A DNA stretch of 63,228 bases, filler included, from Basidiobolus meristosporus CBS 931.73 (Eukaryota; Fungi; Basidiobolomycota): assembly GCA_002104905.1 (NCBI GenBank). It is 3 parts of 3 records of this genome, joined end to end, with 100 filler letters (N's around TTAATTAATTAA, not from the genome) between each part and the next. Parts side by side here need not be neighbours in the genome. Positions count along the whole stretch, not along the records: positions 1 to 27,409 come from MCFE01000904.1; 2 more parts are not named here. One strand, given 5' to 3'. The first letter of the stretch is position 1. The number at the start of each line of letters is the position of its first letter. This document shows positions 1-63,228 of this stretch, piece by piece. Below the pieces are notes generated by a model. The model was not told the origin of the DNA and did no database searches. It saw only the letters and a list, made by a program, of their open reading frames with translations. A program made the translations under genes and the position numbers.

Positions 1-1141
1 GCTTGACACTGTTATGCAAACCATGGTGCAAGCCCAGGTCCATATCTATAGAGAAAGAGCCATGCTGCTTCTGCGCGTGGTGTGCGAGGTATTCTCAGCA
101 ACACATGGGCTGCAGGAGCTAACGATGGAGAATGGCGAAGTAGTAGCAAAGTTTAAAGGGAAGCCAGCTATGCGTAGGAATATAGACGAGCCTCTGGAGA
201 CTTCGCCTGCTTGTGAAGCCTTGACAGCCATTGTGTTTGAACCTAAAGCTAGCACATCCCAAGCTGGTTTGGGCCAATGAATAAATATCCTGTTGCAGAA
301 GGAACAGCGTTGTGTTTTTTAGAATTCACAAAGTGCTATAAAGGTGCGTGCCCAGCGAGGTATAAGGCATTCTCAGGTTGCTTAATCTGTAATACGTATA
401 GATAGTGTGTACGCAGTGTGTATAGATAGATGCACCACGTGACCGGTGTAACTTAAGTATCACAATATAGTGATTAAATAGTATGACGACTCAGCCACAA
501 TTGATTCAACATATTTATACCATAATATTGTATTCACTCCGAATATAAGCATTGGTGAGCGCGATCTAGGCGTAAATAAAGTGTCGTAGTTTCTGTTACA
601 CTGAGGCTATTAGTATTAAGTGCATACATAGTTTGTTCGGGGTATAAGGGTGGATGACAATATTGAGCGGTTACATAAGTATTGCCCATGTGTTCATCCC
701 TTGGTGGTATTGAAAGAATACGATAACCAGTATGTGATTGATAACGTAAAGATACACAAGAGGCATCTTTTGGTTGAGCGGCTAATCTAATATATCATGC
801 TGTTAAGCTTACTATTAATACTGCCATCATCTAAATTATGCAAGATAAAGGCCAATTTTTGAGGCGCTCTTTTGAGGCTCTCGCTGCATTTCTACCCATT
901 TCCGTTTACTAGAGAAATACTAGCCACTTTCTTATAACATAGTATAGGAATCTCTCTACCACGATTAGCATTGCTGTTGACAGAAATCACGTGTTTGTAC
1001 TTATATCATTTATATATATAAGAATCTCTCTGCTATGGCTAGTTTAGTCGCTTATTGCTGTGGAAGACAGAAGGAAAAACGGTTGTATGCTAGCTGCGGC
1101 GCTTATAAATATACTACATTACTCGACTGAGACCCATCAAT

Positions 1142-1154
1142 TTCGTGAAGCTTC
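1142..1154 (+). promoter_or_regulatory. Heat-shock-element-like motif TTCgtGAAgcTTC upstream of family A copy 1
   Basis: Perfect nTTCnnGAAnnTTC triad ~95 bp before the ATG. Also perfect at 6414-6426 and degenerate upstream of the other A copies. Confidence 0.4.
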
Positions 1155-1202
1155 CTAGATACGATGTTTGTTAACCTTCATCTTGGCCGAAAACTGGTTT
1201 TG

Positions 1203-1210
1203 TATATAAA
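1203..1210 (+). promoter_or_regulatory. TATA box (TATATAAA) of family A copy 1
   Basis: 40-47 bp upstream of ATTCACAATG. The same box sits at the same spacing at 9144-9151 and 14256-14263. Confidence 0.65.
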
Positions 1211-1249
1211 TGCTGGTGCTGAGCATTCTTCAAGTAATCAACATTCACA

Positions 1250-1670
1250 ATGTACAAACAACTTACCGCAGCTTGTGCTCTACTAATGGCCGTCAGTGCC
1301 TTTGGAAGTCCCGTGGATGTGTCAAGCACAAATCTCCGATAGGGATCCACAAAGCGGCCAAGTGGTGAAGAAGTTCTCGTCCAACAGGGAAGAGGATGCG
1401 CAGAATATTCGACACTACATCGATGGCATTCTCGGCCAGATGTCAAGGAATACGTTCGATCAGACACTCTCGGATAAGCAAGGAGTCGAGGAAGAGGAGG
1501 GCAATCCTGAAGAGGCCGAGCTATGGGGGAGATCCGGCGGATATGGGCGGCGAAGGGGCAGATACTGGGGACGAGGACGTTACGGTCGTTACGGTGGTTA
1601 TGGAGGTCGGTGGGGATATGGACGCTACGGGGGATATGGAGGGTATGGTGGATGCGACTGGGGTTGCTGA
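1250..1670 (+). pseudogene. Family A secreted GYRW-rich prepropeptide, frameshifted copy (A1)
   Basis: ATG at 1250 (MYKQLTAACALLMAVSAFG). A 17-nt deletion (gtagcgagcgcatccat, present in the 9191 copy) shifts the frame to TAG at 1340-1342. The rest of the gene is near-intact in the ORF-track frame 1296-1670, with a core variant WGRSGG. Confidence 0.9.
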
Positions 1671-1807
1671 GTAAACTCCTTAATAACAAGAATCAAGGCT
1701 TTCATTCACTCCAACAACACCACTTGTCTGTGTGCTTGAATAAAGTACCGTTGCATTTTATCTATTGATAGTGAATGGCCATGTGATTATGACTCTTATT
1801 GAGAATG

Positions 1808-2065
1808 CTAGTTGGCAGAGACTTTCACTGCTTCAACGGTCACTTCTTTTCCGTTGCTTCGAGGTAGTCGCAGCAAACCTGAACCTTTTCCTGTTGCAAT
1901 CTTGCAGAGAAAGGTACAGGATTGCTTTGGCGGAGGGGCTGGGTGGTCCGGGAGTGATGCTTGCGGTATCTACCGTTCCGCAGGTCACGTGCTGGCAAGA
2001 GCTGATATAGATATTCGGGTCAGCAGTGCCACGGTTAAGGAGCAGAGAACGGTATTGAATCGCAT
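1808..2065 (-). pseudogene. Family C secreted-protein pseudogene (C-psi1)
   Basis: Homologous to the intact gene at 7687-8097. Signal-peptide start MRFNTVLCSLTVALL is fused out of frame to exon 2 and stops after 26 codons. Confidence 0.8.
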
Positions 2066-3151
2066 TGTGTGTGTTTCAGCATTGAATTGAATACTGAAGA
2101 GGACTGTATAGAGCTATAAGGGGATAGGAACGGTAGGCAAGGAGAGATAGGTAGAGTTATCATAACAATGAAGGGGAATATTTGATCACTCCTGGGTGTA
2201 TCACCCTTACTTCAGTTTCTAGCCAAGCGAGTCCGTTCCTTGCTACTAAAATCACAAAAAGACTTGAATTACGTGAAGTACGGGTGCTACAACTTTATAG
2301 TATGAGTGGCTTGTTATAGTGTATGTGACTTGGGTTTCTATTTGCTGTAAGTGTAAAACCGGATTGAATGCATGCATATATATTCGTAGAGCGAAATAAC
2401 TCACTGGCTCGTGGTAAAATTTATTCAAAACACAAATCTTTATAGCCTTTCCATTACTGATAGTGGTGGTGAAAGACACGCCCGGTTGGTGCGTAGATAA
2501 GGTGAAAGGCTTTACCAGCTTAGGTATTTATCCCAAGTGACATGTAAGTATTACTGCTTAGTGAAAGGTTGCACGAGGTCGGGCTAGAGACGTGGGGACG
2601 AAACTGGAGAGATACGCGATAAGAGACGGGGATTAAGCCCTATTGAACCGCCATCTCTCCCTACAATGGCTGTCCCTCACCGCCTTCCATACGAGGATTC
2701 TGATTTAACCTCTCGTCTGCCCTACAACACGGATAAGATCTTGTGATCATCTGATCTTTGTGGAGAATATCTTATGAGCGCTTGCTTAATAACCATGATG
2801 GATATGGTAGATAAATGCACTCATGTTGGAGTATCTATCACATGAAGCTGGCAGCATTCTACTTGTCAAGTTATTACTGACTGATACTTATAAGGTTCAT
2901 TGCAGTCACACTCAAAAATTATTATCAGCACCTACGATGAACTTACTTACAAGCAAGCTATATGCACTGTCAGATAAGTACAGAAGTATACTAATTTCTA
3001 TATTATAGCATCCTAACTTTAAGCTTATTTATTCCTCGTTCAGCTGACCTATACTTGAGGATGTATTGCGTAACTGACTAAGAATAAACACTGGAGTTGG
3101 ATGTAGATAGATCGGATCAAGAGATGTTTTAATCAACCGTGCCACTCTTTA

Positions 3152-3421
3152 ATGTATATGAGTTGTGGCAGCAACGGAAGGGGATACGGTGATAGGATAC
3201 ATTGGTACATGGAGATGGCGAATGCCGACCAAGGAGTCGAGGAAGAGGAGGGCAATCCTGAAGAGGCCCAGCTATGGGGGAGATACGGCGGGTATGGGCG
3301 GTGGAGGGGCAGATACTGGGGACGAGGACGTTACGGTCGCTACGGTGGTTATGGAGGTCGGTGGGGATATGGACGCTACGGGAGATATGGAGGGTATGGT
3401 GGATGCGACTGGGGTTGCTGA
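3152..3421 (+). CDS. Leaderless chimeric family A ORF (89 aa); expression uncertain
   Basis: The 3' part (ADQGVEEEEG...CDWGC) is an A gene. The 5' part (up to ~3219) matches non-coding DNA upstream of B genes (cf. 5116-5175). No signal peptide. The core is intact. Confidence 0.45.
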   Translation: MYMSCGSNGRGYGDRIHWYMEMANADQGVEEEEGNPEEAQLWGRYGGYGRWRGRYWGRGRYGRYGGYGGRWGYGRYGRYGGYGGCDWGC

Positions 3422-3525
3422 ATAATAAGAGTCAAGGCTTTCATTCACTCCAGCAACGAATAAAGTACTGTCGCATTTTATCTATCGATAGTGAATGGTC
3501 ATATGTATAACTCTTATTGTAAATG

Positions 3526-3760
3526 CTACTTGGCGGAGACGCCTACTTCTTTTCCGTTATTTGGAAGCAGTCGCAACAATCCTGTTCCTTTTCCTGTTGC
3601 AGTCTTACAGAGAAGGGTACATGATTGCTTTGGCGGAGGTGCTGGATGGTCCAAAAGTGATGCTTGCGGTATCTACCGGTCACGTGTTAGCATGAGCCGA
3701 GGTTGATACGCGGGTTAGCAATGCCACGGTTAAGGAGCAGAGAACGGTATTGAATCGCAC
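3526..3760 (-). pseudogene. Family C pseudogene (C-psi2)
   Basis: Homology to 7687-8097. ATG is mutated to GTG, with internal TGA and TAA stops. Confidence 0.75.
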
Positions 3761-4175
3761 TGTGTGTGTTTTACCGTCAAATCGAATATTAAATACGATT
3801 GTATAGAGCTATAAGGGGATAAGCCCGGTTGGCAAGGAGAGACAGGCAGTGAAGGGGAATATTCTATTAGAGTACTTTTTTCAGTCTTGGGAGTGCGCAT
3901 ATGATGCTAATCCATCATTCTTACTTCAGTTTCTAGCCAAGAGAGCCCATTTCTTGCTACTAGTAACATAAAAAGACTTGAATCACTACAATTTTATCGT
4001 GTGTATGACTTGATATAGTGTGTGTGGCTTGGGTTTCTATACGTAAACAAATGACATAGTTGCTACAAGTGCAAAAGCTGATTAAATGCATGCATATATT
4101 CGTAGAGTGAAATAACTCATTGGAATCTCTATAGTCTTACCGTTAGGCATATGACTGATAGTGGTGGTGAAAGAT

Positions 4176-4219
4176 GATGCCCAGTTGATGCCCCGTTGAT
4201 GCCCCGTTGATGCCCCGTT
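4176..4219. repeat. 11-bp VNTR (GATGCCCCGTT) x4
   Basis: Four tandem units between GAAAGAT and GATGCGTAG. Confidence 0.95.
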
Positions 4220-5441
4220 GATGCGTAGATAAGCCTTTCATACGAGGATTCTGATTCAAAACACGGATTTTTGAGATTTTTCAGCTTTGTGGAGTGTATC
4301 TTTTGAGCGTTTGTTCAATAACCATGATGGCTATGGTAGATAAATACACTCATGTTAGAGTATCTACCGCATCAAGCTACTAGTCAAGTTATTACTTACA
4401 CTCTGATCACTGACTGACACTTAGACCATCATATCTGTGGTGTATAGAAGACCATAAGGTTCATTGTAGTCATTCTCAGCAGAAATACTCTGACCTCAGC
4501 ACTCACTGCTATGAACAGTTCTTCCTTCACTAAAGTCTCAATAGACTGTGATATTGACATGCTGGTATAGGTGATGCATGCTTTGTACAGTTCTCCATGG
4601 TTAAGTGCGGTAGGCCTCTACTTTCTTCATTTTAGACCCCACCAGAACCTTGGCTCGCTTCTAAATCAGTGTCGTACTAGTAGCATTCAGGTGCCATATC
4701 AATTATCGTATATTCTCCACAATATCCCGATATTTGAAGAGCTCATTTGAGATATTCACAAATAAGAATGAAAATGTGATCCTTGAGGCAATAAATGGTT
4801 GTCATTTAGTAACAATGACAGTACTTGAACCGCAACCCCTTCCAATATCAGCTAGCATGAACTTACAACAAGCTGTATGCACTGAGAATATATTAGATAA
4901 GTACACTAATTATTATATTGTCGCAGCCTAACTTGGAGCTTACTGAACCACCGTTAAGCTGAGCTATACACCAAATAAGTATATACTTCAGGATGTACTG
5001 CGGCAGGTTGACTGTATGCATAACCGACTATGATTAAATAATGGAGTTGGCTCAAGAGATGTCATCAACCATGCCGTTCTTTAGTAAATAGGACGATGTA
5101 AGGGGAGTTATGACATCAAAGGAAGGGGATAACGACGCTACAGTGACAGGATATATTGGTACATGGAGATGGCTGCAACTGGAGGTACAGACTCGTCAAC
5201 ACTCGGTTCACACAATCAATATCAACATATCTGCTAAACAAATGATCTTTTTAAGCTTTGAGTTGTGTTATGCGTGTTTGATTGAATGAAGAGCCACTAA
5301 ACAGCTTCTATTGAACGACCATATGGATCACCCGCAGCGCTTCCCACTGAAGGCAGAGGTGAAGTTGAGTGTCTTTAATCAGCTTCTGCTGTGCGGGTAT
5401 ATATATTCATAATCGGCTCGAGTGCTTCATTCAGATTCACA

Positions 5442-5861
5442 ATGTACAAACACTTCTCCATCACCTTTGCTCTCCTAATTGCCTCATGTGCAGTGGCAAT
5501 TCCTGTGCAGCCAGAAGTAACCAATGTAGCAAGTGCTTCCATCTCCATCCGGGACCCACAAAGCGGAAAAATGATAACACAATTCCAATCCACAAAAGAC
5601 GAAGATGCTCGTGCCCTTCTTGACGACATATTCGGTCAAATTTCAGGCGGTGGGTTGGCAAATGAACAAGTATCTCCTACAAGTGAAGACAATGACTCTG
5701 AAGAGGCCGAGCTTTGGGGCAGATATGGTGGCTATGGAAGGTGGGGGAGCAGATACTGGGGACGGGGACGTTACGGTCGCTATGGTGGCTACGGAGGCCG
5801 ATGGGGATATGGGCGCTACGGGGGATATGGTGGCTATGGTGGATGCGACTGGGGTTGCTAA
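5442..5861 (+). CDS. Family B secreted GYRW-rich prepropeptide (B1), 139 aa
   Basis: ATG in the conserved ATTCACAATG context. Hydrophobic signal MYKHFSITFALLIASCAVA, acidic linker, core LWGRYGGYGRWGSRYW...GGCDWGC. TATATA upstream and AATAAA downstream. Confidence 0.9.
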   Translation: MYKHFSITFALLIASCAVAIPVQPEVTNVASASISIRDPQSGKMITQFQSTKDEDARALLDDIFGQISGGGLANEQVSPTSEDNDSEEAELWGRYGGYGRWGSRYWGRGRYGRYGGYGGRWGYGRYGGYGGYGGCDWGC

Positions 5862-6060
5862 TACACTACATCCTTACGTTAAATAAACATCATAATGTCA
5901 ATGCTTCAATCTAAACCTCATCGCAATTAATAGAAGCCGCTCAGTGATGCTTACCAAGCTGCGGTAGGGAGAGAAAGTCAGATATGTGTATAGATAAGGT
6001 GGATGTCTAGGCAAAGATAAGTCTTATTGCAGTTTGGCAGTCGATTATCTTCCTAAATGG

Positions 6061-6130
6061 TGCCAATCTTTACCTTCAAATGCTGACAATTTTTATCTTC
6101 AATGCTGTCAATCTTTACTTTTCAATGGTG
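6061..6130. repeat. Three imperfect ~23-bp direct repeats in the B-A intergenic region
   Basis: Unit ~CAATYTTTAYCTTYAATGC repeated three times. Also present at ~14016-14085. Confidence 0.7.
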
Positions 6131-6491
6131 TGCTGTTAGTAAAGTGATTTTTTTCGCTTCATATTTGCCTAATCTTCCATGAATGCCGTCTATAGCTTTC
6201 TTATATTCATGTGGTGCTGTCGACCTGGACTGTACGAACCATTTTACTTTACGTTCTGCTTTCTAGAGTATCTAATGGTCTGACTACTACTAATATGACG
6301 ATTAATTAGTATATACTCATGGTGACACTATTCTAGAGGCTCTTATTGTATCTTCCTAATGCCTGTAGAATAGATGCAAAATATAATATATCGTTCGTCC
6401 GAAACCCATCAATTTCGCGAAGCTTCCTAGATGTGATGTCTATAAACCTCCATCTTGGCCAAAAGCTGTATTGAAGTATTCAACATTCACA

Positions 6492-6941
6492 ATGTACAAA
6501 CAACTTACCGCAGCCTGTGCTCTACTAATGGTCGTCAGTGCCTTTGGAGCTCCCGTGGATGTGTCAAACACAAATGTAGCGAGCGCATCCATCTCTGATA
6601 GGGACCCACAAAGCGGCCAAGTGGTGAAGAAGTTCTCGTCCAACAGGGAGGAGGATGCGCAGAATATTCGACACTACATCGATGGCATTCTCGGCCAGAT
6701 GTCAAGGAATACGTTTGATCAGACTCTCTCGAGCAAGCAAGGCGCCGATCAAGGAGTTGAGGAAGAGGAGGGCAATCCAGAAGAGGCCGAGCTATGGGGT
6801 AGATACGGCGGATATGGGCGTCGGAGGGGCAGATACTGGGGACGAGGACGTTACGGTCGCTACGGTGGTTATGGAGGTCGGTGGGGGTATGGACGCTACG
6901 GGGGATATGGAGGGTATGGTGGATGCGACTGGGGTTGCTGA
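6492..6941 (+). CDS. Family A secreted GYRW-rich prepropeptide (A3), 149 aa
   Basis: Intact ORF from the ATG at 6492 (the ORF track extends it to an upstream TTG). Signal peptide, pro-domain, EEEEG linker and CDWGC core are all present. Confidence 0.9.
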   Translation: MYKQLTAACALLMVVSAFGAPVDVSNTNVASASISDRDPQSGQVVKKFSSNREEDAQNIRHYIDGILGQMSRNTFDQTLSSKQGADQGVEEEEGNPEEAELWGRYGGYGRRRGRYWGRGRYGRYGGYGGRWGYGRYGGYGGYGGCDWGC

Positions 6942-7070
6942 GTAAACTCCTTAATAACAAGAATCAAGGCTTTCATTCACTCCAACAACACCACTTGTCT
7001 GTGTGCTTGAATAAAGTACCGTTGCATTGTATCTATCGATAGTGAATGGCCATGTGATTATGACTCTTAT

Positions 7071-7351
7071 TTAGAGTGATAGCTGGCAGAGACCCTCACT
7101 GCTCCAAAGGTCACTTCTTTTCCGTTCTTCGCGATGTGTGTCTCGGGTTGTTTGGAGGTAATCGTAGCAATCCTGTTCCTTTTCCTGTTGCAATCTTGCA
7201 GAGAAGGGTACGGGATCGCTTTGGCGGAGGTGCTGGGCGGTCCGGAAGTGATGCTTGCGGTATCTACCGGTCACGTGTTGGCATGAGCCGAGGCTGGTAT
7301 GCAGGTTAGCAGTGCCACGGTTAAGGAGCAGAGAACGGTTTTGTATCGCAT
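7071..7351 (-). pseudogene. Family C pseudogene (C-psi3) with restored frame and one internal TGA
   Basis: Reads MRYKTVLCSLTVALLTCIPASAHANT*PVDTASITSG...GAVRVSASYHSK. An 8-nt deletion puts the exon-2 sequence back in frame behind a single TGA. Confidence 0.75.
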
Positions 7352-7686
7352 TGTGTGTGTTTCACCGTTGAATCGAATACTGAAGAGGACTGTATAGAGC
7401 TATAAGGAGATAAGCACGGTTGGCAAGGAGAGACAGGCAGAGCTACCATAACAATGAAGGGGAGCATCACCCTTACTTCAGTTTCTAGCTAAGAGAGCCC
7501 GTTCCTTGCTACTAGTATCGCCACGGTGGATACACTCCATTCATCTTTTGCTCAGAATGATGTGTAGGCATATTCTAGGCTTTCGTTCACTAGTCTGTTA
7601 CAGTTGCTCTTTCATTCTGGCTGTGTATATCTAATGGGATGCATTCTTTATCACTCCTGGCTAAACAATGCGGTTTATTGAGGATG

Positions 7687-8097
7687 CTAGCTGACAGATA
7701 CTCTTACTGCTCCAACAGTCACTTCTTTTCCGTTCTTCGCGATAGGCACCTCGAGTTGTTTGGATGTTATAGCAGCTATCCTGTTCCTGCGATTGTAACA
7801 ATCTTGCAGAGAAGGATACAGGACGGCTTGAGCAGAGGTACTGGGAGATTCAGGGGTGATGCTGGAGTAGGTCACACGTTGGCATGAGCCAGCCGAGAAT
7901 GGTAGTTGTTGTGCAGTATCTTCAGGAGTATTCACCAACTCTACATTGTAAGTATTTGGTTAGTAAGGCTCACTGGTTGCGGCTAGTTGGGTTATATACT
8001 GATACATACTTAGTAACGCACTAGAGGATTGTGCTGAAGTTGTCGTGCCGGCTAGTAGTGCCATGGTCAAGGAGCAGAAAACGGTACTGAATCGCAT
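7687..8097 (-). CDS. Family C small secreted protein, 113 aa, two exons (8097-8010 and 7940-7687), not called by the ORF track
   Basis: Exon 1 encodes MRFSTVFCSLTMALLAGTTTSAQSSSALL. The 69-nt intron (8009-7941) has GTATGT, a TACTAAC branch point (7965-7959) and TAG. Splicing joins exon 1 in frame to the 83-aa ORF 7938-7687. Confidence 0.85.
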
Positions 8098-8756
8098 TGT
8101 GTGTGCCTCTGTGTGTATGCCTGATGAATAAGGTGAACATTACAAGCGATTTTATAGGAAATTAGCCCGGCTTGTAAGGAGAGACAGGCTGAGCTACCAT
8201 GATGAAGCGGAATATTCTTTATTATTCACCAAATTCGCTTTGGGCTAAGCACTTTTTTTAAAGGAGAAACCATCGAACTCAAGTGATGATCCTTGTATTG
8301 TTCGATGACTAGTGTTAGCCTGCATATGTGGCATGGATGCGTTGCCTGCTCGCTTCCATTAGTATCGTAACGCCGAATATGGTGAGTGCGATCTAGGCGT
8401 AAATAAAGTGTTGTAGTTTCTGTTACACTGAGGCTTTAAATTTTGAGTGCATGCTTAGTATATAGGCATTGCCCATTTGTAGCCCACTCATTCATCTCCT
8501 GATGAAGGAATCAGATGGTGGTGATGACTTCTGGTGAAGAACGGCAAATGGTGGTGGTCAAAGAAAAAGATGACCAGTATGGGATTGATAACGTAAAATA
8601 TACACGAGGGGAGGCTCCGTTTATTCTTTGGTGTTCACCATGCGCAAGTACTTTTCCATCGCTCTAATACTTTTTAATGTGACAAGTGTGTCCATCTCTT
8701 CTCCAAAGTCGGGAAACGGTGTGTAGGAAGAAGGTGCTCGCACCAGAGAGGGCAGG

Positions 8757-8830
8757 TGACGAGGTCGTTATGGTCACTTCGGGGACTATGATGGTCGCTG
8801 GGAACTTGGAGGGTTTGCTTGAGCTGCTAA
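8757..8830 (+). pseudogene. Relic of an older, diverged GYRW-core paralogue
   Basis: Reads *RGRYGHFGDYDGRWELG, collinear with GRGRYGRYGGYGGRWGYG, and ends in ...CTGCTAA like the B genes. Confidence 0.55.
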
Positions 8831-9190
8831 TTTAATACATCATGCTGTTAAGCTTACTACTAATATTGCGATCATCCACAACTCTAAATCATGCAAAATA
8901 AATGCCAATTTTTGAGGCTCTCTTTTGAGGCTCTCGCTGTTTATCTACCCATTTCCGTTTACGAGATAAACACTTGCCACTTTCATATAACATAGTATAG
9001 AAATCTCTATACCACGACTAGTGTTGTTGTTAACAGAAATCGAGTGTTTGTACTTTGGCTGCGGTGGTTGCCTCCGAAATATACTACATCATTTGACTGA
9101 AGCTTCCTAGATGCGATATCAATCAACCTCCATCTTGTATGTGTATATAAAGACTGGTGCTGAGCTTTATTTGAGTATTCAACATTCACA

Positions 9191-9640
9191 ATGTACAAAC
9201 AACTTACCGCAGCTTGTGCTCTACTAGTGGCCGTCAATGCCTTTGGAAGTCCCGTGGATGTGTCAAGCACAAATGTAGCGAGCGCATCCATCTCCGATAG
9301 GGATCCACAAAGTGGCCAAGTGGTGAAGAGGTTCTCGTCCAACAAGGAGGAGGATGCGCAGAATATTCGACACTACATCGATGGCATTCTCGGCCAGATG
9401 TCAAGAAATACGTTCGATCAGACCCTCTCGGATAAGCAAGACGCCGACCAAGATGTCGAGGAAGAGGAGGGCAATCCAGAAGAGGCCCAGCTATGGGGGA
9501 GATACGGTGGATATGGGCGGCGGAGGGGCAGATACTGGGGACGAGGACACTACGGTCGCTACGGTGGTTATGGAGGTCGATGGGGATATGGACGCTACGG
9601 GGGATATGGATGGTATGGTGGATGCGACTGGGGTTGCTAA
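9191..9640 (+). CDS. Family A secreted GYRW-rich prepropeptide (A4), 149 aa
   Basis: Intact ORF with TATA box at 9144-9151. Core variants GRGH and GWY. Confidence 0.9.
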   Translation: MYKQLTAACALLVAVNAFGSPVDVSSTNVASASISDRDPQSGQVVKRFSSNKEEDAQNIRHYIDGILGQMSRNTFDQTLSDKQDADQDVEEEEGNPEEAQLWGRYGGYGRRRGRYWGRGHYGRYGGYGGRWGYGRYGGYGWYGGCDWGC

Positions 9641-9768
9641 ATAATAAGAATCAAGGCTTTCATTCCACTCCAACAACACAGACTTGTCTAGTGTGCTTGA
9701 ATAAAGTACCGTTGCATTGTATCTATCGATAGTGAATGGCCATGTGATTATGACTCTTATTGAGAATG

Positions 9769-10037
9769 CTAGTTGGCAGAGACTCTCACTGCTCCAACGG
9801 TCACTTCTTTTCCGTACTTCGCGATGTGTATCTCGAATTGTTTAGAGGTAATTGTAGCAGTCCTGTTCCTTTTACAGTTGCAATCTTGCAGGGAAGGGTA
9901 CAGGATTACTTTGGCGGAGGTGCTGGGTGGACCGGAAGTGATGCTTGTGGTATCTACCGGTTTGCAGGTCACGTGTTGACATGAGCTGATGTTGACACGC
10001 TGGTTAGCAGTGCCACGGTTAAGGAGTAGAGAACGGG
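9769..10037 (-). pseudogene. Family C pseudogene (C-psi4), 5'-truncated
   Basis: The exon-2-like frame is open (ORF 9769-9972). The start region is lost at ~10037. Confidence 0.75.
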
Positions 10038-11259
10038 GCTAGGGTTTATTTATCACATCAAGCTGGCAGCATTCTACTTGCCAAGTTATTACTGACTGAT
10101 ACTTATATAGACGATCATAAGGTTCATTGTAGTCATACCCAAAATATTATTATCTCTTCAGTATTCTCAACAGCAGTGCAGCGGCCTCAGCACTTGCTGT
10201 TATGAACAGTTTCCTTCACAGGTATGGCTAAAGTCTCAATATACTAAGACATTGGCATGCTGGCATAGGTGATGCAGGCTTTGTACGGCGCTCCAGCTGT
10301 CTTTCAGAGAGGCTCCTACTGCTTAGCTGATTACAGCACACTAGCATAAATAGGCCATGTTTAATCATTATTTCTTGGTACTCGTAGAAAATACCAACAC
10401 GTGACTTGCTTTGTACTCCCACTGCAGGTAGCTACCAGATATACAATTGTACTGCATAGGACTCTACTTCGTATAGTAATTTGGTGTTATTTTGAACACT
10501 GATAAGCAAGAGTAGGAACTCTCCATTGCTTTAAAGCTACTGGTAAAACATAAGCTCAGTAAACTTGTTCTAGGCAGCATTCCAACTCATATTTTCGCAA
10601 TAAATAACCTTGTAGCATATAGAATGGTGCTGATAGCTCCTTGATCCATACTGTTGGCTATTGGAGTGAGCAGACTTTGTAGTGGAGTTAGCCTGCAGTA
10701 GGGATTTTGAACTTACATTGACTCCTTGGTGAGCAGTTCTTTATGTAGTTGATGATTGAAAGTTACTTACAGGCTGCCCAGGTGCAATAGGCCTCTGCTT
10801 TCCTCATTTAAATATCACCAGAACCCTTGGTTTACTGGACACTTCTGAACCAGTATTGCACTATCAGCTTCAGGTACCATATCAAGTGCCAAACATTCTT
10901 CACAATGCTTTAATATTTGAGATATTTACAACAGGCACTATATAACTAAGAATGAAAAAGTAGTAGCCCGAATACTTGAGGCAGCTATCATTATTTGAGC
11001 CGCAATCCCTGCCAATATTACCTACAATGAACTTACTTACAAGCAAGCTATAAGCACTGTTAGATAAGTACAGAAGTATACTAATTTCTATATTATAGCA
11101 TCCTAACTTTAAGCTTATTTATTCCTCGTTCAGCTGACCTATACTTGAGGATGTATTGCGGCAGGTTGACTGTATGCGTAACCGACTAGGAATAAACACT
11201 GGAGTTGGATGTAGCTAGATCGGATCAAGAGATGTTTTAATCAACCGTGCCACTCTTTA

Positions 11260-11511
11260 ATGAATATGAGTTGTGGCAGCAACGGAAGGGGATACGGTGA
11301 TAGGATACATTGGTACATGGAGATGGCGAATGCCGACCAAGGAGTCGAGGAAGAGGAGGGCAATCCTGAAGAGGCCGAGCTATGGGGGAGATACGGCGGG
11401 TATGGGCCGTGGAGGGGCAGATACTGGGGACGAGGACGTTACGGTCGTTACGGTGGTTATGGAGGTCTGTGGGAATATGGAGGCTATGGTGGATGCGACT
11501 GGGGTTGCTGA
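11260..11511 (+). CDS. Leaderless chimeric family A ORF (83 aa), degenerating
   Basis: Same fusion junction as 3152-3421. The core has an in-frame deletion and R>P, R>L and G>E changes. Confidence 0.35.
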   Translation: MNMSCGSNGRGYGDRIHWYMEMANADQGVEEEEGNPEEAELWGRYGGYGPWRGRYWGRGRYGRYGGYGGLWEYGGYGGCDWGC

Positions 11512-11670
11512 ATAAACTCCTTACTAATAAGAGTCAAGGCTTTCGTTCACTCCAGCAACGCAGCTTTTCTGTGTGCTTGAATAAAGTACTGTCGCATTTT
11601 GTCTATCGATAGTGAATGGCCCTGAGTATAATTCGATGGGATGTATTCTTTATAACTCTTGTCGTGAATG

Positions 11671-11913
11671 CTAGTTAGCAGAGACCCCTACTTCTTTTCG
11701 GTTATTTGGAGGTACTCGCAACAATCCTGTTCCTTTTCCTGTTGCAATCTTACAGAGAAGGGTACATTATTGCTTTGGCGGAGGTGCTGGATGGTCCGGA
11801 AGTGATGCTTGCGGTATCTACCGGTCTGCAGGTCACGTGTTGGCATGAGCCGAGTTTGATACGCGGGTTAGCAGTGCCACGGTTAAGGAGCAGAGAACGG
11901 TATTGAATCGCAC
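11671..11913 (-). pseudogene. Family C pseudogene (C-psi5)
   Basis: GTG start, frameshift and two CAA>TAA stops relative to the intact C gene. Confidence 0.75.
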
Positions 11914-12258
11914 TGTGTGTGTTTTACCGTTAAATCGAATATTAAATACGATTGTATAGAGCTATAAGGAGATAGGCACTGTTGGCAAGGAGAGACAGGC
12001 AGAATTACCATGACAATGAAGGGGAGTATTCTATTAGAGTACTTTTTTCAGTCTTGGGAGTACGCATATGATTACTTCAGTTTCTAGCCAAGAGAGCCCG
12101 TTCCTTGCTACTAGTAACATAGAAAGACTTCAAAACGTCATAGTTGCTATAAGCGCAAACCTGATTGAATGCATGCATATAATCGTAGAGTGAAATAACT
12201 CATTGAAATCTCTATAGTCTTACCGTTGGGCATATGACTGATAGTGGTGGTGAAAGAT

Positions 12259-12291
12259 GATGCCCAGTTGATGCCCCGTTGATGCCCCGTT
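12259..12291. repeat. 11-bp VNTR x3
   Basis: Same unit and flanks as 4176-4219. Confidence 0.95.
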
Positions 12292-13418
12292 GATGCGTAG
12301 ATAAGCCTTTCATACGAGGATTCTGATTCAAATACGTCTGCCTCAAACACGGATTTTGACCAGGACAAGACCTTGTGACCATCTGAGCTTTGTGGAGTGT
12401 ATCTAACCATGACGGCTATGGTAGATAAATACACTCATGCTGGAGTATCTATCACATCAGTACTATCATTACTTACACTCTGATCACTGACTGACACCTA
12501 CACCATCATATCTTTGGTGTATAGAAGATCATAAGGTTTGTCGTAGTCATTTTCACAGAACCATTATCTCCTCAGTATTCTCAGCAGAAATACTCTGACC
12601 TCAGCACTCACTGCTATGAGCAGTTCTTCCTTCACTAAATATCAAGTACCCTATATTCTCCACAATATCAAGTACCCTATATTCTCCACAATATCCCAAT
12701 ATTTGAAGATATTTGCAACAGATACTGTACAACTAAGAATGAAAATGGAATGCTTGAGGCTATCAATGGTTGTCATTTAGTAATAATGATCGCAGCTAGT
12801 TCTCAGTGCTTGAACCGCAGCCCCTTCCAATATCAGCTAGCATGAACTTACAACAAGCTATATGCACTGAGAATCTATTCGATAAGTACACTAATTTTTA
12901 TATTATCGCAGCCTAACTTGGAGCTTACTAATTCCGCTTACCATACACCGACCAAGTATATTCTTCAGGATTTACTGCGGTAGGTTAACTGTATGTGTAA
13001 CCGACTGGGAAGAAATACTGGAGTTATCTCAAGAGATGTCATTAATCATGCCATTCTTTAGTAAATATGATGATATAAAGGGAGTTATGGCATCAACGGA
13101 AGGGGATAACGACGCTACAGTGACAGGATACATTGGTACATGGAGATGGCTGCAACTGGAAGTTCACACAATCAATATCAACATATGGCTAACCTGCAAC
13201 ATATCTGCTAAACAAATGATCTTGTGAAGCTTTTCGTTGTGTTATGCGTGTTTGATTGAATGAAGAGCCACTAAACAGTTTCTATTGAACGATCGTATGG
13301 ATCACCCGCAGCGCTTCTCACTGAAGGCAGAGGTAAAGTTGAGTGTCTTTAATAAGCTCCATCATCAGCTTCTGCTATGCGGGTATATATACTCATAATC
13401 AGCTCATTCAGATTCACA

Positions 13419-13838
13419 ATGTACAAGCACCTCTCCATCCCCTTTGCTCTCCTAATTGCCTCATATGCAGTGGCAACTCCTGTGCAGCCAGAAGCAACCA
13501 ATGTAGCAAGTGCTTCCATCTCCATCCGGGACCCACAAAGCGGCAAAATGATAACACAATTCCAATCCGCAAAAGACGAAGATGCTCGCGCCATTCTTGA
13601 CGACATATTCGGCCAAATGTCAGGCGGTGGGTTGGCAGATGAAGAAGTGTCTCCTACAAGTGAAGACACTGACTCTGAAGAGGCCGAGCTTTGGGGTAGA
13701 TATGGTGGCTATGGAAGGTGGGGGAGCAGATACTGGGGACGAGGACGTTACAGTCGCTATGGTGGCTACGGAGGCCGATGGGGATATGGGCGTTACGGGG
13801 GATATGGTGGCTATGGTGGATGCGACTGGGGTTGCTAA
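13419..13838 (+). CDS. Family B secreted GYRW-rich prepropeptide (B2), 139 aa
   Basis: Intact ORF from the ATG at 13419. Close paralogue of B1. Confidence 0.9.
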   Translation: MYKHLSIPFALLIASYAVATPVQPEATNVASASISIRDPQSGKMITQFQSAKDEDARAILDDIFGQMSGGGLADEEVSPTSEDTDSEEAELWGRYGGYGRWGSRYWGRGRYSRYGGYGGRWGYGRYGGYGGYGGCDWGC

Positions 13839-14302
13839 TGCACTACATCCTTACGTTTAATAAATATCATAATGACAATGCTCATCGTAATTAATCAGTG
13901 ATGTTTACCAAGCTGCAGTATGGAGAGAAAGTCGGATATGTGTATGGATAAGGTGGATGTCTAGGCAAAGATAAGTCTTATTGCAGTTTGGCTGTCAATT
14001 ATCTTCATAAATGGTGCCAATCTTTACCTTTAAATGCGGTCAATTTTTACCTTCAATGCTGTCAATTTTTACCTTTTAATGGTGTACTGTTAGTAGTCAT
14101 TTTTTTTCGCATGATAACACTACTCTAGAAGCTCTTATTGTATCTTCCTAATGCCTGTAGAATAGATGCAAAATATAATATATCGTTCGTCCGAAACCCA
14201 TCGATTCCGTGAAGCTTCCTAGATGCGATATCAATCAACCTCGATCTTGTATCTGTATATAAAGGCTGGTGCTGAGCTTTATTGGAGTATTCAACATTCA
14301 CA

Positions 14303-14752
14303 ATGTACAAACAACTTACCGCAGCTTGTGCTCTACTAATGGTCGTCAGTGCCTTTGGAAGTCCCGTAGATGTGTCAAGCACAAATGTAGCGAGCGCATC
14401 CATCTCCGATAAGAACCCGCAAAGCGGTCAAATGGTGAAGAAGTTCTCGTCCAACAAGGAAGAGGATGCGCAGAATATTCGACACTACATCGATGGCATT
14501 CTCGGCCAGATGTCGAGGAATACGTTTGATCAGACTATCTCGAGCAAGCAAGGCGCCGACCAAGGAGTCGAGGAAGAGGAGGGCAATCCTGAAGAGGCCC
14601 AGCTATGGGGGAGATACGGTGGATATGGGCGGCGAAGGGGCAGATACTGGGGACGAGGAGGTTACGGTCGCTACGGTGGTTATGGAGGTCGGTGGGGATA
14701 TGGACGCTACGGGGGATATGGAGGGTATGGTGGATGCGACTGGGGTTGCTGA
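14303..14752 (+). CDS. Family A secreted GYRW-rich prepropeptide (A6), 149 aa
   Basis: Intact ORF from the ATG at 14303, with TATA box at 14256-14263. Confidence 0.9.
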   Translation: MYKQLTAACALLMVVSAFGSPVDVSSTNVASASISDKNPQSGQMVKKFSSNKEEDAQNIRHYIDGILGQMSRNTFDQTISSKQGADQGVEEEEGNPEEAQLWGRYGGYGRRRGRYWGRGGYGRYGGYGGRWGYGRYGGYGGYGGCDWGC

Positions 14753-14880
14753 ATAATAACAAGGATCAAGGCTTTCATTCACTCCAACAACACAGCTTGT
14801 CTGTGTGCTTGAATAAAGTATCGTTGCATTTTATCTATCGATAGTGAATGGCCATGTGATTATGACTCCTATTGAGAATG

Positions 14881-15138
14881 CTAGTTAGCAGAGACTCTCA
14901 CTGCTCCAACGGTCACTTCTTTTCCGTAGTTTCGAGGTAATCGCAGCAAACCTGAACCTTTTCCTGTTGCAATCTTGCAGAGAAAGGTACAGGATTGCTT
15001 TGGCGGAGGTGCCGGGTGGTCCGGAAGTTATGCCTACGGTGTCCAATGGCCCGGCAGTCACGTGTTGCCATGAGCCAAGGTTGATACGCAGGTTGGCAGT
15101 ACCATGTTTAAGGAGGAGAGAACGGTATTGAGTCGTAT
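14881..15138 (-). pseudogene. Family C pseudogene (C-psi6)
   Basis: Homology to family C. The start codon is lost (ATA). Confidence 0.7.
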
Positions 15139-15409
15139 TGTGAGTACTTCACCGTTGAATCGAATATTAAAGAAGATTGTGTAGAGCCATAAGGGGATAT
15201 GCAGAGTTACTAAGATAATGAAGGGGAATAATATACAACTTTATCGTGTGTATGACTTGTTATAGTGTGTGTGGCTTGGGTTTCGATACGTAAACAAATG
15301 GCATAGTTGCTTTGATTGAATGCATGCATATAATCGTAGAGTGAAATAACTCATTGAAATCTCTATAGTCTTACCGTTGGGCATATAACTGATAGTGGTG
15401 GTGAAAGAT

Positions 15410-15616
15410 GATGCCCCGTTGATGCCCCGTTGATGCCCCGTTGATGCCCCGTTGATGCCCCGTTGATGCCCCGTTGATGCCCGTTGATGCCCCGTTGATG
15501 CCCCGTTGATGCCCCGTTGATGCCCCGTTGATGCCCCGTTGATGCCCGTTGATGCCCCGTTGATGCCCCGTTGATGCCCCGTTGATGCCCCGTTGATGCC
15601 CCGTTGATGCCCCGTT
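15410..15616. repeat. 11-bp VNTR, ~19 units
   Basis: 17 units of 11 bp plus 2 of 10 bp. Confidence 0.95.
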
Positions 15617-16842
15617 GATGCGTAGATAAGCCTTTCATACGAGGATTCTGATTCAAAATCGTCTGCCTCAAAACACGGATTTTGACCAGGACAAGATCTT
15701 GTGACCATCTGAGCTTTGTGGAGTGTATCTAACCATGACGGCTATGGTAGATAAATACACTCATGATGAAGTATCTATCACATCAAGCTACTAGTCAAGT
15801 TATTACTTACACTCTGATCACTGACTGACACTTACACCATCATATCTCTGGTGTATAGAAGACCATAAGGTTCATTGTAGTCATTCTCAGCAGAAATACT
15901 CACTTACTGCTATTCCCAACTCTTCCTTCACAGGTATGGCTGAAGTCTCAATATACTGAGAGATTGGCAGGCTTTGTACAGTACTCCAGCAGTCTTTCGG
16001 AGATGCTTTCACTATTCAGCTCACTACAGCACACTAAGCCTAAACATGACATCAGCCAAGCAACAAGCATTATTTCTTGGTACTCATAGTAAATTCCAAC
16101 ACATGACTTGCTTTGTATTCCCACTTCAGGTAGCTATAGGATATACATAAGACTCTGCTTCATACAGTATGTTGGTGCTATGTTGACTATTGCTAAGTGA
16201 ATATATGCTCTACTGGTAAAATATAAAGTCGGTAAACTTATTCCTGTCCGCACAATAGATACCTTTGTAGCCTAAAGCATGTTGGTGGACTTTGTGGTAT
16301 ATGTTTTCTACAATGTCCTAATATTTGAACACGCTTGCTACAACTCATTGGAGATATTCACAAATGAGACTATACAACTAAAAATGATCACTTAATAAAT
16401 GGACGTTGTTTGATAAGAATCCTTCAATACTTGAACCAGCTTATACGAATATCAAACGAACTATATGCACTACAAGGGAATATATTATACAAGTACAGAA
16501 GTACAATAATCGTTATATTTCGTATACCACCGTTCAGCTGAGCTATACACTGACTCCATATATACTTCAGGGCGTGCTGTGGCATGAGTAACCGGCTAGG
16601 AATAAATACTGGAGTTAGATGTAACTAGATAGGTTTATCAAGCTCCATCATCATTCCATTCCTGAAGACACCGACTCTGATGGCAGCAACGGAAGGAGAT
16701 TAGGACGCTACGTTTCTGGGGCACATTGGGACATGGAGATGGCTGCAACTGGAGTCAAAATATGGTCCACACAATCAATAGCGGTATCCTCAATATGTGG
16801 CTAATATGTACAATCCGCTCAACTCCTTCATTCAGATTCAAA

Positions 16843-17020
16843 ATGCACTAGCACTTCTTCATCACCATTACTCTCTTAATCGCTTCGTGTGCAGTGGCGA
16901 TTCCTGTGCAGCCAGAAGTGACCAATATAGCAAGTGCTTCCATCTCCATCCGGGACCCACAAAGCGGCAAAATGATATCACAATTTCAATCCACAAAAGA
17001 CGAGGATACTCGCGCCATTC
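16843..17020 (+). pseudogene. Family B pseudogene, 5' fragment (B3)
   Basis: ATG CAC TAG (stop at codon 3). Homology to B ends at the duplication junction. Confidence 0.85.
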
Positions 17021-17294
17021 TATTGTGAGTACTTCACCGTTGAATCGAATATTAAAGAAGATTGTGTAGAGCCATAAGGGGATATGCAGAGTTACTAAGA
17101 TAATGAAGGGGAATAATATACAACTTTATCGTGTGTATGACTTGTTATAGTGTGTGTGGCTTGGGTTTCGATACGTAAACAAATGGCATAGTTGCTTTGA
17201 TTGAATGCATGCATATAATCGTAGAGTGAAATAACTCATTGAAATCTCTATAGTCTTACCGTTGGGCATATAACTGATAGTGGTGGTGAAAGAT

Positions 17295-17491
17295 GATGCC
17301 GTGATGCCCGTTGATGCCCGTTGATGCCCGTTGATGCCCCGTTGATGCCCCGTTGATTTGATGCCCCGTTGATGCCCCGTTGATGCCCCGTTGATGCCCC
17401 GTTGATGCCCCGTTGATGCCCCGTTGATGCCCCGTTGATGCCCCGTTGATGCCCCGTTGATGCCCCGTTGATGCCCCGTTGATGCCCCGTT
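17295..17491. repeat. 11-bp VNTR, ~18 irregular units
   Basis: Duplicated VNTR with several short or broken units. Confidence 0.9.
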
Positions 17492-18717
17492 GATGCGTAG
17501 ATAAGCCTTTCATACGAGGATTCTGATTCAAAATCGTCTGCCTCAAAACACGGATTTTGACCAGGACAAGATCTTGTGACCATCTGAGCTTTGTGGAGTG
17601 TATCTAACCATGACGGCTATGGTAGATAAATACACTCATGATGAAGTATCTATCACATCAAGCTACTAGTCAAGTTATTACTTACACTCTGATCACTGAC
17701 TGACACTTACACCATCATATCTCTGGTGTATAGAAGACCATAAGGTTCATTGTAGTCATTCTCAGCAGAAATACTCACTTACTGCTATTCCCAACTCTTC
17801 CTTCACAGGTATGGCTGAAGTCTCAATATACTGAGAGATTGGCAGGCTTTGTACAGTACTCCAGCAGTCTTTCGGAGATGCTTTCACTATTCAGCTCACT
17901 ACAGCACACTAAGCCTAAACATGACATCAGCCAAGCAACAAGCATTATTTCTTGGTACTCATAGTAAATTCCAACACATGACTTGCTTTGTATTCCCACT
18001 TCAGGTAGCTATAGGATATACATAAGACTCTGCTTCATACAGTATGTTGGTGCTATGTTGACTATTGCTAAGTGAATATATGCTCTACTGGTAAAATATA
18101 AAGTCGGTAAACTTATTCCTGTCCGCACAATAGATACCTTTGTAGCCTAAAGCATGTTGGTGGACTTTGTGGTATATGTTTTCTACAATGTCCTAATATT
18201 TGAACACGCTTGCTACAACTCATTGGAGATATTCACAAATGAGACTATACAACTAAAAATGATCACTTAATAAATGGACGTTGTTTGATAAGAATCCTTC
18301 AATACTTGAACCAGCTTATACGAATATCAAACGAACTATATGCACTACAAGGGAATATATTATACAAGTACAGAAGTACAATAATCGTTATATTTCGTAT
18401 ACCACCGTTCAGCTGAGCTATACACTGACTCCATATATACTTCAGGGCGTGCTGTGGCATGAGTAACCGGCTAGGAATAAATACTGGAGTTAGATGTAAC
18501 TAGATAGGTTTATCAAGCTCCATCATCATTCCATTCCTGAAGACACCGACTCTGATGGCAGCAACGGAAGGAGATTAGGACGCTACGTTTCTGGGGCACA
18601 TTGGGACATGGAGATGGCTGCAACTGGAGTCAAAATATGGTCCACACAATCAATAGCGGTATCCTCAATATGTGGCTAATATGTACAATCCGCTCAACTC
18701 CTTCATTCAGATTCAAA

Positions 18718-19058
18718 ATGCACTAGCACTTCTTCATCACCATTACTCTCTTAATCGCTTCGTGTGCAGTGGCGATTCCTGTGCAGCCAGAAGTGACCAA
18801 TATAGCAAGTGCTTCCATCTCCATCCGGGACCCACAAAGCGGCAAAATGATATCACAATTTCAATCCACAAAAGACGAGGATACTCGCGCCATTCTTGAC
18901 GACATATTCGGCCAAATGTCAGGCGGTGGGTTGACAAATGAACAAGTGAAGACACTGACTCTGAAGAGGCCGAGCTTTGGGGTAGATATGGTGGCTATGG
19001 AATACAGGGGAGTAGATACTGGGGACGAGGACGTTACGGTCGTTATGGTGCTTACGGA
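18718..19058 (+). pseudogene. Family B pseudogene (B4)
   Basis: Stop at codon 3, a 13-nt deletion between AAGTG direct repeats, and a core truncated before CDWGC. Confidence 0.85.
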
Positions 19059-19297
19059 TTCAATTGAAGTGTTTCTTTTTCGCAGCATTTTTACCAGCCG
19101 CGTTAGTGGAAACACACATACTTACTTCATCAGTATGCTTGTCCCTATCTTACTAACAACAGTATACTAGAGCTAGCACAAAGCTTCCTAATGCTTGTAA
19201 CATAGATTCGACTGGAACCCATCAATTCTGCGAAGTGTCCTAGATGCAATGTCTATTAACCTGGTTTAGTATATAAATCGAGTGTTCAACATTCACA

Positions 19298-19663
19298 ATG
19301 TACAAACAACTTACCGCAGCTTGTGCTCTACTAATGGTCGCCAGTGCCTTTGGAAGTCCCGTGGATGCGTCAAGCACAAATCTCCGATAGAAACCCACAA
19401 AGCGGCCTAGTGGTGAAGAAGTTCTCGTCCAACAGGGAAGAGGAAGCGCAGAATACTCGACACTACATCGATGTTATTCTCAGCCAGATGTCAAGGAATA
19501 CGCTCGATCAGACTCTCTGGAGCAATCAAGGAGTCGAGGAAGAGCAGGGTAATCCAGAAGAGGCCCAGCTAGGGGGGAGATACGGCGGAGGAGCAGATAC
19601 TGGGGACGAGAAGGTTATGGAGGGCGTTGGGGATATGGGCGTTACGGGGGATACGGAGGATGC
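19298..19663 (+). pseudogene. Family A pseudogene (A7)
   Basis: Carries the same 17-nt and 12-nt deletions as A1, plus several core deletions. Confidence 0.85.
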
Positions 19664-21689
19664 AATATACTCCATTCAACTTCATCATGAATATTCTTGA
19701 CAATAAAACCGATGAGTACGCATATTCGAGGCTTGCATTCCCTCTTATAAAACAACTGGCCTATGCCCATGAATAGATTTTTGCTACTTGGAGTGCAATC
19801 TAACGCAATAGTGTGCGTGGCTTGGGCCTCTAAACGTAATTTAATGCCGTAGTGATTCTTTCTTCTTATCTGAATGAATGCATGCAGAGGTATATGAGTA
19901 AAGAGTAACAATGAGCTGGAACGAATTGTTCTTTCTACTTTTGACAAAATCACACGCCAACTCTTATAGCCGTATGAAGCAACCTTCAATTAGGCACTTT
20001 ATCTGTTTTCTTATGCTACTCTATATAGATTACTATGGATAGCATATATATAAACTTTATTCTTTGGTATTGCACATCCACAATGTGGTCATATGGGCAA
20101 GGAGCTTTTATCCTTCATATTTATATATGTTATTCTTATTGTATATATTATTGTTACCATCCTTGGAGTGTATCTATGCATGGTTGATCGATAGTTTTGA
20201 TGGTCAGAGTATACAAGTATTGTAGTTGTGCATAATGCCTCATTTTTTTTGCTCCATCGTATTAATCTGTTACTATTGTGCTAGCCGTCAACTTGCTGAT
20301 ACTTTTAGCCATCAATCAGCAACTCCTGTTCAAATCAGTCATGTCTACTGATGCATTGGGGCTCCAGATTATATTAAAAAAATTTGCCCCTTTAAAGACT
20401 TAGGTACCATGAAATCATCTAGTTCCGCTTTCAAAACTTTGCATAGGTAGTGTGCTACAGAAATATAGATTAATGCTTCTTTTAAAGCAGCAAAGGTATT
20501 GATTAGTCCTCCCCAAAGTCTCTGTGTAGATGTTGTAAAGACCAGAGTATTTTTGCTCTTCCTCTATGGCCAGTGAAGGCAGTATAAGTGCTGCTTGTGT
20601 TACATGACTTCCAACTTGCTTGTACCTGTTGATTTTGCTTGTTTTTAAGCCTCCTATATACTTGTGCTATTTTGCAACCCTCTGAGTTGTCAGAGTTGAT
20701 AAATGTTCACTAAAACACATGAGTGAGTACTTCTTCCACCATGAGCAATCTGAAACTTGCAACTCTTCTGATAATGTGTTGGTATTTGACTTTTATTCCA
20801 AGGGTATTTAACTGGCACTCAACTGGTGCTTTCCTTCTTATTTCTATTCAGAGATATTCATGAAAGTTTTGTGCAACTGATTGGCAAATTGATGTGTCTG
20901 TTGTTTGGTCTAGCCTCCTGTTAGTGTCTATTTGACTGGTCTGCTCAATAGCTAGGGCCAGAGATATTGATATTTATTAGCTCCATTAAGCACTGAGCTC
21001 AGTAAACATTACAATGGTATTTTGCTCATCTTTAACTACTTTTCTACTCAGCACAAGTTAGCTACTAGTGAAAGCTTAAAGAACTAAATACAAAAGGACA
21101 AAGGGACTCTATGCTAGCTGACTGTTAAACACAGGGTTACCAAGCCTGTGTGTAGAGACAACAATGATTCCCATTCAGCTTCTAAGCTGTGAATCTGGCA
21201 TATACAGACTGTCTATAAATCAATGTAATTATAACTATGAAGCGTACATAAGTCACTCTAAGTAGGTGGAAATATACATGTTGTCACAGTTCTCAGCTAA
21301 TAGGTTGCACACCAACTTAATCAGTGTATGCAAGGCAGCCACAGTGTAATTGTAGCAAGGCATTTCTTAGTAAAGTCCTGCAAGGTGATGCTATTTCTGG
21401 TAATCACTAGTACTAGATCAGCTGTTGTTGTATCCCTAGACCTGCACAAGTCCCCAACATCAGTTTCCTTGATTATGCAATCTGCTTGTCCTTTAGAAAT
21501 GCCCAAAATGCATTACACTAATCTGAAGCAGTGCTACACTGCAATGCTATGAATGAGTAGGTGATGTATATCTGTTCTGCCTTACTATTGCTGCAATGGA
21601 TGCTACTATGATGCACCCTTGTAAATTTAACCTCATTGAAATCTCAAAGTTGGAATAAATCTGATTTTCTGCTAGTACTCAGTTGGTAT

Positions 21690-22400
21690 TCTGATGGGAT
21701 TTGAAGGTATTCAGCTGTTATTTTTTCTTCAAGTTGTTGGTTGCAATTTTTGTTTGAAGTAGTAAGCAGCTGTTAACCAAACCTGGTATGAATGCCAGTT
21801 GGCCTCTCCTCCTCATACAGAATACATGTGCTGGTCATTCCAACAGGTAGTGCCTGATATATAAAGAGGTGTATATATAGAAAACTTGAATTGAGCCAAC
21901 ATCATGGTGGTATTTTGCTGACCATTTCAAAGTCCTTTCTGTTTGGCAAGAGTGCTATGGTGCATATGTGGGGGACACAGGAGTGGCAGCTGATATTACT
22001 AATTCTAATATTTCTGAGCTTCACATATATATTTGCAATCTACTTTACTGCAGGTAGGTTGTAAACCTAGTATATCACATACTAGGCCACTTTACTGTAT
22101 TCAGCAAACTAACTTCAGCTGGGAGACAATAGGTGTGTATTTGTAGGCATATATATGATCATATATGTAGGGAAGCAGTGGGCCTTCTCTGTTCACTGAT
22201 GCATGGCAAACTGACTCTGCAGTACTTGAGGTCTACTTTTGAGTTGCATAGCTTCAATTGTTGCCTTGGACAAAACCAATGCAACTACATATTTCTATAG
22301 CTAACTTCCTTAGGAGTTGCAAACACAACTTACTGCATCTCCAATTGAATCCTTGCAGCAGACAGATACAATCATTGAGTGCTCAGCACAACTGATGATG
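21690..22400 (+). mobile_element. Highly degenerate reverse transcriptase-RNase H relic (DIRS/Ngaro- or LTR-type)
   Basis: Motif remnants in the expected order: WDLK (~21695), MPVGLSSSYRI (~21792), GVYIENL for YxDD (~21870), LFTDA (~22192), DKTNATTY (~22270). Frames are broken throughout. Confidence 0.45.
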
Positions 22401-23691
22401 GACTCTTTGGTTCAAGATATTCTGAGGCAACTTATTTAGGCACCAAGAGCTTCTTAAGTACCTCAATACAGTTATATAGCTCTTTGTTTGCTGTGCATAC
22501 TTAGGTGACAGTATTTTTTGTAGCACTCTCAGCTTTAATTCATTAGTTGGCTGACATCTCATCTTTTATACTGTGGGACAAATGGTGCTGATGAGATATT
22601 TAACAGTTATGGATCACTACACAATATGCATAATACTGAGCAGTAAGCTACCATGAACAAGATACAAGTGAGCTCAACAAAGGTGTCCAGGCACACATAG
22701 ATCATATGAAATATAGCTGCAGCTATGAGCTGGTGTGGAGTAATTCTACAACTTACTCAAGCCCTCACCAATTGATTTAACAGTGGCCAAAGAATAAGTT
22801 ATTCCTACATACTTCACCAAAGAAGAACATATTCAATTTCTCATAGCTCATGGTGATGGATATGCACAGTGGTAAATCTTTTCTAGCATGAAATATGTAT
22901 ACTCAGCCAATGCCAATAAAATAACAGACTCTGCAAATCTTTAAATATTTGAAATACAAGATCCTTCCATTGTTGTATAAGATAGTTTTAGCTACCTACA
23001 AACTTTCATAGCTCACCCAAATGCAATATACATATTTGAGGTGTTTGATTTTCCAGCGGTATATACGCCATGAAGTTGCAAATATGCTGTTAAGTTACTG
23101 AGCCAAGGCCAACCAAAGACCAATGTAAGTTTGATATGCCACTTTGCAGCACATTCCATCACCGCATGACATGAGGGGGCACTCTTTAGTATTTGGGCAT
23201 ATGTGATCATGGTCATAATAACTTGATTCTACGCATTGACTTTGAAGCATATGATGTGATTTATGTGACAACCCTTGTGGCAAAGCTGCTGTTAAGCACA
23301 GCAGAACTCTGACTTAGGTGCTAAAGCCCTAATCTCAGAGATGTAATGGTGAAAGTGTGACTTAATCTCAGCTACTAAGCAGCAAAGTTGGTATGATTTA
23401 CATCAAATCACTTGTTGTAAACTTCCAATTACACTAACATATTCATGTAACATAGTAACCTAGGCTAAAGACTTCAAGCTTTATCAATCTGCATTGATTC
23501 CTTGCCAGGACTAACTTTGAATTCATATACTCAGAGATCAGGATATTTAGAATATGAGAAGCCTCACACTTTGAATACACACTCTCAGGACCTTCCTAGG
23601 CATTCTCTAAAAGTCATCTCCTCAAAAAACGCATAAATATATGAGCAGTATATAATATTCAATGAATTATCAAGGTGAAAGCCACATGATA

Positions 23692-24005
23692 GGTTTTAAG
23701 AGTTTAGGAAATATTGGAAGTTAGTGGGAGAAGAAGTAGCTTATGTGGTTCTACATGATAAATTATTGAGTGTAATGGAGTATTATATTAGCATATAGAA
23801 AATGTTCAGGAAGGTCCCAAGAATATTTGTGCAAAGCTTGGGGTAGCTTGGTCAATTCTTAGAAATTACATGTGCTGCATACCCAATGTTTGGTGAAGAT
23901 ATTGCTGGTATATTCCAACATGGAGTTTAGTTAGAACTCTCAGTAACTTGTTGATTATGATTCAAGTGGTCAACTATGGTAGAGGTGTAGGTGGAGTTTG
24001 CAACA
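23692..24005 (-). mobile_element. Diverged solo LTR related to copia family 1
   Basis: Reverse complement aligns along its length to the LTR at 40411-40759. It starts TGTTG and is flanked by TGATA/TAATA (degenerate 5-bp TSD). Confidence 0.7.
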
Positions 24006-27000
24006 TAATATATGTGTTTTCCCTGCCACTTTGGATATTTCCAAAGAACTCAGAGCATGATTTTAGCTTTGATTGCAAGGTTGACATTTAAACTCTTGGT
24101 TTTGCATAGTCACATTTCTTAAGTAAGCTATCAATGCAGCCATTGGTTCAAGTTGTCAAGAAAACTCAGAGTCTATGAGTTGCATATGTACAATTTTGAT
24201 ACAAGGAATGGAAACCTTTGCTTTTTGAATACAACTTGGACTTCTTACTCCCTCTGAAGGATCCTTGCAGATTTCAAAGCTTAAGTGGATTTCAAATATG
24301 GTTACAATGCTAAGTTCTTTGTGGTGCTTGCATATATTGAAGAAAATTCTATGACTTATGTAAGCTTGGATTGAAATAATCAGATCATTACCACTAAGTT
24401 TGCTCTGTGTATTGTGTGTCATGAAGACAACCTGGGTAAAGGAAGCCATGGCAAAGATGTACACAAGTAATGCAACTCTACCTAGCTCTGGGTCAGCTTC
24501 AGACCTGCTAAACAGCATTATAAGCATACCAATGGAGTAATCTTGGGGATAGTCCATAGTATTCCAATACCTTCTTGTAATGTAAAGGGCTTCAATGAAG
24601 GAACAACAAAGTCTGCACATTGACTGTAAGTCTTATGGTAGAATAAGATGGCAGGAACAGCTGAAGGAGCAAATGTACTGCATAGCTGAAGAATGCTTAT
24701 TTTGCACTCACAGCTGTGGCATCTTTCTCAGATGAGCTGATTTAGCTAAGTATTATGCAGGCTTACCAATGAGGCTGAATTTATCAAGTAACTGAAGTGC
24801 TTCAGCCAGATATGTAATAATGTCAAAACACAGAGTGCAGCTTAGACTGATGGAAGATGGTTAGCATCTAAAATTGGGGCATTCCATTTAGCTTTTTTTA
24901 TAGGACTCATAGCAAGGGGTAGAGTGCTAGGTGTCCTTCAAGCTCCTTACAAGATTTTCCTAGTCAAATTAGCTGAATGTGGTTGTATACAATGTACTGT
25001 AACAAAGTAAGCTCTCTCTGACAACTAGGGCTGTCTAAAAGCAAAAGCTTATGAGGAGTGTTACCACAGTCAGAAATAGTACAAAACAAAGCATTTAAGA
25101 AAATTAATAAGAAAAAACTGGAAAATAAATACCATAGTGTCAGCTGAATTCCAAGTTTCTCAAAACTAAAAACCTGCAATGCATCAATTATTTTGCTGTC
25201 AGGCTAACCGGCAGACATATTTTCCAGCAGGAGACTAGGCTAATTAGCATTCACACCAAATTTGGTGATCAGCTAATCACTACTTCTACCAGAAGTTGCA
25301 ATTGAAAATCTGTGAGAGAACACCTACTGAACACCAGCCGAATACCATCAGAATATCAGCTGATATTTTGTTGTCACCTTGAGGAAAATATCTCATTTAT
25401 AAATCTCTGAGGTCAATGAGCTGATTGCCTGCATATTTCACCTGAGAATTGCTTAAAGATGCCTTCCAGTATGCATATGTTGGTGTAACCAAGAAGGCCA
25501 AGCATCAAATATTGGAAGTTGCAAATTTAAGAAATATTGAGCTTTGGCTGATATTATGCTAGTATTTATCAGGTTATAGTTGGTTATTTTCAGTAAAATA
25601 TCAGCCTACTTATCAAGTCTAGAAAAGTACACATTCTCTGGGAGGATTTCATCTATTCAAAGCTGCTATTGCATAAATACTATACTGCCAAGCAATTAAA
25701 TATCTATAGCCATAGTTATACTTGGTTAGGTAACAGCTATGTGGTCTACACCCTTGATGTGTACAAGAAGACTATGATCAGCCTGTGTAATAGGTGCAAC
25801 CTATTTCTCAATATATGGTATACTATGTACAAAATCCTTGGCCAAAAAGCCTTGAGATCACTTTACACCACTTTGTGGGCAAGATTAAAAATGACATATA
25901 AACCCAAAAAATGCAAGCCCAAAGGGTTCAATTATATTGACCCATTAATTTTTGAGCTTGCAAGCTGAGATGTGTTAATAATCAAGACTAGACTCCTACT
26001 GTACATAAAGAATATGCTGCATGATGAGTGAGGTGTGTAATTGAAATTAAAGGCTCTGATGAAAGAAATGATGACTTTTTACTGATAAGCAGATATGGCA
26101 ATATTCACAAATAACCTACAGTTGATTTGTCTTAGCGGATAAATAGAACAAGCATTATCATAGTGCACGTTGGAAGTATTGGTGTTTTACTGACACTGCA
26201 ATCCAAAATCAAGCATTATATGGTAACAAGTATGTAAATTAGGTTCGCTTGAAAAACTCCACTAACAATATCTAGTATTATTGCTCGATCCGAGAAATTG
26301 TATTGGAGTAGTGATCTGCAGCCTATGCGTGTTTCAGTTTGCTTAGATTGCTATGCATATCACCAGGGTTCAGGGTGATCGGAAGTAAACCGTATGTTAC
26401 TCCGTTTAATGCAACAGTGGTACTATGCATGGACTTGAGCTTTGCCTTTTCATAGAACCCCAATCAATGAAGCTCAAGATTGAAAACAACAGACGCTGCA
26501 AGTGTTGAAATGAGCTGAAGTAAATGGAAGGTTTTTGGCGAAAAATTGATGATAGTAGGATATAAGAAAATGGGGTTTTGCCGGAGGAAATTTTCATGCA
26601 GGTCTTCCCTGTCGTAAGGAGAAACAGTCTGCCCATCAGACAGTGCTTATATTCATGCTGTATAACGTCATACATTTATGTGTCAGTTATTGATTTACTA
26701 TCATATATTGGGATCGCTGTTAACCTGTGTAAGTCAGACATTGTAGTAACAGAAGTGGTGCCTCAATATCGATTTCCAGGTTATCGCAAGAATTGGTTTT
26801 ATGCAATTACTGCGTATGTGGTAAGGTGACTTTTGGCCTGGATGAATTCCTACAATAGGTGTGTTCTTGTTGCTGGGTTATGATAAGGGGCAATCCCCGT
26901 TATAAGGAGCTAGCTCTGATATGTTATATTATTGCTGTAAAAATCATTAGATGAAAGTCTGACCTGTACTGCAGGCGCATACATATACAAAGCGGAAGCT

Positions 27001-27210
27001 TCTGCAAATTGATATCAACAAAAAATTGTTTATTCTTCAGCACTATTGACTAGGCACTCCAATACAATGGAAGGAAATGACACAATAAGCCAGAAGAAAC
27101 TATAAAGCCCCCTTCTTCGCTGGGTGATATACATTGAAATTACTTTGGAGAAATTTGCACTAGTATTGTTGAAACACGTTGGCGTTTTAACCTTTATTAC
27201 ACCACTGCAC

Positions 27211-27409
27211 TTAGGGTTAGGGTTAGGGTTAGGGTTAGGGTTAGGGTTAGGGTTAGGGTTAGGGTTAGGGTTAGGGTTAGGGTTAGGGTTAGGGTTAGGT
27301 TAGGGTTAGGGTTAGGGTTAGGGTTAGGGTTAGGGTTAGGGTTAGGGTTAGGGTTAGGGTTAGGGTTAGGGTTAGGGTTAGGGTTAGGGTTAGGGTTAGG
27401 GTTAGGGTT
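27211..27409 (+). repeat. Telomeric repeat (TTAGGG)~33 at the contig end
   Basis: 199 bp of TTAGGG, G-rich strand facing the end, with one TTAGG variant near 27295. Followed directly by the N spacer. Confidence 0.97.
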
Positions 27410-27509
27410 NNNNNNNNNNNNNNNNNNNNNNNNNNNNNNNNNNNNNNNNNNNNTTAATTAATTAANNNNNNNNNNNNNNNNNNNNNNNNNNNNNNNNNNN
27501 NNNNNNNNN
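27410..27509. other. Artificial contig-joining spacer N44-TTAATTAATTAA-N44
   Basis: Exactly 100 nt with a six-frame stop linker. An identical structure occurs at 45483-45582. Confidence 0.97.
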
Positions 27510-28769
27510 TATTGAGGTGTTACAAGTCCTGATACAAAGGTTGTAGAGTAAAAGGGAGTTTGGCTAGTATTTTATTCACTCAAGCATGAACTAGTCTTTA
27601 TTGAAATTCTAGCAGCTCCTTGATATAAGAATTTGAGAAGAATAGGGAGTTTAGCTACTACTGTATCCATTAAAACTTGAACTGATTTTTTATTGAGGTT
27701 ACAGCAGCTTTGTATATTCATTTTGCCAGATCATTTGCTGACTAATTGCATTTCACAATGTAGGTTGTGGCTGATGACTGAATTGATTGCATCATAATTA
27801 CTTAATAGGATCTTACTCAATACTTATATTTCTGACTGATAAGGATCTACTGATTAATTTGATGACTTATACTACTGACTTGATAGATAACACTAATATA
27901 CTGATAAACAAAACATAAAGCGAAATGATTTGTCTAAAAACTGATCTAGCTTAAACATTCAAGCAGTGGACTGTAACAGAGGGTCCTGCAGCTCTTTATA
28001 TTGCTAAGATCATTTACAGACCAACTGTATTTCCTAATGCAGGTTGTGGCCTATGATACATCAAATGCATCATCATAGCCATATTAGCTTTTATAAAATC
28101 TCTCCATTTCTGTCTGATCTTCTTATTTATCTGCCAAGGAGTATTATTGATTTGATATATAACACTGATATACTGTTAGGCTAAACATAAAACTGATTGA
28201 TTTTACCAAAAACTGATATAACTCAGACATTCAACCATCAGATCATAATATTCTTCCCTATCAAAGATGAGAGGGTGCTCTTCAATCTCTTTTCCTGCAG
28301 TACCAGTAGCTTGAGTGTTAAGCATTGTTGGCAAGTCTTGCAAGCTTGAGTCTGTCTCTATGACCTAGATCTTGCTGGACATTCCCTTAATTGTCTACTA
28401 GTTGGTAAGTTGCATGTAGATATTCTCTGATGATCTTGAAAGCTACTGTACATTGTAGCTCACACTACTTCCAAGTGATGATTTGTAGCAGTACCAAGTG
28501 CCTAACTGTTATAGCCACTGGTAATGTAGTCTTATCAAATTTTGGCTTAATCTTTTCTGCACTATTGCAGAATTTGGCCTGTTCCTCCTGACACTTTTGC
28601 TCCAATTACTGGTGTCTACTATGCTGGCAGAGCTCATCCTCCATGTTACCAGTAACTTGTAGCTATGTGCAATATACTGGAGTCCTTGGTGAACATTCAT
28701 ACACTAAGTAAAATGGCAACTGTAGGGTTGTGCCCTGAATCAGCAGGCAAACAGGGCTTGGCCATTATG

Positions 28770-31700
28770 CTCATCCATATATATATATAAACATGCAAAC
28801 CTGCTGTAATTTACACACTTCTATTACCTCAACTTTGCAGCATTTTTGTGTGATAGTTGCAAAGTTGGCATATTCCTTGTATTGCTGGTAACATATACAT
28901 CTTGCCAATATATGCTTGGTTGCTGCCACTTTTGCCATCAATACCTTCTGAATATCTGCAAAGAACTTCTTGGAATTTAACCAAAATATTACTTCTTCCT
29001 GCTTGATTCTAGTCCTGCTTATAGTTGCACTCTGGTTCTTGTTTGTGTAAATTCCGCATTGCATATTGTAGAAACTGACTTGTGACCAAGAGAGAAATTG
29101 CACACCTTGATATGGTTACCCTAATAAGAATGAGTTGCTTGTTGCATTTAGCCCAACTTTGCTTTACTTAACTGATTACCCATGCAATAGGGCTGCTTAG
29201 TGTATCAATGGCAAAGGTATTGGTGTGTCCAGGTGCACATTCATCATCAGTGTATTCCAGCTCTTGCTGGCTGTCCTGCATGTCCCAGCTCATCAATTCC
29301 ATGACAGACTTGGAGATGATATTCTGATGCAATTTGGATATGATAGTACTGACACCTTGACTTGCCTTCCTATCTCTCTACACACCTGCTCCATAGGAAA
29401 CTCCCAAGAGCCAAGCAAGGTCAAATACTTTCCCCACACTAGGCAAGATGAAGTAGAGAGAGGAAGCAGTAGCAGCAGAGATTTAGGCATTCAGCTTTAT
29501 ATTTGAAGTATAGCTGCCAAAGTCTATCACAAACTTATTGCATAAAGCTGTAGATGCATTGTGATGATGTCAATGTACTCCTAGGGGAAGCTACAGAACA
29601 CAAGGTGTGTGAGGTGTCTGATAGGTGTAATAACCTCTGGGTCTAAACTGCTGGTGTCTTTGTCAATATGTCACCAAGGTAAAAGCTCCTGCTTCTCTAG
29701 CTTCCTAGATGCTCCAAGTGTCTCCAAAGGCCTCTATGTGTCTTGTGCACTACCATGCAAAGCTCCTTGATGGCAGGTCAGAGGTGAACTGTGAAAGGTT
29801 GGTGCAGAGACCAACTGCTAATCCATAAGGAAGTGTAATATTGATAGAAGGGAAAATTTATTGATGAGATATTAACTTCCCTTAAAACTTTCCCAGATTG
29901 CCAAGTGATGACTAATACAAGGTTCTAGAAGATTCCAGGCCTTAGTAAAATTCTGAATGTCATCACCATGAGCTAAAAATAATCCAAAAAGGTCCTGGAG
30001 GCTCTAAATGCCACAGCACATCCATCCAATCAGGGATCAGTAGCCAGAAACCTGTGTAACAATGATATACCATATAAGATATTGAAATGGTAGGAATGGT
30101 AACACAGACTTAGGTCATGTTCATGGGAACTGACATGGGTGCTTACCTAATGTGGATACATATACTGATCACAAAGCTGAATAACATCTGAGATAAATAA
30201 TGCTAACCACTAATCAGGGTTAACATAATATGGGGATAATACCCATAATATGGGCAAAGTAGAACCAGATTTCTCTGGTATCTTGAAGGGCTCAATTAGC
30301 TTGAAATCCCCCTGGTACAACTTGTTCATTAGTATAGGAATATTGTTGAAAAGTAAGTGCATTGATCCCAGTGAACAGTGTTTAAACCAATAGGTACCCT
30401 CTATTTCAAGAATCTTTCATTTGCAAAAAATTCCATATTCAAACCAATGGCTCATAGATTGCCAACTTTGCTGCAATTGCATGCTGAAATCTGTATGTTC
30501 TCTTGGTGGGAAAATGATGTACTTAGTGTTGATGCTTGAATAATAATAATGTGTGTGAGTTATGGTGTAGATCCCCAGGATCTCACACATTTAACAGCAG
30601 CACCATCCACTGTGCCCAGAAAAGCCAGCTTTCTTGCTGATGGCTTGGATATCTCGAAGGCAGATCATAATATGCACTTTGACATTACAACCACTTGGTG
30701 ATATCACATTGAAAAGCATACAAAATTCATCTAGCATTGGATGCAGGTGGCTGTCAAGGTTGGACAGTGCACTAGGCCCTTATACCAGTGAGACTACTAT
30801 AAGATTTCTGCTCTGATACCTTACAATAGGTGGCAGTTTCAGGTTGATAGAATCAATGGCTAGCAGGATTTGCTGGTAGGGTACTGTTTAATGAAAGATC
30901 ATCCAGTGCCAAGGGAAAGGCATGGTCATACATACCTGCAAGGTAGCGCTTGCTTCATAATATTTGAAATGTTTGCTGTCAAGTATATTGGAGATGTTTT
31001 TGCTTGATTGATATCAAGTGAGGCACTTTATAGCCTCTCAGCAATAGTTGGACTGCATGAGCTGCTTTAAGCTGAGTATCACTGTAATATATCTGGAGTG
31101 CTTTTCTGATGTGGATGCCATACAACTGTTAACAAATGCTGGTATCAGTACAGTCTCTGGGTCATATGTTACCAGCTGCGTAATGATTGTCCATTTGTAC
31201 CATGTAAAAGGTAGGTTGCATCCTGGAATAATTTTGGCAAGAAGTTGTAATGAATCCTCAAAGCCCCCATTACTTATATTTGTGGAAACACGCCATAGAT
31301 CTAGCCATAGCAACACATTATTCACCAGCAGATGTATCACTGGGTTCACTTGGCTTCATAAATTATCCTTGGCATTTTTTCTATGGATCTTGTCCCATTG
31401 CATGTTGAGATTCTGCTAGGATCATGCTGAGTACTGTTATTAGGGGAGAGAGGCTGAAAATCCTTCAGTGAACCTTCTTCTTCAGTGCTATCACTCAGCA
31501 TGCCATACCTGGAAGGCAGTGGTGAGCCTAGAGGCATAGCAAGCTCACGTCATTTAGTTTGTGCAAGGTGGCAAATACAGCTAGGAGCCATTATAGAAGT
31601 ATTAAGTGGCCACCAAAATATTGCTTGTACAATAGTGACTGATGAATGGTCAAATATAAATTGTGTAGCAAAACACTGGCTGTGATTCTTGTAGAACTTT

Positions 31701-31850
31701 CTGTGCTGTCTGTGTGCTTCATGGCTGAGAGGCTTGCCACAATAACAACATGATCTTTTTTCTCTTCTCTCAAGGTGCTGAATCAACATAGTATCCTCCA
31801 TTGGGGATACAGCTTGACACTTGACAACATAGCACTACTGTTGCTCATAG
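28770..31850 (-). mobile_element. Degenerate CACTA/EnSpm-type transposase copy
   Basis: Collinear with 51428-54119 (e.g. LLGSWEFPMEQVCREIGRQVK and CCYCGKPLSHEAHRQH), with many stops. Interrupted at 29560. Confidence 0.8.
29560..30260. mobile_element. Partial LTR inserted in the CACTA relic
   Basis: Homologous to the solo LTR at 57943-58746. One end is deleted together with ~260 bp of host sequence. Confidence 0.7.
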
Positions 31851-32779
31851 ATATTTTGTGATGAGATCACAACTCAGACTCAACGTAATTTTATCAGAAA
31901 TATGTAATGAGTAGTACAAGCTGAAAGTTAGTTATTTCCAATAATATGCAATCCTTAACATATATATGAGAATATACTAGTCCAATAGGTTAGATGGTTG
32001 TTTGCAGGTGTGATTTCAGCCAGAAAATACACAACACCACATTGTGTTCATAAGTATAGGAATATATTATGTGAGCTGGTGTATTAAAATAGTTAGGAGT
32101 CCACCTGATTATTAATATACTACAAGCAAGCACTTAGTTGAATGATGTATTTCTGAATAAGAACTTAAAAATTTGCTTGTAAGATATTTACTGATTATTA
32201 GGTATCAGTGAAGTACAGATTGCAGGAAAATTTGAAACTTGAGCACATGAGCTGAAACTTGGCACATGTACTCCTGATATTCCCCTAGCATTAACCAAAT
32301 AGTTACACTTACATAGTTCTGCAATAAGTATAAATACTGTGCTGCAACTCAATAAATCAACAGGTGAAATACTTGTAAGTCTTCTGAATTTGCCATTTCA
32401 CTTCCAGCATTTCTCTTCAATACCTCAATACTCCGCCATTGTAACAAGTCTTAATATAAGAGTTGTAGAGAAAAAGGGAGATCAGCTAGTATTGAATTCA
32501 CTAAAACTTGAACTGATTTTGATTGAAGTTCTAGTAGCTCCTTATGTACATTTTGCCTGATCAGTTGCTTACCATTTGTATTTCCTGATGTAAAATGTTG
32601 CTAATGACTCATTTGATTGCATCATCATTGCCCAGTTACATTGAAACTGATAAATCATTTATGTCTGGTATGGATCTGCTGATTCATCTGCTGACTAACA
32701 CTACTGATTTGATTTACAATATTGACATACTGCTTAAATAAGCATAAAACTAATTGATTTGACCAAGAACTGCACTAAC

Positions 32780-33640
32780 TTGAGCATTCACATGGCATAT
32801 CATATTACTGCCACAAATATTCTTAGATGTTCTGCACATGGTCTGTATCCATACCATGCTTTGAATGGAGTGGAACCACAATGTATCATGTAGTAACTCC
32901 TATTTTTATGATATACGGCAGTGGCAACTGATTCCGCCCAAAAATGATAGGATAATTTTTGACCATGGATCATAGATCTTGCCATATCAATTATTGATCT
33001 GTTAGCTTGTTCTGCTACTCCATTTTGCTGTGGGGAGTATGGTACAGTAGTCTCTTGCTTTATCCCATGAATTTTGCAGAAGTGGATGAAGAGTTTGGAG
33101 GTATATTCTCCACCATTGTCAGAGTGTATTTCTTGATTTATTCACCGGTTTCTCTCACCATCATGGCTTCAAACTCCCTGAAGTTAGACAGAGCTTCTTC
33201 CTTTCTCTCCATGAAGTAGACCCATGTGTATCTTGTAAAATCACCAATAAAGGTGACCAAACACTTCATCCTGCCAAAGGATAAGTTTTGCATAGGTCCA
33301 CACAGATCTGAGTGAACTAGATCTAAGTTTTCTTAGTTTTGATTAGCCCAGAGCTCTTGAACAGTTGACTGGCTTGTTTTCCATATATGCAGGCTTCAAA
33401 GTGCTCCAAATTAGCTGGGGGATAAATATTTACTCCAGAAATTAGCTGATCTTTGATCATTTTGCGCAAATAAACAAAGTTGATGTGCCCAAATCTCCTG
33501 TGCCAAAGCATTGCTGTTTCTTCATTTGAGTTACATAAGTTGGCTTCCAAATATGATGGAATACAAGTCAACTTTTATAGATTCTGATCTCTGATACCCA
33601 AAGCAATATGGGCACCATTTGATCAATGATCACACAAAAG
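32780..33640 (-). mobile_element. Ty1/copia family 1 fragment (GAG-pre-integrase and integrase core)
   Basis: Reverse complement matches ~41920-42740 (MLWHRRFGHINF, CEAC, WAESVATAVY). Confidence 0.85.
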
Positions 33641-33649
33641 AAGAGGTCT

Positions 33650-36600
33650 CCCTCAAGATATCAGAAAATCAAGAATGGAAGAGTGGTATCCAGCAAATTG
33701 TTGCCCAACAGCAACAATACCCCAGATCCTCAGCCAGCAGCAACATGGAATGACTGCCATGGCCCAGAGCCTACAAACCCTTGTTAAGAGGAACTTAAGT
33801 GTGAAGGTCAACCAGTACCTTGGAAGAGTTAATAAACACCTGGGAACTTGACTCTTTCAAACTGAAGAAACTTTGAAGGCTAAAGGAATTGCCCTAGAAA
33901 GCAAGTTGCATTATGCAGCTTATGATTTGCAGATGCTGCCATACAGTGGTATTACAATAGGATCAGGCCAGCTACTGTGATGGGATGCTCTGCAATCTCT
34001 ACCTGGGATATGTTGCATTAGGAATCCAGGATGCTTTTGAGCCCCCACACCAGCAAATACTACCAAGAAGGAAGCTGAAGATACTTAGACAGAAAGGAAT
34101 AGCTCAAGAGTACATCTATAAATAATGATGTACCTGGACAAATTGAAAGAATGGACCCCTGGATCAAGTCAAATACTTTATTGATAGGATGAAAAAGAGA
34201 ACTTTTAAGCAAGGGAATTATCAAAGACCTCAGACTATTGAAGAAGCCTTTAAGATTGCTATAGATTATGACTCAACTATGTTTGGAGTTGGGAAGCCCA
34301 CAATGCTTAATCAGAGAGGCTACAATCACTATGAGGGAAGACAATCATTAGCAGTGCCAATGGAAATAGACACTATGCAGAACAATCTCACCTCAGAATA
34401 ATGCAAGAAGAAAAGACTTTGCTTTAATTACTACAAGCAAGGACATGTTACAATGTCTTGCCCCCAGAGAAGGAATGGACACCAGTCATCAAGAACCTTC
34501 AGCTGTATTGAAGCCCTTGAAAATAGCAACATGGAGGATGGGCTTGAAGAAGACTCAGAACTCACCTTTGATATGACAAAAGAATATCTACGCCAAACAA
34601 CCTCAAACTTTGGAAAGCTATTATACTTGAATAGAGTAATCAATGAAGTACCTGCCAGGATCACAATTGACACAGGAGCATTGCATGAGTAGATGTCAGA
34701 GCAACTTGCTTTGAAAGCTGGAGTGAGCTCAGAACCTACCAAATCAATTTATCTCTCAGCAGCAGATGGGGACTTTGACATATTCAACATATTATACAGC
34801 CAGTAAGCATGAAGTTCAATAACTGCAAATAAGACCTAGAGGCCTACATATTTGCATACTGTAAATTTGACTTGGTACTTGAAAAGGCATGGTTATTTAT
34901 CCCTAATCCATCAATCAATTGTAGAGCCCATGCTACTCAGATATTGAAAGGTAATCAGACCTATTAACTGCTACCCACTAGACTAGATTTGAACTTGGTC
35001 AGCTCCTGTCTGTTGAAACACTGAGCTTAGCAAGACATAGTTCTATAGGGTACAGAGGAAAGGTACACAGATGTTTCTCATGGTAACAATACTGGATGAT
35101 TCCCCTACTCCAGCTCCACAGAGAGTGCTAACTATGCTGTAGTATTATTCCAATGTGTTTCCAGTAGTACTTGTAAACCTACCATTAGTCATAGATATGG
35201 CTCATATCATTAACATGGGAGATAACCTCTCTGTGAGCAAGACACCTGACAAGATGAGTCCATTGGAGTTGGAAGAGATGAAGAGATAAACTGATCAACT
35301 TTTCAAGTAAAGATACAGCAGGCCCAACAAGTTACCTTAGGAAGCACCAGTGCTTTTTTTGAAAAAGAATCATGGAACACTTTATATGTGCATTGACTAC
35401 AGAGCCCTTGACTGAGTTACTGTGAAGAATAAGTACCCATGCCTTGAATTAATGAGCTTTTGGACCAACTCAATAGAACCACAATATTTGGCTAGATTTT
35501 CCTCATGTCAGGAGAAAATAAGAAAAGGTTAAAACCACAAAATATACCTAAGAGAGCATTCAAGACCAGCTATTGACACTATTAGTACTTGGCCATGAGG
35601 TTTGTCCTCACCAATGCCCCTACAGCATTCATGATCTTAATGCAAACCATTTTCCAGGAGTACCTAAAAATGTGTGTAGTAATCTACCCACATAACATAT
35701 TGATATATGGCATGACAAAACAGGACCACTTGGCATACACTGAGAAGTCCTTCAAGAAGCTAAGAGAGAACAAGCTACATGGCAAGCTAGCAAAGTGTAA
35801 GCTTCTCAGGGACATATTAAGCATTTAGGACACATAGTGACCAGCACAAGAGTGACCTTGGACCCCAAGAAAGTGGAACTTATCACAAGTTTAAAGTAGT
35901 TGATAGCATCCAGAGCTTTGGTTATAACTAGGAGTGGTTTCCTGGTATTGCTGATTTGTCTAAATCTCTGCAAGTACTGCAGCCCCTTTGACAGACATCC
36001 ACAAGAAAAACAGCACCTTTAAGTGGGACATAGCCTGTGGAACTGCATTTCAGATGCTGAAGATTGAACTTGCCAAGCTACCATGCTTAAGATTTCCTGA
36101 CTTCCAAAAAAACTTTACTCTTGGCACAGATGCTTCAGATTATGCAATTGGTGGAGTGCTGAACAATGATTATGAAGGGATTAAGTACCTGGTTGCTTTT
36201 GAGCCCAAGAAACTGAACTCAGCAGAATAAAACTATCCAGTGCATCAGAGAGAGATGCATGTCATAATACACCACCTAAAGGGGTAGAGATGATACATTG
36301 CAGGAGTCAAGTGCACTGTGAAGACTGATCATACCTTACTCTAGTATTTATTAGCTCAGAAAACAATATCCAGGAGAATGACATGATGGGGTGAATACAC
36401 TCAGCAATTTGACCTGGAGTTTGTCTACTGCCTTGAGAAAAGTAACACAATTGCTGACACCCTATCAAGACAAGAGCAAGATGCACAACTTAACCTGGTG
36501 CATAGCTCATATTGGCCCAGCCTATTACTACAGGATTTGGAAGAACAAGCCATTCCTATTGAGGTAGATGAAGGTATCAAGAAGATTATACAGTATGAAG

Positions 36601-38020
36601 TCAGCTAATTTGTAGTACAGGATGAAACACTCTACTCTATTTTTGATGGACACCCTAATGTCTATGTTGAAATATTGAACTATTTGGCATCATTCAGCAG
36701 CCAAAAATTTACTTGACATTTTTGGGCTAGTCTTGGCCACTGTGGGACCAAATTACAGCCCTAACTTGGCAACTTTCCTTGGATCTATGAACCTATGATT
36801 ATTCCCCTATAATCAAGATCAAATTAGCACTCTTACCAAACATTATGTACCAATCCTGAAACTCTTACAGAATGCTCCTGAATGATTGAGAAACTCTCCT
36901 TACTTGGTGTTACAGTTGTACTACATGTATAAAGGTACAAATACTACGCTTCTTCATAAATAAACAGCAGCTCAGCTATTATCCCTATTTCTTGATCAGT
37001 TCCTCATATCCAAATTCACTTCTCATATTGCATCAGCCTATTGGCACTATGTTGCTTGCCTGGATTTAACACACAAGTTACACAGTGGATATGGACATCT
37101 TGATATTGACAGTACCTATTGCTAGGTAAAAGCCAGTGCTGGTGGCCCATAATCAAATAAGATATTGGAAAGCTAGTGAAACATTCCCATGTTGCCAAAT
37201 TAACCAAGTTCAACAGCAGAGAATTGCTGAGCACTTTCCCTTGGAGCCTGTAAGACAATTGGAGAGCTGGCATTAGCCTTGTTGGAAGACTGCCCCCTTT
37301 GTTCAAATGTAATTGGTGATTTCTAGAGACAAATAAGTATGCCACCAAATAGCTGATGGCTAGAGCTGTACCAGTAGGAAGTGAACAAGAAAGTGCAAGC
37401 ATCATCCACCATGAGATTCTGATTGAATTTGGATGCCCTGTAGAAATTCTATTCAATACAGGAGCAAACTTTATGATAAAGACAACAGGAGCTCAACAGG
37501 AAATGCAGCAATTCCTACATCTAAAAACTTTGGCATAATCCCTATAATAATGAAATCCTGAAGTGATTTAATAGACTATTTGGAGCAATGCTCACCTAGT
37601 ATGCAAATGGAGCTGTTGGTAGGTGGGACAACAATACTGACCAATAATCAACTTCTTGCAGAGTTAGGGCATACAAAACTACCTAAAAACTGCCATTTAA
37701 CATGGTGTATGGTTGTGAATCAAGGATTCCAGGAGATCTCACAAAGCCAAAACTCACTGACTACTTGTAGGTTTACCTCAGTTAGTCTAGTAGAAATCAA
37801 TAATTGAAACAAACATGTCAGGAGGAACAGGCCATAAAGTACAAAGTGCAGAAAGGATGAAGCAGATACTTGATGAGACTGTATCACCAGAGGATTTGGC
37901 AGTAGGGCACTTGGTATTACTAAGAAACACTGCTTAGAAGAAGTTAGAGCCACAATGCACAGGGTCACTCAACATTATTAGAGAAAGTCCATTTGCAACT
38001 CACAAACTAGTAGACAAGCA
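33650..38020 (+). mobile_element. Degenerate Ty3/gypsy retrotransposon body
   Basis: Domain order is gag zinc-knuckle remnant (LCFNYYKQGH), protease (IDTGA), RT (CIDYRAL, LTNAPTAF, YPHN for YLDD), RNase H (TDASDYAIGGVL), then integrase. Many stops and frameshifts. LTRs not identified. Confidence 0.8.
36665..37035 (+). mobile_element. Solo LTR of copia family 2
   Basis: Matches the reverse complement of 61216-61584. Termini TGTTG...GCATCA, TSD GTCTA/GCCTA. Confidence 0.85.
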
Positions 38021-38027
38021 AGGGAAT

Positions 38028-39095
38028 AGACTTGTTCTGTTGGATAGTGCCACATAGTGCTAGCCTGTTTTTGGTGCCGGATCAATCTGGCACTCTACGG
38101 CACTATCTGGCACTATAATTTCTACCATGATGCCAGTGGTATGATACAGTTACTGGTAATTTTACTCAATCTTACTTATATTGCTCAGAATAGTGCTTTC
38201 CTTGCTTTATTTACTCTTCATAATACTCCAGACACATTCCGCCCAGTGGATGTCTTCTTGTATGAACATACTGTGCATTAATAAATATCTTAACTATTTT
38301 ACCTATTCTGCTGTTTTCACCTATATATGACTTTTCTCTGTATTTACCTGCCAATATTCTGAATCTCTTCAGATATCCAAATGTGTGCTCTACCCTTACT
38401 CTGAAATGATTAAATATCTCATTGTAGAGCTTCTGCTTCCTGCTAAGCACACCATTCCTTGGCTTCCTATAAGCTGTAATACATCCTAATCTCTGACAAT
38501 CCTCTCCTATATAGGCTAAGTCTGCCATATATTTCTCCCCTCTACTGAATTCAGGATGATTCTCTACCCAGGGTGCTTTGTCATGCCTACTTCCAGCAAA
38601 TGGCCCACTAAACCAGATGATGTTACCATCAATGTCAGACAGTGCTTGAAACTTCACACAGTGTGCCTTGTACTTGCCAGAATAAAAGTGCCTCTGCCCT
38701 CTAGAAGGTTTATTGATCCTCACTGGGAAGGTATCCAAAATACTCCTGATATGGGACCTGTTGCTGAACACTCTGGGATATGGAAGTCTACTGGAGCTTC
38801 TGAACCTAGTATTCCAAGCTTGCTCTAAGTCATTCATATCCTCTGCAAAGTGGTTCTCCATTGCTGTCAGCTAGGAATGCAAGCTTCTAGGACTTTTGTT
38901 GCCATGGATGGTGGGATGAAACCTTGTAGGGCAATAGTTCTTGTAATAGCAGAGAAGCTTAACAAGGGATCTCCTTGAGTAGATTGGGGTTGATGGTCCA
39001 CAGTACTTGGAATAGATCTCCTCTAGTGTGTCAAAAGGAAATCCAGTGGTAGTGATGTGATTGATGAGAAAAGACCATTCAGATGAGTAAGTCAT
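38028..39095 (-). mobile_element. PHIS/IS5-like DNA transposon, copy 1 (one TIR plus transposase gene)
   Basis: Terminus AGACTTGTTCTGTTGGATAGTGCCAC at 38028, preceded by AAT. The other end was not found. Confidence 0.7.
38211..39095 (-). pseudogene. DDE_Tnp_4-type transposase (~294 codons) with one nonsense codon
   Basis: Motifs FYSGKYKAH, GSRHD, ADLAY and RVRVEHTFGYLK. ORFs 38871-39095 and 38211-38861 are in one frame, split by a TAG that is CAG in copy 2. Confidence 0.85.
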
Positions 39096-39229
39096 ATTAA
39101 AATTGATGGATGATTGTATGGAGGCAGTTTGAATTGATTTGGCGCAATCTGCGATATTTATCTGATTTTTAATACATTATGGTTAAATCTCCATCAATTG
39201 CCATGTATCCCATTGTTATGTTGCAAAAA

Positions 39230-40410
39230 CCATAGTAGCAGAAAGTGCAGACTGATCAATAACTGACATGGCAAGATCTATGCTCCATAATCAAAGCCTA
39301 TCCTATGATTTTTAGGCAGAATCAGCTGCCACAGCTGTATATCTTAGAAATAGGAGTTAATACAGAATATCTTGTAATTAACTCTATTTGAAGCATGGCA
39401 TCAGTACAGACCAAATGCAGAGCATCTAAGAATATTTGGATGTACAGCAAAAGCCAAGCAGCTGCTTGGAAATCAGTCAAAATTCTAGGGGGGGACTCTA
39501 CTACCATGATTTAGCCTAAATCAGCTCCTAGTAATATCCTGGATGTGATCATTCCAGTATTACAAGCCAGAAGATCTACTTAGACCAGAAACAGCCACAA
39601 GACTATATTGACAGAGGTACTTACTTGGCTTATGCCAATTCAGTCAATATTGCTGAGCCTTGGACTGTAAAAGAGGCCTTAAATAGCCCTCATGCAGAGT
39701 TTTGGTGATCTGCAATCATTGAAAAGTATCAGGCCCTGATGGAATTTCAAAATTGGGACTTGGTCAAATTATCATTCAGTCAAAAATCAATTGGATGCAG
39801 ATGGGTTTTCATAATAAAATAAAGGCTGAGGGTACAGTTGAAAGTTACAAAGTAAGACTTTTGATCAAAGGCTACTCTCAAATAAAAAGGCTTTATTATA
39901 CTGAGACTTTTGCACTGGTAGCTAAGCATAATTCCATCAGGTTAATATTGGCTAATGTAGTCAAATATAAGTTGTTCATACATCAAATGAATGTAAAAGC
40001 TGTATTTTGCATTGGGGCAACTTAATGAGGATGTGTATATAGACCAGCCTGTTGGGCTTGCTTGCCTAGTTAATCTCCATTAGACCTGCAAGATTAAAAA
40101 ATCTCTATATGGTCTCAAACAATATCCAAGAGCCAGGTTTTGCAAGACAGATTTGTATTTGGAATCTTTGATTCTACAAAGGAATACTACTGACTATGAC
40201 ATATACTATTGGTCAGATAGAGCAAATCCAGCTCTACCAGCTATACGTGAATGATTGTATTACAGCTGTCAACAACCTAGAACCACTAGAAGAAACAAAT
40301 CTAGCCTATATAAGGAGTTCAAGAGTTCTGATCTTGGAGAACTCAGTTACTACTTAGGGATAAAGTTCTCCATTGATAGCAGTACCCAGACTCTCACTTG
40401 GAGTCAATAC
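39230..40410 (+). mobile_element. Older degenerate copia family 1 copy (integrase-RT), host of the full-length element
   Basis: Homologous to 42500-43920 with many lesions. Its reading TLTWSQY-KYTWDILQ resumes at 45094-45125. Confidence 0.8.
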
Positions 40411-40759
40411 TGTTGTGAAAATTCTTATTTCCACCTAAATATTCACCTAACTAAGTCACTTAGATCATCACCTTCAAATCCTAGGGAATACTGACTAAAT
40501 TCCTTGTTGGGATTTACTTAGAATATTTTCACCAAAATGCCAGGTACCCAGAATATGAAAATTCTCAAAGTTGTCCAAACAGCCCCAAACTTTGCACACA
40601 TGTTCTTGGGACCTTTCTTAACCTATTCTACGTGTTTGTAATGCCAAGACCAAGTAAAAGTATAAATACTACTTTTACATTCAATAAATCATTAAGTGAA
40701 AACCACATAATCTACTTGTTCTCCCAATCACTTCCAATATCTCTAAGACTCTTACAACA

Positions 40760-40771
40760 GGTTATGAGCCC
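40760..40771 (+). other. Primer-binding site GGTTATGAGCCC (half-tRNAiMet type)
   Basis: Abuts the 5' LTR and is complementary to GGGCUCAUAACC in the initiator-tRNA anticodon arm, as in Ty5 and Drosophila copia. Confidence 0.85.
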
Positions 40772-43700
40772 CAAGCTGTCACTCTCTGCAATGTCTACTA
40801 CTGCTATTACTGGAATTTTTCCCTCTGCTGAAAAGTTGGATGGATCTAACTACCAAGTGTGGAAGGTGAAGATGAAGATGCTGCTACAAGAAAGAGGCCT
40901 CTGGGATATTGTCATGGGAGAAGAATGCCCTCCTAAAAACGTGGGAGAGGAAGCCTTGAAGTACCAGAAGAAAGAACAAAGTGCCTTTAACTGCATTTGC
41001 CTTAATGTCAAGGACAAATTGCTAATTCAATGCTCAAGAGCAAAAACGGCAAAGAATGCCTGGAAGGCATTAGAAGACACCTACCAGTCATGTTCAGCTG
41101 CCAAGAAAATGTATCTGAGAAGAAAATTCTTTACTACAAAGATGTTGCCAGGAGAAGAAATGAAAAATCTAATTAACAGAATTACCCTGCTGGTAGATGA
41201 TATGGAATCTGTGGGTGTACCAACTACTGATGAGGATGTGATAGTTACCATCCTGAATAGCCTGACAGACGAGTTTCAGGGCCTTGTATCAGCCCTAGAG
41301 TCCAGAACTGAAGATTTGACCTTAAATTACGTATATGGAGGGCTCCTGGATGAGGAATTAAGAAAATCAAGCGCCAATAAGAAGGAAGAAGAAAATGCTT
41401 TAATAAGCAATGATAACCAACAAAGGAGGTACCCAAGACCTTACAAAGGCAACAGCAACCTATTTTGCAACTACTGCAAAAGGAAAGGACACACATCAGA
41501 CCGGTGTCTCAAAAAGAAAGATAATCAGCAAAAGAAGCCTGAATATGGAAATGCTGCAACAACTGAAGATAGACTATTCATATCTGCACTAAATATGACC
41601 ACAAACAAGGATTCTCAGATGTGGTATATTGACTCTGGAGCTTCTCAACACTTTACACACCAAAAAGAACTTTTTACCCAATATCAAGAAATTCCAATTA
41701 AGAATGTTTTCATGGGTGATGATAGAATGCTTGATGCAGTGGGAGAAGGAACTATCCAAGTAAACCTTAGAAGCAGTGAAGGAAGCCATACACTGACCTT
41801 TAAAGAAGTACTCTATGTACCAGAAATAGCCAAGAACCTACTCTCTGTAAGCAAGGCCACAGCAGAAGGACTCAGTTTCAGTTTTGACAATTCTGGATGC
41901 AGGATCACTGATCAAAATGGTGCTCATATTGCTTTGGGCATCAGAGATCAGAATCTATACAAGTTGACTTATATTCCATTATATCTGGAAGCCAATATAT
42001 GTAACTTAAATGAAGAAACACCAATGCTTGGGCACAGGAGTTTGGGCACATCAATTTTGATTATTTGCGCACAATGATCAAAGATCAGCTAATTTCTGGA
42101 GTAAAAATTGATCCCCCAGCTAATTTGGAGCACTGTGAAGCCTGCATATATGGGAAACAAGCCAGACAACCGTTCAAGAGCTCTGGATTAATCAAAACTA
42201 AGAAAAAATTAGATCTAATTCACTCAGATCTGTGTGGACCTATGCAAAATTTATCCTTAGGTGGGATGAAGTATTTAATCACTTTTATTGATGATTATAC
42301 AAGATACACATGGGTCTACTTCATGGAGAGAAAGGAAGAAGCTCTGTCTCAGTTCAGGGAGTTTAAAGCCATGGTGGAGAGAGAAACTGGTGAAAAAATC
42401 AAGAAAATACGCTCTGACAATGATGGAGAATATACCTCAAAACTCTTCATCCACTTCTGCAAAATTCATGGGATAAAGCAAGAGACTACTGTACCATACT
42501 CCCCACAGCAAAATGGAGTAGCAGAACAAGCTAACAGATCAATAATTGATATGGCAAGATCTATGATCCATGATCAAAAATTATCCTATGATTTTTGGGC
42601 GGAATCAGTTGCCACTGCTGTATATCTTAAAAATAGGAGTTATAACAGAATACTTCATGATTCTACTCCATTTGAAGCATGGTATGGATACAGACCAAGT
42701 GCAGAACATCTAAGAATATTTGTGTGTGCAGCATATGCCAAAAAACTGGCCAGAAATCAGTCAAAATTTGAGCCAAAAAGTGTAAAATGCATATTTTTGG
42801 GCTACTGCAATGAGAGTAAGGCATACAGACTCTACAATACCAAAGCAAAGATGCTTATCAAGTCCAGGGATGTGTTGTTTGATGAAAATTCAAGATTTTC
42901 ACAAAAAATGACATCAGATGATGACAAAAATTTGATATCAAGTCCACCAATTGTCAGGATTGAATCAGAGCAAAACAATGAAAATTTTTTCACTCCAGAG
43001 GACTCTACAACCGTGGTTCAGCCAGAATCAATGCCCAGGAATATCCCAGAAGTGATCATTCCAGTATCAAATGCCCGGAGATCAAATTGGACAAGAAATA
43101 GCCCAAATTACTATATCAATGAGGGTACAAACTTAGCCTATGCCTACTCAGTCCATATTGATGAACCCCAGACTGTAAAAGAGGCCCTAAATAGCCCTCA
43201 GACAAAGTCTTGGAGATCTGCAATGACTGAGGAATATCAGGCCCTGATGGGAAATCAAACTTGGGACTTAGTCAAATTACCAATCAACCAAAAATCAATT
43301 GGATGCAGATGGGTCTTCAAGACAAAATACAAGGCTGATGGTACAATTGAAAGATACAAGGCAAGACTTGTAGCCAAAGGATACTCTCAAACAAAAGGAC
43401 TTGACTATAGTGAGACCTTTGCCCCGGTAGCCAAGTTTAATTCCATCAGATTAATATTGGCTATTGCAGCCAAATATAAGTTTTTTATTCATCAAATGGA
43501 TGTAAAAACTGCATTTTTGAATGGAGAACTTGATGAGGACATGTATATAGACCAGCCTGATGGTTTGTTGACCAAGATAACCCCCATTTTGTCTGCAAGC
43601 TTAAAAAGTCACTATATGGTCTCAAACAATCACCAAGAGCCTGGAATTGCAAGATAGATTCTTATTTGGAATCTTTGAGTTTCAAAAGAAGTAGTGCTGA

Positions 43701-44795
43701 CTATAGTATATACTATAAGCCAGATAGAGCAAATTCAGTTCTATTAGCTCCATATGTGGATGATCTTATTATAGCCGCCAATAACCTAGAAACATTGGAA
43801 GAGACTAAATCCAACCTATCTAAGGAGTTCAAGATGTCTGATCTAGGAGAACTTAGTTACTACTTAGGGATTAAGTTCTCCATAGACAGAAGTACCCAAA
43901 CCATCACCCTAAGCCAATCCAAGTATATTCAAGATATATTAAAGTAGTACAAAATGGAAGACTGTAAACCGGCAGCTACCCCAATGGAGACAAACCTTAA
44001 CTTGGTCAAAACTCAACCAAATCAAGAGAGCTTGGTGCCATCTGAGAGCCCTGACTTTCCTTATCAATCTATGGTTGGCAGTCTGATGTATATCATGCTT
44101 GGAACGCGTCCAGATATCTCATATTCAGTGGGAGTTGTCAGCCAACATAATCAGAACTATGGATCTGATCATATTGCAGCAGTTAAGCGGATTTTTAGAT
44201 ACCTAAAAGGAACTGCTGATATCTGCTTAAGATACACTTATAAGGATTCAGAGCAGGACCTTGTGGGATAGTCTGATGCTGATTGGGGACGAAATTTGGA
44301 AGACAGAAGAACCACCACAGGATATACCTTTCTTTACTGTAAAGGAGCAATATCATGGAATTCAAGAAAGCAACCAACCGTAGCACTTTCTACTACAGAG
44401 GCAGAGTATATGGCAGCCTGTGAAGCTACAAAAGAAGCAATGTGGTTAAGAAAACTCTTAACAGATTTAGGCCTATGTCAATAAACGCCTATTGCTTTAT
44501 TTCAAGATACTCAAGGATGTATACAATTAGGTAGAAGTCCAACTTTTCATGCTAGAACCAAGCACATAGATATTAGACATCATTTCATACGTGAAGCTAT
44601 AGTGAATAATTTAGTTAGCTTAGTTTACTGTCCTACAGATGAAATGATTGCAGACATATTTACCAAACCATTAGCTAGAGACAAGTTTGAATATCTTAGG
44701 TCAAAGTTAGGACTAGTCAGTATGAACATTTATCTGAGTGGGAGTGTTGTGAAAATTTGTATTTCCACCTAAATATTCACCTAACTTAGTCACTT
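40764..44795 (+). pseudogene. Copia gag-pol polyprotein (gag, zinc knuckle, protease, integrase, RT, RNase H)
   Basis: Motifs [37 protein letters not shown] and KHIDIRHHF. One-nt deletions near 42038 and 43565, and stops near 43945, 44269 and 44482. Confidence 0.92.
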
Positions 44796-45124
44796 AGATC
44801 ATTACCTTCAAATCCTAGAGAATACTGATTAAATTCCTTGTTGGGATCTACTTAGAATATTTTCACCAAAATGCCATGTACCCAGAATATAAAAATTCTC
44901 ACAGTTGTCCAAACAGCCCCAAACTTTGCACACATGTTCTTGGGACCTTCCTTAACCTATTCTACGTGTTTGTAATGCCAAGACCAGGTAAAAGTATAAA
45001 TACTACTTTTACATTCAATAAATCATTAAGTGAAAACCACATAATCTACTTGGTCTCCCAATCACTTCCAATATCTCCAAGACTCTTACAACAAATACAA
45101 GTATACTTGGGATATACTACAGCT

Positions 45125-45482
45125 GGAGAGTTTTCCTGATAAAAATTGGTTGCTTGTTGCACCCAACCCAACTTTGCACTACTTAACTGATTACCCAAGC
45201 ATTGGGGCTGCTCTAGCTTCTTAACGCCATAGGCATAGGTGTCTCCATGTGCACATTTGTCCTCAGTATTTCCAACTCTTTCCGGCTGTCCTCTATGTGC
45301 AAACTCATTACATGCATGATGGACTTGAAGGTAATATTCTTGATGAGATTGGGATATGGTAGTGCCTGCAACTTGACTTGTCTTCCTATCTCCCCACACA
45401 TCCACTCCATGGTAAACTCCCAAAAGGTGAAGCAAGGCCCAAAATTCTCCACACACCGTGCAAGATGGAGTAGAGAATGGAT
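45125..45482 (-). mobile_element. CACTA transposase fragment at the contig end
   Basis: Matches 51830-52180 (FGPCFTFWEFTMEWMCGEIGRQVK). Confidence 0.8.
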
Positions 45483-45582
45483 NNNNNNNNNNNNNNNNNN
45501 NNNNNNNNNNNNNNNNNNNNNNNNNNTTAATTAATTAANNNNNNNNNNNNNNNNNNNNNNNNNNNNNNNNNNNNNNNNNNNN
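45483..45582. other. Artificial contig-joining spacer
   Basis: N44-TTAATTAATTAA-N44. Confidence 0.97.
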
Positions 45583-46634
45583 TCTCAAAGCCCTGACTTT
45601 CCTTATCAATCTATGGTTGACAGTCTGATGTACATCATGCTTGGAACACGTCCAGATATCTCATATTCAGTGGGAGTTGTCAGCTAACATAATCAGAACT
45701 ATGGATCTGATCATATTGCAGCAGTTAGGCGGATTTATAGATACCTAAAAGGAAGTACTAATATCTGCTGAAGATACACTTAAAAGGATTCAGAACAGGA
45801 TCTTGTGGGATACTCTGATGCTGATTGGGGATGAAATTTAGAAGACAGAAGATCCACTACAGCATACACCTTTCTTTACTGTAAAGGAGCAATTTCATGG
45901 AATTCAAGAAAGCAACCACTGTAGCACTTTCCTCTATAGAGGCAGAGTATATGGCAGCCTGTGAAGCTGCAAAAGAATCAATGTGGTTAAGAAAACATTT
46001 TACAGATTTAGGCCTATGTCAAAAAATGACTGCCACTTTATTTCAAGATAATCAAGGATGTATACAATTAGTTAGAAATCCAACTTTTCATGCTAGAACT
46101 AAGCACATAGATATCAGACATCATTTCATACATGAAGCTATAGAGAATAACTTAGTTAGCTTAGTTCACTGTCCTACCAATGAAATTATTGCAGACATAT
46201 TTACCAAACCATTAGCCAGAGACAAGTTTGAATATCTTAGGTCAAAATTAGGACTAGTCAGTATGAACATTTAGCTGAGTGGGAGTGTTGTAAAAATTAG
46301 TATTTCCACCTATATACTCACCTAACTTAGTCACTTATATCATTACCTTCATATCCTAGAGAATACTAACCAAATTCCTTGTTGGGATTTACTTAGAATA
46401 TTTTCACCAAAATACCAGGTACCCAAAACATGAAAATTCCCAAAGTTGTCCAAACAGCCCCAAACTTTGCACACATGCTCTTGGGACCTTCCTCAAGCTA
46501 TTCTACATGTTTGTAGTGCCAAGACCAGGTAAAAGTATAAATACTACTTTTACATCCAATAAATCATTAAGTGAAAACCACATAATCTACTGGTTCTCCC
46601 AATCACTTCCAATATCCGCAAGACTCTTACAACA
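45583..46634 (+). mobile_element. 3' end of another copia family 1 copy, with 3' LTR at 46286-46634
   Basis: RNase H end (ARTKHIDIRHHF), PPT and a 349-bp LTR. A diverged paralogue of 44040-45093, not an overlap. Confidence 0.92.
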
Positions 46635-47304
46635 AATCAACAGAGTACCTGCCAAGATCATGATTGACTCAGGAGCATCACATGAGTACATGTCAGAGCA
46701 ACTTGCCTTGAAAGCTAGAATCAACATAGAACCACCAAGTCAACTACAGTCTCAACAGCTGACAGGAACTCACACATAATCAACCAATTACTCAGCCAGC
46801 AAGAATGAAGATCCATGATTATGAAGAAGACCAACAGGCCTTTATATATGGGAACTGCAAGTTTGACCTTGTACTTATGAGAACCTGGCTATTTTCCTGT
46901 AATCCATCCATCAGCTGGAGAATCCATGCTACTCAGATCCAGAAGGACAACAAGACATATGAGCTATTACCTGTCAGACTAGATCTCAACTTGGTCAGTT
47001 CCAGTGTCTGTGAAACAAGTGAACTTAGCAAGACACAGTTCTGTAAGACACCTAGAAAAGGTACCCAGATGTCCCTCATGACAGTATTAGAGGTGAATTC
47101 CTCTACTCCAGGGCCCCAGACAGTCCAGATTCTTTTGAAGCAATATTCAGATGTGTTTCCACATGAACTTGTCAGCCTACCGCCAGTCAGACATGTGGAT
47201 CTTGCCATTGACATATGAAGCAGCCCTTCAGTGAGCAAGCCACCTTCCAGAATGAGTCTATTGAAGTTGGAAGAGATAAAGAGACAAATAGTTCAGTTAT
47301 AGGA
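46635..47304 (+). mobile_element. Ty3/gypsy fragment (protease to start of RT)
   Basis: INRVPAKIMIDSGASHEY, homologous to 34630-35290. Confidence 0.8.
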
Positions 47305-47767
47305 CCCTATGAAAAATTATTGAGATGATCCTGTCAAAAGGCTATCACAAAGTTAAAGTCCCATGACTAAGAGGTACTGATCTTGTCAGGACACTGTCCA
47401 GGGACTATTGAAAAATAATTGCACCCCAAATTTCCCAAAAAACTTGGTCAAAATTTTTCATTACAACAATGTATAAGCGGCTTTTGATTGGTTCCCTGCC
47501 AATTTGCTCACTTTCTGATCCTGGACACTCTATGGCCTCCTACATTTGTGTGAATTGATTGGCTATTGCCTCTTTTTTGCACTCCTTACTTCCTGACACA
47601 ACTATTTCTCTTACTTTTCATGTGTACAAATTAATTTATTTCCATTGAAACTTCAGTTGTACTTCAATTGCCAATTGTATTGACCTATACAAGTCTCTAT
47701 ACCCTACAATAGCATTAAGCCCAACCCCACACTCAACAAGTAACTACATTAAAATTGACCACTCAAT

Positions 47768-48500
47768 AGACTTGTTCCATTGGATAGTGCCACATTGAGC
47801 CATGAGTGCCAAATGATGCCATAGTGTGCCAGGGAGGCCAAGTGAGCCTAAACTTGGCCACAGAGTGTGGAGCATAGATCTGCATCTTCATGCAAAGCAG
47901 CCCCTGTGTTTCACTCACTGTGATGGAGAAAATCCATTTTTTGACCTTTTTTTTAGGTCAATGTTGTACAGGATGCACAAGAGCACTAAAGGATTGAAGA
48001 TATGCATCTGGTACTCAATACCCATGGCACTCTGAATCTAGCTCCTGTGGCTTGTAACATGTCACAAAAATGCATGGCACTATCTTGGTCCACTGGTACT
48101 ATCTGGCACTATAAGTGCTTTGTATTGATCTTACTTTGGGGCTAATATTTAAATATAATGCCGGATAGTGCCAGTGGACCAAGATAGTGCCATGCATTTT
48201 TGTGACATGTTACAAGCCACAGGAGCTAGATTCAGAGTGCCATGGGTATTGAGAACCAGATGTATATCTTCAATGTTTTAGTGCTCTTGCACATCCTGCA
48301 CAATATTGATCCACAAAAAAACATCAAAAAGTGGATTTTCTCCTGCATCATGGGTGAAACACAGGGGCTGCTTTGTATGAAGATGCAGATCTATGTTTTG
48401 CACTCTGTGGCCAAGTATAGGCTTGATTGGCCTCTCTGGCACACTATGGCATCATTTGGCACTCATGGCTCAACATGGTACTATCCAACGGATCAAGTCT
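47768..48500. mobile_element. 733-bp foldback (MITE-like) element of the PHIS-like family
   Basis: ~341-bp inverted arms with a 50-bp spacer (48109-48158). Termini AGACTTG...CAAGTCT, flanks AAT/ATT. The empty site is visible in the sister CACTA copy near 60020. Confidence 0.9.
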
Positions 48501-50402
48501 ATTAAGTATTTCTGCTGTAATGCTCTAGTTCCACAATTTTGGCGGGAACCCAACAACTTTATGCCACTGTACATTCACTGGTGCCCAGATGTCCTGGCCT
48601 TCAGCTGGCACTGCAAGGTCTAGCACCTCGTCTGCCAGTCTTTGCAATAAATCCTTGCAATATTCAGGTGTATATTGTTGAGCACTGCTCTTGAAGAAGT
48701 GCTGCAACCTCCTGGTGTGCCTAGTGATATTCTAAAATCCCACTGAAGGCAGTGTGATAGTCTTTTGAGCTCTTAACATTGTAGACTTGTCTGTCAGTGG
48801 GATCTCCACACTGTCAACAATGGAGGTTGTTATAGACAAATTGCCTTTTTCAGTAAACTCATCTACCTTGCTGGAGTGTAGCTCAGCTGGCTACACTTCC
48901 AACTCTTGTGAGAAACAGCTGTTTTCTTGTTGGTAATTCTTCTTGGCTATGATGGGATTCAGTCTTTTCCTGGCTTGCAATGTTAATTGACAAGAACTGC
49001 AGTTTTTTTTGCATTCCTCCCTGTCTGCAGCTTGGGTGCACATTTTCCCCTTTGCCTTTTCATTTATCACTGCCAGGTCTTTCACTGCTACTTTGTCTGA
49101 GTGCTTCTTGTAAAGAACTATGTTTTCTCGTGGATAAATTCCGCTCTGATGCATCTGTTTTGGCCTGCTTGTCCCTTGCTGGCACTCTTCTGGCAACCTG
49201 ATGTTTCTTTTCCGCTTGTTTTGAGCTCTCAACCATAGTTGTGATGGGCTCCTGCAAAAGCAGCTGGTTCTTATCACTGCCAGGTCCTTCACTGCTACTT
49301 TGAATGAGTGCTTCTTGAGTGATACTACATTTTTCCCCTGACAAATGTTGTGCTGGTGCATCCATGTCTGCCTGCTTGTCCCTAATTGGCACTCTTCCAG
49401 CTGCCTGATGTCTCTTTAATGCTTTTGTAGAGCTTTTGGCCCTGCTTGTAACAGGCTCTTGAGGAAGCTGCTGGTTTTTAGCCATGGCACCCTTGTTTTT
49501 CTGCCTTTGATAGTTTCTGCTATTCTCAAGATAATTTATTAGCATACCAATGCTGGCCTAAAATCTGTTTGCCTGTTTGAATCCAGGATAATGCTCATGG
49601 AACAGGTCAAGTGCATTCTGCTTGGCCTTGAGTTCCTGATGGTCCCATGGTATGCTGGCCTTAAGATGAAGGTTTGCTAGACTTCTGATGGCCTCTTGTA
49701 TTTTAGCAATGTCTTTTGATTTTTAGGCTTTGGTATAAACACCACATTGTCTCTCCCCTATGCTATGCTAGGTTTCCCTGTGCGCTTTATCTTTGGGCAC
49801 TGTTGTTGTGCTTCAAAGACTGTACAGAGTTCCTTGGCTGTTACATTGGGAAATGGCTCTATTTTGGCTGTGACATTGAGCTACTTGAGTTCCTTCTTTG
49901 CAGCAAAGATACTGCTTTCTCTACCTGGGATATTGATTGCTCTACACATATTATCTGCTCATCCTGTTTCTGGACTACTTCCTGATTTCTCTGGGCCATT
50001 GCATCTATCCTATCAGCCACTGCACCTAGTTGCTTCATTAGTGCTTTGGTACAAGCTGACAACATACTTGCTAATATGGGTGGTACTGATTTTATCATGG
50101 CCACTTACTGAACTTCAACTGAGGTTACTGCGTCTGCTACATTCTCAGCTGCCTTAGCATAATGGTCAGCTTGTGGCTCCACAGAGGTTCTCAATTACCT
50201 ACTTGACTGAGAGCCTGAGGAGTTTGCATTATTACCTTCAGTGGGCTCACTGTCCACAGGGACTTTTTTGGATGTAGCCCCACTTGTTGCAGTGAATGTC
50301 AAAGCAAGCTGTTGTCCAACCATTCTTCTGTTGCCATCAGTGGTGGCATTTGGTTGAGAACTAGACAACTTTGCTTTATTTTTGGTGGCATATATATAGA
50401 AG

Positions 50403-50923
50403 TGTTATGAATAGACACAAGGCAGGAGGAAATGCTAGGCACGGCAGGAAAGGACTTAGGTGTGGACCATCAAGGCAAGGCAGGATTCAAGGCAAGGCTG
50501 TTTATTCAAGACCTGTGTTTATCAGACTGAGGAATACTTAAGGGGGGATAGGACTATATATACTTTTTGGCTATATTGATGCCAAGAGATATTAGCTAAT
50601 ACTAATGGGGTTGTAGGGTGAGGCACAGCAATGGTGCTGGGGATAATGACATAGATGACACGGCACTGAGACAGGATGGGGAAATGGATTGGGTCACCTG
50701 ATCATGTGACTACGTCATGTGACCTGGTATTTCCATATATGGTACTGGACTATAAAAAATATGATGGAAAGCTTCCATGGAATGTTCCATTGTGTAACAA
50801 TGGTTTGGAATGGTCAGGAACTTTCTGGAAGGTGGTAGAAGGTTCCAGAAGGAATCTCTTAGAAATTGAGCTAGGAAGCTGAAACTTGGCATGGGTGTTC
50901 ATGGTTGTCAAGTGATCATGACA
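50403..50923. mobile_element. Solo LTR, 521 bp
   Basis: Termini TGTTATGA...TCATGACA with a perfect 5-bp TSD AGAAG. The empty site is visible near 54320. Confidence 0.88.
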
Positions 50924-51427
50924 AGAAGTGGGTCAAACCAAAGGGGAAATACCCTATGAAAGATAATTTGGTCCCGCGGGTGGATCTAATCCGGATCCTC
51001 CACCAAGATCCCATTATACACCATCATACTAACAGCAGCTTGGAATTAGTGACCCTCCTGACAATCTTACAACAAGATCATGACGGTGTTTTGCAAATTT
51101 ACAGCCAAATAAAGGGAGAAAACTTGATGATTTTTGATTGGTTCTGTGACAATATTCACATGGTATTGTTGCAGTCTTTTAGCGTTCTATTACTATTTTA
51201 AGTGGATATAGTTGGCCAGGACTTCCAATTGCCTTATATGGCAAGAAATTTGAGGGTATTTTGATGACCTCATAGCAAGACTCTGATGGCTTTTTCTTAG
51301 CAGTATGATGGCCTGCTGCTGGTTCTGTATAATGCTATTGTACCAATTTACCACATGGTATTTCCTTTTTTTACCTCCCCTTGTGCAATTGATATATTCC
51401 ACTGTAGAATCACCTTTTTTTATTTGC

Positions 51428-54119
51428 TTACCTACTACCACCTTGGGTATTCCACATACAGTTTGATTCAAAAAAAACTATGGCCTCCTGCTTACTAACC
51501 TCTACAAACACGCACACCTGCTGCAATTGACATACCTCTATCACCTCAACTTTACAGCTTTTTAGTGTGATACTTGCAAAGTTGCCATATACCTTGTACT
51601 GCTGGTAGCATATACATCTTGCAAACATATGCTTGGTTGTTGCCACTTCTGCTATGAATACCCCCTGAATATTGGCAAAGAACTTCTTGGTATTTAGCCA
51701 ATATACTCCTTCTCCCTGCTGGATTCTAGTCCCCCTTATAGGTGTTCTCTGGCTTTTGTTTGTGTGAATTCCATATTGAATGGTGTAAAAGTTGGCTTGT
51801 GACCACAAGAAATCCAGCATGTCTTGGTGGAGTTTTCCTGATAAAAGTTAGTTGCTTGTTGCACCCAACCCAACTTTGCATTACTTAACTGATTACCCAC
51901 ACATTGGGGCTGCTTAGCTTCTTAATGCCATAGGCATAGGTGTCTCCATGTGCACATTTGTCCTCAGTATTTTCCAGCTCTTTCTGGCTGTCCTCCATGT
52001 GACAACTCATCACATCCATGACAGACTTGAAGGTAATATTCATAATGAGATTGGGATATGGTATTACCTGCAACTTGACTTGTCTTCCTATCTCCCCACA
52101 CATCCGCTCCATGGGAAACTCCCAAAAGGTGATGCAAGGCCCAATATTCTCCACACACCGTGCTAGATGGAGTAGAGAATGGATACAGTAGTGGCAGAGA
52201 TATATGCGTTCAGCTTTATGTTTGTAGCATAGTTGCTCAAATCCTGTCACAAATTCCTCACACAACAGCTGTAGATACATCAGGTTGGCATTGGTGATCT
52301 GCTTCTGGATAAATATTCCTACAATGTCCACATAAGACTCCCAATGCTTCCAATGTACTCTTTATAGGAATGGCTTCAGAACACCACTTGAATAAATATG
52401 TATCAAGTTCATCCAGTCTTTGCATTTGTATTGACGCATATGCATATGAATATTAATTAGAGCCCATGAGAAGTACTTAGGGGAGCAGATACTCTGTCAT
52501 ATCTTGCCAATTTTTTCAAATTTCTCCAGTATCTCAAAGGGCTCATTTAGCTTGAAATGCCCCATGTACAACTTGGTCATCAATATAGGGATATTGTTGA
52601 AAAGCAAATGCATTGCTCCCAGTGGAAAACTTTTGCTCCAACAGATACCCTCTATCTTAAGTATCTCCAGTTTCCAATTGATTCTGTATCCCAGCCAATG
52701 GCTTATAGCTTGCCAACTTTGCTGCAATTGCATGCTTACTTTTATACATTCTCTCTGTGGAAAGATGATGTTCTTAATGCTGGTTTTTGGGTAATAATAA
52801 TGCGTGTGAGTTATGGAGTAAATCCCCTGGATCTCACACATTTGACTGCAATACCATCCATTGTGCCCAGAAAAACCTGCTATCTTGCTGATGGCTGGGG
52901 AATCTCCAATGCAGATGATAATATTTGCCTTTACATGATGGCTATTTACTGTTATCCCACTGGAGAGCACACAAAATTCATCCAGCAATGAATACAGGTA
53001 GCTATCCAGGTTGGGCAGTGATTTAGGCCCAGATACCAGTGAGACTACCATCAGATTATTGCTCTGATACCGTAAGATAGGTGGCAGATTCAGATTGATG
53101 AGAATCAGTGGCCAGCAGGATTTGCTGATAGAGTACTTGTTTAATGAGAACTCATCAAGTGCTAAAGCAAAGGCATGGTCATACATAACTTCAAAGTAGC
53201 CCTTGCTTCTTAGCTGTGTGTAATGTTTGCCATCAAATATATTGGATATGTTTGCGCTTGATTGATACTGAGTGTGGTACTGTATAGCTTTGCAATATTT
53301 GTTGGACTGCATCAGCTTCCTCAGATGGGGTATGACCGGAATATATCCGGAGTGTGAGCAATGCTTTCCCTCAACGGTGGTGGATTCCTGACAATTTGGA
53401 TACATTGCAATGGTAGCATTTTTAGATGTGAATGCCATGCAACTGTTAGCACACGTTGGAATCAGGACAGTCTCTGGATCATATGTTGCCAGCCGCATGA
53501 TGGTTGTCCACTTGTGCCATGTGCATGGTAAGTTGCATCCAGGTATGATTTTGGCAAAAAGTAGCAATAAATCCTCAAAGCCCCCATTACTGATATTAGT
53601 GGCATCACACCACATCTCTAGCCACAACATTACATCATTCACCAGTAGATGGATTACTGGGTGCACTTGGCTCCATAAAGCATTCTTGACATTTGTTTCA
53701 AGGAGTGTTGTCTCATTGCATTTAGGGAATTGACCAGGCCCATTTGTGGTACTGCTGTTAGGGGAGATAGGCTCAAGATCCATCAGTGAGCCTTCTTTGT
53801 CAGAGCTATAACTCTGCGTGCCATATTCAGAAGGCTGAGGTGAGCCTAAAGGCGTCACAAACTCTCCTGACTCAGTTTGCACAAGGTGACAAAGATGGCC
53901 AGGTGTCAATATAGAAGTATCAGCTGGCCGGCAAGATAATGTTGGTACAGTAGTGACCAATGAATGGTCAAATATGACTTGGGTGGCAAAACACTGGCTG
54001 TGATCCTTGTAATACTTCCTATGCTGTCTGTGTGCTTCATGGCTGAGAGGCTTGCCACAATAGCCACATGGTCTTTTTTCTCTTCTCTTACAGCATTGAG
54101 TCAAAGTAGTCTTGTCCAT
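51428..54119 (-). pseudogene. CACTA transposase (Transposase_21-like core plus DUF4218-like region)
   Basis: The 540-aa ORF has FDGKHY, CWPLILINLNLPP, GPK, GDSPA and GHNG. Downstream broken ORFs carry HSLLHLA and GPCITFWEFPMER. Confidence 0.85.
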
Positions 54120-55029
54120 GGGGCAAACAGTTTGACCTTCAACAACATAATGCTATTATACCACTTTTTGGTCAATACTCATGTGAACTTAAGACAGTCT
54201 TGTATTTGAGACATTGTACCTACATGAATGTAAGAGTCAATGATGACCAGCCATAGTAAGCATAATAAACAAAGTTGTAACACCACATACACACTTATAT
54301 GTAACACTATTTCCCCTTTAGTTTGACTCACTTCCATATATATATATGCCGCCAAAAAATAAAGCAAAGTCATCTGGTTCTCAACCAATCCCCACTGCTG
54401 ACGGCAACAGAAGAACAATTAGACAACAGCTTGCTTTGACATTCAGTGCAATAAGCGGGGCTACATCCAAAAAAGGCCATGTGGACAGTGTGCCCATTGA
54501 AGGTAATAATGCGGGCTCCTCAGGCTGTCAGTCAAGTAGGCAATTGAGAACCTCTGTGGAGCCACAAGCTGACCATTATGTCAAGGCAGATGAGAATGTA
54601 GCAAGCACAGTAACCTCAGTTGAAGATCAGCAAGTGGCCATGATAACATCACCACCACCCATATTAGCAAGTATGTTGTCAGCTTGTACCAAAGCATTAA
54701 TGAAGCAATTAGGTGCGGTGACTGATAGGATAGATGCAATGGCCCAGAGAAATCAGGGAGTAGTCCAGAAATAGGATGAGCGGATAAAAGGTGTAGAGCA
54801 ATCAATATTCCATGTAGAGAAAGCAGCATCTTTGCTGCAAAGAAGGAACTTGAGTAGCTCAATGACACAGCCAAAATAGAGCCATTTCCCAATGTAACAG
54901 CAGAGGAACACTGTACAGTCTTTGAAGCACAACAACAGTGCCCAAAGATAAAGCCCACAGAAAAACCTATCACAGCGTGAGAGGAAGACAATATGGTGTT
55001 TATACCAAAGCCTAAAAATCAAAAGACAT

Positions 55030-58000
55030 GGTAAGATACAGTTACTGATAATTTTACTCAATCTTACTTATGTAGCTCAGAATAGTGCTTTCCTTGCCTT
55101 ATTTACTCTTCATAATGCTCCAGACACATTTCTCACAGTGGATGTCTTCTTATATGATCATACTGTGCATTAATAAGTATCTTAACTATTTTACCTATTC
55201 TGCTGTTTTCTCCTATATATGACTTTCCTCTGTATTTACCTGCCAATATGCTGAATCTCTTCAGATATCCAAATGTGTGCTCTACCCTCACTCTGAAATG
55301 ATTAAATATCTCATTGTAGAGCTTCTGCTTCCTGCTAAGCACACCATTCCTTGGCTTCCTATAAGCTGTAATACATCCTAATCTCTGACAATCCTCTCCT
55401 ATATAGGCTGAGTCTGCCATACATTTCTCCCCTCTACTGAATTCAGGATGATTCTCTACCCAGATTGCTTTGTCATGCCTACTTCAGGCAAATGGCCCAC
55501 TAAACCAGATGATGTTACCCTCAATGTCAGACAGTGCTTGAAACTTCACACAGTGTGCCTTGTACTTGCCAGAATAAAAGTGCCTCTGCCCTCTAGAAGG
55601 TCTGTTAATCCTCACTGGGAAGGTATCCAAAATACTCCTGATATGGAACCTGTTGCTGAACACTCTGGGATATGGAAGTCTATTGGAGCTTCTGAACCTA
55701 GTATTCCAAGCTTGCTCTAAGTCATTCATACCCTCTGCAAGGTGGTTCTCTATTGCTGTCAGCTGGGAATGAAATCTTCTAGGACTATTGTTGCCATGGA
55801 TGGTGGGATGAAACCTTGTAGGGCAATAGTTCTTGTAATAGCAGAGAAGCTTAACAAGGGATCTCCTTGAGTAGATTGGGGTTGATGGTCCACAGTACTA
55901 GGAATAGATCTCCTTTAGTGTGTCAAAAGGAAATCCAGTGGCAGTGATAAGATTGATGATAATCAAATAGAAAATCTGCATTTGATGTGATCTGATCCGT
56001 GTCAATGCAATCCAAGATCCATCATGCATAATATATGGAAAATTCAACAATCTCATTAGTTTTCATATATATTTCATATAAGACCAGGTTGATGCCAATA
56101 TACTGCTGTATAAGTATCCAAATCCGTTGCTATGGTCCCCATACCAAGCCTCAACTCATCTTTGGTACAACCCAGGCAAAACCCATCCCCCAGCTCACAA
56201 GTGCGGTCCAGACCGGAAAAGTCAATGTCAGATCTGTTTGAGTTCTTACCAAATGATTTTAGTATGGCCCAAGTGTCTATAATGAGCCTTCATACAGATA
56301 TTTGGGCACTACTAATTAATCTAGCAGAACTAGATACCTCAGAGAGTTGACAAAGATGGAAGAATTTGAGTAGAAAGCTGTGGCATGAGTTCTACATCAA
56401 GATGCCAGCCAATGTATGTAAAAAGATATATAACAAGACAAGTATTGAAATCAAGAATGAGCTGAGAGTGAGGGGATTTGACAAAGAAGCTGTGTGGGAA
56501 CAATTTTGCGCGCAATTTGCACAGTACGGGCCGGACACATCCATTTGCGCCTCAACTTTGGGAACCAAAGAGATTTTGAATGAGTTTTTGCCTCAAATGA
56601 CTAATGTACTACGTGATGTATTAGTTGAGCTAAGTGGCTTCTAAGAGCAATATACACAGGACTCATCCAGGCAACAGCTCCAAAGTATCAGACAGAGGGT
56701 AAGTGAATACCTTGAGGAACCAGATGGTGAGCTTCAGGAGGAAGAATACAGACCACAAGCAACATTGTCCAGATTACGCCAGCATGCCTTGCTGGATTCC
56801 CTACCATCTCTTGCAACCACAGCGCGCCAGTGCACGTCAGTCCAGACCATGCCAACACCCTTTACCAGAATGCCCTGCATCAAGTCAACGCACGTCGGGT
56901 CAACACGTGTGCTTCACAGCAAAACTACAAGAACTTGCCAAGCTGCTCATTTGGACACAAGTCTATTGGAGCGGACCGAGTTGCGTCAACATGCAGCATC
57001 ACATCAAACTCAGCCAAGGGCCATCTCAACGCATCAAGGTGCACCTGCGCGTGCCATTTTGCCTGACCATCAGCAAGTTACTTCTGGTGAACTGACTGAT
57101 GATGACCAACATAAAGTGCTCAACCACCAGAGCCCTTAGCAAGTAAAGGAATGTGTCAGCGCGTGGCACTACAGGCTGGTTCAGTTGGTTCAGTCGGAGC
57201 AATTCAGCGTGGCCAAGCTGCAGCATTGCACTCATCAACTAGGAGGCAAAATACTGACTACAAATACACAAGTAGCTAAGATGATAGTCAGCCAGGAAGT
57301 AGTATAGGTGTGCAAAGTGAGTCACTACCAAATGCTTCAGTAGTAATCCCTGTGAGAAAAAAACCCAGGAGAAGATGATGCAATTGCTTTGAATTGCTCA
57401 CATTTGTAATGATCCCAACAACCCTTTTTTTTTGCGATCCAAATCAAGCCATTGCAAATCAGTGATCATCAAATTTTTGATATAAGTAATATCAAGGTCA
57501 TCTCACATTTGTGACAGAACTCCTATAAATAAACACCATGCATATATAAACATCATATGTAGTACCAGTGCAGCTATTGGATCTGTTTTGCACCTAAATG
57601 ATTGCTTGAGTGCTAGCTATGACACCTTGTCCATTCACTAGGATCAGGGATTTACTTGCTCAATGGGCAAAATGGGATATTTGATGGCAAATCAGGTAGT
57701 TTTTCAGTAGTCAATGAGCCAATTGGGGGCTGCCAGCTTCAGTATACTTTTGGACCAATTAACCACTGAGATACCATCCAATTGGAGTGAGTGTCACCAA
57801 AATGGTAAGTATCAGTGTAGTTTATAGTGTGATACACATTTATTTCCATTGACATTAAAGAAACATATCCAAATACCGGATTTTACCTGCCATAATAGCG
57901 GTATCCAATTGCGCACGTCATGCAAACATTACAAGTTGGCGCTGTGGTGGTGTAGAGGTACTCCTGGGAGAAGCTAAACAACTCAAGGTTTGTGAGGTGT

Positions 58001-58928
58001 CTGATGGGTGCAATAACCTCTGTGTCTAAACTGCTGGTGTCTTTGTCAATATGTCACTATGGTAAAAGCTCCTGCTTCTCTAGCTTCCTAGGTGCTCCAA
58101 GTGTCTCCAAAAGCCTCTGTGTGTCTTGTGCACTACCTTGAAAAGCTCCTTGATGGCAGGTCTGAGATGTACTGTTGACGGCAGGTGCAGTGATCAACTG
58201 CTAATCAATAAGGTAGAAGTGTTACTGATAGAAGGGATGATTTATTGATGAGGGATTGCTTTCCCTTAAATACTTTTCCTGATTGCCAAGTGATTACTAA
58301 TGACAAGGTTCTAGAAGATTCTAGGTATCAGTGGAATTCTTGATGACATCACTTTGAGCTAAAAATATGCCAAGAATGTCCTGGAAGGTTCTAAAAGGCA
58401 CAGCACTCTCAACCAATCAGGAATCAGTAGTCTGAAACCTGTGCAACATAGAAATACCATATATGGTATTGAAATGGTAGGGATGGTAACACAGACCTAG
58501 GTCATGTGTCACAGGTACTGACGCGGGTACTTGCCTTATATAGATACATCTACTGATCACAAAGTTGTATAACATCTGGGATAACTAATGCTAATAACTA
58601 ATCAGGGTAAACATCATATGGGGATAATACTGATAATATGGGCAAAAGAAGAATGGGATAATACTGATAAGATAAAATATGGATAAGTATATCATAATGA
58701 CTATATGAGTAAACTTGTCTGTGGGAGGTATGTTTACCCTACCACAGTGCAATCATCCGTGCCAACCTCATTGTGTCAGATTGTGCCATAGTGTGCAAGA
58801 TTGTCCCGCATAGTGCAAAATTGTCCATGAACAATCCTGCCTTCTGGTAGCTATAATATTGCGCCTGATTGTTCTTTACAACCGCGGATTGCGCCGCACG
58901 CCCTGGCACAGTACAATAGTACAAGTCT
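55030..58928 (-). mobile_element. PHIS/IS5-like transposon copy 2, with cargo
   Basis: DDE_Tnp_4 pseudogene at ~55103-55990 is closely similar to copy 1. The right terminus ...ACAAGTCT at 58928 is followed by ATT. The left terminus and ~150 bp of host sequence are deleted. Confidence 0.65.
57943..58746. mobile_element. Solo LTR, 804 bp
   Basis: Termini TGTGGT...ACCACA with a 4-bp TSD GCGC/GTGC. A homologue lies at 29560. Confidence 0.8.
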
Positions 58929-59041
58929 ATTATCCTGGATTCAAACAGGCAAACAGATTTTAGGCCAGCATTGGTATGCTAAGAGAGTATCTTAAGAATA
59001 GCAGAAACTATCAAAGGCAGAAGAACAAGGGTGCCCTGGCT

Positions 59042-59455
59042 AAAAACCAGCAGCTTCCTCAAGAGCCTGTTACAAGCAGGGCCAAAAGCTCTAGAAAAGC
59101 ATTAAAGAGATGTCAGGCAGCTGGAAGAGTGCCAATCAAGGACAAGCAGGCAGATATGGATACACCAGCACAACATTTATCAAGGAAAAAGCATAGTGCC
59201 ACTCAAGAAGCACCCAGGCAAAGTAGCAGTGAATGACCTGGCAGTGATAAAAACCAGCTGCTTTTACAGGAGCCTGTAACAGCTATGGTTGAGAGCTCAA
59301 AACAAGCTGAAAAGAAACGTCAGGTTGCCAGAAGCGTGCCAGCAAGGGACAAGCAGGCTAAAACAGATACGTCAGAGCAGAATTTATCCAGGAGAAAACA
59401 TAGTTCTTTACAAGAGGCACTCAGACAAAGTAGCAGTGAAAGACCTGGCAGTGAT
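59042..59455 (+). repeat. Two tandem ~207-bp (69-codon) repeats in the accessory ORF
   Basis: KNQQLPQEPVT...RQSSSE.PGSD followed by KNQLLLQEPVT...RQSSSERPGSD. Also present at 49060-49430 on the minus strand. Confidence 0.85.
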
Positions 59456-61215
59456 AAAAGAAAAGGTAAAGGGAAAATGTCTACCCAAGCCTGAGACAGG
59501 GAGGCATGCAAAAAAAACTGCAGTTCTCACTAATCAACACTGCAAGCCAGGAACAGACTGAATGCCATCATAGCTAAGAAGAATTACCAACAAGAAAACA
59601 GCTGTTTTCACAAGAGTTGGAAGCACAGCCAGTTGAGCTACACTCCAGCAAGGTAGATGAGCTTACTGAAAAAGGAATTTGTCTACCACAGCCTCCACAG
59701 CCTCCATTGTTGACAGAGTGGGAATCCCACTGACAGACAAGGCTGCAACGCCAAGAGCTTGGAAGACTATCACAATGCCTTCAGTGGAGTTTTTGAACAT
59801 TGATACGCACACCAAGAGGTTGCAGCACTTTTTCAAGAGCAGTGCTCAAGAAAACACACTAGAATATTGCAAGGATTTATTGCAAAGACTGGCAGATGAG
59901 AAGCTAGACCTTGCAGTGCCGGCTGAGGACCAGGATGTGTGGGAACCAGTGAATGAACAGTGGCATAAAGCCATTGGGTTCCCGCCAAAGCCTTGGAACC
60001 AGAGTGTTAGAGCAGAAATACTTATTCAGTGGTGGATTTTAATGGAGTTACTTGTTGAGTGTGGGGTTGGGCTTAATGTTAGTGTAGGGAATAGAGACTT
60101 GTATAGGTCAATACAATTGGAAATTGAGGTACAACTGAAGTTTCAACAGAAATAAATCAATTCATACGCATGAAAAGTAAGAGAAACAGTTGAGTCAGGA
60201 AGTAAGGAGTGTGAAAAAGAGGCAATAGCCAATCAATTCACACAAACATAGGAGGCAATGAGTGTCCAGGATCAGAAAGTGAGCAAATTGCAGGGAACCA
60301 ATCCAAAGCCACTTATACATTGTTGTAATGAGAAATTTTGATAAGGTTTTTTTGAAATCTGGGGGGCAATTTTTTTTCAACAGTCTCTGGATGGTGTCCT
60401 GACAAGATCAGTACCTCTGAGTCACAGGACATTAACTTTGTGTTGGCCTTTGGATAGGATCATCTCAATAATTTTTCATAGGGATAGTGTTACATACACA
60501 TGTGTATTTAGTGCCACAGCTTTATTTATAATGCTTACTATGGCAGATCATCATTGAAACTTATATTCATGTAGGTGCAATGTCTCAAATACAAGACTGT
60601 CTCAAGTTCACATGAGTATTGAACAAAAAGTGATATAATAGCATTATGTTGGTGAAGGTCAAACTGTTTGCCCCATGAACAAAACTACTTTGACTCAACA
60701 CTGTAAGAGAAGAGAAAAAAGACCATGTGGCTATTGTGGCAAGCCTCTCATCCATGAAGCATGCAAACAGCATAGGAAGTATTACATGGATCACAACCAG
60801 TGTTTTGCCCCCAAGTCATATTTGACCATTCATTGGTCACTACTGTACCAACATCATCTTGTCAGCCAGTTGATATTTCTATATTGGCACCTGGCCATCT
60901 TTGTCACCTTGGGCAAACTGAATCAGGTGAGTTTGTGATGCCTTTAGGCTCACCTCAGCCTTCTGAATATGGCACACAGAGTGATAGCTCTGACAAAGAT
61001 GGTTCACAAATGGATTTTGAGCCTATCTCCCCTAACAATATTGCCAAGTATGAGCCTGGTCAAATCCCTGTATGCAATGAGACAACACTCCTTGAAACAA
61101 ATGTCAAGGATGCTTTATGGACCCAAGTGAGCCCAGTAATCCATCTACTGGTGAATGATGTAATGTTGTGGCTAGAGAAGTGGTGTGTTGCCACTAATAT
61201 CAGTAATGGGGGCTC

Positions 61216-63228
61216 TGTTGCAATTTAAGAAGTGATTTGGATATAAGGAACTTATCAAGAAATAGTGATAATAGTTGAACTGTTGTTTATTCATAAAGAA
61301 GCTCAGTATTTATACCTTTGTAGAAGTAATACAGCTGCAACACTAAGTAGGGAGGGTTTCTCAATATTCAGGAGCATTCTGTAACAGTTTCAGGGTTAGT
61401 ACATAATGTTTGGTAATAGTGCTAATTTGATCCTGACTATAGGGGAATAATCATAAGATCATATATCTGGAGAAAGTGGCGAAGTAAAGGCAGTAAATGA
61501 GTCCTACAGTGACTAAGACTAGCCTAGAATTGTTAAGTAAATTTTTAGCTGCTGAATGATACCAAATAGTCCAATATTTCAACACTCCCCCTCAACTAAA
61601 TAATTTCTTAATCCCAATTTCTCTCTAAGGATCTCAAACTGTGGCCTAGCTAGTGGTTTTGTTAATATGTCTGCCACCATTTTGTCAGTTGGGCAGTAAA
61701 CCAGCTCTACTAAGTTATTTTCTACAGCTTCCCTCACAAAGTGATGCTGTATATCAATGTGCTTAGTTCTGGCATGATTAGTAGGATTTCTAGCTAATGA
61801 AATACAACTTTGATTATCCTTGTAAATACATGTTGGTTCACCTGAATTAAAACCTAAGTCTTTGAATAATTTTCGTAGCCATATAGCCTCCTTAGTTGCT
61901 TGACATGCAGCCATATATTCGGCTTCAGTTGTAGATAGTACCACAGTTGGTTGTTTCTTGCAATTCCAAGTAATAGCTGCACCAGCATAAAGAAATACAT
62001 AGCCTGTGGTAGAGCGTCTGTCAATCAGATCTCTACCCCAATCTGAATCACTATAACCATCAAATTTTCGCCTATTAGCTGCTCCAGAGTATTCCAGTAC
62101 CATATTTATGGTACCTTGTAGATATCTGAAAATCCGCTTAACTGCTGCAATTTGATCTGATCCATAATTCTGCATGAATTGACTGACTATTCCAACTGCT
62201 ACTGCAATATCTGGACGTGTAGACACCATCAAGTACATTAGGCTACCGACCATTGATTGATAGGGAAAGTTTTGGTCCATATTTGAGCCGTTTTCATCCA
62301 TAACTGGCTGAGATTTGCTTAATTTCAGGTTATTGTCCTTAGGGGTTGCTGCAGGTTTGCAATTTTCCATTTTGAAGCGTCTAAGAATGTCCCTGATGTA
62401 CTTAGACTGATTCAGCACAATTTTCTGCGTAGGTATGTCAAATTTGACCTCAATTCCAAGAAAATAGCTCAATTTTCCAAGATCTTTCATCTCAAACTTG
62501 CTGAAGAGATCTGATTTCGTCTGTTTAAGTGCCTCTTGATCACTTGTAGCCATAATTAGGTCGTCCACATAAAGAACTAGGATGATCACACCCTTTTTGA
62601 GCTGTTTCACATATATACTGTGATCTGCAGTGCTACGAGAGAACCCAATTTCCTCTAGATATGTGTCAATCTTGTTATACCATGCTCTGGGTGCCTGCTT
62701 AAGCCCATACAACGATTTTCTAAGTTTGCACACCTTATGGGGCTTTTTGGATCGGTAAAACCTTCTGGTTGCTCCATATATATAGTTTCTTGCAAATCCC
62801 CATTTAGAAAGGCTGTTTTGACGTCCATTTGGTGTAGATCTAGACTGTGTACAGCTGCCAGGGCTAGAACTGTCCTAATAGAGTTAAACTTGGCAACCGG
62901 AGCAAATGTTTCCTTAAAGTCTAGTCCCTGGATCTGGGAATAGCCTTTAGCTACCAATCTAGCCTTGTACTTATCAACGGCACCATTTGAGGTTATCTTG
63001 ATCTTGATAGACCCATCTACATCCTATTGGCTTTCTCCCATTTTGGTAAATCTACCAGTTCCCACGTTTTTGCCTTGATCAGTGATTGGTACTCCTCCTG
63101 CATGGCTTGTTGCCACTTAGTAGCATCTGGACCTTGCATTGCCTGTTCCAGATTCTGAGGTTCGGCACATAAGCAAGATAAGCCTTCTTCATGATCATTG
63201 GATGTCTGCCACCAGGATCCAGGGGCAT
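61216..63228 (-). mobile_element. Ty1/copia family 2, 3' portion (RT-RNase H, PPT, 3' LTR 61216-61584)
   Basis: ORFs 62655-62957 and 61579-62733 ([27 protein letters not shown]) are separated by one frameshift near 62735. PPT TGAGGGGGAG. The element runs off the window. Confidence 0.93.

Follow-up and report, generated by a model that had tools for sequence, protein, structure and literature searches.

The 27,409-bp scaffold of Basidiobolus meristosporus CBS 931.73 described here, part of an analysed window of 63,228 nucleotides (filler included), carries a real, selectively maintained subtelomeric array of small genes. Each intact gene is predicted to encode a signal peptide, an N-terminal pro-module, an acidic spacer and a C-terminal cationic peptide, and the family looks most like antimicrobial-peptide (AMP) precursors of a kind undescribed in fungi. 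The reading to which we incline, tentatively and at somewhat short of an even chance, is that the product may be a cationic defence peptide, secreted and then freed by proteolysis, of a family restricted to Basidiobolus.

By tblastn and pairwise DNA alignment, 11 family copies and one 48-nt core remnant were located on the + strand of the scaffold. Of the copies, five are intact; two more are fusions truncated at the 5' end, without a leader, and the remaining four are broken. The first-pass annotation had given the same 11 collinear copies in the same three classes, and this division stands, but its list was incomplete, as it omitted the remnant (8755-8802, 77% identity to A codons 116-131). 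Three intact genes are of type A and 149 aa long (6492-6941, 9191-9640 and 14303-14752); two are of type B and 139 aa long (B1, 5442-5861; B2, 13419-13838). In the A gene at 6492-6941, the signal peptide occupies 6492-6548, the pro-region 6549-6791, the PEEAEL junction 6777-6794, the 49-aa core 6792-6938 and the stop codon 6939-6941. B1 has its signal peptide at approximately aa 1-19, a pro-region that terminates in SEEAE and the core at aa 91-139, with a TATA-like box at -44 and AATAAA at +21. By position, the A gene at 14303-14752 is orthologous to A copies found next after B on three further scaffolds. Homology to A begins at codon 85 in both fusions. In F1 (3152-3421) it runs from 3224 to the stop, and the 5' part is unrelated sequence without a signal peptide; in F2 (11260-11511) it begins at 11332, and an 18-nt in-frame deletion has shortened the core by one hexapeptide unit. 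The broken A-type copy at 1250-1670 has a frame-shifting 17-nt deletion at codon 28, which cuts the signal peptide off from the rest, and an in-frame 12-nt deletion at codon 83; a leaderless open reading frame (1296-1670) stays open across its otherwise intact core. The A pseudogene at 19298-19659 shows the same 17-nt and 12-nt deletions, and its core has two more, of 13 nt and 18 nt. Broken B copies are a 5' fragment of codons 1-60 only (16843-17021), which lies within a 1.9-kb tandem duplication, and a pseudogene (18718-19058) that has lost 13 nt at codon 75 as well as its 3' end, homology stopping at reference nt 354 of 420.

The array lies close to a chromosome end, as had been proposed: the last copy ends 7.5 kb before a true telomere, (TTAGGG)33 at 27211-27409 on the + strand, whose G-rich strand runs 5' to 3' to the scaffold end. 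The telomere-adjacent region (19700-27210, unstranded) is AT-richer (36-39% GC), holds no family copies or Pfam-bearing open reading frames and is paralogous to scaffold end L007 (92-95%). Up to approximately position 27,000, the scaffold matches five other scaffold ends in long HSPs 84-97% identical, with gaps at 23-25 kb; these five paralogous loci are at contig ends that lack an assembled telomere. The array lies beside the telomere repeat and has paralogues at other chromosome ends, the marks of a subtelomeric multigene family. The six scaffold ends together hold 35 copies, fragments included, of which about half are broken, and intact open reading frames number 12 for A and 5 for B, a birth-and-death pattern in keeping with the fast turnover suggested earlier. 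Whole subtelomeric blocks, with 85-96% identity from one chromosome end to another, have been copied between the ends, and pseudogenes travel along with intact genes. Is there selection for copy number, as the first-pass annotation supposed? Since copies spread inside blocks that carry pseudogenes as well, amplification may be a by-product of subtelomeric duplication, and that claim is not upheld.

The intact genes are compact and intronless. All five on the scaffold have a TATA-like box at -35 to -51, a common ATTCACA-ATG context and AATAAA 21-69 nt past the stop. The secretory prepropeptide layout, acidic linker and core described in the first pass were all recovered. Signal-peptide features consist of an n-region Lys, a hydrophobic stretch (Kyte-Doolittle 1.8-2.7 across residues 4-19), small residues at -3/-1 (A-F-G or A-V-A) and a helix predicted by AF2 at residues 4-17; we infer that the family is secreted and expressed. 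The pro-module has an NVASxSxS motif followed by a predicted helix. The acidic spacer is free of Lys and Arg, none being present in the 17-47 residues that precede the junction, and it terminates in EEAE or EEAQ. Counted from L, the core is 49 aa long and, in every one of the five intact genes, closes with CDWGC; that of B1 consists of 21 G, 10 Y, 8 R, 5 W, 2 C, 1 L, 1 S and 1 D, with no K. It is built of degenerate GRY/GGY hexapeptide units closed by a C-x3-C pair, and is predicted to be disordered (AF2 pLDDT 46.5, no confident structure). The core has a charge of +7 to +9 and the pro-region -7 to -12; after removal of the signal peptide, the net charge of the protein is close to neutral (0 to -5).

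Within the precursor, constraint is greatest on the core, whose near-invariance, already remarked on, reflects purifying selection. A and B cores are separated by 16-17 synonymous and 4-5 non-synonymous changes (dS 0.6-0.76, dN 0.04-0.06, omega 0.05-0.10); omega is approximately 0.2 in the pro-region and 0.5-1 in the signal peptide. Only the G/Y/R/W reading frame of the core shows constraint, as the same nucleotide differences give pN/pS values of 1.6 and 6.35 in the other two frames. The 49-aa length is kept in 17 of 17 intact copies despite the slippage-prone 18-nt repeat. In-frame core deletions are found in six copies: four of these lack a leader or are broken, and the other two (L006:7491 and L008:4106) retain an undeleted 5' end.

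Where does the family belong? Protein searches among 5.8 and 1.8 billion proteins gave no homologue outside Basidiobolus, and with all significant homologues from this genus and no Pfam, NCBIfam, PDB or literature match, the family can still be called uncharacterised. The five intact proteins gave nothing in Pfam at E<=1 except two sub-threshold chance matches. The plant glycine-rich protein family PF07172, which also combines a signal peptide with a Gly-rich C-terminal part, reached at best 12.6 bits (E 0.22) in one of the five proteins against a gathering threshold of 30 bits, and the family is not a member.

Judged from shared modules, the array family is one branch of a wider Basidiobolus superfamily; at least 39 distinct gene products were counted. 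Superfamily members consist of a homologous N-terminal module, a variable acidic spacer, the junction and an interchangeable cationic C-terminal core, which is either Gly/Tyr-rich (GY type) and ends in CDWGC or is of (WGRGR)n type. With junction and core left out, the pro-modules of the two types are homologous (hhalign probability 95.4%, E 1.8e-8). The junction, [ND][PS]EEA[EQ]L-WGR, is near-invariant in the superfamily, and as [ND][PS]EEAEL-WGR[YFW]G it is invariant across subfamilies with pro-modules only approximately 20% identical. The (WGRGR)n cores, located outside this scaffold, are 34-39 aa long with 13-16 Arg and 7-9 Trp, and these subfamilies are without Tyr and Cys. Across four subfamilies, the negative charge of the spacer tracks the positive charge of the core (core/spacer +7/-9, +9/-8, +13/-14 to -17 and +15/-22). 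Tandem arrays are present on this scaffold and on L004, and part of the superfamily is in a chromosome-internal array. In Basidiobolus ranarum, an N-module with an acidic tail and no core forms a complete gene at three loci; a GY-type or WGRGR-type core was not found in the proteome of this species, whose assembly is fragmented. The superfamily, with its (WGRGR)n cores and coreless B. ranarum modules, had been missed in the first-pass annotation.

The cationic defence-peptide reading is drawn from the architecture, which is as in cathelicidin or frog-skin AMP precursors. Core constraint, charge tracking and junction conservation point to the core as the cargo. The precursor would enter the secretory pathway, and the acidic spacer would neutralise and solubilise the cationic core during transit. 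An endoprotease recognising [ND][PS]EEA[EQ]L-WGR would then free the core; speculatively, Leu at P1 and Trp at P1' would suit a pepsin-type aspartic protease. The two Cys might form a small C-terminal disulfide loop, which recalls the anuran 'Rana box'. The free Arg/aromatic/Gly peptide could serve as an extracellular membrane-active or polyanion-binding defence peptide (antimicrobial or in competition), in a mode like that of nematode Gly/Tyr-rich NLP/caenacin and Arg/Trp-rich cathelicidin peptides, and many near-identical copies would provide dosage. Several points count against this reading. With its 8-10 Arg, the core would not last long in a gut rich in trypsin. AF2 yields no confident structure. 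A dibasic site of the Kex2 type is absent from the junction, and we know of no protease for EEA[EQ]L-WGR. Mature domains of animal AMPs are usually hypervariable, whereas within A/B conservation is highest in the core, so that a structural or dosage role suits at least as well. The coreless B. ranarum genes indicate that the 'pro-region' may have a function of its own.

Cathelicidins are defined by a conserved pro-region and heterogeneous cationic C-terminal peptides, some of them Trp-rich, and their genes are clustered (PMC3487008). The Basidiobolus family shares the signal peptide, the conserved pro-region, a heterogeneous cationic C-terminal peptide released (here presumably) by proteolysis, the Trp/Arg-rich cargo and the gene clustering, a likeness of working and not of membership. 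It is without the cathelin (cystatin-like, four-Cys) domain, as no such pro-domain was matched in Pfam and the pro-region, read directly from the alignment, has no Cys after the signal peptide; its genes are intronless and not four-exon, the junction is EEAEL-WGR and not an elastase site, and the host is a fungus. A charge balance between propiece and mature peptide like that seen here is reported for frog AMPs and defensins (PMC7106915), and anuran skin precursors of the preprodermaseptin or brevinin-temporin type are likewise made up of signal peptide, acidic propiece and cationic C-terminal peptide. This is a likeness of architecture only, with no sequence homology to anuran AMP precursors found: the residues before the core are E-E-A-E/Q-L and not a Lys-Arg prohormone-convertase site, and the A/B core is conserved, not hypervariable. 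In Caenorhabditis elegans, small Gly/Tyr-dominated secreted peptides of the NLP-29 cluster and the caenacins (CNC), encoded in tandem clusters that change by duplication, are antifungal effectors (PMC2453101). The family here differs by its long conserved acidic pro-region and C-terminal Cys pair; kinship with nlp-27..34 or cnc was rejected, every significant match being from Basidiobolus and no nematode protein being returned in protein searches with the family sequences. Arg/Trp-rich peptides are described as a classical AMP class (PMC6017362), and the composition of the sister (WGRGR)n cores matches that class (indolicidin, tritrpticin, synthetic (RW)n), but these cores are much longer and have regular Gly-spaced repeats.

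Might the product be a material? The main rival, unlikely in our estimate though by no means negligible, is an extracellular adhesive or matrix. The sticker-and-spacer core would phase-separate via cation-pi and pi-pi contacts and age or cross-link through Tyr and Cys, and the product would be a glue or wall matrix, e.g. at the adhesive tip of capilliconidia or in spore walls. The acidic block would keep the core soluble until cleavage, or drive net-neutral diblock self-coacervation. Periodic Arg and Tyr/Trp with Gly between them in the core favour this, as periodic Arg and aromatics drive phase separation and adhesive ageing in a 77-aa tick cement glycine-rich protein (GRP77; PMC11794139). 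That protein also has a signal peptide followed by disordered Gly-rich sequence, a likeness in composition and predicted disorder only; the separate acidic block, the conserved junction and the denser Arg/aromatics set the present family apart. The polyampholyte-like near-neutrality of the protein and the predicted disorder of the core are consistent with an adhesive, and strong purifying selection on many near-identical copies fits bulk material production. The invariant junction, however, suggests release of a small peptide, and the WGRGR subfamilies lack Tyr and Cys for cross-linking. Adhesive capilliconidia are a trait of the whole genus, and the lack of either core type in the B. ranarum proteome, from a fragmented assembly, argues weakly against the adhesive. 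An improbable alternative makes the N-module the working part, a small secreted protein whose uncleaved cationic tail tethers it to anionic surfaces (its own wall, host mucus, nucleic acids or bacterial envelopes). The complete coreless gene at three B. ranarum loci, the homology of the module across subfamilies and its omega of approximately 0.2 point this way, but the module is less constrained than the core, spacer charge tracks core charge and conservation along the entire precursor peaks at the junction.

Conserved leader, conserved junction and variable core layout would also fit the precursor of a post-translationally modified (RiPP-like) peptide or of a signalling or pheromone peptide, with leader and junction recognised by tailoring enzymes encoded elsewhere, but we consider this quite improbable. 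One UniRef auto-name, 'RSAM-associated Gly-rich repeat protein' (P0044), favours it; the name is unsupported by NCBIfam, where no family was found at E<=1 for P0044, A, B or P0016. No enzyme gene is present in the 27 kb, and the ten non-family open reading frames scanned (at least 60 aa) match no Pfam family. Kex2-processed repeat proteins and dikaritin-type fungal RiPP precursors have several cores with KR/RR flanks and UstYa (DUF3328)-type or tyrosinase genes nearby; here there is a single core per precursor, with neither Kex2 sites nor repeated cores, and the number of distinct gene products would be unusual for a pheromone. Could the open reading frames be non-functional passengers of a selfish subtelomeric duplicon, open by chance in low-complexity DNA? 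The copying of whole blocks, pseudogenes included, the breakage of about half of the 35 copies and the openness of alternative frames over the core are compatible with this. It is already disfavoured, however, and we regard it as very improbable. The constraint on the core is frame-specific, coding sequences are 93-95% identical between copies whereas HSPs of approximately 1 kb over gene and flanks are 83-88% identical, and promoter and poly(A) motifs are common to A and B despite saturated dS.

The Basidiobolus meristosporus scaffold MCFE01000904.1 (positions 1-27,409) carries 11 copies of the prepropeptide family and one 48-nt remnant, as found by tblastn with the two intact types and then by pairwise DNA alignment. 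All are on the + strand and oriented towards the telomere. Five copies are intact: three of the 149-aa A type (6492-6941, 9191-9640 and 14303-14752) and two of the 139-aa B type (B1, 5442-5861; B2, 13419-13838). Two leaderless fusions (3152-3421 and 11260-11511) consist of A codons from 85 to the end joined to unrelated 5' sequence, and are without a signal peptide. Four copies are broken: those at 1250-1670 and 19298-19659 have a common 17-nt deletion at codon 28, the one at 16843-17021 is a 5' fragment, and the one at 18718-19058 has a 13-nt deletion and a missing 3' end. The (TTAGGG)33 tract (27211-27409, + strand) represents a true chromosome end, as its G-rich strand runs to the end of the scaffold; one unit at 27294-27300 is short of a G (TTAGG), and the rest of the tract is perfect (TTAGGG)n. 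The first-pass annotation had described this array from the sequence, and both the array as a whole and its copy counts are confirmed by the tblastn and DNA alignments. Also correct are the 7.5 kb between the last copy and the telomere, the acidic linker end EEAE/Q, the 49-aa core and the B1 core composition of 21 G, 10 Y, 8 R, 5 W and 2 C, with no K. The array is far beyond chance.

The array is interspersed with other repeats. A minisatellite with an 11-bp unit (TGATGCCCCGT) occurs at 4175-4224, 12258-12296, 15409-15621 and 17302-17496, where the proximal blocks have 3.5-4.5 copies and the two distal ones an expanded run of about 19; it yields spurious long - strand ORFs (15241-15708 and 17248-17583). 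A 1.885-kb direct tandem duplication of 99.3% identity (15136-17021/17021-18896), which contains the B-type 5' fragment, must either have arisen very recently or be a product of assembly. The short spacer that separates the B stop codon from the start of the following A gene keeps, in both blocks, about three repeats of a 23-bp unit (6055-6127 and 14008-14085); these could be a candidate regulatory element of that A gene.

Are the copies genes? In every intact copy the ORF runs uninterrupted and has a TATA-like box 35-51 nt upstream; the start context ATTCACA-ATG is common to A and B, and AATAAA lies 21-69 nt past the stop. By the Nei-Gojobori method, A and B cores differ by 16-17 synonymous and 4-5 non-synonymous changes (dS 0.6-0.76, dN 0.04-0.06, omega 0.05-0.10), with omega about 0.2 in the pro-region, where dS is saturated, and 0.5-1 in the signal peptide. 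The same nucleotide differences give pN/pS of 1.6 and 6.35 in the other two frames, which argues that the Gly/Tyr/Arg/Trp frame is the translated and constrained one. The +1 frame is also open across each core (ORFs 1396-1674, 6655-6945, 9354-9644 and 14466-14756), and public gene models P0002, P0007, P0009 and P0012-P0015 read the core in it; its pN/pS of 1.6 indicates that these models are mis-framed. An intron or alternative exon giving the leaderless copies a signal peptide is unsupported, the upstream part added by public model P0011 being itself without one.

Six scaffold ends together hold 35 copies or fragments, of which 12 A and 5 B copies are intact. In 17/17 intact copies the core is exactly 49 residues long, despite a slippage-prone 18-nt repeat. 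In-frame deletions within the core are found in six copies, four of them leaderless or broken; the other two (at 7491 of locus L006 and 4106 of locus L008) keep an undeleted 5' end. Counting variant codons over these copies gives a ratio of non-synonymous to synonymous change of 0.09-0.25 for the core, and figures such as these make a non-functional passenger role unlikely.

Up to about 27,000, the scaffold has paralogous counterparts at other scaffold ends of this genome, with long HSPs 84-97% identical; coverage drops to about half at 23-25 kb, and the gene-poor region next to the telomere (19.7-27.2 kb) is 92-95% identical to another scaffold. A module of A, fusion, B and A is present twice, about 8 kb apart, and is also found on other scaffolds. 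A maximum-likelihood tree groups those A copies that come right after B, from four scaffolds, in one clade (support 100/99), so the copying of blocks between chromosome ends came later than the divergence of positions inside the block. Does the 17-nt deletion mark a single lineage? The tree rejects this, as it places the carriers in different clades, a scatter that points to a putative mosaic or gene-conversion history. In the protein collection the family is represented by 28 distinct sequences of A type and 11 of B type; every one is from this strain, and they lie on at least 12 scaffolds. Paralogous blocks that include pseudogenes indicate amplification by subtelomeric block duplication. 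The earlier interpretation, an uncharacterised secreted peptide system under selection for copy number, largely stands, except that block duplication also carries pseudogenes and the copy-number part does not follow; such selection is possible.

That the family is uncharacterised is borne out by the Pfam, NCBIfam, PDB, protein and literature searches. Nothing reaches the Pfam threshold in the five intact proteins or in ten other ORFs, NCBIfam gives no match, a PDB profile search gives chance matches only (E>0.1), and an Rfam scan of the scaffold finds no RNA family. In the ESM Atlas, the whole protein leads to an oomycete 'glycine-rich protein' at 0.83, below a meaningful level, and the pro-region alone has no usable match. 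AlphaFold2, run on an 11-sequence alignment, gives a pLDDT of 46.5, with helices only at the signal and at residues 53-83. Significant matches are confined to Basidiobolus, whether 5.8 billion proteins are searched through a word index or 1.84 billion representatives exhaustively with phmmer; a search with the core only (E<=10) finds B. meristosporus only. Literature searches on core strings, or on Basidiobolus with relevant terms, found nothing about the prepropeptide family. Additional matches in a profile search are weak and of low complexity. Among candidates, the glycine-rich protein P0027 of the chytrid Synchytrium endobioticum is too weak for a homologue (profile E 5.6e-3). Its signal peptide is followed by an acidic stretch that ends in AEAEQ and by a tail rich in Gly, Tyr, Arg and His, a likeness of layout that may be convergent and make it a possible analogue.

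Within B. meristosporus the profile search reveals a sister subfamily, typified by protein model P0016, whose Gly/Tyr core is shorter and ends in CYDWDC, and two further types with (WGRGR)n cores of 13-16 Arg and 7-9 Trp. At least 13 (WGRGR)n genes form a tandem array with a period of about 1.2 kb at about 4200-20200 of locus L004 (MCFE01000402.1, 27-47 kb). This array is chromosome-internal, within an 81-kb scaffold and beside housekeeping genes, and the superfamily is therefore not purely subtelomeric. Type-2 (WGRGR)n members have an extra Lys/His-rich insert. Two cargo peptides per type-2 precursor, as a second PEEAQL plus basic stretch might suggest, are rejected, since hhalign places that segment on the A/B pro-module helix. 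The homology of the Gly/Tyr and WGRGR pro-modules persists when junction and core are removed (about 20% identity; hhalign probability 95.4%, E 1.8e-8). Unlike these divergent pro-modules, the junction between acidic region and core, [ND][PS]EEAEL-WGR[YFW]G, is near-invariant across subfamilies. The acidic spacer, free of K and R, scales with the charge of the core (core/spacer +7/-9, +9/-8, +13/-14 to -17 and +15/-22). P0016-type paralogues P0020, P0022 and P0024, on other scaffolds, are decaying just past the junction; one model stops right after ...PEEAEL, and the others leave the core after WG. Basidiobolus ranarum has three genes with a signal peptide, N-module and acidic tail (L001, 3001-3348; L010, 6946-7305; L011, 1699-2058), and no cationic core was found on these three 3-9-kb contigs. 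The core-less form is either an ancestral stand-alone or one that has lost its core.

How might the precursor work? It displays a secretory-type N-terminus, a conserved pro-module, a charge-matched acidic spacer and a near-invariant junction, followed by a strongly constrained, disordered, cationic and aromatic-rich peptide with a terminal C-x3-C. The spacer would mask the core in transit and a protease would cleave at the junction, where the Leu-Trp bond would, speculatively, make a suitable target for an aspartic protease; the two Cys would close a small loop, and the freed peptide would act extracellularly. Cathelicidins likewise have clustered genes and join a conserved pro-region to cationic C-terminal peptides of diverse kinds, Trp-rich indolicidin among them (PMC3487008). 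Frog-skin antimicrobial precursors have an acidic propiece that is charge-balanced against the mature peptide, as here (PMC7106915). The C. elegans NLP/caenacin peptides, from tandem clusters, are Gly/Tyr-rich as is the A/B core (PMC2453101), and Arg/Trp-rich peptides, which the (WGRGR)n cores match in composition, are a known antimicrobial class (PMC6017362). By membership tests the family falls outside PF07172, the cathelicidins, NLP/CNC, the Kex2-repeat/dikaritin precursors and the NCBIfam Gly-rich model. Nevertheless, by architecture it would appear to work like the animal pro-region-plus-cationic-peptide precursors.

The cathelicidin- and frog-type layout, together with antimicrobial-like core compositions, leads us to favour a secreted defence or competition peptide, with confidence just short of even; set against it, the A/B core is conserved and not hypervariable. 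The strongest rival, in itself rather improbable, is an adhesive or matrix peptide. A tick cement protein has Gly-separated periodic Arg and aromatics, which drive coacervation and adhesive ageing (PMC11794139), and the Gly-spaced residues here are similar; moreover, the precursor is about net neutral, and purifying selection with many near-identical copies would suit a material made in bulk. The core-less B. ranarum genes would agree with an active N-module for which the cationic tail is an anchor, a proposal we consider a poor prospect. A RiPP or pheromone precursor has still less to recommend it, as there is no neighbouring enzyme gene (ten non-family ORFs, Pfam) and there are no Kex2-flanked repeats. 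That the ORFs are passengers is contradicted by the selection data and is hardly credible. A fuller version of the defence or competition reading, tentative and somewhat doubtful, would be a cathelicidin-like system of Basidiobolus' own. In it, pro-module, junction and a dedicated protease would export interchangeable linear Arg/aromatic/Gly cationic peptides (the Gly/Tyr 49-mer with its C-terminal disulfide loop, and the (WGRGR)n types); it would be the first linear, non-defensin host-defence-type peptide family in fungi, with dozens of chromosome-end genes used as weapons against other microbes, be it in dung, in soil or in the herptile gut.

To our knowledge, the antimicrobial peptides described from fungi so far are proteins stabilised by cysteines, either defensin-like or of the AFP/PAF type. 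Animals are the known source of linear cationic peptides of Gly/Tyr/Arg or Arg/Trp composition that have an anionic propiece. Expression and processing as proposed would mean that a gut-associated fungus of an early-diverging lineage has arrived by convergence at a design of conserved pro-region and exchangeable cationic 'warhead', would offer new natural scaffolds (a 49-mer with a C-x3-C loop and a natural (WGRGR)n), and would imply, from the conserved junction, a new secretory processing specificity. The adhesive reading, if true, would open spore adhesion to genetic study and supply a minimal natural coacervate of Arg and aromatic residues. On either reading, the family illustrates how a fungus outside the Dikarya gains secreted repertoires specific to its lineage through duplication of subtelomeric blocks. 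The family also flags systematic mis-annotation in a reference genome, with both wrong-frame and merged gene models; in the public annotation of the internal (WGRGR)n array, several genes are merged into models of 394-579 aa.

Follow-up and report, generated by a model that had tools for sequence, protein, structure and literature searches.

The most constrained module of the genes analyzed here is the low-complexity basic core with which their products end. Among 20 intact copies, the dN/dS ratio is about 0.05-0.12 in the core, 0.3-0.55 in the pro-region and 0.6-1 in the signal peptide, and thus the purifying selection on the core, which the preliminary description had proposed from one pair of genes, is borne out in a larger set. 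As judged from the sequences, the genes form a genus-restricted, subtelomeric, birth-and-death set that encodes putative secreted precursors.

The window, i.e. the whole stretch of DNA, comprises 63,228 nucleotides, and its positions 1 to 27,409 are the whole of MCFE01000904.1, a contig of Basidiobolus meristosporus CBS 931.73, a member of Zoopagomycota that is associated with the gut of amphibians and reptiles. This contig carries a tandem array of two gene types, A and B, in which tblastn locates 12 family copies, all on the plus strand, of which five are intact and about seven are broken or fragmentary. The features are the following:

1241..1667, plus strand: A-type copy, broken; frameshift near 1317-1336, tblastn match in two frames
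3215..3418, plus strand: A-type 3' fragment with the linker end and the core, 5' part missing
5442..5861, plus strand: intact B-type gene B1, 139 aa (ORF, translation)
about 5442-5498, plus strand: putative signal peptide of B1
about 5499-5711, plus strand: pro-region of B1
5712-5858, plus strand: core of B1
5859-5861, plus strand: stop codon of B1
6492..6941, plus strand: intact A-type gene A3, 149 aa (ORF, translation)
about 6492-6551, plus strand: putative signal peptide of A3
about 6552-6791, plus strand: pro-region of A3
6792-6938, plus strand: core of A3
6939-6941, plus strand: stop codon of A3
8634..8816, plus strand: weak, decayed family remnant (tblastn E = 1e-4; stop codons in the translation)
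9191..9640, plus strand: intact A-type gene, 149 aa (ORF, alignment)
11323..11508, plus strand: A-type 3' fragment, core with an 18-nt deletion
13419..13838, plus strand: intact B-type gene, 139 aa, segmental-duplicate partner of B1
14303..14752, plus strand: intact A-type gene, 149 aa, segmental-duplicate partner of A3
16834..17022, plus strand: B-type copy reduced to a 5' fragment, on the edge of a 1,885-bp tandem duplication
18709..19058, plus strand: B-type copy, frameshifted, core truncated
19289..19660, plus strand: A-type copy, degenerate; frameshifts, 13- and 18-nt core deletions
27211..27409, plus strand: telomere repeat (TTAGGG), about 33 units, reaching the contig end

The run of TTAGGG units closes the contig, and the array is therefore subtelomeric. 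It is made up of a unit of about 8 kb that is duplicated with about 86% identity, together with the 1,885-bp tandem duplication, whose copies are 99.4% identical. The region between 20 and 27 kb is AT-rich and devoid of a convincing ORF, and scans of the 27,409-bp contig against Rfam and for tRNAs returned no matches. The annotated models of the CBS 931.73 genome match the contig ORFs at 100% identity; one of them, P0016, corresponds to positions 19365-19697 and overlaps the degenerate A-type copy at 19289..19660. In the broken copy at 1241..1667 the core remains in frame (ORF 1296-1670), with one Tyr-to-Ser change. Six further contigs of the same assembly contain similar B-A arrays, as well as P0014, a lone divergent paralogue that is 36% identical to A3. 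Dozens of family members are kept near a chromosome end in B. meristosporus. The comparison set drawn from these seven contigs comprises 20 intact genes and 15 broken copies, the frameshifts of which could be assembly errors.

An intact gene is a single exon for a precursor of 139-149 residues, in which a putative signal peptide is followed by a pro-region that is acidic (net charge about -9) and 70-80 residues long, by a PEEAELWGR junction and by the basic core of 49 residues. By a heuristic reading of the sequence, the signal peptide has Lys as its third residue, a run of 13-14 hydrophobic residues, and then small residues followed by Pro. The AlphaFold2 model, which was built on an alignment of 15 rows and is of low confidence (mean pLDDT 47), places one helix at residues 3-17, within the putative signal peptide, and another at residues 53-80, and leaves the core as coil. 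The pro-region contains several conserved blocks (VASxS, a basic strand-like stretch, and EDA followed by a predicted helix) and ends with an acidic stretch that closes in PEEAE/Q-LWGR. This junction is invariant in the A-type and B-type genes, in P0014 and in arrays of a further type, termed RW, while the sequence around it is barely alignable; its conservation suggests that the precursor is cleaved there. The alignment contains no dibasic site directly before the core.

The core comprises 21 Gly (43%), 10 Tyr (20%), 8-10 Arg (16-20%) and 4-5 Trp (8-10%), and ends with a C-x3-C motif; it has a mass of 5.6 kDa, a net charge of +7 to +9 and a pI of about 10 (for A3: 5.6 kDa, +9 and 10.2, respectively). 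Four YGGYG motifs per core can be read from the alignment. Within core residues 15-45, every third position is occupied exclusively by Tyr, Arg or Cys, and a second phase consists almost wholly of Gly. The charges of the pro-region and the core are -9 and +9 in A3, -10 and +7 in B1, -12 and +7 in P0014, and -15 and +13 in a representative of the fourth subfamily.

Comparison of the B1 core with the A3 core (5712-5858 vs 6792-6938) reproduces exactly the codon count given in the preliminary description: of the 49 codons, the two genes share 29, and 17 show synonymous and three non-synonymous differences. The latter are at codons 11-13, which encode W-G-S in B1 and R-R-G in A3, and altogether 21 of the 147 nucleotides differ. 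The synonymous share of the changed codons (17 of 20) compares with a neutral expectation of 25-28% (binomial p ~2e-7), and the NG86 estimates are dS = 0.76 and dN = 0.037, i.e. a ratio of 0.05. The signal and linker regions had been described as far more diverged, and this is indeed the case, with dN at 0.50 for the signal peptide and 0.43 for the pro-region, vs 0.037 for the core.

The same pattern extends over the intact copies compared. Between the A and B types, the NG86 dN is 0.47 in the signal peptide, 0.43 in the pro-region (where the method is saturated) and 0.039 in the core; the core dS is 0.70, which gives a ratio of about 0.05, and within the types the core ratio is 0.10 for A and 0.08 for B. 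Some of the compared contigs may be haplotigs rather than paralogous arrays, those concerned being MCFE01001049, 0610, 0866, 0688 and 0283, and counts made by parsimony on the tree allow for such shared ancestry: synonymous vs non-synonymous changes stand at 14:34 for the signal peptide, 54:80 for the pro-region and 39:12 for the core, which implies dN/dS of 0.7-0.95, 0.4-0.6 and 0.10-0.12, respectively, for kappa of 1-5, and the core differs from the pro-region with p = 1.4e-5 in Fisher's test. Maximum likelihood (ML) codon models, with IQ-TREE among the tools used for the selection analysis, are incompatible with dN/dS = 1 in the core (p = 6e-6) and in the pro-region (p = 2e-7), and compatible with it in the signal peptide. 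Their point estimate for the core varies with the model chosen, being 0.11-0.14 under MG, 0.24 under GY with F1X4 or F3X4, and 0.44 under GY with empirical codon frequencies. We regard the last value as an artefact, because with an alphabet of only four residues the constraint is taken up into the codon frequencies; the MG models, NG86 (0.05-0.10) and parsimony (~0.10-0.12) are mutually consistent. A sliding window across the intact copies, which had been suggested as the check on this constraint, yields pN/pS of 0.02-0.05 over residues 116-145 and a single variable patch at residues 110-113. In the comparison with the deep paralogue P0014, for which synonymous sites are saturated, dN is 0.17 in the core and 0.63 in the pro-region. 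Between segmental duplicates the coding sequences are 93-95% identical and free of indels, whereas the 400-bp flanks show 69-91% identity and 3-25 gaps.

The broken copies present a different picture. Their core substitutions are distributed over the three codon positions as 45:34:65, compared to 18:4:43 in the intact copies (p = 0.007), and their cores contain indels in 10 of 15 cases, many of which are not multiples of three, compared to two of 20 intact copies, both with in-frame deletions, of 3 and 6 residues (p = 0.0009). With this loss of codon-position bias and gain of indels, the broken copies provide an internal neutral control of pseudogenes. The expectation that a Gly-rich tract would normally drift in length and order is thus confirmed, since both do drift once a copy is inactivated. 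The related proposal that the exact spacing of residues matters is slightly overstated, given the few in-frame length variants of the core.

Two explanations would dispense with selection on the peptide. The least probable of all those that we considered is that the ORFs are unexpressed and represent chance open frames in a stop-poor subtelomeric repeat. It is true that the +1 frame and the antisense frame are likewise open across the core, and that the +1 frame is the one used for the core in several public models (P0002, P0006-P0013). However, the start codon, the signal peptide and the stop codon are all conserved, the ML ratios for the pro-region and the core are significantly below 1, intact cores almost never contain indels, and substitutions gather at the third positions of frame 0. 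In the +1 frame and in the antisense ORF alike, these fall on second positions, and therefore neither alternative is conserved as a protein; on these grounds we rejected the +1-frame ORF (e.g. 6655-6945) and the antisense ORF (6535-6960) as real genes. The models P0002 and P0006-P0013 derive from frameshifted copies, and many public gene models of the core family are hereby flagged as frame-shifted artefacts. It is also very improbable that the similarity of the cores results from gene conversion between A and B, concerted evolution or mutational bias, although tandem arrays are a setting in which conversion is common and NG86 yields a pS of 0.45 for the core as against 0.77 for the pro-region. 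The high value in the pro-region reflects in part saturation and alignment noise, and at four-fold sites under conserved residues the A/B divergence is similar in the core (0.42) and upstream (0.48). Besides, the core contains 11 fixed A/B differences (seven at third and four at first positions), no polymorphic site is shared between the types, copies cluster across contigs by their place within the repeat unit and not by contig, and in the broken copies the changes are even over codon positions and indels are present. The equal four-fold divergence, the fixed differences and the grouping by place within the repeat unit lead us to conclude that conversion does not explain the pattern in the core, in agreement with the original argument that the many synonymous differences speak against it. 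Separately, a conserved element located 3' of the A-type genes was considered as a structured RNA and rejected, with no Rfam match and no support from covariation.

All homologues found in databases are hypothetical proteins of Basidiobolus. Apart from a few low-complexity matches, a word search and a profile search of 1.84 billion representatives returned no relatives from outside the genus. The Pfam scan of the B1 and A3 proteins gave nothing at E <= 1, and the PDB sequence search gave only noise from Gly-rich regions of DnaJ. In the ESM Atlas, the whole protein has one weak lead (0.83), an oomycete "glycine-rich protein", and the core alone has no usable match; the metagenome scan with the family profile yielded 212 pattern matches, none of which was confirmed. 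The literature search found no paper that mentions these loci or ties Basidiobolus to the core family. Within B. meristosporus, the RW sister subfamily forms tandem arrays of its own, with five copies in L008 and three in L009. Its members have the same leader and PEEAELWGR junction as the A and B types, followed by (WGRGR)n that ends with RRW, a core of 34-39 residues with Gly spacers, no Tyr and a net charge of +13 to +15; the L008 type additionally has a His/Lys-rich stretch. The number of repeats differs between the copies, and pN is 0.09 in the RW core, where pS is saturated, vs 0.34 upstream, a signature of constraint like that of the A and B types. Three homologues from Basidiobolus ranarum (115-119 aa) comprise the signal peptide and the pro-region and stop right past the acidic tail, without a core, and no Gly/Tyr/Arg/Trp-rich frame is present on the two B. 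ranarum contigs examined. As far as these sequences tell, the core was either gained in the B. meristosporus lineage or lost in B. ranarum; given the coreless homologues, the pro-region could itself be functional.

As to the function of the core, we favour a role as an antimicrobial-type cationic peptide, a reading by analogy to which we give about an even chance of being right. It is favoured because the precursor is balanced in charge, the core contains YGGYG motifs, the sister core is of the Arg/Trp kind and the habitat is dense in microbes, B. meristosporus being exposed to dense gut bacteria in amphibians and reptiles. The precursor would enter the secretory pathway, with the acidic pro-piece neutralising the basic core until cleavage at or close to the conserved junction; the 5.6-kDa peptide released in this way, with a small C-terminal disulfide loop, would act outside the cell on competing microbes of the gut or dung. 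Arg residues could bind anionic envelopes and Trp and Tyr could serve as anchors at the membrane interface, possibly in a register-dependent conformation, e.g. similar to polyproline-II or polyglycine-II, which would explain why positions and not merely composition are conserved. In many families of antimicrobial peptides, however, the mature peptide diversifies while the leader is conserved; a conserved core behind a variable leader is the reverse, and this counts against the antimicrobial reading, as do the lack of a dibasic site before the core, the coreless B. ranarum homologues and the fact that near-identical multicopy genes are also suited to a bulk structural or adhesive product. A broader proposal, which we make tentatively and consider possible rather than probable, is that these genes represent an undescribed superfamily of subtelomeric ribosomal peptides of Basidiobolus, in which one leader with PEEAELWGR is combined with interchangeable cationic cores, either Gly/Tyr/Arg (with the period-3 Tyr/Arg stripe and the C-x3-C clasp) or (WGRGR)n, and selection acts on the register of residues and thereby on a defined conformation.

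Several known systems offer partial parallels. The precursors of nematode NLP and caenacin peptides are short and are cleaved at basic sites. These peptides (NLP-29/31 type and CNC) are secreted, basic, rich in Gly and aromatic residues, contain YGGYG/YGGWG and are encoded by clustered multigene families (PMC6780910), and the core resembles them in being small, basic and Gly/aromatic-rich, with YGGYG repeated. It shares no sequence homology with them, and differs in that the mature part is the most conserved one and is accompanied by the long acidic pro-region, the invariant PEEAELWGR and the terminal C-x3-C. Glycine-rich cationic antimicrobial peptides include also the shepherins of plants and the acanthoscurrin and ctenidins of spiders, and we know of none from early-diverging fungi. 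Like Pg-AMP1 of plants (PMC5902452), the core is small, Gly-rich and cationic, a likeness of composition only. Pg-AMP1, shepherins, acanthoscurrin and ctenidins belong to unrelated lineages and have no alignable similarity to it. The Arg/Trp repeat of the sister core, in turn, recalls indolicidin, tritrpticin, lactoferricin fragments and synthetic (RW)n, from which it differs by Gly spacers, greater length, fungal origin and the position behind the acidic leader of the Gly/Tyr type. Repeats of Arg and Trp are a classic antimicrobial composition, the subject of a review (PMC6017362). The charges of the pro-region and the core nearly cancel each other, which by analogy is reminiscent of the precursors of defensins and cathelicidins, although the folds are unrelated. 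In those precursors an anionic pro-piece offsets the cationic peptide.

The main rival to the antimicrobial reading, which we consider rather unlikely, takes the core for an extracellular peptide with a structural, adhesive or coacervating role that is produced as bulk material, for instance in the adhesive tip of capilliconidia, in the wall matrix of spores or zygospores, or in a layer cross-linked via Tyr. The action of such a peptide would depend on cation-pi and aromatic contacts, possibly with oxidation of Tyr as in mussel foot protein 3 (Mfp-3), a protein of about 6 kDa that is cationic, rich in Tyr-derived Dopa, contains Trp and has many sequence variants (PMC12721214). The core is of similar size and charge and has the same palette of Gly, Tyr, Arg and Trp (PMC12721214), it is predicted to be disordered, the many near-identical copies under purifying selection fit a demand for dosage, and the acidic pro-piece could block early self-association. 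However, the core is not homologous to Mfp-3, is fungal rather than molluscan, and has the C-terminal Cys pair and the acidic pro-region; Pfam, word and profile searches detected no homology to adhesive proteins, genes for tyrosinase or peroxidase are absent from the 27,409-bp contig, and the RW sister core is devoid of Tyr. The layout of leader, junction and core, the invariance of the junction and the conserved Cys pair would also suit a pheromone-like or RiPP-like precursor of a peptide with a signalling role or with post-translational modifications, with the leader and junction as recognition elements for enzymes. We find this improbable, as the 27,409-bp contig is devoid of genes for modifying enzymes, those neighbours of P0014 that match Pfam are unrelated and of housekeeping type (one neighbour of 548 aa has no Pfam match), Kex2-flanked repeats are absent, a core of 49 residues with a net charge of +9 is atypical among pheromones, and dozens of copies are unusual in a signal. 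Two particular candidates were rejected. A fungal RiPP cluster (ustiloxin/dikaritin, with DUF3328/UstYa, tyrosinase and methyltransferase) is at odds with the contig ORFs of at least 110 aa, which are family copies, their antisense shadows and low-complexity sequences; and a Kex2-processed repeat protein (KEP) is at odds with the single core per precursor and the junction free of a dibasic KR/RR site (RRR occurs inside A-type cores and is absent from B-type ones). A survey of KEPs found B. meristosporus to be rich in them and does not describe the core family.

Gly-rich low-complexity tracts are usually deemed evolutionarily loose, and here two such cores are the parts of the gene that are kept most tightly. 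With pseudogene copies in the same arrays available for neutral comparison, the order-dependence of a disordered cationic peptide becomes testable. If adhesive, the core would represent a counterpart of mussel Mfp-3 among fungi; if antimicrobial, it would provide, to our knowledge, the first Gly/aromatic-rich ribosomal peptides of host-defence type from an early-diverging fungus; and if the tentative grouping of both kinds of core into one superfamily is true, Basidiobolus would possess fungal peptides, antimicrobial or adhesive, that form a new class.

The first part of the window (MCFE01000904.1 of B. meristosporus) closes with about 33 copies of TTAGGG (27211-27409) that reach the end of the contig and form a telomere, and the whole array of secreted-precursor genes is therefore subtelomeric, its last copy lying about 7.5 kb from the repeat. 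Telomere repeats were found in none of the other fetched loci.

Features of the array and of related loci (positions in the window unless a locus is named)
15409-15621 and 17302-17496: 11-bp minisatellite TGATGCCCCGT, about 19 copies
4175-4224 and 12258-12296: short versions of the same minisatellite
1790-2060, 7060-7330, 7625-7895, 9760-10030 and 14870-15140, also in loci L003-L006: conserved element of about 250 nt
L003 7491-7931 and L005 4106-4537: A-type copies with core deletions
L008 4924-10246 (B. meristosporus contig MCFE01000402): sister-subfamily tandem array
L009 681-3666 (B. meristosporus contig MCFE01001163): sister-subfamily tandem array
L007 3185-3532 and L010 5001-5360 (GCA_040143965.1): B. 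ranarum homologues

The minisatellite lies within a tandem duplication of 1,885 bp (15136-17021 versus 17021-18896, 99.4% identical) and accounts for the repetitive antisense open reading frames at 15241-15708 and 17248-17583. The conserved element is found about 140 nt 3' of every A-type gene, twice downstream of the A-type gene A3, and several public gene models extend into it. It had no match in Rfam and no covariation support, and could be a 3' UTR or a piece of the duplicated unit.

Many annotated family proteins (P0002, P0006-P0013, K493DRAFT_*) have the core read in the +1 frame, which yields acidic 'GADTGDEDVTVATVV...'-type tails (for example at 6655-6945), or are spliced into sequence further downstream. 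These models appear to be artefacts of annotating frameshifted copies; the composition of the core allows them, since it keeps the other frames open. Within the cores (5712-5858, 6792-6938 and others) the codon usage for Gly, Arg and Tyr is mixed, with GGA at 40%, GGT at 32%, GGG at 18% and GGC at 10% of Gly codons, and TAC about as frequent as TAT; upstream of the core GGC (63%) and TAC (82%) prevail. The DNA of the core is therefore less repetitive than the peptide, and this may reduce replication slippage.

The sister subfamily has the leader and the PEEAELWGR junction in common with the Gly/Tyr/Arg family, followed by a (WGRGR)n core with a C-terminal RRW or RW; the L008 type has an additional His/Lys-rich stretch of the KKHHKK type that is variable in length. 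Here too the core is the most conserved part. The B. ranarum proteins P0020, P0031 and P0032 comprise only the signal peptide and the pro-region and end after the acidic tail, and a Gly/Tyr/Arg/Trp-rich frame is absent downstream of the homologues on the two B. ranarum contigs examined (L007/P0020 and L010/P0032). In two otherwise intact A-type copies of the Gly/Tyr/Arg family, those in L003 and L005, the core has lost 3 and 6 residues by in-frame deletion, and these natural length variants are possible test cases for the importance of spacing in the core.

Follow-up and report, generated by a model that had tools for sequence, protein, structure and literature searches.

Among the peptide genes at one contig end of Basidiobolus meristosporus CBS 931.73 lies a small two-exon gene on the minus strand, here called the C gene. 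The locus raises the question of whether its product is a dedicated secreted partner of these peptides or a protein that acts by itself and came to lie among them by duplication. The neighboring A and B genes code for precursors in which a signal peptide and an acidic pro-region are followed by about 48 C-terminal residues rich in Gly, Tyr, Arg and Trp (hence GYRW) that end in C-D-W-G-C. The window, that is, the whole stretch of DNA analyzed, comprises 63,228 nucleotides, filler included, and consists of three parts from three records of assembly GCA_002104905.1, the first of which (positions 1 to 27,409) is contig MCFE01000904.1. Positions refer to this stretch unless another locus is named. 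We consider it likely that the C gene is a real, constrained gene for a secreted protein of crystallin-like fold that acts alone, and that it stands beside the GYRW genes through segmental duplication.

Structure and constraint of the C gene

The gene and its flanking motifs read as follows:

8097-8010, minus strand: C gene exon 1, 88 nt, with the ATG at 8097 (window sequence and match to the deposited protein)
8009-7941, minus strand: C gene intron, 69 nt, phase 1, with 5' GTATGT, a branch-like TACTAAC and 3' TAG
7940-7687, minus strand: C gene exon 2, 254 nt, with the stop codon TAG at 7689-7687
8156-8150, minus strand: TATAAAA, 53-59 nt 5' of the ATG, a possible TATA box (sequence reading)
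7679-7674, minus strand: AATAAA, 8 nt 3' of the stop codon, a possible polyadenylation signal (sequence reading)

The predicted splice joins exons 1 and 2 into a single open frame of 113 codons plus stop, in line with the sequence-only reading of this DNA, which had described a two-exon minus-strand gene with a 69-nt intron. The protein proposed there is the spliced product, and this is identical to P0001, deposited in GenBank as K493DRAFT_342978 of B. meristosporus CBS 931.73 and located on MCFE01000904.1 (27,409 bp). The gene had also been described as hidden; it is indeed missing from a prokaryote-style ORF list, but GenBank already calls it as a hypothetical protein, so that the result is in this respect a modest one. 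Among the C-like copies of the window, the intact gene (C4) is the only one that GenBank calls.

Exon 1 codes for the putative signal peptide (approximately residues 1-22) and the first mature residues, and exon 2 for the remainder of a single domain, predicted to be beta-gamma-crystallin-like, with the conserved C49, Y71, D76, C77, RRNRI and GAVRV. The N-terminus has a hydrophobic core at residues 3-16 (mean Kyte-Doolittle value up to 2.3) followed by T-S-A, which fits a signal peptide, from these features presumably cleaved near residue 22, and agrees with the secreted product expected earlier. The start context, acacaATG, does resemble that of the A and B genes (ttcacaATG), as had been pointed out, but CACAATG, which is what they have in common, is present at 13 places in the window and is presumably an ordinary fungal start context. 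Being generic, it argues against rather than for a special relationship between the two kinds of gene.

The intron can be followed beyond this contig. A paralogue on MCFE01000688.1 (locus L001, 9968-10394) has a 70-nt intron of the same position and phase; it is deposited as a 107-residue protein starting at an internal Met (P0002), and from an ATG 33 nt upstream it reads as 118 residues with a full signal peptide, like the C gene of the window. In B. ranarum, an intron interrupts both the orthologue P0003 (66% identity; intron of 69 nt) and P0019 (intron of 60 nt), in each case after nt 88 and in phase 1, and the sequences of these introns are unrelated to that of the C gene despite the common position and phase. 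The protein P0025 of the chytrid Borealophlyctis has a phase-1 intron at most two aligned codons away from the same place. The splice, as predicted, is supported by this comparison across species.

Further intact copies of 118 residues are found on MCFE01000610.1 (locus L007, 5935-6361) and MCFE01000866.1 (locus L008, 2695-3121), so that intact copies beyond the window lie on three other contigs, that of the paralogue included. Between the C gene and the paralogue dN/dS is 0.19 (Nei-Gojobori; 13 synonymous and 8 non-synonymous changes), and the same method gives dN of 0.23-0.33 against B. ranarum, where synonymous sites are saturated. The copy in the window may nevertheless have been weakened: it lacks 15 nt, corresponding to five residues of a conserved FGPVD-TA loop that is kept in every other intact copy and in B. 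ranarum, and it forms the longest branch of the intact clade in the tree (0.059 versus at most 0.016). It could be read as a decaying paralogue on its way to becoming a pseudogene within an otherwise functional family, given that the in-frame deletion strikes F-G-x-x-D-x-A, which most chytrid domains keep, and that six dead copies lie nearby. We regard such decay as unlikely, because the frame, the start codon, the splice signals and the TATA-like and AATAAA motifs are all intact, the pairwise dN/dS is low, and the deletion falls in a lower-confidence segment of the structural model (pLDDT of about 60), outside the well-predicted strands.

The protein family and its predicted fold

An exhaustive profile search recovered 10 family members at E <= 0.001, and a second search, word-indexed and using the family profile, found no further members. 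They are distributed as follows:

Basidiobolus ranarum: three proteins
Basidiobolus meristosporus: one mis-annotated relic
Phlyctochytrium bullatum: 720 aa, four domains
Dinochytrium kinnereticum: 301 aa, two domains
Borealophlyctis nickersoniae: two proteins
Olpidium bornovanus: one protein
Environmental sequence: one protein

The domain thus occurs singly or in two to four tandem copies in Basidiobolus, Olpidium and chytrids, and the full-length proteins begin with a hydrophobic leader. In an alignment of 15 domains, there is hardly any variation at the two cysteines, Y71 and D76, and the core motifs are LY-x-S-L-x-D-C-x-x-R-R-N-R-I and V-G-A-V-R-V. The cysteine and LY pattern that had been singled out in the one sequence is therefore a property of the family, with both cysteines and the LY motif almost unchanged. 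The two near-invariant cysteines probably form a C49-C77 disulfide.

Named families offered no counterpart. The C protein matched no Pfam family at E <= 1; the 15 domains gave nothing relevant against Pfam at E <= 10, none of them matching PF00030, PF03995 or PF09117, and the family profile had no match among PDB sequences at E <= 10. Membership of any named sequence family is accordingly not supported by these searches, and the C family is an unnamed secreted family of early-diverging fungi, new at the level of sequence and of a known structural kind.

This structural kind was recognized in an AlphaFold2 model of the mature protein built on the 15-domain family alignment (pLDDT 71, pTM 0.63), which is all-beta with one short helix; with only three close homologues the model was unusable (pLDDT 42.7). 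An exhaustive comparison with 48,161 PDB representatives gave 24 chains with Z >= 5, about 20 of them of beta-gamma-crystallin type, aligned over 71-82 of the 90 residues. The scores of individual matches were:

Geodin: Z 7.0
Beta-B3: Z 6.8
AIM1: Z 6.8
Protein S: Z 6.4-6.5
Ciona crystallin: Z 6.2
WmKT killer toxin: Z 6.2
MiAMP1: Z 5.9
Spherulin 3a: Z 5.9
Neurospora APP: Z 5.9
IPSE: Z 5.7
Nitrollin: Z 5.6
SKLP: Z 4.1

The best Foldseek matches were gamma-crystallins and IPSE (probability 0.95-1.0, E of about 0.05), and in the ESM Atlas the model resembled Inhibitor_I36, Crystall and MiAMP1 clusters as well as unnamed Dikarya clusters (TM 0.65-0.70). The beta-gamma-crystallin-like fold is a domain of about 80-90 residues in which two Greek-key motifs form a beta-sandwich, and at the level of fold the predicted C model has what places a protein in this superfamily. 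The comparisons support, on a model of moderate confidence, that the C domain of about 90 residues is such a double Greek-key sandwich, the case resting on the uniformity of the match list, as the individual scores are middling (Z 5-7, Foldseek E of about 0.05). The earlier suggestion of a crystallin or killer-toxin-like fold, for which AlphaFold and Foldseek had been named as the check, is thus favored by predicted structure, with crystallin-type matches dominating.

The sequence hallmarks of the classical proteins are absent. In classical beta-gamma-crystallins, each Greek key shows the signature Y/F/W-x-x-x-x-Y/F-x-G together with a Ser that is conserved. Across the 15 aligned C domains, neither the aromatic residues nor the Gly of this signature are conserved in the first half; in the second half the first Tyr (Y71) alone remains, and it is followed by a conserved D-C in place of the aromatic residue. 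In microbial calcium-binding crystallins, the last strand of each Greek key is preceded by an N/D-N/D-x-x-S/T-S motif; all 15 C domains lack it, the corresponding stretches reading G-S-C-Q-R-V and V-T-V-G-A-V-R-V. These observations bear on the idea that the C protein is a calcium-binding structural crystallin of the spore or cell wall, of the type of Protein S, spherulin 3a or Neurospora APP. All three are indeed among the fold matches, and the chytrid members are multi-domain proteins with Pro-rich linkers, as would suit wall-associated proteins. Nevertheless, with the calcium motif missing from both halves of the domain throughout the family, the Y/F-x-x-x-x-Y/F-x-G signature not kept and no match to the Pfam Crystall family, we hold a structural role of this kind to be very unlikely.

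Relics and segmental duplication in a subtelomeric array

Nine GYRW coding stretches lie in the window between 1296 and 19700, several of them truncated or broken. Examples are:

5442-5861: GYRW coding stretch
6492-6941: GYRW coding stretch
9191-9640: GYRW coding stretch
13419-13838: GYRW coding stretch
14303-14752: GYRW coding stretch

The search for homologues gave matches in B. meristosporus alone, spread over at least 10 contigs, and the peptides have no match in Pfam. Their products look like precursors of cationic glycine-rich antimicrobial peptides, and the Gly-rich peptide is likely disordered; a literature search found no paper on glycine-rich antimicrobial peptides of Basidiobolus.

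The sequence-only reading had placed a homologue of the C gene tail-to-tail behind every A-type copy but one (A7). C-like DNA does lie in this arrangement behind six A-type genes, but none of the six copies is intact, and all are pseudogene relics:

1808-2065, minus strand: C1 relic, with the shared deletion and a 23-nt deletion
3545-3759, minus strand: C2 relic, GTG in place of ATG, with stop codons and three deletions (the shared one, 8 nt and 23 nt)
7080-7351, minus strand: C3 relic, with the shared deletion, another deletion of 8 nt, and an in-frame TGA at the junction
9769-10036, minus strand: C5 relic, no start codon, with the shared deletion
11671-11912, minus strand: C6 relic, GTG in place of ATG, with a stop codon and two deletions (the shared one and 23 nt)
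14881-15138, minus strand: C7 relic, ATA in place of ATG, with the shared deletion and a 23-nt deletion

The shared deletion, of about 145 nt, runs from the last part of exon 1 through the entire intron into the beginning of exon 2; it takes away 76 coding nt and shifts the frame. The 23-nt deletion is common to C1, C2, C6 and C7, the 8-nt deletion occurs in C2 and C3, and in-frame stops are found in C2, C3 and C6. The C3 relic is the one that directly follows the intact C gene on its 3' side; the A gene to which it stands tail-to-tail is that at 6492-6941. A tree built on the 3' part common to all copies separates the relics, as one clade, from the intact copies, which group with B. ranarum, and this split has a support of 1.0. 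The simplest reading of these sequences is that the relics descend from one copy that lost 145 nt, died and was carried along by the amplification of the A genes.

Two other ways of looking at the short copies were considered. An insertion of the 145-nt segment into C4 was ruled out, because the homologues of B. ranarum and chytrids possess the segment, which was therefore deleted from the relics. Nor can the short copies be genes with a different intron: the sole GT...AG pair at the junction would give an intron of about 20 nt, which is too short, and the lost start codons, the stops and the 8-nt and 23-nt deletions also speak against it.

The cluster as a whole is repetitive. A higher-order repeat of about 8 kb extends over positions 1-16000, with repeat families recurring every 7954-8108 nt; each unit contains A, truncated A, B and A genes together with C relics, and the intact C gene is present in the first unit only. 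The gene order of the window recurs on other B. meristosporus contigs, and C introns are near-identical between clusters; by this comparison, the GYRW/C clusters are segmental duplicates of each other. The contig ends in about 33 tandem copies of the telomere-type repeat TTAGGG (27211-27409), so that the whole cluster is subtelomeric, a place that fits rapid amplification and decay.

Several further features of the array were seen. An 11-nt minisatellite, TGATGCCCCGT, is present in up to 19.5 copies (15409-15621, 17302-17496 and 4175-4224) within an element of about 1.9 kb that is itself repeated, and it gives rise to spurious minus-strand ORFs with repetitive translations. Between 20000 and 27200 the GC content drops to 36-39%, and no convincing gene or cluster repeat was seen between the last GYRW remnant (at about 19.6 kb) and the telomere repeat. 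Three GenBank models look like artefacts, namely a 162-aa model (P0020) that uses an upstream ATG, out of frame, to read a C relic, a 117-aa model that begins in a partial C copy, and a 123-aa model spliced across two A-type remnants; the artefact-like models are found at these places:

L001 12613-13283: artefact-like GenBank model
L001 14006-14675: artefact-like GenBank model
Window 1317-3624: artefact-like GenBank model

A protein acting alone or a partner of the GYRW peptides

The arrangement had suggested a two-component secreted system, in which the C protein would be a dedicated and co-regulated partner of the GYRW peptides, whether as carrier, chaperone, immunity factor or co-toxin. The geometry is indeed regular: all four intact C copies of B. 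meristosporus lie inside GYRW clusters, each of them in divergent orientation to one A gene at a distance of some 1.1 kb and with an A gene and its relic downstream of it, both kinds of gene code for secreted products, and the intact C copies are under purifying selection. However, as the clusters are segmental duplicates, this linkage counts as approximately one observation. Moreover, the numbers do not run in parallel, since about 91 kb from five B. meristosporus loci hold 26 GYRW coding stretches and only 4 intact C genes, the rest being 3 broken or partial copies of the full structure and about 21 relics, which are dead.

The distribution of the two families points in the same direction. 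The C family is present in B. ranarum, Olpidium and chytrids, where no GYRW homologues were found, and by this comparison it exceeds the GYRW family in age and in breadth of distribution. No GYRW coding stretch is present beside the C homologues at L002 (3.5 kb) and L005 (3.2 kb), both of B. ranarum, or at L004, a chytrid contig of 20.5 kb; the homologue at L002 adjoins a bHLH-like gene and that at L005 a NUDIX-like gene. The co-occurrence check that had been proposed for other genomes thus gave C homologues free of a GYRW neighbor at three of three loci, a result that is suggestive, two of the three contigs being only 3.2-3.5 kb long, and conserved co-occurrence or linkage across genomes was not found within these lengths. 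C homologues unlinked to GYRW genes elsewhere had been named beforehand as an outcome that would refute the partnership, and by this criterion the linkage in B. meristosporus looks like hitch-hiking. With the supposed partner copies turning out to be relics, the C family wider than the GYRW family, and C loci elsewhere unlinked, the two-component system is not borne out, and we consider a dedicated partnership improbable. We give equally little credence to a functional link peculiar to the B. meristosporus lineage, and to its more specific form, in which a crystallin-fold protein would have been recruited to a subtelomeric antimicrobial arsenal alongside the cationic GYRW peptides, as co-toxin, carrier or means of self-protection.

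For a C protein acting alone, we propose the following sequence of events. The gene would make a 113-aa precursor with a signal peptide, followed by a domain of about 90 residues that would fold as a double Greek-key sandwich and, once secreted, serve by itself as a stable binding module. Segmental duplication in the subtelomeric array would have put the gene among the GYRW genes, where an early copy may have lost 145 nt and then been carried, dead, with the amplifying A genes, while about one intact copy per cluster would have been kept by purifying selection.

As to what such a module might do, the crystallin-like fold is known to recur among proteins secreted by fungi, in killer toxins and in antimicrobial proteins of plants. 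The nearest analogues among the latter kinds, WmKT of Williopsis mrakii (1wkt), SKLP of Streptomyces (1f53) and MiAMP1 of Macadamia (1c01), resemble the C protein in being secreted single domains of about 80-90 residues with an all-beta, disulfide-stabilized double Greek key, which on the C side is predicted, and the C model aligns with them over 70-76 residues (Z 6.2, 4.1 and 5.9, respectively). In contrast, there is no detectable sequence similarity, and WmKT and MiAMP1 have more disulfides than the two conserved cysteines of the C family would give. The domain also shares its predicted fold with the peptidase inhibitors I36 (SMPI-type, PF03995; Inhibitor_I36 cluster, TM 0.65) and with the PF00030 crystallins (Protein S, geodin, spherulin 3a, APP), but differs from both in having no Pfam match at E <= 10, no Greek-key aromatic/Gly signature and no calcium-binding motif. 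Small secreted members of this fold include a killer toxin (WmKT), an antimicrobial protein (MiAMP1) and a protease inhibitor (I36), and B. meristosporus is a fungus of animal guts and dung. In view of the activities of these relatives and of this habitat, an antimicrobial, killer-toxin-like or inhibitor role seems the most plausible for the C protein by analogy of fold, and it is most likely a stable extracellular binding module that acts on its own.

A further parallel comes from the gamma-crystallin-like effector candidates of Dikarya, such as Magnaporthe cluster 14 and Cladosporium fulvum Ecp4/7/29/30, which are small, secreted and diverse in sequence and were recognized by predicted fold alone (PMC9447291; PMC13525658). 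Members of the C family are likewise small secreted fungal proteins recognized only by their predicted fold, and the structural neighbors of the C model in the Atlas include unnamed clusters of Ascomycota and Basidiomycota (TM 0.69-0.70). Unlike those candidates, to which they are alike by fold only, they come from early-diverging fungi that are not plant pathogens and have tandem multi-domain forms in chytrids.

For clusters of this kind, our results offer an ordinary account of repeated "partner" copies, in which one dead copy would have been carried along by the amplification of peptide genes near a telomere. If the recruitment to an antimicrobial arsenal were nevertheless true, it would be the reason for which one working C copy is retained per amplified peptide cluster. 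All together, if the predicted model is right, the C family brings chytrids, Olpidium and Basidiobolus into the range of the beta-gamma-crystallin-like fold class, and the C protein would be a testable candidate for an antimicrobial protein or inhibitor.
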